Shown: one piece after another, positions 1-21,396 of the stretch | How the letters are laid out: every line of letters starts with the position of its first letter | How positions within the stretch are numbered: the first letter of the stretch is position 1 | Virus record (IMG/VR): IMGVR_UViG_2737471827_000008 | Location: 1-21,396 of that record | Reading direction: 5' to 3' (one strand) | DNA length: 21,396 nt | Origin: a virus | Lineage: Duplodnaviria; Heunggongvirae; Uroviricota; Caudoviricetes | Notes under the pieces: model-generated | Databases searched by the model: none | Seen by the model: the letters and a program-made list of their open reading frames with translations, nothing else | Told to the model about the DNA's origin: nothing | Translations under genes and position numbers: made by a program

Positions 1-1179
1 CTTTGCCAGTTTTGGGTACTCTTCGGCAGAAAAAGGTGCACCGTTGCATTTCAGCCAGCCTGTTGGTGGTGTGGCTGAAGGCCACGGAACAGGCACACCA
101 ACGGGTAACGCTGAGCCTTCTCCCAAACCAAGGTATGTGAGAAGACCAGCTACATCCTTTCCACTCAAATTGGTAAGCGTATTGTCCAGCGGTTGTTTAC
201 CTGCCAGCGCATTAAGCATTGTCGTGGCAAAGTTCGGATCATTCCCCAGTGCCGCCGCCAGTTCGTTCAGTGTATCCAGTGCAGCAGGTGCAGAACCCAC
301 CATTCCTGCAATCGCCGATTTCACAAAAGCCGTAGTGGCAATCTGTGTATTGTTGACCGACTGCGCCGCCGTGGGGGCTGTTGGCGTTCCGGTGAGTGCC
401 GGACTCGACAACGGTGCTTTTAGTGCCAGCGCATTGTTAATGGTGGTACTGAAATTCGGATCATTGTTAATGGCTGCGGCTATTTCTTTCAGCGTGTCCA
501 GCGTGGCTGGCGCACCATTAATAAGGGCCGTCAGTGCCGCCTGTACAAACGCAGTGGTCGCAACCTGCGTGGTATTATTCCCCGCCGCTGGCGTTGGCGC
601 TTTGGGGGTTCCGGTAAATGTCGGGCTGGCTTTTGGCGCGTACTGTGAATGCGGGTCCGGTGCGGCAAGATGTTTTGCCATCTGATCATCCGCGTACACC
701 TTCAGCTCCAGTGCCTTGTCATCCACATACTTGCGGGTTGCCAGCACTACAGCAGGGTCGATTTTCAGGGTGATATTGTCCGTGCTGCTGGTAATCAGCA
801 CCATGCGCACGGTCTGAGTGCGCCCGCTACCTTCAGCCAGTTGCGGCTTATAGCTTTCCGGGCAGTTGCCCACGGCAATCAATGCCCCTGACTCATCAAA
901 CAGGCCCACTTCACGTATCCACCAACCGCCCTCGTTTTCAGGGATCACCTGTTCGGCAATAATCTGGCTGCTGTTCTGCGGGTCGATATAAAGCATATTC
1001 AGCGCAGCCCGGCGTTTCTCATTTACCAGTGCCGTCTGCTTTGCGTCCGGCGTTGGCAATACTCCACCGCCATCGCCCACCGCCATATGGGTAATTTTTA
1101 GCGGCACACCGAGCGCGGCGGCGCTGGCAAGTTTCGCCGCGCCAATATCCGTCAGCAGGGTATAAAATTTTGTGCTCAT
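1..1179 (-). CDS. H: Tail fibre protein (P2 gpH-like), N-terminal about 393 codons; gene runs off the left edge
   Basis: Minus-strand frame open from ATG at 1179 to position 1 (translates MSTKFYTLLTDIGAAKLA...), matching the conserved N-terminus of P2-family tail fibres. ATGA start/stop overlap with upstream gene I. The plus-strand ORFs at 44-891 are its antisense shadow. Confidence 0.8.
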   Translation of the reverse strand, partial: MSTKFYTLLTDIGAAKLASAAALGVPLKITHMAVGDGGGVLPTPDAKQTALVNEKRRAALNMLYIDPQNSSQIIAEQVIPENEGGWWIREVGLFDESGALIAVGNCPESYKPQLAEGSGRTQTVRMVLITSSTDNITLKIDPAVVLATRKYVDDKALELKVYADDQMAKHLAAPDPHSQYAPKASPTFTGTPKAPTPAAGNNTTQVATTAFVQAALTALINGAPATLDTLKEIAAAINNDPNFSTTINNALALKAPLSSPALTGTPTAPTAAQSVNNTQIATTAFVKSAIAGMVGSAPAALDTLNELAAALGNDPNFATTMLNALAGKQPLDNTLTNLSGKDVAGLLTYLGLGEGSALPVGVPVPWPSATPPTGWLKCNGAPFSAEEYPKLAK

Positions 1180-1781
1180 GGATTCACTCTCATTGTGTCA
1201 ATAACATGGACCGCCCCGCCTTCATGCGCGGTGCCACCGGAAATAATCGTTTCGTTGATATACGGATAGATCGTGATTTCTTCGCCAAGATAGCTGGCGG
1301 CTCCCACCCAATGCGGGCCGCTGGTCTGCAGATTGATGGACATGCCGATCATGTGGCGGCTACATGGTTTGGCATCGCTTATCAGTCGCTCAAGTTCCAG
1401 ATAGGTATCTTCAGTGATGCCCTGGTCCTGCACGCCGATATCCAGGCGAAACGTGCCCGGTGTTTCTCCGGTCTGCCACCACTCAATAATGCGGATCAGG
1501 AATCCGAACGGCTCCACCACCCGCCGCACGGCACTGGTGGTCCCTTTATGCTGATGAATATAAAAAGCATCCTTCACCACCTGGCGCTTGACGCTTTCTG
1601 TCCAGCCCTCGTCCCAGCGATCCACAGAGAACGCCCAGGCGAGATAAGGCAGGAAACTGACCGGACAGGTTGCCGGATTCCACAAATCACGAAGCGGCAC
1701 CTGCAGATCAGAAATCCCGCTGCAGGTTTGCGCCAGTCGGCGCTCCAGTGGTGTTGAACCCGGTGGCAGCAGACTATTCAT
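1176..1781 (-). CDS. I: Baseplate/tail protein I (P2 gpI-like)
   Basis: 201 aa ORF with N-terminal LLPPGSTPLERRLA motif typical of gpI; sits between J and H as in P2 and overlaps both neighbours. Confidence 0.75.
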   Translation of the reverse strand: MNSLLPPGSTPLERRLAQTCSGISDLQVPLRDLWNPATCPVSFLPYLAWAFSVDRWDEGWTESVKRQVVKDAFYIHQHKGTTSAVRRVVEPFGFLIRIIEWWQTGETPGTFRLDIGVQDQGITEDTYLELERLISDAKPCSRHMIGMSINLQTSGPHWVGAASYLGEEITIYPYINETIISGGTAHEGGAVHVIDTMRVNP

Positions 1782-2556
1782 CCGTTCCTCCGTTGGTTAC
1801 GCTCCACTGCGTACATGATGCCGCCTGTGTTTTGTTCAGGACCACATCCGCCAGAGGAGAAGCCAGCTCCACACGCTGCACCCCCTCAACATGCAGTGCG
1901 GCAAAGATGGCGCTACGGCGAATATCCCGACCAAGACGCGTCTGACTGGCGATGTACTTCTGCAGGCTGGCTTTTGCCGCTGCCATTACCGGCTCTGCTT
2001 CCGGTCCAGGATAGAGAAAAATGGTGGCTTCCACGCGATACGGGATGATTTCTGCGCTGCGAACCGTAAGACGGTCAGCCACCGGGCGGACGTTCTCACT
2101 GTTCAGAGCTTTTTCCACCACGTCCAGCAGGTCTTTTTCTGCAGTTCCATCGCCTTCGCGGCTAAGGACAGTCAGCACCACCTCTGCAGGTGCCGGGCTG
2201 GTTGCACTGGCATCCGCCACCCGACCGTCGGCGCTTCGGGCATGAAATTCATAAGCTGCAGTTGGCCCCGCAACAGAAAGCCCTTCAAAGGCTGCAGGCA
2301 CACGCAGGCGCAACGCTTCATCGCTTTCCATCACAGCTGCAACGGGCGGCACAGCATCATTATCAGCAGGCGTCACCGTCAGGCGTGTCACGTTGTAGTT
2401 GGCAGCGAGCTGGTCAAGATCGCCGCCCATCGCGTAAGCCACCATCACCGCCTGCGCGGCTTCGTTAATGCGCTGGCGCAGAAGCAACTCACGGTAAGCG
2501 TTCTCCTGCAACAATTTAGTGACGGGTTCAGATTCCAGTTCCAGCGTGCGGATCAC
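1774..2556 (-). CDS. J: Baseplate assembly protein J (P2 gpJ-like), N-terminally truncated; only a GTG start, possible pseudogene
   Basis: 260 aa ORF resembling the gpJ family as I recall it (P2 gpJ about 302 aa). Frame is open upstream only to a TAA at 2605-2607, with no ATG. Its GTG overlaps the stop of the R fragment. Confidence 0.6.
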   Translation of the reverse strand: MIRTLELESEPVTKLLQENAYRELLLRQRINEAAQAVMVAYAMGGDLDQLAANYNVTRLTVTPADNDAVPPVAAVMESDEALRLRVPAAFEGLSVAGPTAAYEFHARSADGRVADASATSPAPAEVVLTVLSREGDGTAEKDLLDVVEKALNSENVRPVADRLTVRSAEIIPYRVEATIFLYPGPEAEPVMAAAKASLQKYIASQTRLGRDIRRSAIFAALHVEGVQRVELASPLADVVLNKTQAASCTQWSVTNGGTDE

Positions 2557-2696
2557 TGCTTCCTGCTCATCTTTCGGATGGCCCCCGTGGCAACCAGCGA
2601 ACCGTTATCCACAAACAGATGCAGTTTGTCCGGGTTATTGCGAACATAAGGCACCGCTTTATTGAGGGCGTGGCGCAGGGATTGTGGTTTGTTCAC
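2553..2696 (-). pseudogene. R: Tail completion protein R (P2 gpR-like), N-terminal 47-codon fragment
   Basis: GTG start at 2696 preceded by AGGAG. Translation VNKPQSLRHALNKAVPYVRNNPDKLHLFVDNGS... resembles the gpR N-terminus as recalled, then diverges and stops after 47 codons (P2 gpR about 155 aa). Confidence 0.4.
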
Positions 2697-2949
2697 TGTT
2701 TCGCTCCTGACACGCAATAATCATGTCCACTTTGTCTGCACAGACCGCCCAGGCGGCCTCCGTTTCATCCAGCAACGCATTCAGATCACCGTTAGTGCGC
2801 GGTGCTGCCTGCTCCAGCCGACACGGCGTCACTCGCGGACAACCACTGACGGTAAGCTGCACCTCCGGTGAGCGTCGGACGTTCCCGCAGCCGGATAATG
2901 TCAGCAGGCAAAGGAGTATCAGCCCAGCGGCGTAAATCCTCGTTCTCAC
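2659..2949 (-). CDS. lysC: LysC-like outer-membrane spanin lipoprotein (Rz1-like), overlapping lysB in another frame
   Basis: 96 aa ORF with signal peptide and lipobox LTLSG|C. Begins inside lysB in a different frame and extends past it, the P2 lysB/lysC overlapped-spanin arrangement. Start is GTG, so the exact start is uncertain. Confidence 0.55.
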   Translation of the reverse strand: MRTRIYAAGLILLCLLTLSGCGNVRRSPEVQLTVSGCPRVTPCRLEQAAPRTNGDLNALLDETEAAWAVCADKVDMIIACQERNSEQTTIPAPRPQ

Positions 2950-3220
2950 GTTTCAGTTTCTCAATCCGGCGTTGTCGTTGTCTCAGCAGTGCGCTGGTCT
3001 GTTCTGCTTCGGCATAGAGCCGCGCCTGCTCCCGGTTATTGGTTTCAGTCAGAATGGACAGGCTGATAAGCTGGCTGTTGCTCTTTGCCAGTGCCTGGCT
3101 TTTGCTCTGCAGCTCGTCTGCCTGCGTGCTAATGGTCTGGCTGGCATCAGCCAGCCGCCACGTCTGCCAGCCCAGAGCCGCCAGTAATAACGCCAGCACA
3201 ACCAGCAGCAACCGGTTCAT
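2792..3220 (-). CDS. lysB: LysB-like inner-membrane spanin (Rz-like)
   Basis: 142 aa with an N-terminal transmembrane segment (LLLVVLALLLAALGW) followed by a charged coiled-coil-like region; ATGA overlap with lysA. Confidence 0.65.
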   Translation of the reverse strand: MNRLLLVVLALLLAALGWQTWRLADASQTISTQADELQSKSQALAKSNSQLISLSILTETNNREQARLYAEAEQTSALLRQRQRRIEKLKRENEDLRRWADTPLPADIIRLRERPTLTGGAAYRQWLSASDAVSAGAGSTAH

Positions 3221-3594
3221 GCTGCTACCTGTTGCGCCATCTGATTACGGGTGATCCAGAAGGCAATAACGGTCAGTAGATAAAAGACCAGGGTAATAGC
3301 CCACCCCGTCCATGCGAGACTTACAACAATCAGCAATCGCATCACCCAACTGATAAATACGTTTTCTTTTCGGGTAATTGTCTTCAGCAAAGATGCCCTT
3401 AACTCCTGCCAGAGCGGGCCATTCTGAATTAACGCAGCCAGTGCTACCGGAATTACCGCCCATGTCAGCAAACAGGCTACCCAAACGCCGGACGCTGCCA
3501 GTACCGGAAAGATCCCCTGCGGATACACCATTGCTGCGATTAACAGCGCCATCCATAACATCAGAAACAGTCCGCTGATTAATTTCTTTTTCAT
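3217..3594 (-). CDS. lysA: LysA-like polytopic membrane protein (lysis timing)
   Basis: ATG at 3594 (MKKKLISGLF...) with GGGAG upstream; about 125 aa with four hydrophobic segments; sits where P2 lysA sits, downstream of the endolysin. Confidence 0.55.
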   Translation of the reverse strand: MKKKLISGLFLMLWMALLIAAMVYPQGIFPVLAASGVWVACLLTWAVIPVALAALIQNGPLWQELRASLLKTITRKENVFISWVMRLLIVVSLAWTGWAITLVFYLLTVIAFWITRNQMAQQVAA

Positions 3595-3595
3595 T

Positions 3596-4108
3596 TCAGT
3601 TTGCTCCCTGTAAACACCAGGCCATCTCCCGCGCACGGCGGTTATCCAGCCCCTGATTAAACACACCTTTTACATAAACCCAGCGCGGCAACTGTCGGCA
3701 CGCATCCGCCCAGCGCCGCTGATTGAGCAATTTCACCAGCGTGGAGCTGCAGGCATTGCCTGTCCCCACGTTGAAGGCAAACGACACCACCGAGTCATAC
3801 ACCTTTTGTGGCGGCTGTTGCTTCACACATCTTTCCAGCGCCCGCTCCACACGCAGCACGTTGGAGATAAGCCCTTCTGCTGCCTGTCGTTCCGTAATGG
3901 TTTTGCCGGGAATGACGCCCGACGTATTACCAATGCCGTCAGTCCATACACCCGCGCTGCACTGATACGGCTGCAGACGACAGCCTTCGTAATCGGCAAT
4001 CAGTTTCAGTCCCTCCACGGAGGTGTGAAGCTGCTGAAAACCCGGCAGCGTGGCAGCAATAGCCAGCACGGTCCCGACAAGGCAGCGTTTAACGATTGAT
4101 GGATTCAT
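3596..4108 (-). CDS. Endolysin, T4-lysozyme-like fold with an N-terminal SAR (signal-anchor-release) segment; phage 21 R / P1 Lyz type
   Basis: 170 aa; weakly hydrophobic Gly/Ala-rich N-terminus (VGTVLAIAATLPGF) followed by lysozyme motifs (YEGCRLQPYQCSAGVWTDGIGNT...FAFNVGTGN...RRW). Confidence 0.8.
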   Translation of the reverse strand: MNPSIVKRCLVGTVLAIAATLPGFQQLHTSVEGLKLIADYEGCRLQPYQCSAGVWTDGIGNTSGVIPGKTITERQAAEGLISNVLRVERALERCVKQQPPQKVYDSVVSFAFNVGTGNACSSTLVKLLNQRRWADACRQLPRWVYVKGVFNQGLDNRRAREMAWCLQGAN

Positions 4109-4304
4109 AGTCCTCCCGCGAGATCTGCCCGTCGCGCAGAAGCTGGTAGGCTTTGTGTTTGTAGTACCAGTTGATAGCCAGCATCAGCACACCAATCATC
4201 AGGCCGCCCAGCGTTGAGGCATCCTTGATGGACAAATCGCCCAGCCAGGCCAGCACAACGGCGATGCAGTACGTGATAAAGGCGCTGATTCGCTCAAGCG
4301 TCAT
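4089..4304 (-). CDS. Holin, probable pinholin-type (two transmembrane segments, charged C-terminus)
   Basis: 71 aa with two hydrophobic helices and a basic/acidic tail; immediately upstream of, and overlapping, the SAR endolysin gene. Confidence 0.6.
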   Translation of the reverse strand: MTLERISAFITYCIAVVLAWLGDLSIKDASTLGGLMIGVLMLAINWYYKHKAYQLLRDGQISREDYESINR

Positions 4305-4307
4305 AAT

Positions 4308-4511
4308 TCAGTCCCATAGCTGGACGGTCTGCACGGTGGTGGTTGTCGGAATGTCCGGCAGCTCCACCTGCAGCCCGTGAGGTAAAAAGGGGCCATATTC
4401 GGCAAGCCCCGGATTTGCCTTCAGTACCTGCTCCGTGACACCCTGCGTGCGCCCGTAATGACGCCAGCAAAGCGCGTCCACCGTGTCATACTGATGCGCA
4501 CGCACTTTCAT
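4308..4511 (-). CDS. X: Tail protein X (P2 gpX-like)
   Basis: 67 aa, same size and position as P2 gpX; ATGA overlap with gene L. Confidence 0.7.
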   Translation of the reverse strand: MKVRAHQYDTVDALCWRHYGRTQGVTEQVLKANPGLAEYGPFLPHGLQVELPDIPTTTTVQTVQLWD

Positions 4512-4975
4512 CAGATAAGCTCCACTGTGCAGTGCGGCGCGTCCTGTACCCGGCTGATGGCCCAGCGGGCGTCACGCCATAAATCACCGCTGGCTTCCGC
4601 CAGTTCCTCGCCCCGCTTCACACCGGATGCCGTGGCGTCATAGTCCTGGTAACGTTCGTTGAGCATGGCGCGTGCCCAGCAGTAAACCGCGTTGAAATAG
4701 TGCTGAATGCGCTCACTTTTGCCGTCCAGCTGTTCCGCCGGAACCTCTGCCAGCGAGGCATACCCCAGCATCTGCTGGCGTCTGCGAAACTCATACAGCT
4801 CTGCGTTGACCTCCGAAATTGCCGACAGCGCAACCTGCTTTAAACGCGGCTGCGTCACCGTGCCGTCAGTGCGCATGACACTGCGAAACTCCGACAGGTC
4901 CACATCAGGCCAGAACGGCGTATTTCTGATGATTTCCGCCTGTTCCGGTGCCTGTTCTGGCGCAACAAACTTCAT
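4511..4975 (-). CDS. L: Head completion/stabilisation protein (P2 gpL-like)
   Basis: Start placed at ATG 4975 (MKFVAPEQ...) with AGGAGA upstream; the 5038 ORF start is a GTG with no RBS. Position after M matches P2. Confidence 0.75.
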   Translation of the reverse strand: MKFVAPEQAPEQAEIIRNTPFWPDVDLSEFRSVMRTDGTVTQPRLKQVALSAISEVNAELYEFRRRQQMLGYASLAEVPAEQLDGKSERIQHYFNAVYCWARAMLNERYQDYDATASGVKRGEELAEASGDLWRDARWAISRVQDAPHCTVELI

Positions 4976-5070
4976 GCTGCTTTCTCCTGAAATAGAGGGC
5001 GGTGGACGGGGTTTTGATGTGGCAGTGCCTTTCGCCACCCCGTGCCGCCCGTGCGCGGGGGCACGTTCTG

Positions 5071-5721
5071 TCAGCGGCTGTCATTGCGCAGTCTGCGCTC
5101 CAGCTGCTGTTTGTCTTTTTTCACGCCACAGCGGGGATCGAGCTGTAACGCATGGTTGAGATGATTAAGGGCAGACGCCGGATTGCTTTCACTCAGGACC
5201 GCGCCAATCGCTTTATGCAGACGCGCCCGTGACTGGTCCGGCATATCCAGACCGTCTGTCAGCTCCAGCGTCTGCAGCAACAGATCGGCATCAAAGCCGG
5301 TGGTGGCAAGCATTGCGCTCTGCGCGGCGTCTGCCATTTCCTCTGCCAGCACGGTCTGCACGTTGCGGTTACCCAGCGGCATCACCCAGCCATGACGCAG
5401 GGCATGACGCCCGATCTCCAGCGCTCCGGCATAATCTCCGGCATCAATGCGCCACAGCATCACGTACATCAGCACGTCATCCTGTTGAGCGCCTCCGGCA
5501 GCCAGGACACCCTCTGCCCAGGCGGCGTACTTCGGCAGCAGCTCCACCTTGATTTCCGCTTTTTTGACCGTGGACTGAACGCCCTTGAGACGGCGGCGGT
5601 CTTCCGCCAGTTGCAGCAGCATCAGGTCATAGCCCGATGCGTGGCGAACACTGCCGCCCTCGCGGGCGGCCTGTTCAGCCTGAACGCGCAGGCGATGCTG
5701 CCGTGCGGGACTCAGGCTCAT
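5071..5721 (-). CDS. M: Terminase endonuclease (small) subunit (P2 gpM-like)
   Basis: 216 aa ORF in the gpM position between L and N; sequence resembles the gpM family as recalled. Confidence 0.8.
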   Translation of the reverse strand: MSLSPARQHRLRVQAEQAAREGGSVRHASGYDLMLLQLAEDRRRLKGVQSTVKKAEIKVELLPKYAAWAEGVLAAGGAQQDDVLMYVMLWRIDAGDYAGALEIGRHALRHGWVMPLGNRNVQTVLAEEMADAAQSAMLATTGFDADLLLQTLELTDGLDMPDQSRARLHKAIGAVLSESNPASALNHLNHALQLDPRCGVKKDKQQLERRLRNDSR

Positions 5722-5724
5722 GGA

Positions 5725-6783
5725 TTACGCTCCGGTTTCGGCTGCGGCGGCGCTGAAATCACCAATCTGGATGTTTTCCACCAGTGCGGCGCAGCGGTAG
5801 TCCTCAACCACATAGGCTTCATTAACGGATTCAAAGTTTTCAATCCGGTCACGTTTCGGGTTGTCGATAACCGAACGACGGCGGGTGTCTTCCTGCCAGT
5901 AGATGGACAGGTTATCCAGACGGGTGATCAGCAGCGCATTCGGCGGGAAGAACGGCGCACGCACGGCCTGCAGGCCACCCATGCGTTTCTGACTGATGAT
6001 CATATCGGCAGCCAGTTTTTCACTGTTTTCCTGCTCTTTGTTGACCAGCGGGAAATACTTGTCAGACAGCAGTTCACGACCGCAAATCACAACCAGATCG
6101 TCATCGTCCTGATAGACCACGTCGATAAGCTCGTTAACGGCATCCATCACCACGGCGTCCAGGTTGGCATATTCGCCACCTTTCCCGACTTTCACCGCAC
6201 CCGGTGTGGTTTCACCGCCCGTGGTGGTGCTGCCCATGACGTGATCCGGTGCATCCTCACGGATTTTCTGCAGCCAGCCTTTATTCACATCCTGCAGTAG
6301 CGGGTTTTCGCTACGGTTGGAGGTTTTCGCACGCTTCACGCCGTTAAAGCCGATCATGATGCGGTCCAGTGCCTGACGTTTCACGATGGCGTTACGGATA
6401 CGCACCTGGAAATCCTGAAACTTCGCCCACAGGTCCAGCTTCGCGTAGGTCAGCACGGTGTCAAAGTTGGTCTGTTCGCATTTGTATTCCACATCGACCA
6501 TCAGCGTCGGATCGACAGGTTCACGCTCTTTCGCGGTGGTGTCAGTGGTTCCGGCAATGGTGCTGCCAACACCCATCCCCAGCAGCTGACCGGACTGCTC
6601 AGTCACTGGCGTGACGTTAATCAGCGTCAGGAAAGCGGCGGACTGCTGGATCTGGTCTTCCAGCGTCTGCTGCACAGACGGCTCTACAGTGAACTTGCTG
6701 GACAGTTCTTCAACTGCCACACCGTTCAGACGCGCCAGCTGCTGCAGGTAAGCGTTAAAAGCAAAGCGGGTATTCTTCTTCAT
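5725..6783 (-). CDS. N: Major capsid protein (P2 gpN-like)
   Basis: 352 aa (P2 gpN about 357 aa) in conserved position; GGAG RBS upstream. Confidence 0.85.
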   Translation of the reverse strand: MKKNTRFAFNAYLQQLARLNGVAVEELSSKFTVEPSVQQTLEDQIQQSAAFLTLINVTPVTEQSGQLLGMGVGSTIAGTTDTTAKEREPVDPTLMVDVEYKCEQTNFDTVLTYAKLDLWAKFQDFQVRIRNAIVKRQALDRIMIGFNGVKRAKTSNRSENPLLQDVNKGWLQKIREDAPDHVMGSTTTGGETTPGAVKVGKGGEYANLDAVVMDAVNELIDVVYQDDDDLVVICGRELLSDKYFPLVNKEQENSEKLAADMIISQKRMGGLQAVRAPFFPPNALLITRLDNLSIYWQEDTRRRSVIDNPKRDRIENFESVNEAYVVEDYRCAALVENIQIGDFSAAAAETGA

Positions 6784-6799
6784 CGGGTTTTGTGCTCCA

Positions 6800-7633
6800 T
6801 CAGCAATTGGTCAGAGTGTCAGCGGGGGCGTTACCGCCTGTTGCACGCTGGCGGTAGTCCTGGCGGCTGTCTTCATGACTCAGCTTGTCCACCAGTTCGT
6901 TAAAGGCGGTTTGCTGTGCCTGCAGGGCAGTCTCCAGCTCAGACAGGCGTTCTTCCTGCTCAGACAGGGATTTTTCGGTGCGTGCGCTCAGGTTCTGCTG
7001 CTCAGTGGCGACCAGCTCCACGGCCTTATGCACATCAGAGAACCGGGCGTCATCGGACTGCTCTTTTTTGGTAAACAGCGCCGTGACGCGGGCAAACAGG
7101 GACGGTTTGTCGTCCTGGATTTCTTCCAGTTCGATCACCGTTTCCTCTGCAGCGGTAAAGAGATTGGCAGGATTCTGCTTGCGGTTTGCCAGCGGGTTAT
7201 GGGCTGCACTGGCGCTGAATGTCAGCATTTCCGTACCCAGACTGGCGGGATCATCAGTGGCAGCCAGGCCGACCAGGTAGGCTTTGCCCGTATCAGCAAA
7301 CTTCGGGCTGACTTCCATAGAGGTGAATAATTTCTGTCCTTTTTTCACCAGTTCCACCAGGGACTCCGTTGGCTCAACGTCGGCATACAGCGCCATCTTG
7401 CCTGCCAGCGGGCCTTCCGTGATTTCTTCAGCAAACAGCGCCGTCACCTTGCCGTAGCGGTTAAAGGTGCTGTCCGGCAGATAAGACTTGATGTGCTCAA
7501 GGTTAATCAGCGCGGTATACACCGCCGGGTTGTAGCTGGCTGCCATCTGTTCCAGCCATTCACGCTGGATTTCGCGTCCGTCGGTGGTGGCACCTTCCAC
7601 CCCGATGCGAAAACGCTTTGCTTTCACTGTCAT
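6800..7633 (-). CDS. O: Capsid scaffolding protein (P2 gpO-like)
   Basis: 277 aa with a charged, helical C-terminal half; first gene of the minus-strand late operon, divergent from P. Confidence 0.8.
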   Translation of the reverse strand: MTVKAKRFRIGVEGATTDGREIQREWLEQMAASYNPAVYTALINLEHIKSYLPDSTFNRYGKVTALFAEEITEGPLAGKMALYADVEPTESLVELVKKGQKLFTSMEVSPKFADTGKAYLVGLAATDDPASLGTEMLTFSASAAHNPLANRKQNPANLFTAAEETVIELEEIQDDKPSLFARVTALFTKKEQSDDARFSDVHKAVELVATEQQNLSARTEKSLSEQEERLSELETALQAQQTAFNELVDKLSHEDSRQDYRQRATGGNAPADTLTNC

Positions 7634-7711
7634 GAGCCGTGCTCCGTTAGAAAAAACTTACTGGAGCCTTATGGTTGCGGTGATGGGGGCAGTGAAACAA
7701 TGCGCGGTATT

Positions 7712-7729
7712 TGTACCGACAACCACACA
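7712..7729. promoter_or_regulatory. TGT-N12-ACA dyad in the O/P divergent intergenic region (candidate Ogr/B late-activator site)
   Basis: TGTaccgacaaccacACA lies between divergent genes O and P; P2-family late promoters carry a TGT-N12-ACA activator site near -55. Confidence 0.35.
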
Positions 7730-7775
7730 AACCGCAGGCGGGGAAAGCCTTCATTCAAGGCTGTAGGTTTGTGCC

Positions 7776-9542
7776 ATGAACACCACACTGACACCCGCAG
7801 ATCTCGATCCCCGTCGGCAGGCCATGCTGCTGTACTTTCAGGGATACCGCGTAGCCCGCATTGCTGAAATGCTGGGCGAGAAAGTTGCAACCGTTCACAG
7901 CTGGAAAAAACGCGACAAGTGGGGTGATTATGGGCCGCTGGATCAGATGCAGCTCACCACCGCCGCACGCTACTGCCAGCTCATCATGAAGGAGCACAAA
8001 GAAGGGAAAGATTTCAAAGAGATTGACCTGCTGGCGCGCCAGTCGGAACGCCACGCGCGGATCGGCAAGTTTAACAATGGCGGCAACGAAGCCGACTTAA
8101 ACCCTAACGTCGCCAACCGCAACAAAAGCCCGCGCCGTCAGCCGGAAAAGAACGTTTTCACCGATGAACAGATTGAGAAGCTGGAAGAAATTTTCCATTC
8201 CTCCATGTTCAACTACCAGCGCCACTGGTGGGAAGCCGGAAAAACCAACCGCATCCGCAACCTGCTGAAGTCACGCCAGATCGGCGCGACCTTTTACTTT
8301 GCCCGTGAAGCCCTGATTGACGCCCTGCTTACCGGACGTAACCAGATTTTCCTTTCCGCCAGTAAGGCACAGGCCCACGTCTTTAAACAGTACATCATCG
8401 ACTTCGCCAAAGAAGTGGAGGTGGAGCTGAAAGGCGATCCGATGGTGCTTCCCAACGGGGCCACGCTTTACTTCCTCGGCACCAATGCCCGCACTGCCCA
8501 GAGTTATCACGGCAACCTGTATCTGGATGAATATTTCTGGATACCAAAATTCCAGGAGCTGCGCAAAGTGGCTTCCGGTATGGCTATTCACAAAAAATGG
8601 CGACAAACCTATTTTTCCACGCCATCCAGCCTGACACACAGTGCTTATCCGTTCTGGTCCGGTGCGCTGTTCAACCGTGGGCGCAACAAAGCCGATAAGG
8701 TGGACATCGACCTGTCCCACAGCAATCTGGCCCCCGGCCTGCTGTGCGCAGACGGGCAATACCGCCAGATAGTCACCGTGGAAGATGCGGTGCGCGGCGG
8801 CTGTAACCTGTTCGACCTTGACCAGTTGCGCATGGAGTACAGCCCGGACGAATACCAGAACCTGCTGATGTGCGAGTTCGTGGACGATCTCGCGTCCGTG
8901 TTCCCGCTCAGCGAGCTGCAGGCGTGCATGGTGGACAGCTGGGAAGTCTGGACCGACTTTCATGCACTGGCTCTGCGCCCCTTTGGCTGGCGCGAAGTGT
9001 GGATCGGTTATGACCCGGCAAAAGGTACGCAAAACGGCGACAGCGCCGGATGCGTAGTGGTGGCACCGCCAGCCGTGCCGGGCGGTAAGTTCCGCATTCT
9101 TGAGCGTCACCAGTGGCGCGGGATGGACTTCCGCGCCCAGGCTGACGCCATCAAAAAACTGACCGAACAGTACAACGTGACATACATCGGCATCGACTCA
9201 ACTGGCGTCGGCCACGGGGTTTACGAGAACGTGAAAGCATTCTTTCCTGCCGTCCGGGAGTTTGTCTACAACCCCAACGTTAAAAACGCCCTGGTACTCA
9301 AGGCCTACGACATTATCAGTCACCGCCGCCTAGAATTTGACGCCGGACACACCGACATTGCGCAGTCATTCATGGCAATCCGTCGCGCCACCACCGCCAG
9401 CGGCAACCGCCCGACCTATGAAGCCAGCCGCAGCGAAGAAGCCAGCCATGCCGATCTGGCCTGGGCAACAATGCACGCACTCTTTAACGAACCGCTGCAG
9501 GGCGAGTCCGCCAATACCAGCAATATTGTGGAGATTTTTTGA
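7776..9542 (+). CDS. P: Terminase ATPase (large) subunit (P2 gpP-like)
   Basis: 588 aa; N-terminus MNTTLTPADLDPRRQA... resembles gpP as recalled; divergent from O, followed by Q. Confidence 0.9.
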   Translation: MNTTLTPADLDPRRQAMLLYFQGYRVARIAEMLGEKVATVHSWKKRDKWGDYGPLDQMQLTTAARYCQLIMKEHKEGKDFKEIDLLARQSERHARIGKFNNGGNEADLNPNVANRNKSPRRQPEKNVFTDEQIEKLEEIFHSSMFNYQRHWWEAGKTNRIRNLLKSRQIGATFYFAREALIDALLTGRNQIFLSASKAQAHVFKQYIIDFAKEVEVELKGDPMVLPNGATLYFLGTNARTAQSYHGNLYLDEYFWIPKFQELRKVASGMAIHKKWRQTYFSTPSSLTHSAYPFWSGALFNRGRNKADKVDIDLSHSNLAPGLLCADGQYRQIVTVEDAVRGGCNLFDLDQLRMEYSPDEYQNLLMCEFVDDLASVFPLSELQACMVDSWEVWTDFHALALRPFGWREVWIGYDPAKGTQNGDSAGCVVVAPPAVPGGKFRILERHQWRGMDFRAQADAIKKLTEQYNVTYIGIDSTGVGHGVYENVKAFFPAVREFVYNPNVKNALVLKAYDIISHRRLEFDAGHTDIAQSFMAIRRATTASGNRPTYEASRSEEASHADLAWATMHALFNEPLQGESANTSNIVEIF

Positions 9543-10579
9543 TGGGAAAGAGTAAGAAGAACCGCGCTGCGGCGACGAAACAGAGCCAGCTTAAAAGCCA
9601 GACTACAGCCGAAGCATTCAGCTTCGGTGATCCCATTCCAGTACTTGACCGCCGCGAACTGCTGGACTATGTGGAATGCGTACAGACAGATCGCTGGTAT
9701 GAGCCTCCTGTCAGCTTTGACGGACTGGCGCGCACCTTCCGCGCTGCTGTGCATCACAGTTCCCCGATTGCAGTAAAGTGCAACATTCTGACCAGTACCT
9801 ACATCCCTCACCCGCTGCTCAGCCAGCAGGCTTTTTCACGTTTTGTGCAGGACTATCTGGTATTTGGTAACGCCTACCTGGAGAAACGCACGAACCGCTT
9901 CGGTGAAGTTATCGCCCTTGAACCGGCCCTGGCAAAATACACCCGACGCGGGTTAGACCTGGATACCTACTGGTTTGTGCAATACGGTATGACAACACAG
10001 CCGTATCAGTTCACGAAAGGCAGCATCTTTCATCTGATGGAACCGGACATTAACCAGGAGATCTACGGCCTGCCCGGCTATCTTTCTGCCATTCCGTCAG
10101 CCCTGCTCAATGAGTCCGCCACGCTGTTCCGCCGTAAGTATTACATCAACGGCAGCCATGCAGGCTTCATCATGTACATGACCGACGCCGCGCAGAATCA
10201 GGAGGATGTGAACAATCTCCGCAACGCGATGAAAAGCGCCAAAGGTCCAGGCAACTTCCGCAACCTGTTTATGTACTCGCCTAACGGCAAAAAGGACGGC
10301 CTTCAGATCATCCCTTTGTCAGAAGTTGCGGCGAAGGATGAGTTTCTGAATATCAAAAATGTCAGCCGCGATGACATGATGGCAGCACATCGCGTTCCGC
10401 CACAGATGATGGGGATTATGCCAAATAATGTTGGGGGTTTTGGGGATGTGGAGAAGGCTAGTCTTGTATTTGTTCGCAATGAATTGATGCCACTACAGAA
10501 GCGACTACATGAACTAAACGAATGGGTGGGTGCAGAAGTAATACGTTTTGATGACTATGTTTTAGGTGTTCAGGAATAA
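9542..10579 (+). CDS. Q: Portal protein (P2 gpQ-like)
   Basis: About 345 aa; ATG at 9542 overlaps the P stop (TGATG). Confidence 0.85.
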   Translation: MGKSKKNRAAATKQSQLKSQTTAEAFSFGDPIPVLDRRELLDYVECVQTDRWYEPPVSFDGLARTFRAAVHHSSPIAVKCNILTSTYIPHPLLSQQAFSRFVQDYLVFGNAYLEKRTNRFGEVIALEPALAKYTRRGLDLDTYWFVQYGMTTQPYQFTKGSIFHLMEPDINQEIYGLPGYLSAIPSALLNESATLFRRKYYINGSHAGFIMYMTDAAQNQEDVNNLRNAMKSAKGPGNFRNLFMYSPNGKKDGLQIIPLSEVAAKDEFLNIKNVSRDDMMAAHRVPPQMMGIMPNNVGGFGDVEKASLVFVRNELMPLQKRLHELNEWVGAEVIRFDDYVLGVQE

Positions 10580-10582
10580 AAG

Positions 10583-10610
10583 AAAAGGCGCTAATCTCAG
10601 CGCCTTTTAT
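10583..10610. terminator. Bidirectional intrinsic terminator between convergent Q and the STAS-like gene
   Basis: aaaaGGCGCTaatctcAGCGCCtttt: 6-bp GC-rich stem flanked by A-run and T-run. Confidence 0.6.
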
Positions 10611-10625
10611 CTAACTAACCATATA

Positions 10626-10964
10626 TTAACAAACGGCGTATAAACCATCAAATCCAACGGAATGAACCTTTTTTGATGCTACTTCATTACTACGGCGTTG
10701 GATCACTTTTGCAATACTTTTTAAAATTGAAGGGGGTGCATTGCGAACCTTAACTTGACTCAAAACTTTGGTTACACCGAATTTCACTACCAAAACACCA
10801 AAGATTTCATCAGAGTATGATTCTGAAATTGAATAAACACCGCTCAGATCTAAATCTACGGTATACCCTTCTTTAATGAACCCTTCAATCTTGTGTCGTT
10901 GGGGGATAGCCTGATTGCGCGAAGCCAGGTCACCCTCGGGTAACTTGTATGCGATTTTGTTCAT
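10626..10964 (-). CDS. STAS-like (anti-sigma-antagonist fold, DUF4325-like) small protein; second gene of the accessory operon
   Basis: 112 aa containing VDLDLSGVYSISESYS, resembling the DLSGV/Ser-rich loop of RsbV/SpoIIAA-type STAS domains. ATG overlaps the stop of the upstream gene (TAATG); AGGAGG RBS embedded in the upstream gene's 3' end. Confidence 0.5.
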   Translation of the reverse strand: MNKIAYKLPEGDLASRNQAIPQRHKIEGFIKEGYTVDLDLSGVYSISESYSDEIFGVLVVKFGVTKVLSQVKVRNAPPSILKSIAKVIQRRSNEVASKKVHSVGFDGLYAVC

Positions 10965-11938
10965 TACTCTCCTCCTAACGCCCGCATTATTTCCATAAGC
11001 TGAGGGTCATTTTCTTCGCTATCTTTATCGACTGCCAGTTCATGAATCTTAAAACGGCAAGAAATTGCTACACCCGGCCATTCAGTACGTAATTCAGTAT
11101 AGCTCACTTCATCACCTATTGCTTCTAAGCATACATTTCCTGAAGCCAGTTGCAATTCCCCATTATATGTTTTTATCAATTTCATCAAGTGATACAACCC
11201 AAGCCCTTGATGATTATTATCTTTTTCTTTGACCGAAACCCCGTGGCCAAACACACTACCCCCAATAAAGTCCTGGGGAAGCTGCTGTGCCCAATCATCC
11301 TGCAAATCAGCATGCTTAGATGAATGTCCCTCTTGAATACACCATGCGATCGCATCCTGGTGAGTCTCAATTCCGGGTATACCAGCTCGCCGCAATTCTC
11401 GGAGAAATCCTAACCCACAGTCCGCCAAAGAAAATTCTAAATAGTGCTCTTTTTTTTGAGTGTGGGGTACAGCCGAACGTTGTGCAAAAGAAAAACCCGT
11501 TGATTTTCCATGCGACCAAACGTTATCGTGAAGCTCACCTATAACATGGGTTAGATCTGTAAGTCCCTTGGGACAATCTCTCGGATCACGATCAGGGAAT
11601 GTTAACTGCCTTACACAACTGTTAATACTACCAGTGGCAACGTCAACAGCTTCAACATTGGTTAATGCTGTAACCAAACTGTAATTTCTTCCAACATTTA
11701 CACGTTCCTGTTGATACTGATCCTCTCCCCATAAAGCACCATGTAAATTGATAGCTCGCATATAGCCAGGGCATGACAAAACACAGTTATCTTCGGTAAT
11801 TTTGTGATGATTCACGTAAGCTGCTAAGACAGTGATAAAACCAGGATGCCAATGATTGTTTGGCAATTGCAATTCATTAGTTTCCTTTTGATGAAACGCA
11901 GCGGTATGCACAATAGCGTCTTTTAATCCTAACCCCAT
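10964..11938 (-). CDS. GHKL-family (HATPase_c, RsbW/histidine-kinase-like) ATPase/kinase with an N-terminal domain of unknown function, about 120 aa
   Basis: 324 aa. Bergerat-fold motifs readable in translation: N-box IGELHDNVWSHG, G1 box LADCGLGF, G2 box HQGLGLYHL. AT-rich relative to flanking late genes. Confidence 0.6.
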   Translation of the reverse strand: MGLGLKDAIVHTAAFHQKETNELQLPNNHWHPGFITVLAAYVNHHKITEDNCVLSCPGYMRAINLHGALWGEDQYQQERVNVGRNYSLVTALTNVEAVDVATGSINSCVRQLTFPDRDPRDCPKGLTDLTHVIGELHDNVWSHGKSTGFSFAQRSAVPHTQKKEHYLEFSLADCGLGFLRELRRAGIPGIETHQDAIAWCIQEGHSSKHADLQDDWAQQLPQDFIGGSVFGHGVSVKEKDNNHQGLGLYHLMKLIKTYNGELQLASGNVCLEAIGDEVSYTELRTEWPGVAISCRFKIHELAVDKDSEENDPQLMEIMRALGGE

Positions 11939-11967
11939 GAACCGAACCTTTTTTATGCATTTTTCTT

Positions 11968-11996
11968 ATCATATAACTTAGGACTGATCAGCGCAA
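11968..11996 (-). promoter_or_regulatory. Candidate sigma70 promoter for the GHKL/STAS operon
   Basis: Minus strand TTGCGC-17 bp-TATGAT (forward 11991-11996 and 11968-11973), about 30 bp upstream of the 11938 ATG; spacer contains a GATC. Confidence 0.3.
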
Positions 11997-12056
11997 AGCT
12001 CCCGACACTATTGAATCATACTAAATTAAGGCCTATACCACACAGCACAGCGCGCG

Positions 12057-12075
12057 CTCGTATCCCCGCCACGCC
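12057..12075 (-). other. cos-like sequence (candidate cohesive-end site)
   Basis: Minus strand reads GGCGTGGCGGGGATACGAG. The first 13 nt match the 19-nt cohesive end of phage 186 as I recall it (GGCGTGGCGGGGAAAGCAT); flanked by a CATG-rich repeat region. Confidence 0.35.
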
Positions 12076-12548
12076 TGCCCGCTTTATGTAGTAGTTTTCA
12101 TGCACCTGCATGACATGAGCAAAAGCTCGCCAGTTCTGGCATGTCTTAGCCAAACCGATCCTCAAACGATCATGCGAACTCATGCAGCATAGACATGCAT
12201 GACATGAAAATCGGTCAAACCTTGAAACCAGTCATAAATATGAGCCAGCTTAATACACACTAAATAGCTGCGTCTAATACTGCTACACCTGCCGTTTACT
12301 GACATGTGGCATGTCGCGTAAGGACAACATACTGTAGGCCAGATACAGCAGGATCAGGCGAAGAAAACGGCCCCACGCCTTACCCAGCAAGGGCCAAGGG
12401 CTAACCGAAAGTGGAGCATTATTCCGCGCAGTTATTTAGTGTCAGCTCTTTTGAGCTAAAATCAAGTTTCAACATGAGGGTCTGTGCAGGCTTTCTCATC
12501 CCGCTAATTTATACAGCACACCTATATGGCTATGAGTTTGTCATGCCC

Positions 12549-12580
12549 GCTAATCCTGTTAGGATTAGCCTTGTTTTTTT
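12549..12580 (+). terminator. Perfect 9-bp inverted repeat with T-tract (intrinsic-terminator-like hairpin), 18 bp upstream of the lipoprotein ATG
   Basis: GCTAATCCT-gtt-AGGATTAGC followed by cttgttttttt. Confidence 0.35.
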
Positions 12581-12597
12581 ACGATTGGGATAGGGAT

Positions 12598-13404
12598 ATG
12601 AAGAAATTAACTGGCGTAATTGCTTTTGCTCTGCTGCTTACTGCTTGTGACAAACCGAAGATCGATGCATCAAGCGATCAGTCGATGAAAGAGTCCATTC
12701 AAAAAGTAAGAGAGTCCTTACCTGCAGATAAAAAAGCTCAGTTTGATGATGCAGTTAAAGTCGTTGCCTTTAGCCAAATCAACATGAGAGAGCTAATGCA
12801 GGCTGGAACGTCTTCTGGGGACGTCTACGAAACAAAAATTAAGTCAGCGCTGGAAGGTAAAACTGGTGATGAGGTTATAAATTACGCACAAACTATTCGC
12901 CTTGAGCGTGAGAAGAGAGAGAAAGAACAGGCTCTGCAAGAAATAAAAGAACTGGAAGCCAAACAAACCTCTGCAACACAGGCTGCGGAAAAAATGAAAG
13001 CCTTCAAGGTCGAACGTTCCCGTTTTTATTTCCAGAAAGAGGATTACGGCAATGATCAGCCAATTCTGGATATTAGCGTTGAAAACGGAACAGACAAAGC
13101 GGTTGCCAGAGTATTCTTCAAAGGAGTTATTGCCAGCCCAGGAAGAAGCGTCCCTTGGTTCTCTGACGTCTTCAACTATAAAATTTCTGGAGGTCTGGAA
13201 CCAGGTGAGAAAGCCAACTGGAAATTAGCCCCTAATAGATACTCTGATTGGGGAAAACTTAAAGTTCCGGCTGATGCTATATTTACCGTCACAGTCATTG
13301 GCCTTGAAGACGCAGATGGGAAATCGATCTATGGTGACGCCGAGTTTTCAGAACGCGATGCTGACAGACTGAATCAACTTAGAGATAAGTACCTTTCTAA
13401 ATAA
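12598..13404 (+). CDS. Lipoprotein of unknown function (accessory gene)
   Basis: Start placed at ATG 12598: MKKLTGVIAFALLLTA|CD is a classical lipoprotein signal peptide with Asp at +2 (inner-membrane retention rule). About 268 aa mature, charged, coiled-coil-like middle region. The ORF-track extension from 12526 runs through the terminator-like hairpin. Confidence 0.6.
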   Translation: MKKLTGVIAFALLLTACDKPKIDASSDQSMKESIQKVRESLPADKKAQFDDAVKVVAFSQINMRELMQAGTSSGDVYETKIKSALEGKTGDEVINYAQTIRLEREKREKEQALQEIKELEAKQTSATQAAEKMKAFKVERSRFYFQKEDYGNDQPILDISVENGTDKAVARVFFKGVIASPGRSVPWFSDVFNYKISGGLEPGEKANWKLAPNRYSDWGKLKVPADAIFTVTVIGLEDADGKSIYGDAEFSERDADRLNQLRDKYLSK

Positions 13405-13428
13405 TCAAAATTAAAGCTACTTCAGCAT

Positions 13429-13455
13429 AGTCCCTGAGAATATATATCAGGGACT
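13429..13455. repeat. 9-bp perfect inverted repeat between the two lipoprotein genes
   Basis: AGTCCCTGA-gaatatata-TCAGGGACT; no T-tract follows. Confidence 0.3.
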
Positions 13456-13512
13456 ACCAAATCACGGCAGATACCCCTTAGTTAAATAATGCTAAACGCT
13501 TAGAAAGAGACC

Positions 13513-13812
13513 ATGAAACGTATAACTTTCTCCTTTACGTTAGTAGCAATCATCATAGCCTTAGCTGGATGTGCTTTGCCAGATAAAGACGGCGACTTCG
13601 GAGCTTATGTTCATGCCTGTCAGCAATATGCATACGGAAAATCCTATGCCTTTGAGAATAGAGACTTCGCGTATAAGGTCTGTAAGGACGCGGCGAAACT
13701 GTGGAGTGAAGAAGTTCCTGGCTATATCATCAGGCAAATTCAACTACATCCTGAAATACCCAGCGAAGAAATTAAATATGCAGCCATGGCCGGCTCTTTG
13801 GGTAACAACTAA
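13513..13812 (+). CDS. Small lipoprotein of unknown function (accessory gene)
   Basis: 99 aa; signal peptide with lipobox LAG|C (MKRITFSFTLVAIIIALAGCA...); three further Cys in the mature part. Confidence 0.55.
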   Translation: MKRITFSFTLVAIIIALAGCALPDKDGDFGAYVHACQQYAYGKSYAFENRDFAYKVCKDAAKLWSEEVPGYIIRQIQLHPEIPSEEIKYAAMAGSLGNN

Positions 13813-13825
13813 ATCAACTTATGAG

Positions 13826-13849
13826 AAAGGGGCTTAATGCCCCTTTTCG
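13826..13849. terminator. Intrinsic terminator between convergent lipoprotein gene and the LexA-controlled small gene
   Basis: aaAGGGGCttaatGCCCCTtttc. Confidence 0.55.
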
Positions 13850-13879
13850 GTTCCCTTATCAAGTCCTAACGAAACAAGC

Positions 13880-14068
13880 TCAACTGATTACATCCATCGA
13901 CCTACTGTATTCATGGCTTCGAATTTTCGCCATCAACTCATCAGTCAATTCAGAAACCCACTGCAGAGCTAGCCCCTTCTCTTCATCACTACACTCACTA
14001 GCCGCTACAAGCTTAAGAAAAAAATCAATGCGCTGGAGCTTCAAAGACTCCAAAAAATAGTCCTGCAT
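13880..14068 (-). CDS. Small protein (62 aa) behind a LexA box; candidate SOS-inducible antirepressor (Tum-like position)
   Basis: ATG at 14068 (MQDYFLESLKLQ...) preceded by AGGAGG with 4-nt spacer. Immediately downstream of gene A, same strand, where phage 186 carries tum. The longer ORF-track version (start 14170) would include the promoter. Confidence 0.5.
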   Translation of the reverse strand: MQDYFLESLKLQRIDFFLKLVAASECSDEEKGLALQWVSELTDELMAKIRSHEYSRSMDVIS

Positions 14069-14109
14069 CTTTCCTCCTATAACACCATACGCAATACTGT
14101 ACATATAAC

Positions 14110-14152
14110 CACTGTTTATATTTACAGTATATAATAATCTTACTGATGTAAA
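14110..14152 (-). promoter_or_regulatory. LexA (SOS) box overlapping a candidate promoter
   Basis: caCTGTttatatttACAGta at 14110-14129 fits CTGT-N8-ACAG with an AT-rich spacer. On the minus strand a TTTACA (-35-like, 14147-14152) and TATACT (-10-like, 14126-14131) overlap the box. Confidence 0.55.
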
Positions 14153-14221
14153 ACGTTTTTTTACGTTCATCAGCCTGATATGCCTGGTATTATTAAGAGC
14201 ACGAATTGTTAACCCGCGTGA

Positions 14222-16636
14222 TTAATACAGGTTCCGCCACTTATCATCTTCCTGCAAACGCTGGTTCCGATAGAAGATACGCAGGCCTGCTCCTGACGGA
14301 ATACTGCCACCGCAAAGGAGCAAATCGACCTCTTTCTCGCTGCCATCAAATCCTCTGGACTTCAGTTCATAGACGAGCTGCTGACGCTGATACTCTGTAA
14401 TTCGCTGTTTGTAGTCTTTACGCCGTTTCGGTTTAACCAGGCGCAATCTTGCTGCCAGTTCCCGGCGCTCTTTTTTGCTCATACTGTGCAGGTAATCGTG
14501 CAATTCCTTGTCATCCATGCAGGTAATGTCCGTTCTGGTATCCCCATCTGCTGATTCATCTTTCTCATGTTGGTTCAAATTTTCAGCAAGGGGACAGTTA
14601 TTGCCACGAGTCCAAGGGGCGCAAGCGCCCTGGTCGGCTGCCGCCTCCTGAACATCAACGGCCTTACGAACCATTTTCCACTTCACGGCATGAGTGCAGA
14701 TCTTGCCCTCTGCAATAGGTGACCAGATGCCATAAATACGAATGCCGTGATCGCCATAGGCGGTCGGCTCTTCGTTGATTTCATAAGCGGTTCTGATGAG
14801 GTGATATTTGCGGGGAACCAGTACGCCGCCCTGCTTCATGATGTAGGTGGCAAAACAACCAGCATCAGCAGCAGCCAGGATGGCATCAAGGCGCGGGTTA
14901 TCCAGTACCGGCGCACCTGCTTTTTTGTCCCCCTGTTGCCTTGCCGCCTGACCAGCCAGCAATCGCAGTTCACGGTAAGCCTGACGCCCCGGAATGCCAA
15001 AGAAGCGGAATTGCTGAACACGATGCAGAGACGCCCAGGCATTAACGTATTCAGCATTATCACGCAGGGATTTCCCCGTTTCCTTGCTGATCTCGCCAGC
15101 CAGACCACGCCCGTCAATGTTCTTACTGATGTATTTCGCGATGTAGCTTGTTGGCGTACCTTTGCGCGGGTTAATCAACTCAGACTTAAAGCGCGGCCCA
15201 GTGTTATTGCCCAGTTCCTCGCGGTCTTCACGGATGGCAAACTTACGCAGTAATGCAGTGATGGCGCGGCGGTCTTTTTTGCGCATAAAACACAACAGGT
15301 GCCAGTGAACTGTACCGTCATGATGCGGCTCAGCCACCCGCACGCCATACCACCGCAATCCGGCTTTGTGCATCGCCTTACGAAATGCAGCAAACATGCC
15401 GACCAGATAATCACTGCTTTGTCTTACCGTCGCATTTGTCCAAGTTGGGTTGGGCCTGCCATTATTTAGCGTGGAATGGAAACGTGACGGACAGGTGATG
15501 GTGTAGAAAACGGCGCAGTCACCGCGCATTTCCGCGATAAGCTCCAGGCCTTTAACACAGGCCATCATCTCATTGCGGCGATGCGCAGGGTTGCTGCTGC
15601 TGGCGTTTACCACATCCTCCATGTCCAGCGTGTCGCCGTCTTCGTTCACCAGTTCATGAGAACGAAAAAACTCCAGCGACTTACGGCGCTGCTCACGTTT
15701 ATGCATCACGGCTTCATAGCTGACATAAGGAGATGCTTTTTTGCTAACCAGGCAGACAGCGCGCAACTGCTCTTCCCGCCATTCGCAACGCATCTTCCAT
15801 AATTTCCGATACCACCAGTCGGCGCACAACATACGCGCCAGCGAACCCGGAATGAGTTCATAGGGCACGGGTTTACGGCGGTTTCTTTTCCGGCGGAGTT
15901 GCTCAAACGCAGGAGGAATGACATCCAGACGCAGGGTTTCCGCCGCCACCCTTTCCCATGTCTTGCGGATTTCTTCTGGCTTAACGTCATCGGTGGCATA
16001 CAAATCGCCACAAGCTGCATCAAGACACATGCTCATATGCGCAGCAACAAGGGTGGACAGGCGTTTCACCTGATCCTGACTCATTTCAGGCAGGATCAGC
16101 AGGCCGTCCAGCCCTTCATGGCTTGCCATAAAGCGAAAAGAAGTGGATAGCTGACTCTCGCGTACATGCTCTAGTCGTTCCAGACATTGCTTAATCGTCT
16201 CACGTAAATAGCGGGAATAAGCCTTTGGCCTGCCCAGGCTGCTGAAATATTCAATACGTTGCATCAGCGGCTTGCTGATATGGGAAGGCTGGGCGTTGAC
16301 GTCAGTCAGAATGACCATGTCTGGATTAAAACGCTGCTGCTCATGCGCCATCTTTGCCCGGCTAATGAGCTTATCCTGCTCCATTTCGCGTTGGACAGGA
16401 TCACGGGATTCATTAAAGAAATAACGCTCCCAGACCTGATCACTCAGTGCCTCGCGGCGCAGTTGTTCCTGCTCGTTATCGGTAGCGTACAGAGTGATCA
16501 GGTTTGAAAGCGCAGAAACCGGCGCAACTTCCGCCGGGTCCAGATAAGGGTTAATGGCCTTTTTCGGGCTGTTCCATGAGAATGCTGCGGCGACCTCGTT
16601 AAAGCCGCTGCAGTTGTTCATATCAGCATGGCTCAT
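14222..16636 (-). CDS. A: Replication initiation endonuclease (P2 gpA-like rolling-circle initiator)
   Basis: 804 aa; HUH-like motif ([10 protein letters not shown]) and tyrosine-containing YIAKYISK region; stop/start overlap with upstream dam. Confidence 0.85.
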
Positions 16637-17490
16637 GCACGCACTCCGTACACGGCAGAACTATCCACGCTACGCGAAGGATCAAATCCCACCCAGCAGC
16701 GCGGCCCGGAAACAGCGATGATTTCTGTTGCAGATTTACTCTCACCAGCTGCTACACCGATGCTGCGTTTTGCTTTGATGTAGTGGTGAGTAAAATTGCG
16801 ATACAGCGAACGGATCAGGGATGTATCACTGTTAGAAACAATGACCGGATGTCCTTCTGATGACCGATGTTCAAGAACGGATGCCAGGTGATACTGGTCA
16901 TCTTCAGTGAAGCCGTCAGTGTGATAGCCGGAAAACGTACCGTCATAAGGCGGATCACAATACACCACATCCCCCACCTGCAGCATCGCCAGCGTTTCAT
17001 CAAAGCTGGCGCAGATAAACGTTGCTCGCTGGGCTTTCTCTGCAAATGCGCGAATTTCTTTTTCAGGGAAATACGGATTTTTATAATTACCGTATGGAAT
17101 GTTGAAATGCCCGCTCTTGTTATAACGACATAACCCACGGTAACCGTGACGATTGAGATACAGGAAATATACCGCTTTCATGAAATCAGTAATTTCAGTT
17201 GAGTAATTAAACTCCTGTCTTATGTTGTAATAAGTCACCTCCCTGTTTGCGTCCTCAAATAAAGCTCTGGCACGAGATATAAACACCTCACAATCAGCGG
17301 CAACCTTTTTATAGAGGTTGATTAAATCAGGATTAATATCCGCAACCAGATAGCAGGGATAATCCGTCTCCATCATCACAGCACAGGAACCCGCGAAAGG
17401 TTCAACCAGTCGCGGGCCAGCAGGAAGGTGTTTTTTCAGTTCGGACATAATGGCGGTTTTATTTCCCGCCCATTTCAGGATGGTGCTCAT
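16633..17490 (-). CDS. dam: DNA adenine methyltransferase (Dam-like N6-adenine MTase)
   Basis: Start placed at ATG 17490 ([11 protein letters not shown]...) overlapping the upstream stop; catalytic DPPY motif (VYCDPPYDG) and N-terminal AdoMet-binding FxGxG-type motif (EPFAGSCAV). Confidence 0.85.
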
Positions 17491-17714
17491 ACAGCACCTC
17501 CGTTGTAATGTTTGCCTTTCAGCTCTGCAATTTCCTGGCAGGTAATGCAAAGCTGCACACCCGGAATGGCACGGCGGCGTGCTGGCGGAATTGGCGCTTC
17601 ACACTCAATGCAAAGCACGCGAGACACGCCCGGTGTTTTGGCACGGGCAGCACGGATATGGCGCTGGCGTTCTTCTTCAACGCGCTGCTGTACGAGATCC
17701 ATTGCATCAGCCAT
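17487..17714 (-). CDS. TraR/DksA-family C4 zinc-finger protein
   Basis: 75 aa with CIECEAPIP...CITCQ (CxxC-N17-CxxC). Confidence 0.7.
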   Translation of the reverse strand: MADAMDLVQQRVEEERQRHIRAARAKTPGVSRVLCIECEAPIPPARRRAIPGVQLCITCQEIAELKGKHYNGGAV

Positions 17715-17947
17715 TAGTGGATCTCCTGCGCTTCGTTCTGGATTGCTTCAGCAGTCACACGCAGCAGTTCTGCCGCTTCCACGTGGTTTAGCTGACGGGA
17801 TGAGATATGACACGCCAGGCTATCAAGGCGAGCTGCCATTGCTTCAGCCCTTGCCCGGCGTTCTTCCAGACGAGCCTCTGTCAGTAAAATATTAAGCCCT
17901 GCATCATCCGGTCCGGTTTTAGTCGTGAGGATTTCAATATTACGCAT
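17714..17947 (-). CDS. Hypothetical small early protein
   Basis: Start placed at ATG 17947 with AGGAG upstream; stop overlaps the traR-like start (TAATG). Confidence 0.45.
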   Translation of the reverse strand: MRNIEILTTKTGPDDAGLNILLTEARLEERRARAEAMAARLDSLACHISSRQLNHVEAAELLRVTAEAIQNEAQEIH

Positions 17948-18014
17948 AATCAATTCTCCTGAATTTAGATAAAGGGATGCTCGGCGGGTTTACGCCATTA
18001 ATTTCATTAGTTGG

Positions 18015-18356
18015 TTAATTCGGCATGGTTAGCCGTCTGGGAAATAAGCTCACCACTGCACGAAAATGATTCATTGCTTTAATCAACTCCCGCTTTTCGT
18101 CAGTGGTCAGCTCATTGATGCTGATGCTATGACGTTCAGCCGGAATTTTTGCCATAAAGAATATGGCTGCCAGTGCTCGTTTATTTTGTTCGTTATTGAT
18201 ATCCCGTGGATCACGCATATCTTTAATAAACCGCTCAAGCTCTGACTCAATATTCAGGCCAAAAACTTTTGCCCTTAATTCCGCTATGTGATTAAGTCCA
18301 TTCAGGCGTTCACCGGGGCTTAATGGAACAGTCGCCGCAGCGCCTTCAATAGCCAT
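18015..18356 (-). CDS. Hypothetical early protein (113 aa)
   Basis: ORF in the early operon between CII and A; no recognisable motif. Confidence 0.45.
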   Translation of the reverse strand: MAIEGAAATVPLSPGERLNGLNHIAELRAKVFGLNIESELERFIKDMRDPRDINNEQNKRALAAIFFMAKIPAERHSISINELTTDEKRELIKAMNHFRAVVSLFPRRLTMPN

Positions 18357-18520
18357 TTGTTCCCCCGTTTTTTCGTAGATAGTTCTGCCAGCAATTCATC
18401 TTGTGAACGGCACGGATGCCAGCGTTTTCCATCCTCACCCATGATCCAGCCGTGACCGTAGTGCATTGCCGGGCTTTGCTTTACCAGCAGCGATGCAAAT
18501 GATGGTTCTTTCGTCAGCAT
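18320..18520 (-). CDS. Hypothetical small early protein; start uncertain, overlaps next gene by about 37 nt
   Basis: ATG at 18520 (MLTKEPSF...) with GAGGTG upstream, just after the CII stop. Confidence 0.3.
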   Translation of the reverse strand: MLTKEPSFASLLVKQSPAMHYGHGWIMGEDGKRWHPCRSQDELLAELSTKKRGNKWLLKALRRLFH

Positions 18521-18527
18521 AAGCACC

Positions 18528-19037
18528 TCACAGCAAACCGAATGAAGCACCGAGGCCAGTCACGGTATCAACTGCACTCGCCATCGCAGGGTTAGCCTGT
18601 AAACGGGCCTGCAATGAAACAGCAGCCAACGCCATCAGTCGTGTTACAGAGTTAATGCTGCTGATAGCATCACGACGACCTGCACTGGTTTTTACATCGC
18701 CAGATACCGCACCTGCAGCAACACGCCCGATCTCTGCGGTTGCACTCATGACGTAATGTGGCAGTTTCTCTTTTGCCACCTCATTAATCGGTACGCATGG
18801 CAGGCAGTGAATCTGAGCCAGAAAACCATCTACCAGCGTTGAATCTTCAGTCAGATCGGTAAGCAGCCAGATTTCTGGTGCGGTTAATAAATGAGGTTGA
18901 GCTGGGTTCAACTTGTTCCGCAGAATCTGCACATTCATGCCAGCACGTTCTGCCAGTTGCACCAGGTTGTGGCGCAATGCGAATGCACGACAGGCTTCAT
19001 CAAAATGTGGATGTTTGGAAACTTGGTAATCAAACAT
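18528..19037 (-). CDS. cII: CII-like transcriptional regulator (phage 186 CII family)
   Basis: ATG at 19037 gives a 169 aa protein ([21 protein letters not shown]...) with an HTH-like segment; second gene of the operon divergent from cI. Confidence 0.55.
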
Positions 19038-19069
19038 GGTCAATGCCTCTGATGTATTTCAGAATCGAA

Positions 19070-19291
19070 CTAATTAAGGTTTAGATTGCATTCTGAAAGC
19101 GCATCAACGGTCATTGCTGCTATGTTGATCATCACTTTTTCGCGTTTTTTATCTTTGCGCAGACGATGACGGATAAGGCGTCCATCAGCCAACATGTCAT
19201 TGATGGTATCGATGGATAGCCCTGTCAGCTCGCTATAGCGTTCAATAGTCACATGAGGCGTGGTAAGAGTGATTGAAATGTTAGGTCTCAT
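19070..19291 (-). CDS. apl: Apl/Cox-like small HTH protein (excisionase / lytic-switch repressor)
   Basis: 73 aa basic protein; first gene transcribed divergently from cI, as apl in phage 186. Confidence 0.5.
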
Positions 19292-19416
19292 GATGCAACA
19301 TTCCTCGTTTAATGATGATTAATCAGGACGAATACGGATCGTTTGTATTTTGTGAACACCATAAACATACGATCGCACAGTGAAATCGTCAAGATAAAAG
19401 TTCACTTGGAGTGACC
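19292..19416. promoter_or_regulatory. Lysis-lysogeny switch region between apl and cI
   Basis: AT-rich 125-bp gap between divergent regulators containing GTGAAC (19352-19357), GTGAAA (19379-19384) and GTTCAC (19400-19405) half-site-like repeats. Confidence 0.4.
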
Positions 19417-19986
19417 ATGAATTTGGAGAAAGGCGGACGAGGCGCTATAGAGCGCATGGTAGAAGCTTATGGATTCAAGACTCGACAGGCGTTGTGCGAT
19501 CATTTAGGAATCTCTAAAAGTACACTCGCCACACGCTACATGCGTGACTCATTCCCAGCAGAATGGGTAATCCAGTGCGCCCTTGAAACAGGCACCTCGC
19601 TTAATTGGCTCACAACCGGGCATGGTTCAAAGCAAACTTCAGGTAATACAAATACTATGGAAGTTGCTAAATATGTATTATCTGATGGGGCCTTGTGTGA
19701 AGACGGTTTTTATATTTTCGATAGAGAATTTCTACCGTCGGCATTCAAGAATCTTTTTGTAATCACAGATAATAATTCTGAATTTATTTGTGATAAGGAA
19801 TTTGATGATATACGTGATGGTAAATGGGTAATAAGTATTGATGGCGAAATAACGATCCGTGACATTACTCGTTTACCCGGTGGAAGAATCTTCGTCGAGG
19901 GTGGAAACAGAGCCTTCGAGTGCAAGATAGAAGATGTTGAAATAATTGGGAAAATTATAAGTTTAACAATTAAGTACGTTAGGTAA
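19417..19986 (+). CDS. cI: CI immunity repressor (phage 186 CI-like)
   Basis: About 189 aa from ATG 19417 (GGAG RBS); N-terminal HTH-like segment (TRQALCDHLGISKSTLATRYM) and C-terminal oligomerisation-type domain; upstream of int on the same strand. Confidence 0.75.
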   Translation: MNLEKGGRGAIERMVEAYGFKTRQALCDHLGISKSTLATRYMRDSFPAEWVIQCALETGTSLNWLTTGHGSKQTSGNTNTMEVAKYVLSDGALCEDGFYIFDREFLPSAFKNLFVITDNNSEFICDKEFDDIRDGKWVISIDGEITIRDITRLPGGRIFVEGGNRAFECKIEDVEIIGKIISLTIKYVR

Positions 19987-20001
19987 TACCGGGAGGAAAC
20001 T

Positions 20002-20193
20002 ATGCTTGGTAAGGTATTTTTTGTGGTTTTATCATGCTCTTTGTTATTAAACCCACTAACTACCTATGCTAAAAATTATCCTTGTTCTGGGAAAAAGGGA
20101 GGTGTCTCTCACTGTACCTCCGATGGAAAGTTCGTTTGCAATGATGGAACTATTAGTAAATCAAAAAAAATCTGTACTAAAAACTCGCGATAA
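20002..20193 (+). CDS. Small secreted Cys-rich protein (63 aa), unknown function
   Basis: Strong RBS GGGAGG 5 nt upstream; signal peptide [23 protein letters not shown]|K; four Cys in the roughly 40-aa mature part. Confidence 0.5.
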
Positions 20194-20379
20194 ATTTTGC
20201 TTTTATATCTGCGCCTAATATAACAATGAGCCGCAGGCTAACCGCAAAAGTCACATACTCACATAGCAAAAAATAGCTAACTTCATTATGGCTTCAGTGA
20301 GATGTATGGTCGCAGGATTTCATACATTGACACTGGTTATACATACAGTAAAAATGCTCTCTACTGGAGGGCATTTTTT

Positions 20380-21396
20380 ATGGCAGTACGAAAACTCACC
20401 ACAGGAAAATGGCTTTGCGAATGTTACCCCGCCGGACGTAGTGGACGTCGTGTGCGTAAACAATTCGCCACCAAAGGCGAAGCTCTGGCTTTTGAGCGTC
20501 ACACGATGGAAGAAACCGAAGCAAAGCCCTGGCTGGGCGAATCAGTGGATCGTCGGACATTGAAAGACGTGATTGAGCTATGGTTCAAACTACATGGTAA
20601 ATCTCTGACAGCTGGGCAGCATGTCTATGACAAACTGCTGTTGATGGTTGACGCTCTGGGCAATCCCCTTGCAACTGATCTAACCTCTAAAATGTTTGCC
20701 CACTATCGAGATAAACGCCTGACAGGTGAGATCTACTTCAGCGAGAAATGGAAGAAAGGAGCAAGCCCGGTCACCATTAACCTGGAGCAAAGCTATCTAA
20801 GTAGTGTTTTTAGCGAACTATCCCGCCTGGGCGAATGGTCGTATCCGAACCCACTGGAGAACATGCGAAAATTCACCATCGCAGAAAAAGAGATGGCATG
20901 GCTTACCCATGAGCAGATTGTTGAACTGCTGGCTGATTGCAAACGTCAGGACCCAATTCTGGCACTGGTAGTCAAGATATGCCTAAGCACAGGCGCACGC
21001 TGGCGAGAAGCAATAAATCTTACCCGCTCGCAAGTGACCAAATACCGAATTACCTTTGTAAGAACGAAGGGGAAGAAAAACAGAAGCATCCCTATCAGTA
21101 AAGAGCTTTACGAAGAGATCATGGCGCTTGATGGGTTCAATTTCTTTACAGACTGCTATTTTCAATTTTTATCCGTGATGGAAAAAACGTCTATCGTGCT
21201 CCCTCGCGGTCAACTGACACACGTTCTGCGCCATACGTTTGCGGCGCACTTCATGATGTCGGGTGGAAATATCCTTGCTTTGCAAAAAATCCTCGGACAT
21301 CACGATATAAAAATGACTATGCGCTATGCCCATTTAGCACCCGATCATCTTGAGACGGCTCTGAGATTCAACCCCCTCGCAACGCTAGAAGTGTGA
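20380..21396 (+). CDS. int: Tyrosine recombinase / phage integrase (P2-family)
   Basis: Start placed at ATG 20380 (MAVRKLTTGKW...) with GGAGG upstream; C-terminal catalytic region with ARWREA, HVLRHTFA and MRYAHL motifs (R...HxxR...Y); stop is the last codon of the window. Confidence 0.9.
   Translation: MAVRKLTTGKWLCECYPAGRSGRRVRKQFATKGEALAFERHTMEETEAKPWLGESVDRRTLKDVIELWFKLHGKSLTAGQHVYDKLLLMVDALGNPLATDLTSKMFAHYRDKRLTGEIYFSEKWKKGASPVTINLEQSYLSSVFSELSRLGEWSYPNPLENMRKFTIAEKEMAWLTHEQIVELLADCKRQDPILALVVKICLSTGARWREAINLTRSQVTKYRITFVRTKGKKNRSIPISKELYEEIMALDGFNFFTDCYFQFLSVMEKTSIVLPRGQLTHVLRHTFAAHFMMSGGNILALQKILGHHDIKMTMRYAHLAPDHLETALRFNPLATLEV

Follow-up and report, generated by a model that had tools for sequence, protein, structure and literature searches.

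Genome organisation

The window, i.e. the whole stretch of 21,396 nt that was analysed (IMGVR_UViG_2737471827_000008), contains a P2-type prophage with its late genes on the minus strand. These genes follow the P2-type order, in which Q-P is divergent from O-N-M-L-X-holin-lysozyme-LysA/B/C-R-S, followed by V-W-J-I-H-G. Except for a gap of 1,846 bp, the gene order is collinear with that of the annotated phage 500465-1 and three E. coli prophages. At the gap, remnants of genes R and J (designated R′ and J′) meet at a deletion junction. The features of this region are as follows:

1–1179, minus strand: tail fibre gpH, truncated by the edge of the window after its first 393 residues (515 aa in the identical, longer contig L027)
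1176–1781, minus strand: gpI (201 aa), a baseplate wedge protein; downstream neighbour, intact
1774–2580, minus strand: gpJ-derived sequence, codons 35–302 and the stop codon, without native start, ribosome-binding site (RBS) or promoter
1774–2556, minus strand: J′ open reading frame (ORF), 260 aa, from an internal GTG (Val43 of gpJ), the first usable start; called as a gene in Logan assemblies
2579–2580, not stranded: deletion junction; the two parental ends have the 2 nt ‘CA’ (minus strand) in common and 1,846 bp are missing
2553–2696, minus strand: R′ remnant ORF, 47 codons, with a GTG start at 2696 and TGA at 2553–2555, assigned from Pfam family PF06891 and comparison with the sister prophage
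2580–2696, minus strand: the true gpR-derived part of R′, codons 1–39 of 143, delimited by blastn and tblastn breakpoints
2659–2907, minus strand: lysC (Rz1-like spanin), the intact upstream neighbour, overlapping the R′ start

The family-specific proteins of the element include the GPO scaffold, a P2-family capsid protein, the gpA replication endonuclease, 186-type CI/CII and an integrase. They are full length and show 94–100% amino acid identity to annotated homologues; their Pfam assignments are given in the locus tables. Judged by this gene content and order, the element is a P2-like prophage (Peduoviridae, Wadgaonvirus-like) of E. coli. The lineage is common, the exact gpA being listed in ~54 collection blocks. 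In those of the gpA-bearing contigs shown that reach host DNA, rcdA/ybjJ/ybjI adjoin the prophage, and the ogr end of related prophages adjoins ybjL. The insertion site, as read on the int side in lineage-mates, is between rcdA and ybjL, and these flanking genes indicate that the host is E. coli or Shigella.

The set of virion genes is incomplete: S, V and W are gone, R retains 39 of 143 aa and J lacks 34–42 N-terminal residues. The element is integrated, carries an inactivating lesion and has an intact sister at 99.95% identity, as is characteristic of a prophage made defective by internal deletion. Two other classes of element were considered and rejected. A tailocin is a complete tail module without head genes, and a satellite is devoid of structural genes and hijacks a helper phage. 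Here, the head, terminase and portal genes are present and the tail is broken, which does not suit a tailocin; the retention of structural genes and the absence of P4-type genes from the element do not suit a P4-like phage satellite.

Structure of the deletion

A megablast search of window positions 1–5200 against phage records found Escherichia phage 500465-1 (NC_049342; Peduoviridae, Wadgaonvirus) at 99.1% identity in two pieces, which span 7,044 bases of that phage for 5,198 bases of the query. In the pairwise alignment, the two pieces meet in the window, overlapping by the 2 nt ‘CA’, and 1,846 bp of the phage sequence are absent. Alignment to three further prophages reproduces both the breakpoint and the 1,846-bp gap: those of E. 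coli NMBU-W12E19 and of avian pathogenic (APEC) E19025, the latter with six mismatches across window positions 125–7500, and the sister prophage L030 (GCA_964056085.1). Both flanks are gap-free and collinear with all four of these intact relatives. The result follows deterministically from the alignments, and chance plays no part in it. The first-pass annotation had proposed, from the letters of the window, that a single internal deletion joins the N-terminus of gpR to the C-terminus of gpJ, and the agreement of the four relatives on gap and breakpoint bears this out. It had placed the junction at about 2581–2600; the exact position is 2579/2580, with an ambiguity of 2 nt, so that the estimate was 1–20 nt off. 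The contrast in length that it described, about 2.5 kb expected and about 900 bp present, was right in substance: R start and J stop are 2,769 bp apart in the intact phage and 923 bp apart in the window.

In the coordinates of the sister prophage, the deletion takes out S, V and W completely, together with 73% of R and 11% of J. Codons 40–143 of gpR and 1–34 of gpJ have been removed; these losses from gpR and from the start of J come in addition to those listed at first, namely S, V and W. The absence of these three genes was confirmed by tblastn, which found no S, V or W match in the window, nor in the identical longer contig (L027), which runs through the tail genes from H to T; the proposed check for homologues elsewhere in the element is negative in those parts. 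As 1,846 is not a multiple of three, the R–J fusion is out of frame, and the gpR frame runs eight codons into out-of-frame J and then stops. The scar is very probably the product of one recent illegitimate deletion of 1,846 bp in the late region, with microhomology only.

Remnants of gpR and gpJ

The R′ GTG start at 2696 is preceded by AGGAG with a 7-nt spacer. Residues 1–39 of R′ are 100% identical to gpR of the intact sister prophage and match positions 1–39 of the 133 positions of the Pfam family P2_Phage_GpR (PF06891, E = 9e-12). Residues 40–47 (IRKMSRKQ) are encoded by gpJ DNA read in the wrong frame, after which the stop codon follows. A 47-codon ORF with a good RBS that begins like gpR and then diverges, as initially described, is accordingly present at exactly 2553–2696 on the minus strand. 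The 90% cluster of gpR contains other short entries, among them one of 47 aa that carries the name of Salmonella Typhi CT18; these proved to be partial sequences at contig ends with normal gpR sequence and were set aside.

The J frame resumes at His35 (HPKDEQEAVIRTLELESEP...). Of the 302 residues of gpJ, 268 are left, and they are 100% identical to those of the sister. The first reading had described a J-like frame one nucleotide out of frame and 260 aa long; it is indeed so, and it ends at the normal stop at 1774. Alignment of the 260-aa product to complete J proteins, which had been suggested as a check, covers only residues 43–302 of a uniformly 302-aa J, and the deletion reading stands. 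All listed named members of the J 90% cluster are 302 aa long, whereas the remnant corresponds to residues 35–302 only, with the Baseplate_J domains retained. The start of J′ overlaps the stop of R′ as GTGA, with a weak AGGA 4 nt upstream. A truncated gpJ might be made from the internal GTG by translational coupling; such a protein would find no baseplate to join.

Loss of a late promoter

In phage P2, transcription of the late operons PQ, ONMLKRS, VWJIHG and FI-FII-E-E′-T-U-D is driven by four Ogr-dependent promoters that conform to the consensus TGT-N12-ACA (PMC3931495). The S–V intergenic region deleted here holds a TGT-N12-ACA dyad, TGTATCAGCACTGATACA, which is present upstream of V in intact relatives. 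Given the layout of four promoters and four operons in P2, the dyad is by position the promoter of the V operon. The motif occurs five times in the whole window versus 5.3 expected, which is the chance level, and the promoter argument rests on the position upstream of V, not on enrichment. One copy of the motif is located in the divergent P–O intergenic region and none near the scar. J′-I-H-G have lost their own promoter, and read-through from the O operon upstream would be their sole route to transcription. In the intact phage, S ends with a weak terminator-like hairpin; hairpins of this kind number three versus 2.2 expected, which does not exceed chance. Scans for sigma-70 promoters and terminators around the scar found nothing above chance.

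Distribution and age of the deletion

Seven Logan contigs, from independent assemblies of SRA runs, encode both products (47 aa and 260 aa) in exact form. Of these, the contig from SRR25824655 was retrieved, and over 12,455 nt it matches the window with 100% identity. The junction 34-mer is also present in the NCBI assembly GCA_037039635.1 (the source of contig L027), which is 100% identical over 13,220 nt. A 201-nt junction probe searched against 5,426 complete E. coli genomes found the junction in none of them; the single full-coverage match in this set, NCTC9038, has a different deletion. The exact junction 34-mer had no match in GTDB species representatives, IMG/VR or JGI metagenomes. The intact sister (L030) differs by seven mismatches in 13.2 kb, and this proximity indicates that the deletion is very young. 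Taken together, these comparisons describe a recent, lineage-specific inactivating deletion.

Origin of the deletion

The scar could in principle be an artefact of assembly or sequencing, with the 1,846 bp truly present and collapsed in assembly. The sole hint of assembly trouble is that the Logan contigs break in H, at the crossover site of an invertible segment, 2.4 kb from the scar. The junction, however, is seen in seven Logan contigs and in a separate NCBI assembly, and its endpoints share just 2 nt, which leaves no substrate for a k-mer or repeat collapse; the missing interval is almost certainly not an artefact. Another potential cause is the Gin/Cin-type serine invertase of the prophage itself, which might have deleted the DNA between two direct quasi-crossover sites. 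The lineage encodes a resolvase/invertase beside an invertible tail-fibre segment, and a good crossover site is present in H at window positions ~118–143. Serine recombinases join DNA with a 2-bp overlap, and the exactly 2 nt of common sequence at the junction fit this. The endpoints, however, match the crossover site at nine and five of its 24 non-core positions, compared with 6.5 ± 2.0 for the background and 20–24 for true sites, and they are GC-rich, unlike the AT-rich AAACC..GGTTT core, which makes a deletion by the invertase extremely unlikely. Recombination between repeats was rejected as well: a search of the intact sequence found no direct repeat with a spacing of 1,846 bp or at the endpoints, and the ends have ‘CA’ alone in common. 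The best reading of the 2-nt microhomology is illegitimate recombination at the level of microhomology, which is how the deletion probably arose.

The crossover site in H is of the Gin/Cin/Hin type, TTCTCACATACC-TT-GGTTTGGGAGAA, at window positions ~118–143 with the core TT at 130–131. Window positions 1–131 match the APEC E19025 prophage in inverted orientation, within the alternative fibre segment beside the resolvase/invertase gene; the corresponding positions in L016 are 25804 and 27631. This inverted match indicates that the C-terminus of the tail fibre is invertible in the lineage and that the window has the orientation opposite to that of the APEC prophage. The crossover sites were located by reading the sequence together with a scan for matches; a search for inverted repeats with a 10-nt seed found none flanking an invertible segment. 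The Logan contig ends at window position 102, where mixed orientations probably broke the assembly.

Other genes of the element

Apart from the genes at the scar, the window encodes counterparts of 30 proteins annotated in the NMBU-W12E19 prophage, all of them full length and gap-free with 94–100% identity. Among them are the integrase (incomplete at the window edge), CI, CII, Fil, Dam, gpA, the portal, both terminase subunits, scaffold, capsid, gpL, gpX, holin, lysozyme, LysA, LysB, LysC, gpI and gpH. The statement in the first-pass annotation that the capsid, packaging, lysis, replication and immunity genes are intact holds, as it does for all 30 of the other window genes. The only other difference from the NMBU-W12E19 prophage is a swapped cargo block at ~10573–12048, in the gpA–gpQ hotspot. 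The identical contig (L027) reaches 7.2 kb past the window, and the genes found there have the same lengths as in intact relatives: gpH (515 aa), the sheath protein (390 aa) and the tube protein (171 aa). The same holds for E, E′, the invertase, the genes for tail-fibre assembly and the beginning of T.

The cargo genes are as follows:

10626–10964, minus strand: 112-aa ORF, DUF4325 (STAS-like)
10964–11938, minus strand: 324-aa ORF, no Pfam match
12526–13404, plus strand: DUF6694 lipoprotein, 292-aa ORF (annotated as 268 aa in relatives)
13513–13812, plus strand: 99-aa hypothetical protein

The first two genes form a pair situated in the gpA–gpQ (cos-proximal) hotspot, a documented site of anti-phage genes in P2-like phages. 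The pair is very widespread, the exact 324-aa protein being listed in 2,234 collection blocks. The PADLOC scan of the cargo returned no convincing match to a defence system; the DUF4325 protein has a weak partial match to a DrmA region (E = 4.7e-6). The pair is a candidate for an uncharacterised defence system. The DUF6694 and 99-aa genes are located between the pair and gpA, with the neighbouring phage genes on the other strand, and neither product has a PADLOC match.

In several related prophages (L006, L008, L009, L012; ~20150–20975), an extra minus-strand gene is present between S and V, encoding a 610-aa KAP-family NTPase, a 289-aa protein or a 429-aa protein. By comparison of these prophages, the S–V intergenic region, which is part of the interval deleted here, seems to be a second cargo hotspot. 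A larger deletion from an ancestor that carried an S–V cargo island was considered and rejected, since the nearest sister and the APEC relative have no such island and both give exactly 1,846 bp.

Many relatives (e.g. L006, L007 and L016) have a DinI-like gene after gpA. This gene has no counterpart in the window (best tblastn E = 0.48); the place concerned is ~13800–14220, downstream of gpA. The position after gpA is, we assume, that of the SOS-controlled antirepressor Tum in phage 186; if it is Tum's, the lineage may not be inducible by the SOS response. Induction may then depend on inactivation of CI or on high levels of a 73-aa protein encoded next to CI, at the Apl/Cox position.

Predicted consequences for the virion

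In phage P2, the tail is closed by six copies of gpR, which bind the head adaptor and the sheath via residues 123–125 and 142–145; gpV is the trimeric spike, and gpW, at the core of each wedge, initiates the sheath and is in contact with most of the baseplate proteins (bioRxiv 10.64898/2026.09.14.750843). [quoted passage not shown] Both groups of contact residues of gpR fall in the deleted part, and a full-length gpR domain is not encoded. The prophage would therefore be expected to lack the gpR terminator, the tail completion protein gpS, the gpV spike and the gpW sheath initiator, and gpJ would at best be truncated at its N-terminus. Without V, W and a proper J, the baseplate that starts tail assembly would be absent, and the loss of R and S would prevent completion of the tails. 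Given what is known of the roles of these proteins, infectious tails should be beyond the capacity of this prophage, as had been supposed.

The heads and tails of P2 assemble separately and are then joined. As the genes concerned are intact, lysogeny, replication, head filling and lysis should persist, and excision, replication, filling of heads and lysis of the cell would still be expected upon induction. What is released would be tailless, non-infectious heads, unless a co-resident P2-like phage were to provide tails.

An element that is defective alone could yet remain mobile if a co-resident P2-like prophage provided, in trans, complete tails or the products of R, S, V, W and J. The head, packaging, cos-proximal and lysis genes are intact, and carriers often hold more than one related copy, with a median of two and up to eight matching places per E. 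coli genome, each intact prophage copy contributing two such places; nothing within the window, however, points to a helper, and supply in trans is unlikely. A different fate would be domestication, i.e. a grounded prophage kept for its cargo and for superinfection immunity, the tail deletion merely fixing it in place. The cargo meant here is the pair of 324-aa and DUF4325 genes together with the DUF6694 lipoprotein, in the gpA–gpQ hotspot; it is intact and is situated in a documented anti-phage hotspot, and a 2026 survey has described defective P2-like prophages that keep conserved defence genes (PMC13586616). However, the deletion, at seven mismatches in 13.2 kb from the intact sister, is too recent for an effect of selection to be visible, the lysis genes, a danger to the host, have remained intact, and PADLOC does not recognise a defence system in the cargo, so domestication is also improbable. 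Very unlikely, finally, is a ‘head-only’ element that excises, replicates, packages and lyses while borrowing tails, a step towards satellite-like dependence, with J′-I-H-G rewired to the O-operon promoter; the observations give this reading no advantage over plain decay.

Comparison with other defective prophages

The sister prophage (L030) and phage 500465-1, which is 99.1% identical over the late region, have the same gene order from int to the tail genes as the window. The sister also shares the cargo of the window from the DUF6694 gene onward, which is where its locus begins. Unlike the window, both have full R (143 aa), S (148 aa), V (192 aa), W (119 aa) and J (302 aa), and the S–V promoter dyad. 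The functions lost here are the same as those lost in classical laboratory amber mutants of P2 in R, S, V, W and J. P2 tail-gene mutants produce DNA-filled heads but not functional tails; in baseplate mutants, tail assembly is blocked at its first step. The ambers, however, are single-gene point mutants made in the laboratory, whereas the window has a natural deletion affecting five genes and the loss of a late promoter.

Internal deletion is an ordinary and well-understood route to prophage decay, with many examples among P2-like prophages; in those compared here and in the defective elements of the 2026 survey (PMC13586616), the deletions affect morphogenesis genes. The remnant at ssrA in NCTC9038 has independently lost the R-to-W interval, from about codon 96 of R into W (~1.25 kb), and has further deletions. 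Prophage L017 (GCA_012382315.2) belongs to the same lineage and is 100% identical to window positions 8853–21396 (~12.5 kb), but it carries another, larger lesion that has removed everything from the middle of the terminase gene (mid-P) to the tail fibre gene (H). Two more relatives (L011 and L013) have lost most of their late genes and are more eroded than the element in the window. Compared with these four, the window element has a single lesion and is otherwise intact from the integrase gene to the start of T, and it represents an earlier stage of decay; the breakpoints differ.

For annotation, the element is to be recorded as a defective P2-like prophage, with the 47-aa and 260-aa ORFs as pseudogene fragments of gpR and gpJ and not as genes. 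It opens no new biological question. Its use lies in an unusually clean first step of decay, with a single lesion, an intact sister that differs by seven mismatches and a second lineage member whose deletion is a different one; such a series may be useful for studies of the rates and mechanisms of prophage inactivation, or the element may serve as a natural tailless producer of P2-type heads.

In the second lineage member (L017), positions 17095–17958 contain a 287-aa ORF that combines a tail-fibre Collar domain with the C-terminal domain of the terminase, followed directly by the invertase and sheath genes. As the fused parts come from opposite strands, an inversion–deletion near the invertible segment may have occurred there. 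In a related prophage of E. coli 13TMH22 (CP019256), an insertion sequence with a 404-aa rve-family transposase is located at the R/S boundary (L026, 10908–12121), cutting R to 133 aa; it is another independent lesion in the tail-completion region.

Follow-up and report, generated by a model that had tools for sequence, protein, structure and literature searches.

Organization and expression signals of the cassette

The window analysed here, that is, the whole stretch of 21,396 nucleotides, carries a cassette of two genes, K and S, between the portal gene Q and the cos region (Table 1). The two genes overlap by a single base in a TAATG stop/start at 10962-10966, and the Shine-Dalgarno sequence of S is embedded in K; both ORFs and their translational coupling could be read from the sequence as an earlier note on this DNA had described them. 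The GC content of the cassette is 0.39-0.46, compared with 0.53-0.60 in genes P and Q, in line with the AT-richness claimed for it.

Upstream of K, a default consensus promoter scan returned nothing, and the K-S promoter was recovered by comparative alignment only. In an alignment of five divergent loci, the blocks TTGC.. and TAT(G/T)AT were invariant and 17 nt apart, within flanks that are otherwise unrelated. In the window, they correspond to a -35 element TTGCGC (11996-11991) and a -10 element TATGAT (11973-11968) separated by a 17-nt spacer, and the -35 element starts at the very position at which the earlier note, which had proposed a promoter of the cassette's own, let the cassette end. 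This predicted promoter is of the sigma-70 type and is kept along with the module. The bidirectional terminator that had been said to close the cassette was also found. With a promoter and a terminator of their own, the two genes form an autonomous operon; the terminator that closes it faces convergent Q, and thus no downstream operon follows. Its size is 1.4 kb. An Rfam search of the window yielded no RNA families.

Table 1. Features of the K-S cassette and its boundaries, by position in the window
Feature	Position	Strand	Description
Portal gene Q	9539..10579	+	One boundary of the slot
Bidirectional intrinsic terminator	10583..10608		11-bp stem, T runs on both sides; common to convergent Q
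S gene	10626..10964	-	112-aa DUF4325 STAS-like protein
S loop S45-I-S47-E48-S49-Y50-S-D-E-I-F-G56	10797..10832	-	Candidate phospho-acceptor region
K gene	10964..11938	-	324-aa CapK/VapK-like GHKL protein; coordinates include stop codon
Shine-Dalgarno AGGAGG for S	10971..10976	-	Within 3' end of K; 6 nt before S start codon
K GHKL (Bergerat) kinase/ATPase domain, residues ~123-300	11039..11572	-	~35-residue low-confidence insert in ATP lid
G2 box QGLGL, residues 244-248	11195..11209	-	G245, L246, G247, L248 invariant in 45 homologues
G1 box DCGLG	11408..11422	-	D173, G175, G177 invariant in 45 homologues
N box ELHDNVWSHG (E135...N139)	11507..11536	-	Invariant or nearly so in 45 homologues
K N-terminal domain, residues 1-122	11573..11938	-	Alpha/beta; possibly divergent STAS-like sensor
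Promoter	11968..11996	-	-35, 17-nt spacer and -10
cos region	12050..12199		Other boundary of the slot; ~150-bp non-coding element; GGCGTGGCGGGGA at 12063-12075(-)

The Q-to-cos slot of P2-like prophages

The non-coding element that holds GGCGTGGCGGGGA is common to 85 P2-like phage records, and the record of Salmonella phage SEN8 ends at a point corresponding to about 12076. These matches place cos at about 12057-12075, in agreement with the cos-like site noticed earlier. When the Q-to-cos interval was compared, other cargo was found in Fels-2, 813R9, HS and KFu019, and the cassette was present in 25 genomes as against 1244 with a related portal gene. In this P2-like prophage of E. coli, the cassette is rare accessory cargo between Q and cos, and the slot that it occupies is variable, as had been supposed.

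It is also the kind of slot in which P2-like phages were expected to carry anti-phage systems, the gpA-gpQ region beside cos being a documented anti-phage hotspot (Rousset et al., 2022; PMC9122126). Under the accessions WP_004011553 and WP_032175284, the identical proteins appear in the P2 hotspot as 'hypothetical + DUF4325'; the pair was catalogued only and is not among the eight systems cloned from that hotspot (Rousset et al., 2022; PMC9122126). The cassette is convergent with the late operon and has its own promoter, as is the case for old, tin and fun, the lysogenic-conversion genes of P2 (PMC9122126). In location and cargo behaviour it matches old, tin and other P2 hotspot cargo.

Domain architecture of K and S

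K is a two-domain protein, in which an N-terminal alpha/beta domain precedes a serine-kinase domain of the SpoIIAB/RsbW-type GHKL fold, complete with N, G1 and G2 boxes. The AF2 model of K has a pLDDT of 85, and anti-sigma factor kinases were its best matches in structure comparison. The Bergerat motifs to which the earlier note had drawn attention are conserved throughout the 45 homologues compared (Table 1). The 295 K homologues are all unnamed and devoid of Pfam domains, and K matches phrog_3364 (E 2e-66). Since Pfam HATPase_c is matched below threshold (E 0.09), HATPase_c_2 is not reached at threshold either, and a search of PDB sequences with the K profile gave no match, the kinase assignment rests on the fold and the motifs. 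The N-terminal domain is possibly a divergent STAS-like sensor.

By its match to Pfam PF14213 (DUF4325; E 3.1e-9, 36.8 bits, cut-off 23), S is classed as a STAS-like protein of the same Pfam family as VapS, and all 60 of its homologues belong to PF14213. Pfam detected DUF4325 only, with no wHTH or other DNA-binding domain. In the S loop, S45, S47, S49, Y50, D52, E53, F55 and G56 are invariant. The position in register with VapS S48 and SpoIIAA S58 is E48 (Glu, Asp or Gly across the S family) rather than Ser, flanked on either side by the invariant S47 and S49; judging from these alignments, the S/VapS register may be off by one residue. By eye, CapS S54-F55 resembles S49-Y50 of S. The kinase/antagonist pair proposed earlier is supported in part, by the SpoIIAB-type fold and by the STAS-like S. 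Conservation does not extend to the C-terminal tail of S, which many members lack; in many of the enterobacterial S proteins, a hydrophobic [W/Y]-[A/V]-x-[C/A] tail forms the end. Overall, confidence in the fold and homology assignment of the pair is high.

Relation to known kinase-STAS and defence systems

Among known systems, VapKSC comprises the VapK kinase, the VapS STAS antitoxin and the VapC PIN toxin; VapK and VapS release VapC, and the resulting protection from phage Bas42 amounts to about 2 logs (Chambers et al., EMBO J 2026; PMC13373217). Genuine vapKSC loci show the order K-DUF4325-PIN, and the benchmark figure of VapKSC for defence genes within 10 kb is 36%. The K-S pair resembles them in gene order (K then S, tightly coupled), in a K that measures about 300 aa, matches no Pfam family and joins an N-terminal domain to a SpoIIAB-like GHKL domain, in a DUF4325 S of about 115 aa with a short C-terminal tail, and in its mobile and defence contexts. 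By hhalign, K matched the VapK family profile with a probability of 92% and E 5e-7 over 179 columns (K 58-297 versus VapK 92-287), and the lid motif W-x-[CA]-Q-x-G-N-[ST]-[ST] is common to both families. The first 56 residues of K are not alignable with VapK and are unrelated to it in sequence, and at single-sequence level the two families barely match (best phmmer E 7e-5). VapS is likewise a DUF4325 protein (E 2.7e-17), and its direct hhalign match to S is weak (E 0.0014). The pair differs from VapKSC in the Glu that aligns with VapS S48 in the S family, in the ATP-lid insert of about 35 residues in K, and in the lack of a VapC/PIN gene, for which phmmer found no match at E <= 10 in any ORF of the window or of 57 K-S loci.

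The second system for comparison is CapK/CapS, in which ssDNA-activated CapK phosphorylates CapS at S54 and the two proteins control adjacent immune operons (PMC13373217). Both systems combine an anti-sigma-type GHKL kinase with a STAS-domain partner (in CapK/CapS, the kinase substrate) encoded directly downstream, and both are associated with anti-phage loci. However, CapK has an N-terminal HTH, whereas K starts directly with the alpha/beta domain, and the alignment of K with CapK is weak (hhalign probability 10%). In addition, the loop that serves CapK for ssDNA is basic, a character that alignments of the K family do not show to be kept, so the activating ligand may differ. The K-S pair is distantly related to the CapKS and VapKSC switches, without a toxin or DNA-binding output of its own.

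A similar architecture, 'HATPase_c | DUF4325 | 1-TM protein', was described with putative activity as system 69 of the P4 hotspot (Rousset et al. 2022, Table S1B; PMC9122126). It shares with the K-S pair the kinase-like protein, the DUF4325 partner and a cos-adjacent hotspot, here of the P4 satellite, but includes a third, transmembrane gene. With marginal hhalign similarity (E 0.02 for K and 8e-5 for S), K is not demonstrably homologous, and system 69 was rejected as the identity of the pair; it too is absent from PADLOC.

In PADLOC 2.0, K matched only PDC-M65A (E 0.007, 13 bits), with no significant system model, and S gave only a local DUF4325-like match inside the DrmA model (E 4.7e-6, 84 of 1750 profile positions). 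NCBIfam returned no matches for either protein, and neither appears in the DefensePredictor or Vassallo et al. supplementary tables. A three-gene locus with a STAS-like protein (working identifier VPUS), vapKSC-like by size alone, was scored non-defensive in the DefensePredictor screen, so that relatives may not protect against every phage panel.

Distribution and conservation of the pair

The 57 K-S loci, many of them from MAGs, range from Gamma- and Betaproteobacteria to Planctomycetes, and in 56 of them S lies directly downstream of K in the same orientation. The two-gene layout is intact in about 45. Both genes show a dN/dS of 0.03-0.04 against a Klebsiella allele, and because this indicates strong purifying selection, K and S are real genes. 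The K family forms at least 169 clusters (50% identity; E <= 1e-30; 1.84 billion representatives) with a uniform length of about 320 aa. The isolated, virion-forming P2-like phages phiRSA1 and vB_SBP7 carry the pair; they were found by tblastn only, megablast of the cassette against the phage collection having returned nothing.

No conserved third gene accompanies the pair, the 652 neighbouring genes falling into 589 clusters. The downstream neighbour is mostly convergent. Same-strand upstream partners seen in some loci were rejected, being housekeeping genes (ThiC, peptidase M3) or unrelated genes. The neighbourhoods include integrases, portal and terminase genes and resolvases, as well as defence genes (AbiJ, type I and III R-M, MADS mad3/mad8, PD-Lambda-1 and AriA-like), and many loci lie outside prophages, beside housekeeping genes or in islands that are bounded by integrases and carry R-M and Abi genes.

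A proposed phospho-switch and competing explanations

By homology with CapK/CapS and VapK/VapS, K would bind a stress or infection cue, which by analogy could be single-stranded DNA, and its kinase activity would thereby be switched on. K would then phosphorylate S within the invariant S47-E48-S49 loop, the candidate serines being S49 and S47, altering what S binds; by analogy, phosphorylation of S by K is probable. The pair comes without an effector gene, and its output must therefore be either K itself, once freed from S, or a protein of host or phage to which S or K binds in trans; for the same reason, the output is a conjecture. The likely role would be lysogenic conversion of an anti-phage or stress-response type, like that of other hotspot cargo, although for an anti-phage role specifically the chances are put at slightly less than even. 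An autonomous K-S phospho-switch carried as prophage cargo is, as a whole, somewhat favoured. A more far-reaching reading, that of a complete switch in which an infection- or DNA-damage-sensing prophage kinase acts in trans without an effector gene, its STAS adaptor or the freed kinase seizing a conserved host or phage protein, is offered tentatively and is rather unlikely.

Pairs of GHKL kinases and STAS proteins were shown to be DNA-damage-activated immunity switches only in 2026, and both known cases encode an output nearby, CapS by containing a repressor domain and VapKSC by including the PIN toxin VapC. The K-S family, widespread across Proteobacteria and beyond, has kept the kinase and its STAS partner with no recognisable output. 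Its target would tell whether the switch acts in trans, on proteins of host or phage, or whether the kinase is a weapon in its own right; the P2 defence hotspot would also have a function for one of its recurrent but uncharacterised occupants. With a trans-acting switch, if true, the CapK/VapK kinase-STAS superfamily would gain a new mode of output.

The best-surviving alternative, though improbable, is that K is itself the effector, a promiscuous Ser/Thr kinase or an ATPase that S holds inactive until infection relieves the inhibition and growth is arrested. Unphosphorylated SpoIIAA locks SpoIIAB-ADP, which provides a model for S as antagonist or pseudosubstrate. The translational coupling and the missing separate effector are consistent with such a pair, and the hydrophobic S tail might, speculatively, serve as a protease degron. 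Furthermore, intact K without S was never found among the 57 loci, whereas K is disrupted or truncated beside an intact S in about 8. This toxin-antitoxin-style asymmetry is, however, not significant, as it is expected from the 3:1 ratio of gene lengths (p about 0.1), and MAGs make up many of the loci. In addition, a natural K-S fusion (locus L053) and phrog_5816, which spans both proteins, fit a labile free antitoxin poorly, and kinases of the SpoIIAB type normally show high specificity towards the STAS protein that they phosphorylate. If true, this would possibly be a new kind of kinase-toxin/STAS-antitoxin abortive-infection system.

A regulatory role modelled on CapK/CapS, with K sensing DNA damage and controlling through S the transcription or the lysis-lysogeny behaviour of the prophage or of neighbouring cargo, is considered quite unlikely. 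Control of adjacent immune operons by CapK/CapS and the SOS-linked genes, including DinI-like genes, in the cos-proximal region of these phages are in its favour. Yet CapS has a C-terminal DNA-binding wHTH, which the 112-residue S lacks, and CapKS sits directly upstream of the operon that it regulates, whereas the K-S pair is followed by a terminator and convergent Q; moreover, its neighbours are not conserved and many loci are not in prophages at all.

Modulation of a host sigma factor, which the earlier note had suggested, or of another transcription factor is kept only as a very unlikely rival. The structural matches of K to anti-sigma factor kinases would suit a classical partner switch, but unlike SpoIIAB/SpoIIAA and RsbW/RsbV, the pair travels without a sigma factor or PP2C phosphatase gene; when 150 neighbours were scanned, neither family was among the 25 Pfam families listed as most frequent. 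Anti-sigma kinases have neither the additional N-domain of 120 residues nor the long insert in the lid that K shows, and S belongs to DUF4325 rather than to the STAS or STAS_2 families. Finally, the module occurs in hosts as different as Enterobacteria, Gallionella and Planctomycetes, and in Ralstonia phages, which makes a specific host sigma target unlikely.

That the pair benefits the phage, acting in the lytic cycle or against host defences instead of protecting the lysogen, is scarcely probable: phage hotspots also hold anti-defence genes and virion-forming P2-like phages carry the pair, but the many loci outside phages, the cassette's own sigma-70-type promoter and its convergence with the late operon, as for old, tin and fun, argue otherwise. 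An already disfavoured reading, that of a functionless VapKSC-type remnant which has lost its toxin, would accommodate the distant homology to VapK and VapS and the absence of VapC, but is made highly improbable by the distinct K family of uniform length, the mostly intact two-gene layout, the low dN/dS and the conserved promoter.

Apart from the autonomous K-S operon, the window contains P2 genes and other cargo only; an ORF at 1891-2649(+), at first taken for cargo, is probably a spurious antisense ORF at a deletion junction.

The cassette and its position in the prophage

The window comes from E. coli and holds a P2-like prophage (Peduoviridae). Between its portal gene Q and cos it carries an autonomous operon for two proteins: K, which is SpoIIAB-like and has an additional N-terminal domain in front of its GHKL part, and S, a DUF4325 STAS-like partner. 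The two minus-strand ORFs that occupy this interval (see the table) are coupled as the earlier note had read them from the sequence: the K stop codon overlaps the S start codon in TAATG, and a Shine-Dalgarno-like AGGAGG inside K precedes the S start codon by 6 nt. The cassette was also described there as AT-rich and closed by a bidirectional terminator. Both descriptions hold, with a GC content of 0.39-0.46 vs 0.53-0.60 for genes P and Q, and a hairpin that terminates the cassette as well as the portal gene converging on it. A consensus scan upstream of K returned no promoter, but an alignment of the sequences that precede K in five divergent members of the family shows invariant TTGC.. and TAT(G/T)AT blocks separated by 17 nt, in keeping with the candidate promoter proposed earlier. 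Since both blocks are invariant despite otherwise unrelated flanks, the promoter travels with the K-S module.

Features of the cassette, the cos region and the far-side cargo (window coordinates)
Feature	Position	Strand	Description
Portal gene Q	9539..10579	+	
Bidirectional terminator	10583-10608		perfect 11-bp hairpin, T runs both sides
S gene	10626..10964	-	112 aa, ORF call
S C-terminus	10629-10640	-	residues 109-112
K gene	10964..11938	-	324 aa, ORF call
Promoter block TAT(G/T)AT	11973-11968	-	five-locus alignment
Promoter block TTGC..	11996-11991	-	five-locus alignment
cos element	12050-12199 (approx.)		~150 bp, non-coding; common to 85 P2-like phage records, incl. Fels-2, SopEPhi
cos sequence	12063-12075	-	within the cos element
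Far-side cargo region	12198-13879		differs from STEC1587
Far-side cargo gene	12526-13404	+	292 aa, DUF6694 domain (E 4e-22), lipoprotein-like N-terminus
Far-side small ORF	13513-13812	+	no Pfam hit
Far-side small ORF	13880-14170	-	no Pfam hit

The location between Q and a cos-like site, also claimed earlier, is confirmed: the cos sequence GGCGTGGCGGGGA lies within the conserved element, and the record of Salmonella phage SEN8 physically ends at a position that maps to about 12076. The element, 80-91% identical across the 85 records (hosts Klebsiella, Yersinia, Salmonella, Escherichia, Aeromonas and Erwinia), reaches well past the 19-nt cohesive end and presumably includes terminase recognition sequences.

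Comparison of the Q-to-cos interval among relatives supports the suggestion of a variable cargo slot. Of 5426 complete E. coli genomes, 1244 have a related portal gene and 25 have the cassette (19 at ≥98% identity and full length). Different genes, always convergent with Q, fill the slot in related phages: an unrelated 565-aa protein in Fels-2, a Hypoth_Ymh-domain protein in vB_EcoM-813R9, a 463-aa protein in E. coli HS and three other genes in E. coli KFu019. The cassette is rare cargo in a known hotspot, the gpA-gpQ region having been documented as an anti-phage hotspot (Rousset et al., 2022, PMC9122126). Table S5A of that study lists exactly WP_004011553 + WP_032175284 as 'hypothetical + DUF4325', and its P4 table holds an analogous HATPase_c, DUF4325, TM system, untested there (Rousset et al., 2022, PMC9122126). 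In most E. coli relatives, portal similarity ends 30-120 bases before the Q stop (query positions 756-852 of 880), so the recombination boundary of the slot would lie inside the Q 3' end (10400-10579). On the far side of cos, the cargo differs from that of the STEC1587 prophage while the cassette itself is identical; the two sides thus appear to exchange cargo independently.

Protein folds and family conservation

In its C-terminal half K has a Bergerat fold, which comes nearest to the anti-sigma-factor serine kinases, as proposed earlier. Although K matches HATPase_c only at E 0.09 and its profile found no match among PDB sequences, the N, G1 and G2 motifs on which the earlier GHKL assignment relied are invariant or nearly so across the family (E135-x3-N139, D173-x-G-x-G177, Q-G245-L-G-L). 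Matches to K also include many histidine-kinase CA domains, along with ATPase domains of GyrB/MutL. The ATP lid contains a low-confidence insert of ~35 residues with its own invariant residues (K208, W216, Q218, P221 and G226). The STAS-like assignment of S is supported by a match to Pfam DUF4325, a family described as STAS-like (E 3.1e-9; 36.8 bits, cut-off 23). Residues 14-96 of S also match positions 314-397 of the PADLOC model PDLC02567 (DISARM DrmA; E 4.7e-6), a hint that a STAS domain of the DUF4325-like type is present in some DrmA helicases. In enterobacteria, the last four residues of most S homologues form a hydrophobic [W/Y/L]-[A/V/I]-x-[C/A] tail (such as YAVC, WATC or WASA), entirely absent from more distant homologues; a protease degron and a partner-binding tail are both possibilities.

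Both genes are under purifying selection, with dN/dS against a Klebsiella allele (85% amino-acid identity) of 0.037 for K and 0.032 for S; synonymous sites are close to saturation. In a 90%-clustered database, K has 295 homologues, all unnamed and without Pfam domains, and S has 60, all matching PF14213 (DUF4325). An exhaustive K profile search of 1.84 billion representative proteins yielded 169, 268 and 1126 clusters at E <= 1e-30, 1e-10 and 1e-3, respectively, nearly all of 300-330 aa.

K and S are tightly co-inherited. Across 57 loci from one-genome-per-species contigs, a DUF4325 gene directly follows K on the same strand in 56, the single exception reaching a contig edge. At one locus K and S are fused, both profiles matching the same ORF; PHROG family 5816 (441 positions) likewise covers both. 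No third conserved gene was found near the pair (652 neighbouring genes fall into 589 clusters), and the downstream gene is usually convergent. Neighbours include integrases, resolvases, P2-type portal and terminase genes, defence-type genes (AbiJ, type I and type III R-M subunits, MADS mad3/mad8, PD-Lambda-1, AriA-like proteins), a DUF4041/T5orf172 protein and, next to some copies of the pair, ordinary housekeeping genes (thiC, for example). The pair also lies near the int/cos end of two isolated P2-like phages, Burkholderia vB_SBP7 and Ralstonia phiRSA1; in the latter it consists of ORF51 and an S gene. In the phiRSA1 record (NC_009382.1), this S gene (~4385-4744 of the locus, directly after ORF51; hmmsearch E 1.7e-26) is missing from the annotation.

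Relationship to CapKS and VapKSC

Among characterised systems, CapK/CapS and VapK/VapS/VapC come closest. CapK combines HTH, STAS and GHKL domains, is activated by ssDNA and phosphorylates CapS (STAS + wHTH) at S54, which takes CapS off DNA; VapK (STAS + GHKL) is proposed to phosphorylate VapS at S48, releasing the PIN toxin VapC, and the vapKSC operon protected against phage Bas42 by about 2 logs (Chambers et al., EMBO J 2026, PMC13373217). K and S are distant homologues of VapK and VapS, because VapS matches DUF4325 (E 2.7e-17), genuine vapKSC loci share the order K, DUF4325, PIN, and the K family profile matches that of 30 VapK homologues (92% probability, E 5e-7, 179 columns; K residues 58-297, VapK 92-287). 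This match includes an unusual ATP-lid motif (AIeWCIQeGNSsK in the K family, CLrWAfQsGNTT in VapK) and pairs the K invariants Y59 and R79 with F92 and R111, which are invariant in VapK.

Membership nevertheless fails on defining features. Unlike VapKSC, the pair has no VapC-like protein encoded in the window or in the 57 loci, residues 1-56 of K show no sequence relationship to VapK, and the lid insert is K's own. Unlike CapKS, S lacks a wHTH domain and K an HTH domain (Pfam), and nothing operon-like lies downstream. A decayed VapKSC remnant is contradicted by the family-wide conservation. The K-S pair is a new effector-less form of a known kind of kinase/STAS switch. No PADLOC or NCBIfam model matches the pair. 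The earlier description as undescribed is qualified by the 2022 catalogue entry and the 2026 CapKS/VapKSC work.

Proposed mechanism and alternatives

By analogy with CapKS and VapKSC, a cue would activate K, which would phosphorylate S within the S47-E48-S49 loop, with S47 and S49 as candidate acceptors, and phosphorylated S would then change partner. VapS S48 aligns to E48 of S in both hhalign and MAFFT alignments; family members have E, D or G here, between the invariant S47 and S49, and by eye CapS S54-F55 resembles S49-Y50. Since the K family does not conserve the basic character of the loop that has been implicated in ssDNA binding by CapK, the activating ligand may be other than ssDNA. 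Because no effector is encoded, the output would come from a partner in trans (a host or phage protein) or from K itself.

Among the alternatives, a kinase-toxin/STAS-antitoxin pair would fit the observation that intact K never occurs without S, whereas about 8 loci have a disrupted K next to an S that is intact; with gene lengths of 3:1 the imbalance does not reach significance, and natural K-S fusions make a labile antitoxin less likely. For a role as CapKS-like prophage regulator, neither a DNA-binding domain nor a conserved neighbour speaks in favour. A sigma-factor partner switch is disfavoured by the lack of a sigma factor or phosphatase with the pair and by the module's host range, which is broader than one specific sigma target would allow. 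A further reading is a function in counter-defence or for the benefit of the phage. The defence role is putative; the main value of this effector-less switch is as an easily testable case of switch output without a cis-encoded effector.

Comparison with the STEC1587 prophage

The cassette is 100% identical over 1461 bases in the STEC1587 chromosome, where annotated terminase, portal, replication endonuclease gpA, CI repressor and integrase genes surround it. Relative to that prophage, the window lacks ~2.6 kb at a junction at ~2579-2580 (compare 1769-4395 of the STEC1587 locus, L001), the rest being collinear at 96-98% identity. The absent segment holds the baseplate J 3' end, gpW, gpV, a DUF6216 cargo gene, gpS and most of gpR, so the prophage is probably tail-defective, with its K-S cassette still intact. 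In the lysis-gene region, ~430 bp (3175-3603) have no STEC1587 counterpart, the corresponding interval there being ~50 bp, which marks another small replacement between otherwise collinear prophages.

Follow-up and report, generated by a model that had tools for sequence, protein, structure and literature searches.

Sequence comparison points to a P2/186-family cos site between two cargo modules of a P2-like prophage

Where the DNA of a P2-like prophage would be cut for packaging is the question raised by a 660-bp stretch (positions 11939-12597) of the IMG/VR record IMGVR_UViG_2737471827_000008, of which 21,396 nucleotides, termed the window here, were analysed. The original prediction held that the whole stretch, being non-coding and carrying a cos-like 19-mer amid a dense cluster of CATG-containing repeats, resembled a terminase recognition region. 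No credible open reading frame was found in 11939-12597, and the packaging assignment is supported by homology, by position, by conservation of short sequence boxes and by the presence of terminase genes. The region concerned is far smaller than proposed: 12050-12199, and only this part, is probably the cos site of a prophage of the P2/186 family (Fels-2/SEN8-type, Peduoviridae), a reading to which a probability of about 0.88 is assigned from sequence comparison.

The window is a P2-like (Peduoviridae) prophage, reversed relative to the standard P2 map, and its genes follow the P2-like order gpM, gpN, gpO, gpP, gpQ, cargo, cos, cargo, gpA. The putative cos lies between gpQ and gpA, as it does in P2, 186, Fels-2 and SEN8, and the cognate terminase genes gpM and gpP are carried on the same element. 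The features discussed below are collected in Table 1.

Table 1. Coordinates of genes and sequence elements in the window; distances are relative to the predicted nick.
Feature	Position	Strand	Remarks
Small terminase gpM	5071-5721	minus	phrog_74 terminase small subunit, E = 1.3e-88
Capsid	5725-6783	minus	
Scaffold	6800-7633	minus	
Large terminase gpP	7776-9542	plus	Pfam Terminase_6N, Terminase_6C, Terminase_5
Portal gpQ	9539-10579	plus	Pfam Phage_portal
Left cargo operon, cos to portal	10626-11938	minus	two genes
STAS-like DUF4325 protein	10626-10964	minus	left cargo operon
324-aa protein	10964-11938	minus	left cargo operon
Left-arm spacer	11939-12049	minus	upstream region and 5'UTR of the 324-aa/STAS operon; cargo module, not cos
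Whole conserved block, putative cos	12050-12199	minus	+26 to -124
CGCGCGC directly after the 19-mer	12050-12056	minus	left boundary of putative cos
Putative cosN-equivalent 19-nt cohesive end GGCGTGGCGGGGATACGAG	12057-12075	minus	identity to 186, P2 and SEN8 cos
Junction ATAAAGCGGGCA abutting the predicted nick	12076-12087	minus	near-invariant in conservation profile
Palindrome TCATGCAnnTGCATGA (= TCATGCAccTGCATGA)	12098-12113		box 4 plus inverted box
Box 4, TGCAT	12100-12104		-29; also in 186, P2 and P4
Inverted box, ATGCA	12107-12111		-36
Short palindrome GCCAGaaCTGGC (GCCAGnnCTGGC)	12128-12141		about -65 to -54
Box 3, CGCAT	12172-12176	minus	-101; same CGCAT in all Fels-2-type relatives
Box 2, TGCAT	12182-12186	minus	-111
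Box 1, TGCAT	12195-12199	minus	-124
IS630-family (ISEc33-like) MITE	12261-12438		174-bp core 12263-12436 between duplicated TA dinucleotides of a CTAG target
Perfect 9-bp inverted repeat GCTAATCCT-gtt-AGGATTAGC, then T7 run	12549-12580	plus	
Right cargo, DUF6694 lipoprotein	12598-13404	plus	at the position of the relatives' DinI/Tum-like gene
Replication protein gpA	14222-16636	minus	

Blastn comparison of 659 bp of the window with 50,697 phage records revealed a single matching part of 11939-12597, namely 12043-12199. It was shared with 82 to 90 or more records at E-values down to 4e-53 and identities of up to 91%, mostly P2-like phages of Klebsiella, Yersinia, Escherichia and Salmonella. When the minus strand was aligned with P2, 186 and SEN8, the ends of each being joined, and with Fels-2, 813R9, MLG42 and 500465-1, a single conserved block emerged; counted from the nick it spans about -125 to +26, and conservation is absent past +26. 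The block edges at +26 and -124 agreed exactly in two independent comparisons. The block was present in 1257 of 5426 complete Escherichia coli genomes (about 23%), and RefSeq E. coli genomes hold identical or 99% identical copies.

A 55-bp cos core shared by P2 and P4 is attributed to Ziermann & Calendar 1990 in PMC9122126, PMC9594776 and PMC5694545; the core used in this analysis, -29 to +26, was delineated from the P2/P4 comparison. Over these 55 positions, the window was identical to SEN8 at 53, to 186 at 43 and to P2 at 41, so that alignment with known cos regions, the check attached to the original prediction, succeeded. The core pattern TGCATTAAAAC...GCGGGC, 19-mer, GCGCGC is present in the window, and alignment to the cos regions of P2, 186 and P4 shows conservation of both the junction AAAGCGGGCA|GGCG and the GCGCGC that trails the 19-mer.

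To place the window among a wider set, one genome per species was scanned with the pattern GGGCR-GGCGWGGCGGGGA-N7-GCGCGC, which returned at least 120 loci; the 120 cos regions compared comprise the 116 listed loci with enough flank together with P2, 186, SEN8 and the window itself. In the conservation profile of these 120 regions, among the matches listed, the window carries the consensus at every near-invariant core position. The GCGCGC is invariant among the 116 loci by construction, being within the search pattern, and is not evidence; independent support for the CGCGCGC at the left boundary comes from the context TGCGCGC in P2 and 186 and CGCGCGC in P4. The last five bases of the junction (GGGCR) likewise lie within the pattern, so that only its upstream bases count as independent evidence. 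The 186 counterpart of the junction is ATAAAGTGGGCA.

The 19-mer is a GC-rich 19-nt end homologous to the GGCG(A/T)GGCGGGGA... of P2/186-type cos. It is identical to the annotated cos of SEN8 at 19 of 19 positions, to that of 186 at 15 and to that of P2 (cohesive end GGCGAGGCGGGGAAAGCAC) at 14. The resemblance of its first 13 nt to the 186 cohesive end, noted in the original prediction, was borne out by the deposited sequence (GGCGTGGCGGGGAAAGCAT, NC_001317), and GGCGTGGCGGGGA occurs once within the window. Taken alone, the 13-mer match is not significant, because a match with two or fewer mismatches arose in 37 of 100 shuffles. At least 12 overhang variants were present among the 120 cos regions, and the variant of the window was found in 14 of them (both counts among the matches listed). 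The SEN8 record ends at the base preceding the 19-mer and opens with the identical 19-mer, labelled 'putative cos site', which is an annotation and not an end mapping. Among the deposited phages, SEN8 alone has record ends coinciding with the nick; the matches to Cartapus and Midge reach the record end, yet do not stop at the nick. A separate observation concerns Escherichia phage 500465-1 (NC_049342), in which a 1-nt deletion at about 3620-3640 gives a 19-mer of the form GGCGT-GCGGGGATACGAG. Either a sequencing error or a defective cos would account for it; in the same record the portal and the terminase are each split and IS insertions are present.

The arm of the block on the gpA side carries TGCAT boxes that are locked in position relative to the nick, a feature derived in this analysis. 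In an ungapped position count over the 120 cos regions (among the matches listed), TGCAT stood at exactly -124 in 72, at -111 in 90, at -101 in 79 and at -29 in 113; the -124 box was found within a few bases of that position in 97, and the inverted ATGCA at -36 in 74. P2, 186 and P4 have boxes at matching distances, except that box 1 of P2 starts at -123. PMC9122126 and PMC9594776 describe P4 and P2 as generally without homology outside the cos region. Since the two share essentially only cos, conservation of the boxes in P4 argues for a packaging role, and the gpA-side array likely forms the recognition region of the small terminase gpM. What recurs, at fixed positions, is the unit TGCAT(G/T)A and not the 9- to 11-mers to which the original prediction had drawn attention.

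Two features count against the cos reading: box 3 is CGCAT and not TGCAT, and the palindrome at -65, longer in relatives (GCCCGCCAGaaCTGGCGGGC), is weakened here. The CCAGnnCTGG core of this palindrome is common among the 120 loci (among the matches listed) and absent from P2. The palindrome was also considered as a covarying hairpin; since it exceeded shuffles by a modest margin only and conservation of CCAGnnCTGG is at the level of sequence, no structure is claimed.

That the block is a true cos homologue surviving as a relic, in a defective prophage whose site is no longer cut or packaged, is improbable. Such a history would agree with the degraded -65 palindrome, with the insertion of a MITE 186 bp from the nick and with the fact that the window holds only part of a prophage, and the deletion in the 19-mer of 500465-1 indicates that such defects, or sequencing errors, occur. 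It is opposed by the agreement of the window with the consensus at every near-invariant core position (among the matches listed) and by the full length of the terminase, portal, capsid, scaffold and gpA reading frames; the MITE, moreover, lies outside the conserved block.

The proposed cluster of CATG repeats holds for part of the stretch. Nine CATG tetranucleotides fall within 12076-12207, a density of 68/kb against 4.9/kb window-wide, and nine were reached in none of 1000 dinucleotide shuffles. The remaining 12208-12597 contains four, a number reached in 87 of 1000 shuffles and therefore no enrichment, and 11939-12049 contains none. Enrichment is thus limited to the 132 bp that adjoin the nick towards gpA. 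As a palindromic tetranucleotide, CATG resembles the usual targets of restriction-modification systems, and the boxes are flanked by two cargo modules, so the boxes might be operators or methylation targets of cargo genes that lie near cos by coincidence. This is very improbable: the boxes are locked to the nick while the neighbouring genes differ completely among P2, 186, P4, Fels-2, SEN8 and the window, and exchange of either cargo module leaves them with cos.

All five short repeats listed in the original prediction exist, with the coordinates of the second TGGCATGTC copy and of the palindrome off by one; their membership of a single cos array fared less well. The 11-mer GCATGACATGA at 12108-12118 and 12197-12207 extends to a 20-nt pair of 85% identity, and its copies overlap the inverted box and box 1 with a few window-specific bases added. 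The 9-mer TGGCATGTC at 12137-12145 and 12307-12315 is a pair at chance level (a simple calculation gives an expectation of about 0.8 for 660 bp), one copy being a window-specific variant within the -65 palindrome and the other lying inside the MITE, and the inverted repeat GACATgtggcATGTC at 12301-12315 is internal to the MITE; neither is part of cos. The notion that the entire resemblance is accidental, a GC-rich 13-mer match among random short repeats in an AT-rich spacer, could appeal to the shuffle result for the 13-mer and to this TGGCATGTC pair but is refuted by 150 bp of homology to known cos regions at the E-values given above, which leaves it a negligible probability.

With the block read as a cos site, the following sequence of events may be envisaged. 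The small terminase gpM would recognise the gpA-side arm through the boxes at -124, -111 and -101, the -36/-29 pair and the GCCAGnnCTGGC palindrome, and would position the large terminase gpP. We infer that gpP would then make two nicks 19 nt apart, at 12076|12075 on the minus strand and at 12056|12057 on the plus strand, leaving a packaged linear genome with 19-nt 5' overhangs consisting of GGCGTGGCGGGGATACGAG and its complement. Were the nicks at cos, virion DNA would begin on the left, at its portal end, with the 324-aa/STAS operon and would finish on the right with the DUF6694 module. The two accessory modules would thereby occupy opposite extremities of the packaged molecule, within the gpA-gpQ hotspot already published.

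The boundaries of the block also bear on how the window was assembled. The whole 10580-13500 stretch was found in none of 5426 complete E. coli genomes. In E. coli carrying the 324-aa/STAS module the match covers 10580-12199, and in those carrying the DUF6694 module it covers 12050-13500; the two sets of matches overlap exactly in the cos block, with breakpoints at 12050 and 12199, and the two modules did not co-occur in any of the 5426 genomes. Sequence between 11939 and 12049 goes with the left cargo module and sequence between 12200 and 12597 with the right, and the window looks like a recombinant joined within cos. A broader proposal is that the TGCAT boxes constitute a gpM recognition code of P2/186/Fels-2-type phages that was copied by P4, and that the block serves as a homology anchor, or as an entry point for recombination after terminase cutting, through which cargo is exchanged independently on either side. 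The separate occurrence of the modules in E. coli, with breakpoints exactly at the block edges, is compatible with the recombination-anchor part; the proposal as a whole is tentative and rather unlikely.

The left cargo operon does lie between the portal gene and cos, as the original prediction had it, and the naming of its products as GHKL and STAS proteins stands for the second: the DUF4325 protein is STAS-like, while the GHKL assignment of the 324-aa protein derives from strings resembling the N, G1 and G2 boxes (ELHDNVWSH, DCGLGF, QGLGLY) read by eye. Searches of the 324-aa protein against Pfam, NCBIfam and PDB sequences returned nothing, and a PADLOC match was marginal. The protein belongs to phrog_3364. 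A second family, phrog_5816 (441 positions), matches part of the 324-aa protein weakly and, at its C-terminus, the STAS-like protein, which points to the existence of fused versions. The spacer between this operon and the block is 100% identical in E. coli EEC_W5, whose cargo is the same. Other phages have unrelated sequence at this place. In the window the spacer contains a candidate promoter, TTGCGC-17-TATGAT, that was read by eye and missed by the scan. Between the portal and STAS genes, at 10583-10608, an 11-bp hairpin with flanking A and T runs was observed, which is probably a bidirectional terminator for two convergent transcription units. An Rfam search of 10500-14300 at E <= 1 returned only weak, sub-threshold STnc40 matches on both strands at this portal terminator.

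Additional genes in this interval are common among relatives: Fels-2, SEN8, 813R9 and 500465-1 also carry cargo between cos and gpQ. The distance from cos to the portal gene was 150-225 bp (P2/186-like) in 23 and 0.57-4 kb in 20 of 43 measurable genome loci, a sample biased by the 8-kb locus chunks used, and is 1477 bp in the window. PMC5694545 cites Dodd & Egan 1996 and Nakayama 1999 for the interval between cosL and the gpQ homologue as a hotspot of extra genes, and PMC9122126 and PMC13586616 already present the whole cos-proximal gpA-gpQ locus as a defence hotspot.

On the other side of cos, a DinI/Tum-like gene lies between gpA and cos in 186, Fels-2, SEN8, 813R9, MLG42 and E. coli EEC_W5. 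In the window, 12598-14221 is without such a gene and instead holds the oppositely oriented DUF6694 lipoprotein together with a 99-aa protein (phrog_7666). The region 12439-12597 is the upstream region of the lipoprotein gene. The inverted repeat and T7 run within it end 17 nt upstream of the lipoprotein ATG and are nearly invariant in Citrobacter sp. Cu233, in which the sequence further upstream is much less conserved (overall about 75%). The repeat overlaps a promoter-like TTGTCA-16-TAGGAT (12538-12565), and small E. coli plasmids with the lipoprotein gene share its upstream sequence from roughly this repeat onward. It is a regulatory element of the lipoprotein gene, not of cos, and could be an operator or an attenuator/terminator.

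The right cargo module further contains a MITE. Its ends match those of ISEc33 in the same orientation over 33 nt on the left (94%) and 20 nt on the right (95%), its terminal inverted repeats are 40 nt long and imperfect, and its 174-bp core is without a transposase gene, holding short ORF fragments only. CTAG is the preferred target of IS630-family elements. The window has the arrangement C-TA[element]TA-G expected of a TA target-site duplication, and an uninterrupted CTAG, an empty site, is found at the homologous position of a related module in Citrobacter sp. Cu233. Among complete E. coli genomes no empty site was found, the MITE being present in 20 of the 20 that carry the module. In five other aligned copies, homology begins at CTA, and in three it ends at TAG; of the remaining two, one is truncated and the other diverges at its right end. 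Relatives of the element occur at 175 places in 169 E. coli records, as well as in plasmids and in Shigella phage SfII. They were found in 165 of 5426 E. coli genomes, with a median of one copy per carrying genome, and the copies are diverged (69-87% identity) and located at unrelated places.

Before these ends were matched, the strong fold of 12257-12448 (z = -4.0) and its dispersed homologues had led to its consideration as a structured RNA. That reading was dropped on account of the ISEc33 ends and the empty CTAG site; the two strands fold equally well (z = -4.0 and -3.6), a symmetry that terminal inverted repeats would produce, and no Rfam match was obtained for this segment at E <= 1. An omega-RNA or IS605 end, considered in view of a TnpB gene upstream of one copy, was also discarded, as other copies have no TnpB nearby. 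The copy in question, on the E. coli plasmid pEC85-4-128k (1915-3673), has an InsQ/TnpB gene about 420 bp upstream of it, a proximity that is probably coincidental; it adjoins an integrase fragment, and the plasmid also carries phage-type genes, among them those for a baseplate protein and a Dam-family methyltransferase. A recent survey of P2/P4 defence hotspots (PMC13586616) reports transposable elements to be almost absent from them, by which measure the MITE of the window is a small exception.

The main value of these results is one of annotation, in that the ends of the packaged genome can be placed provisionally from sequence; no new question is opened. The 150-bp block delimited here would constitute a portable packaging signal that might be used in cosmids or in predicting the satellites that this phage could mobilise.

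Comparison with known systems places the site as follows. The cosQ-cosN-cosB arrangement of lambda offers a functional analogy only, a nicking site accompanied by short repeated elements on one side, those of lambda being likely recognition sites of the small terminase. There is no sequence similarity, and the lambda overhang is 12 nt, as against 19 nt in P2-type phages.

P2 and P4 have the same architecture as the window and the same box positions, apart from the shift of box 1 in P2. P2 differs in reading GGCGA where the window has GGCGT, in being without the inverted -36 box and the -65 palindrome, and in carrying its cargo (old, tin) on the gpA side only. According to PMC9594776, flanks beyond the 55-bp core strongly improved P2-mediated transduction of cosmids, the signals compared being derived from P4, an effect consistent with the 150-bp extent of the block in the window. 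Phage 186 (NC_001317) shares the first 13 nt of the overhang, the junction ATAAAG(C/T)GGGCA, the palindrome TCATGCAnnTGCAT and the boxes at -124, -111, -101 and -29. It differs in the 3' third of the overhang, which is AAGCAT rather than TACGAG, and in having the portal gene W 176 bp from cos with no intervening cargo.

The closest likeness is to the Fels-2-type set, consisting of Salmonella phages SEN8 (NC_047753) and Fels-2 (NC_010463), Escherichia phage vB_EcoM-813R9 and Yersinia phage vB_YpM_MLG42. These have the identical 19-mer, a 150-bp block that is 87-91% identical, CGCAT at box 3 and one or more cargo genes between cos and portal. The window departs from them in its weaker -65 palindrome and in the cargo on both sides, with the DUF6694 lipoprotein module and the MITE present and no DinI/Tum-like gene. 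The putative site is a cos of known kind, essentially a variant that has already been sequenced; the box map and the MITE add modestly to it.

Follow-up and report, generated by a model that had tools for sequence, protein, structure and literature searches.

Gene order and the tum locus

The window (the whole stretch of DNA analysed, 21,396 nucleotides) forms the right arm of a Fels-2-like (Peduoviridae) E. coli prophage and carries the early operon on the minus strand, in the order apl-like, cII, fil, DUF5347, DUF2732, traR/dksA-like, dam, A and then tum. The genes and the hairpin that bear on tum were located as follows.

13826 to 13846, no strand assigned: GC-rich hairpin, probable bidirectional terminator, with an 8-bp stem AAAGGGGC/GCCCCTTT, between the convergent tum and 99-aa genes
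13880 to 14068, minus strand: tum (tumA-type), 62 aa plus stop; product 61/62 identical to E. coli HS ECHS_RS04495 (DuoHS Tum) and 59/62 identical to Fels-2 STM2728; phrog_698
14222 to 16636, minus strand: replication endonuclease gene A; records with a match give replication endonuclease or P2 gpA-like; tum adjoins its 3′ end
19417 to 19986, plus strand: cI, 186-type immunity repressor (PF07022 and PF16452), presumed target of Tum
From 20380 past the window end, plus strand: int, the integrase gene

Several complete E. coli chromosomes matched the window at 100% over 701 bases around the tum locus, and MS 115-1 matched it at 99.6%. From gene A through the tum stop codon, the window was ~93–94% identical to Fels-2 and numerous P2-like phages of Klebsiella, and homology to Fels-2 and to the E. 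coli HS prophage DuoHS stopped exactly at that stop codon. The tum gene lies directly 3′ of gene A on the same strand, as does the TumA form of the gene, and the order A then tum was common to 186, PSP3, Fels-2, DuoHS and those distant relatives whose contigs reach upstream.

A run of A residues stands between gene A and the tum promoter (14156–14170, minus strand), with 6 A in Fels-2, 7 in the window and 8 in DuoHS. The short inverted repeat AACGT/ACGTT on both sides of this run possibly forms a weak hairpin or a terminator ending the A transcript.

An earlier, sequence-only reading of this DNA had described an AGGAGG, an ATG and a 62-codon frame directly after gene A, and all three were present. 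The ORF listing also held a 96-aa frame opening at ATG 14170, for which the LexA-like sequence described below would be coding DNA; this long form is used in some records and in many metagenomic calls, and some Klebsiella phage records name it 'levan regulatory domain protein'. The probability that it is the real product was judged close to negligible. The length of the A-run is polymorphic by 1 nt, which puts ATG 14170 out of frame in Fels-2; in DuoHS the upstream ATG is also out of frame and is, besides, mutated to ATA. A strong AGGAGG precedes the internal ATG, the RefSeq annotation is of 62 aa, and the distant relatives are all ~60–70 aa, with a LexA box 5′ of their start. With its frame broken in relatives (Fels-2, DuoHS), the 96-aa 'levan regulatory' ORF was rejected.

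Promoter and LexA operators

The elements 5′ of tum, all on the minus strand, were assigned as listed.

14147 to 14152, minus strand: predicted −35 hexamer of the tum promoter, TTTACA, 17 nt from the −10 hexamer
14124 to 14129, minus strand: −10 hexamer TACTGT, also serving as left arm of LexA box 1, assigned by analogy with 186 p95
14110 to 14129, minus strand: LexA box 1, TACTGTAAATATAAACAGTG, three mismatches to consensus, ~23 bits
14095 to 14114, minus strand: LexA box 2, CAGTGGTTATATGTACAGTA, ~15 bits, with 5 nt in common with box 1
14073 to 14078, minus strand: Shine-Dalgarno sequence AGGAGG, 4 nt 5′ of ATG 14068, kept in relatives

The predicted promoter lies 70 nt 3′ of gene A, and its layout, TTTACA-17-TACTGT, matches that of 186 p95 as annotated (TTCACA-18-TACTGT), whose −10 hexamer makes up the opening 6 nt of the LexA site. 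At the level of sequence the promoter is overlapped by the LexA operator, as in the TumA form. A consensus promoter/terminator scan of 13700–14300 called no site; the tum promoter went uncalled because its −10 agrees with consensus at only three of six positions, and the thresholds of the scan leave out both a TACTGT −10 and a short T-tract.

The near-consensus LexA box of the sequence-only reading was confirmed at 14110–14129. Box 1 departs from the 20-nt consensus TACTGTATATATATACAGTA at three positions and is the sole such match in 21.4 kb, and none of 100 dinucleotide-preserving shuffles yielded a match with three or fewer mismatches. The bare CTGT-N8-ACAG core is weak evidence, because it was present in 25 of the 100 shuffles. 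Scoring by weight matrix, which had been proposed as a check, agreed: on a LexA matrix built from 29 E. coli sites, the scores of which are approximate, box 1 reached ~23 bits with a heterology-type index of 4.6. The training sites spanned 12.4–27.2 bits on this matrix, and the best scores in 200 shuffled windows averaged 10.6 ± 2.5 bits with a maximum of 18.6. Box 2, at ~15 bits on the same matrix, falls inside the range of real sites.

The tum ATG (14068) is 41 nt beyond box 1, and box 2 is at −46 from the tum start; the single boxes of 186, PSP3 and eight distant relatives are at −23 to −47. The −35 hexamer TTTACA and box 1 were unchanged in DuoHS, Fels-2 and a Klebsiella phage. All three keep the pair of boxes, with two nucleotides different in box 2 of DuoHS and an identical double operator in Fels-2; 186 and PSP3, by contrast, have one box each. 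The two boxes are offset by 15 bp and have 5 bp in common, the arrangement of colicin-type double operators. In colicin genes, such operators take up two LexA dimers and repress so tightly that basal expression is undetectable (PMC2994835), and by analogy the double operator at tum would give colicin-like tight repression. No occurrence of the operator sequence strings was found in the papers in which they were sought, and the colicin-like double LexA site at tum is regarded as a minor new point.

The Tum family is small, with 87 representatives at 50% identity, ~55–75 aa long, among 1.84 billion proteins. Its upstream regions were compared at 12 loci, namely those of eight metagenomic relatives (29–53% identity) and those of DuoHS, Fels-2, 186 and PSP3. 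A LexA box was present at 12 of the 12, scoring 18.7–28.6 bits and lying 23–61 nt 5′ of the start, with the next-best site nearby at ≤8.8 bits. The eight distant loci had one box each (18.7–26.8 bits, 23–47 nt before the start; next-best site nearby ≤8.3 bits), and the flanks were otherwise unrelated. Each of the eight distant tum genes stands just 3′ of a same-strand gene, which is Phage_GPA in L012, L014 and L016, the loci with a Pfam match on record; on short contigs the gene upstream of tum was cut off and had no match on record. A box at every locus amid unrelated flanks constitutes a phylogenetic footprint for control of the Tum family by LexA.

The top-scoring LexA site of the window lies upstream of int.

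20331 to 20350, plus strand: LexA box CACTGGTTATACATACAGTA, 23.6 bits, in the spacer of the int promoter

Here a perfect −35 hexamer TTGACA (20327–20332) is followed by GGAGGG and by the integrase ATG at 20380. The box was identical in DuoHS and MS 115-1, and was kept in the Klebsiella phage 4LV2017 and the E. coli phage vB_EcoM-813R9 (20.9 and 23.4 bits, respectively), in both of which the genes upstream of int are unrelated and the flanks have diverged. No such site was found in 186 or Fels-2, where int comes directly after cI (top score ≤7 bits). This placement suggests that the int promoter is SOS-inducible. A published description of a LexA-controlled int promoter was sought and none was found; the box is regarded as a further minor new point.

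Between cI and int, a 63-aa ORF was seen at 20002–20193 (plus strand); it has a signal-peptide-like N-terminus and several cysteines, and fell into no Pfam family. DuoHS and MS 115-1 have it as well, but it is missing from Fels-2 and 186, in which cI is directly adjoined by int.

Tum protein, CI repressor and the DinI-like partner

The 62-aa ORF matched phrog_698 with an E value of 1e-37, and residues 1–65 of 186 Tum matched the same family (E 5.5e-6), at positions 7–44 of both. The ORF also matched phrog_8554 (E 1.6e-8) and phrog_1993 (E 0.002), two families matched in turn by 186 Tum and PSP3 TumA. The comparison with Tum at profile level that had been suggested was positive: when a family profile of 33 diverse members was aligned with 186 Tum in hhalign, the probability was 95.3% and the E value 2.3e-8, over residues 5–46 of both. 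The homology of the protein is thus to the N-terminal part of 186 Tum, outside the DinI-like domain, as it is for the TumA form. Pairwise BLASTP failed to align the window protein with either 186 Tum or PSP3 TumA, so that the homology to 186 Tum rests on profiles.

Searches of Pfam, NCBIfam and PADLOC with the 62-aa protein returned nothing meaningful, with no Pfam match at E ≤ 10, and a PDB sequence search found nothing. Its PHROG families are unannotated (phrog_698 is listed as 'unknown function'), and the names given to the tum protein in source records are all 'hypothetical' or 'levan regulatory protein'. The AF2 model is a two-helix hairpin, with helices at residues 2–23 and 28–61 (pLDDT 88). 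Foldseek with this model returned generic helical hairpins only, none at E ≤ 0.001, and no RNA family was found by Rfam over the whole window.

The window CI carries PF07022 and PF16452, the combination of the 186 CI family, and was 98% identical to DuoHS CI, 42% to Fels-2 CI and 32% to 186 CI. Peptidase_S24 was detected in it only below threshold (16.7 bits against a cut-off of 23.3). On these domains the repressor is a CI of the 186 type and would not be cleaved in response to RecA, in keeping with a TumA-type unit.

ECHS_RS04495 of E. coli HS is a 62-aa gene directly after the replication endonuclease, and is named tum, in the prophage DuoHS, in the Phollow paper (PMC12055606). In DuoHS, mitomycin C-induced lysis and virion foci were abolished by an in-frame tum deletion or by lexA(Ind−) (PMC12055606). 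Phage transfer of SopEPhi was blocked by deletion of tum (PMC8710666), and 186 Tum inhibits and sequesters CI (PMC7708051). The Salmonella strain used for an SOS-regulon study lacks Fels-2, and no such gene is in its list (PMC8072944).

An SOS-induced gene whose target is not CI was considered as well: the product would be a modulator of RecA or LexA in the manner of DinI, or else a host-directed or exclusion factor. The lack of Pfam, NCBIfam and PADLOC matches and the membership in unannotated PHROG families only would fit such a role. It was nevertheless judged very unlikely, since deletion of the 61/62-identical gene abolishes induction of a prophage whose CI is 98% identical, the half of 186 Tum with which the protein shares homology is not the DinI-like one, and the predicted helical hairpin is without DinI similarity at the sequence or family level.

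The sequence-only reading had remarked that the protein is much shorter than 186 Tum, and had offered a DinI-like SOS modulator as another identity. The length is accounted for by the build of the genes. In 186 Tum the antirepressor half is fused to a DinI-like half, and tum is split in two in Fels-2 and PSP3, the upstream gene being the antirepressor, according to Lemire et al. 2011 (PMC3121763). The DinI-like identity was rejected: the protein has no DinI Pfam match, and its similarity to 186 Tum falls in the other half from the DinI similarity, which is confined to residues 72–142 (PDB 1ghh), a segment missing from the window protein.

No DinI-like ORF was found in the whole window. Both tum and a DinI-like gene were present in 1083 of the 1125 complete E. 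coli genomes with the locus (~96%), and the window's own junction occurred in only 20 complete E. coli genomes. Natural lysogens with this junction include E. coli MS 115-1 and HH194M. The place of tumB is taken by cargo DNA, of which the hairpin at 13846–13826, beginning 34 nt 3′ of the tum stop, is part. The tum ORF had been read as ending at a terminator, and this held to the extent that an 8-bp GC-rich hairpin is there; it did not hold for a terminator proper to tum, as the hairpin was uncalled by the scan and its T-tract is poor on the tum strand (UUUCUCAU). On the opposite, plus strand the T-tract is better (TTTTCGGTT), so the hairpin is at best a shared bidirectional terminator.

The cargo occupies 10626–13812, within the P2 variable region and flanked by the portal gene and tum. 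On the minus strand a pair of genes encodes a 324-aa protein without a family and a 112-aa STAS-like DUF4325 protein, with PADLOC matches that were all weak (DrmA region, E 5e-6; PDC-M65A, 0.007). The plus strand encodes a 292-aa lipoprotein of the DUF6694 type and has a lipoprotein-like ORF of 99 aa. The combination is unusual, because at most 68% of 9500–14100 is covered by any complete E. coli genome. Inside the 324-aa ORF there is a weaker LexA-like site, AACTGTTAATACTACCAGTG (11617–11636, 15.4 bits), which is probably due to chance because its score is within the shuffle range.

Between the tum genes of the window and DuoHS there are 15 nt differences, affecting 11 codons synonymously and one non-synonymously (N55S), a pattern that shows the protein to be under purifying selection still. 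All 15 lie in codons 33–62 (13880–13972), with the 5′ half, the RBS and, apart from the two positions in box 2, most of the promoter and operator identical. This distribution suggests a mosaic or recombination joint inside tum, beside the point where the DinI-like gene was replaced.

TumA in the window might then be a remnant, in which the loss of tumB and recombination in the 3′ half have disabled or strongly altered SOS induction. The end of homology at the stop codon, the rarity of the junction (20 genomes, against 1083 of 1125 with both genes) and the crowding of the differences from DuoHS into codons 33–62 would all be expected of a remnant. The ratio of 11 synonymous changes to one non-synonymous change argues for persisting selection, however, and promoter, operator and RBS are intact and match those of the relatives. 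In DuoHS, moreover, the phenotype came from deletion of tumA alone, and four of the eight distant relatives (L010, L012, L016 and L017) likewise have no DinI gene after tum, so the short form alone seems to be a viable arrangement. A disabled or strongly altered unit was considered highly improbable, and the tumB-less variant is regarded as a minor new point.

Interpretation and comparison with known systems

The region is interpreted as the LexA-controlled tum antirepressor unit of a Fels-2-like (186/P2-family) E. coli prophage, acting on CI, with a probability of about 0.9. The sequence-only reading, which had seen a Tum-like unit mirroring p95-tum of 186, is borne out in this by the near-identity to DuoHS tum, the homology at profile level and the p95-like promoter layout. 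The reading was correct and the finding is not new, because genetic work in E. coli HS had already established that induction needs a protein only one residue different.

In the lysogen, LexA dimers on the two overlapping SOS boxes would cover the −10 hexamer and the start region and keep tum silent. On DNA damage, activated RecA would bring about self-cleavage of LexA and the tum promoter would fire. The 62-residue, two-helix Tum would bind the 186-type CI and keep it off its operators, as 186 Tum does. The lytic promoter would then be derepressed and the minus-strand early operon (apl, cII, the replication genes and A) switched on, leading to lytic growth. LexA repression and damage-induced transcription of tum are expected from the sequence taken together with the lexA(Ind−) result in DuoHS. 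That tum is required for SOS induction, in dependence on LexA cleavage, is carried over by analogy from the 61/62-identical DuoHS gene and from SopEPhi. Binding of Tum to CI in this prophage would follow from the homology and from the DuoHS deletion. Direct CI binding is said to have been demonstrated biochemically only for the 146-aa 186 Tum, by Shearwin in 1998.

The comparison of repressors bears on the contact surface. Between window and Fels-2 CI, identity was 67% for the N-terminal domain as against 27% for the C-terminal one (42% overall), and the Tum proteins of the same two prophages are near-identical (59/62). With CI conserved mainly N-terminally, the N-terminal domain of CI would be the surface that Tum contacts. 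A wider proposal, put forward tentatively and held to be somewhat doubtful, is that the short Tum may be a broad-spectrum antirepressor acting on the N-terminal, DNA-binding domain of CI, and that tum and int may form a two-promoter SOS module. In that case an SOS-induced Fels-2-like prophage would also trigger induction of heteroimmune relatives sharing its host cell. The module would combine a colicin-type double operator on tum, with no DinI partner, and a separate LexA-repressed int promoter.

The element is a known one, the tum unit of Fels-2-type prophages, which is unnamed in databases. Its mechanism has been worked out in 186, and genetics has established it in the near-identical E. 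coli HS prophage and in SopEPhi. The practical value is in annotation: the database entries examined have 'hypothetical' or, wrongly, 'levan regulatory protein', although tum is present in 1103 of 5426 complete E. coli genomes (about a fifth). The tum unit sets the exit from lysogeny, and would therefore set the timing of the spread of cargo genes in the gut. The double operator, the variants lacking a DinI partner and the SOS box at int may bear on the induction threshold and on the tuning of excision in P2-family prophages.

DuoHS has the same Tum but for one residue (61/62), the same position after A, a double LexA operator, a 98% identical CI and the same integration site next to rcdA. It differs in the DinI-like ECHS_RS04500 that stands 10 nt 3′ of tum, where the window has the hairpin and unrelated convergent cargo, and in N55S and 14 further nt differences, all in the 3′ half. 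Fels-2 STM2728 is likewise a short, free-standing antirepressor half, LexA-controlled and 3′ of A; next after it comes a DinI-family gene whose record notes similarity to PSP3 TumB, and the Fels-2 CI is just 42% identical.

The tumA gene of PSP3, which carries the annotation 'similar to 5′ end of 186 tum; UV induction of prophage', is of the same kind. In PSP3, however, the DinI-like tumB follows, TumA is only remotely similar (hhalign E 0.003), and there is a single LexA box. With 186 the window has in common the genome position, a −10 hexamer serving as the left arm of the box, homology over residues 5–46 and a CI of one family. The 186 Tum differs in its length of 146 aa, with a fused C-terminal DinI-like domain and several in-frame starts, and the 186 unit in its single LexA box and in orf97, which comes after tum in the operon.

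For the operator, the counterpart is the double SOS operator of the colicin E1 gene, cea, on plasmid ColE1, which was confirmed in NC_001371.1, ~60 nt 5′ of METAVAYYKDG. Two 20-bp boxes are again offset by 15 bp, with 31/35 identity over the 35-nt pair, and box 2 of cea is identical to that of the window at 20 of 20 positions and at two flanking bases. It belongs to a plasmid toxin gene and not to a phage antirepressor, and the rest of the promoter is unrelated. A 22-nt run identical between the tum operator and the ColE1 operator (L009, 701–735) spans the weakly constrained spacer, and the int LexA box is identical to DuoHS tum box 2 at 19 of 20 positions. The likeness of the tum, ColE1 and int operators could reflect common origin, gene conversion between mobile elements or convergence.

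GfoA, GftA and FsoA of the Gifsy and Fels-1 prophages are also small, LexA-controlled proteins, whose binding inactivates a non-cleavable prophage repressor and whose operon includes a dinI homologue (PMC3121763). They differ from the window Tum in belonging to lambdoid prophages, in acting on another repressor family and in a reverse gene order.

Follow-up and report, generated by a model that had tools for sequence, protein, structure and literature searches.

Small envelope lipoproteins encoded by phages and prophages, such as Llp of T5 and Cor of phi80 and N15, mask an outer-membrane receptor and block the entry of related phages. In the P2-related phage K139, the gene glo is carried in the order cI-orf2-glo-int and is read from PL; its product has a signal peptide, is annotated in GenBank as 'periplasmic protein; involved in phage exclusion' and has been called an immunity gene of the K139 family (PMC4870250), and the interval between cI and int in K139-like Vibrio phages has been described as a defence hotspot (PMC9122126). 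Two further proteins need to be introduced here. YdcA of Escherichia coli K-12 (b1419), encoded at the chromosomal cybB-trg locus, consists of a signal peptide and one domain of about 35 aa with four cysteines and the motif PCSGxKGG(V/I)SHC; deletion of ydcA in E. coli W caused sensitivity to 300 mM 3-hydroxypropionate (3-HP), and the gene was reported to be acid-induced via YdcI (PMC7642389). Legionella Dis2 (Lpg0823) is an exported, disulfide-rich protein whose two lobes are pinned by five disulfides (PMC8486379). It adjoins the outer membrane in the Dot/Icm cap, where it contacts DotK, DotC and DotD as part of a 13-fold machine, and it has been described as Legionella-specific and dispensable, with only subtle effects of its deletion.

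The window, by which we mean the whole stretch of 21,396 nucleotides that was analysed, belongs to a 186-like phage of the P2 family and covers part of its genome. It encodes capsid, terminase, portal, gpA replication protein and Dam methylase genes, together with a TraR/DksA-type zinc-finger protein, Fil, CII, an Apl/Cox-like gene, cI and int, and an Rfam search of the whole window matched no family. The gene considered here lies between the last two, and the features of this interval and its flanks are as follows.

19364..19392, minus strand: promoter-like site TTGACG-17-TATGTT directed toward apl/cII, from a consensus scan
19411..19986, plus strand: cI immunity repressor of the 186 type (Pfam Phage_CI_repr, E 2.8e-33; Phage_CI_C, E 8.7e-27)
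19991..19996, plus strand: Shine-Dalgarno sequence GGGAGG, read in the sequence, with the 5-nt spacer AAACT to the ATG
20002..20193, plus strand: YdcA-family gene for a 63-aa precursor (open reading frame list; NCBIfam, PHROG, RefSeq name, dN/dS)
20002..20070, plus strand: predicted Sec signal peptide, residues 1-23, with cleavage after T-Y-A (hydrophobic profile, model helix, homologue leaders)
20071..20190, plus strand: predicted mature domain of 40 aa with four invariant cysteines (alignments, charge and pI, model core pLDDT about 90)
20163..20170, plus strand: A8 homopolymer in the coding region (codons S54-K55-K56-I57), just 5' of the fourth cysteine
20194..20379, plus strand: spacer between the YdcA gene and int, free of plus-strand terminator-like sites
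20327-20355: promoter-like site TTGACA-17-AAAAAT inside this spacer, from the scan
20380..21396, plus strand: P2-type tyrosine integrase int (Pfam Int_N, E 2.5e-32; Phage_integrase, E 6.3e-22)

The reading frame runs from an ATG at 20002 to a TAA at 20191-20193, and its length, coordinates and ribosome-binding site agree exactly with those given in the first-pass annotation, which had also placed it correctly between a repressor gene (the 186-type cI upstream) and an integrase gene (the P2-type int downstream), as the Pfam matches established. RefSeq labels the upstream product 'phage repressor protein CI' and starts it at an ATG 6 nt further downstream; its stop codon ends at 19986, leaving a gap of 15 nt to the YdcA gene. 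The site at 19364..19392 on the minus strand is likely to be the lytic pR of the 186-type switch, a call that constitutes weak evidence because the consensus scan returned no more promoter-like sites in the region than in shuffled sequence. The YdcA gene lies inside a block of about 35% GC that begins in the C-terminal half of cI, ends at roughly 20300 and is flanked by DNA of 48–51% GC. A mosaic junction falls near 20322, the point from which the sequence resembles the int module of Klebsiella phages, and the int DNA is 96% identical to that of Klebsiella phage 4LV2017.

We compared 94 related loci carrying 15 distinct DNA alleles of the reading frame, eleven of which belonged to the lineage found in E. 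coli prophages. Between the window and the most frequent diverged allele there were 12 differences in 192 nucleotides, and all of these changes except one (K24R) were synonymous third-position substitutions, an excess with a binomial P of 7.6e-7. The dN/dS ratio (Nei-Gojobori) was 0.02–0.06 for the YdcA gene in comparison to 0.06–0.12 for cI in the same genomes, and the peptide retained 98% amino acid identity where cI retained 85%. The first-pass annotation had named drift among close relatives as the observation that would speak against it; drift was looked for and was clearly absent. On this pattern of substitution, the reading frame at 20002-20193 is a genuine gene, and the higher conservation of the peptide than of the adjacent repressor suggests that its target is generic and not tied to immunity type. 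At the A8 tract, the diverged allele has A7, and rare database variants (P0002 and P0004) are frameshifted around this tract. An out-of-frame reading frame at 20066-20218 was rejected as a second gene, as it corresponds to the product given in these rare frameshifted entries.

The N-terminus of the precursor has the shape expected of a Sec leader processed by signal peptidase I (SPase I), with K4, a hydrophobic stretch of 12 residues, N-P and then T-Y-A ahead of K24. Ala23 was conserved in at least 90% of 43 homologues, while the remainder of the leader was hypervariable yet always hydrophobic. The signal peptide proposed by the first-pass annotation is therefore well founded as a prediction, and cleavage would occur after Ala23. 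A lipoprotein reading of the leader sequence 'LSC' was considered and rejected, since the residues before C12 are V-L-S and the Leu at position -2 is unfit for the lipobox [LVI][ASTVI][GAS]C; only 11 residues precede this cysteine, which is missing in most homologues.

The predicted mature peptide has 40 aa, a mass of 4.27 kDa, a pI of 9.6 and a net charge of about +7. Its length and four cysteines are as first proposed, and the comparison adds that all four cysteines are invariant in the family. Across 43 sequences, 14 columns were invariant (P27, C28, S29, K32, G33, G34, C38, F44, C46, G49, S52, S54, K55 and C58), 13 of which were counted in the mature domain, with P27 falling within three residues before the first cysteine. 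The four-cysteine pattern was also invariant in alignments limited to the mature domain. An AlphaFold model based on 42 homologues had a mean pLDDT of 77, rising to about 90 for a disulfide core at residues 31-50, and it contained a leader helix at residues 3-15 and a small beta hairpin.

Profile searches placed the protein in a named family. NCBIfam model NF007463 (PRK10040.1-2) matched at 116.1 bits against a cut-off of 93 (E 4.2e-34) over profile positions 1-58 of 58, while the K-12 YdcA model NF007462 scored 68 bits, below its cut-off of 118; PHROG 6000 was matched at E 4.6e-34. RefSeq lists the identical protein as WP_001321204.1, under the names 'YdcA family protein' and 'hypothetical protein'. 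PF27300 is listed in precomputed tables for the cluster representative at 97% identity (P0001) and for nearly all homologues, and a direct Pfam scan of the reading frame, with a model set that did not include PF27300, returned a single sub-threshold chance match. The window protein shows the family arrangement of a signal peptide followed by a single four-cysteine domain with the motif PCSGxKGG...FxCxDGxxSxSK..C, and it is 57% identical overall to K-12 YdcA with the whole motif common to both. Membership of this family and the existence of a K-12 paralogue mean that the window protein is neither an orphan nor unannotated, and by these matches the known annotated YdcA family (PRK10040, PF27300) was overlooked in the first-pass annotation.

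The family comprised 461 representative clusters in a set of 1.84 billion proteins, or 569 clusters at 90% identity, and species-level genome matches numbered 226 across the alpha-, beta- and gammaproteobacteria. The best 120 matches of the large protein search were all short single-domain proteins. Database sources label relatives 'periplasmic protein', and the UniRef label of the E. coli protein is 'Conjugal transfer protein', which is a database name alone. No papers were found when the literature was searched with the RefSeq accessions, PF27300 and PRK10040. It is important to note that 'YdcA' in other papers refers mostly to unrelated genes, namely a Bacillus rhomboid protease, a plasmid methylase and a gonococcal island gene, and these were set aside.

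Dis2 was the only solved structure that matched the window protein. When all PDB sequences were searched with the profile, it gave the best match (E 1.7e-4), with both of its lobes aligned to the YdcA motif, and it was also the top Foldseek match (probability 0.97, 38% identity over 40 columns, E 0.12). When the leader was removed, the Dis2 profile match weakened to E 0.048 and was then no stronger than matches to LDL-receptor repeats (E 0.017). The LDL-receptor class A matches obtained with the mature-domain profile (E 0.017–0.1) were set aside as probably reflecting Cys, Asn and Gly composition over 21 residues. An hhalign comparison with a Dis2-like metagenomic protein that itself carries PF27300 gave a probability of 81.5% and a P of 1e-5, and a search of the BFVD viral fold library gave nothing under E 0.5. 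Taking these comparisons together, we consider homology between the YdcA family and Dis2 to be probable.

Longer members of the family contained two or three tandem domains, basic low-complexity tails or a VasL-type fusion. In 5-7 of 149 representatives, a signal peptide and a YdcA domain were followed by a nuclease, and these nucleases represent three folds unrelated to one another: Endonuclease_NS (five cases, three of them confident and two partial), a staphylococcal-nuclease-like (SNase) domain in one case and a PLD-like domain in one case. The YdcA domain was basic family-wide, with a mean net charge of +3.8.

Region 19300-20380 was 100% identical to prophages of several E. coli strains and 99.9% identical to the prophage beside rcdA in E. 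coli B, REL606 and BL21(DE3). In NC_012967.1, the corresponding gene occupies 882335-882526 on the minus strand, next to cI at 882542-883111. The module was present in about 590–744 of 5,426 complete E. coli genomes, and at least 534 IMG/VR viral contigs encoded a relative. Among the sequenced enteric P2-like phages of the phage collection, including those with the same int, none carried the YdcA gene, and the match of Klebsiella phages with a 96%-identical int to the window started only at 20322.

Homologues at the same position in related prophages, the search recommended by the first-pass annotation, were found behind the repressor in several P2-like lineages. The YdcA gene lay directly downstream of the repressor in at least five such lineages, with the order cI-ydcA-int in E. 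coli, Yersinia and Haemophilus HP2-like phages and cI-ydcA in Buttiauxella, and across the repressor-linked lineages cI was only 24–38% identical and int 47–64%. In E. coli and Escherichia sp., ydcA stood immediately behind cI, while in three Yersinia species it followed cI after a 47-nt gap; one lineage carried a 144-aa signal-peptide protein between cI and ydcA, with int directly after ydcA. Haemophilus phages HP2 and S2 contain an unannotated homologue of 60 codons whose ATG overlaps the cI stop, and in HP2 the promoter pL is annotated upstream. This overlap was constant in HP2-like viral contigs, in which ydcA and int were separated by a variable 777 to 1342 nt. An HTH_3 repressor stood one to two genes upstream of ydcA in P2-like prophages of betaproteobacteria and Kingella, where the tail genes gpU and gpD were nearby. 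This fixed place behind the repressor in many P2-like phages can be interpreted as the phage requiring the gene product throughout lysogeny. Elsewhere, Escherichia has a stable chromosomal cybB-ydcA-trg locus, a separate chromosomal context is conserved in Citrobacter and Atlantibacter, and phages of Moraxella, Acinetobacter and Pseudomonas also encode family members. In viral contigs outside the P2-like group, homologues were flanked mostly by PHROGs without a function label and by toxin-antitoxin genes, which by gene content supports a moron context and gives no functional pointer.

Comparison of gene content between cI and int showed that, in the 186-like phages compared, this interval is a variable cargo slot. 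It is empty in Salmonella phage SEN8, where int starts 3 nt past cI; it holds an uncharacterised 349-aa protein in Klebsiella phage 4LV2017, a 558-aa ATPase in vB_EcoM-813R9 (inserted at the same rcdA site) and, in HP2, ydcA with a 254-aa protein that has a signal-peptide-like N-terminus. In E. coli TUM13773, ydcA is accompanied by a KAP NTPase gene inserted in the ydcA-to-int spacer, and this NTPase matched the PADLOC candidate defence model PDC-S20 at E 3e-171. When the window protein and its HP2 homologue were searched against PADLOC-DB 2.0, neither matched any family at E <= 0.01. The moron reading offered at first pass is thus borne out by the low-GC block, the variability of the slot and the lack of the gene in enteric P2-like phages with the same int.

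The gene had also been assigned to the lysogenic transcription unit, and its arrangement fits this placement, given the 15-nt gap after cI and the lack of a plus-strand terminator-like site anywhere between cI and int. Co-transcription of the YdcA gene with cI from a lysogenic promoter is suggested by this lack of a terminator and by the lysogenic promoters annotated in HP2 and K139, and the gene's own strong ribosome-binding site would drive translation of the YdcA-family protein. The precursor would be exported by Sec and its 23-aa leader removed, after which two disulfides, presumably made by the Dsb system, would lock the 40-aa basic domain in the periplasm. As long as the repressor is present, the protein may consequently reside there, probably in the vicinity of the outer membrane. 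Overall, it is very probable that the window encodes a real, exported YdcA-family moron that is made in the lysogen.

What this protein would do is a matter of graded preference. As a whole, our best explanation is that a P2-family prophage moron gives the lysogen an envelope-level trait, and we hold it tentatively. The form of this trait that we prefer is that the protein would block the entry of foreign DNA or phage at the periplasmic face, as superinfection exclusion or defence, through binding to a polyanion (the incoming DNA) or to an outer-membrane complex; taken by itself, this exclusion or DNA-entry mechanism is doubtful. Interference with DNA or phage entry is favoured by the analogy with the Glo slot and the defence cargo that shares the interval, by the nuclease fusions and basic charge, both suggestive of a protein that binds DNA or is directed to an entry port, and by the precedent of Dis2 at a machine related to DNA-transfer systems. 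The stable chromosomal YdcA contexts and the acid and 3-HP phenotype of the K-12 type point to a housekeeping envelope role and stand against exclusion, the nuclease fusions could reflect anchoring in place of DNA binding, and we counted the absence of both a PADLOC match and homology to Glo against it as well, together with the weakness of the Dis2 similarity once the leader is removed, the dispensability of dis2 and the generic target suggested by the conservation of the peptide.

A more general conjecture, which we regard as unlikely, is that the YdcA/PF27300 domain is an extracytoplasmic disulfide-locked module that binds DNA or docks at an outer-membrane port of DNA transit, that its free-standing, repressor-tied copies in P2-like phages of several bacterial genera constitutively and generically block incoming DNA in the periplasm (superinfecting genomes and possibly conjugation or transformation), and that it was taken up on two further occasions, once to target secreted nucleases from their N-terminus and once, in duplicated form, as Dis2.

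Alternatively, the gene may be a lysogenic-conversion or host-fitness factor, in which a diverged extra YdcA would aid envelope function or tolerance of acid and organic acids with no anti-phage or anti-DNA role. The fixed chromosomal ydcA of Escherichia and the separate conserved contexts of Citrobacter and Atlantibacter agree with such a role, as do the 3-HP sensitivity of the E. coli W deletion and acid induction via YdcI (PMC7642389), the full motif shared by the phage copy with K-12 YdcA, and the high conservation of the phage protein whatever the immunity type of cI. However, this explanation does not account for the link to the repressor in many P2-like lineages, for a slot shared with defence-type cargo or for fusions to secreted nucleases, and the K-12 phenotype is indirect and derives from one study. 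As the main rival, it is about as probable as the exclusion mechanism taken by itself and likewise doubtful. Periplasmic exclusion and conversion were both among the options of the first-pass annotation, and either may apply.

A docking role similar to that of Dis2, in which the peptide would modulate an outer-membrane lipoprotein or machine (a secretin, a pilus, an OmpA-like protein or conjugative type IV secretion) and would not bind DNA, is quite improbable. It draws on the top rank of Dis2 in both the PDB sequence and fold searches, on the hhalign match to the PF27300-carrying Dis2-like protein (P 1e-5), on the position of Dis2 against the outer membrane in contact with its three Dot partners, and on the UniRef 'Conjugal transfer protein' name. 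Set against these points, the similarity becomes marginal once the leader is removed, the one domain here compares with two lobes and five disulfides in Dis2, E. coli B lacks a Dot/Icm system, and the dis2 deletion itself had only subtle effects.

The first-pass annotation had included a toxin or bacteriocin-like peptide among its options, and the possibility that lysogens release a secreted toxin, bacteriocin or antimicrobial peptide against competitors is very unlikely. The peptide is small, cationic (+7) and disulfide-stabilised and in this respect superficially defensin-like, but a Sec-type leader stops at the periplasm in a Gram-negative cell, and the double-glycine-type leader with immunity and export genes by which bacteriocins and microcins are recognized was not found. 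The neighbours are cI and int, with no adjacent immunity, export or modification gene; the conserved chromosomal paralogue is likewise a single gene without a partner, and the existence of multi-domain and enzyme-fused members speaks for a binding module. This option was therefore left without support. A function in the phage life cycle, whether in lysis, virion release or control of int through upstream-ORF translation, is highly improbable, for although the YdcA gene lies just upstream of int and presumably on the same transcript, the slot is empty in viable relatives such as SEN8, the gene is missing from sequenced enteric P2-like phages, selection acts on the amino acids of the exported domain and not merely on its translation, and most of the family is not phage-borne.

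Returning to the envelope-level trait that we prefer, its interest lies partly in how widely the module is carried: roughly every eighth or ninth complete E. coli genome has it, BL21(DE3) and REL606 among them. An exclusion or conversion role, if true, would give the YdcA family a role, would extend the envelope-level exclusion or conversion factors by a new type and would provide a functional lead for Legionella Dis2. Should the protein be only a stress-tolerance paralogue, it would be an example of a prophage carrying a host envelope gene. Four points drawn from the genome and profile comparisons are new, namely the conserved tie to the repressor in different genera, an HP2 gene that had gone without annotation, the connection with Dis2 and the fusions to nucleases.

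In summary, the locus can be set beside each of the described systems. The window gene lies in a prophage lysogenic operon in contrast to the chromosomal locus of K-12 ydcA, and its product has another leader, a short extra C-terminal tail (KNSR) and NF007463 as its best model. The window protein shares with Dis2 its predicted export and its disulfide-rich character; it differs in having a single domain with four cysteines, in being much more basic and in belonging to a host without Dot/Icm, its gene being located between cI and int of an E. coli P2-like prophage. The Llp and Cor proteins are lipoproteins, whereas the window protein has no usable lipobox. Homology to Glo of K139 was rejected (hhalign probability 1.6%, with only the leaders aligning), and Glo differs in its length of 137 aa and in its cysteine bridging. 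By position and predicted export, the window gene is nevertheless of a known kind, an exported accessory-protein gene in the cI-int slot of P2-like phages, and Glo, with its signal peptide and its place in the same slot of a P2-related phage, is by analogy the best functional comparison for the window protein.

Operon comparison of the interval between the repressor gene (cI) and the integrase gene (int) in related prophages identified additional cargo beside the YdcA-family gene. The prophage of E. coli TUM13773 has an insertion that separates the YdcA-family gene from int, a gene for a KAP-family NTPase (L171, the TUM13773 locus, 1712-3043), whose product matched the candidate defence system PDC-S20 in PADLOC (E 2.9e-171). 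This insert marks the stretch from cI to int in these related prophages as a slot for cargo or defence genes. In another P2-like lineage (locus L185), cI and the YdcA-family gene were separated by an ORF (4561-4995) for a protein of 144 aa whose N-terminus resembles a signal peptide, and int began a few bases past the YdcA-family gene.

Haemophilus phage HP2 carried an unannotated YdcA-family gene of 60 codons (3420-3602 of its compared locus, L002, corresponding to about 2486-2668 of NC_003315.1, minus strand), and an unannotated 60-codon family gene was also present in phage S2; the reference records of both phages had no feature entered at this position. In HP2 and S2 the ATG of the gene overlapped the stop codon of cI, and orf1(S) and int followed downstream.

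The window itself showed a single low-GC block made up of the YdcA-family gene together with the C-terminal half of cI, followed by a mosaic junction where likeness to the int module of Klebsiella phages begins and GC climbs from about 35% to about 48-51%. Frameshifts in the rare database variants P0002 and P0004 occurred near an A8 run within the YdcA-family gene, at the site of which the diverged allele had A7; either sequencing error or slippage could account for these variants. The window features concerned, together with the portal-replication region, were:

10626-14170, two small cassettes between the portal (gpQ) and replication protein (gpA) genes
19600-20300, low-GC block
20163-20170, A8 run inside the coding region, directly ahead of the fourth Cys
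about 20322, mosaic junction

The portal-replication region is the known P2 hotspot. One of its cassettes encoded a 112-aa DUF4325/STAS-like protein and a 324-aa protein of no assigned family on the minus strand, the other a 292-aa DUF6694 protein and a 99-aa protein of no assigned family on the plus strand, and the region had a further 96-aa ORF; none of its genes matched a full system in PADLOC.

Domain analysis of the family showed that some members (P0096, P0153, P0164 and P0160, and also P0174, P0204, P0149 and P0182) are secreted nucleases of SNase, Endonuclease_NS or PLD-like type in which the YdcA domain separates the signal peptide from the nuclease part; that part of P0182 resembles an HNH nuclease by eye. 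In P0098 the YdcA domain was fused to a domain of VasL type (type VI secretion). Members from betaproteobacteria with lengths of 101-153 aa (P0056, P0057, P0060-P0062, P0100, P0125 and others) possessed a second Cys-rich module at the C-terminus (C.C...CTGPRGG.YC) with weak Pfam matches to PBCV_basic_adap.

UniRef labels the protein of the P0001 cluster, from E. coli, Salmonella and Klebsiella, 'Conjugal transfer protein', an unverified name that is curious beside the link through Dis2 to type IV secretion. The Legionella Dot/Icm subunit Dis2 has been described in the literature as Legionella-specific and without structural relatives; both of its lobes (PDB 7MUC chain AN) aligned to the widespread YdcA motif (PF27300), and precomputed tables record PF27300 for a Dis2-like protein (P0229, P0230).
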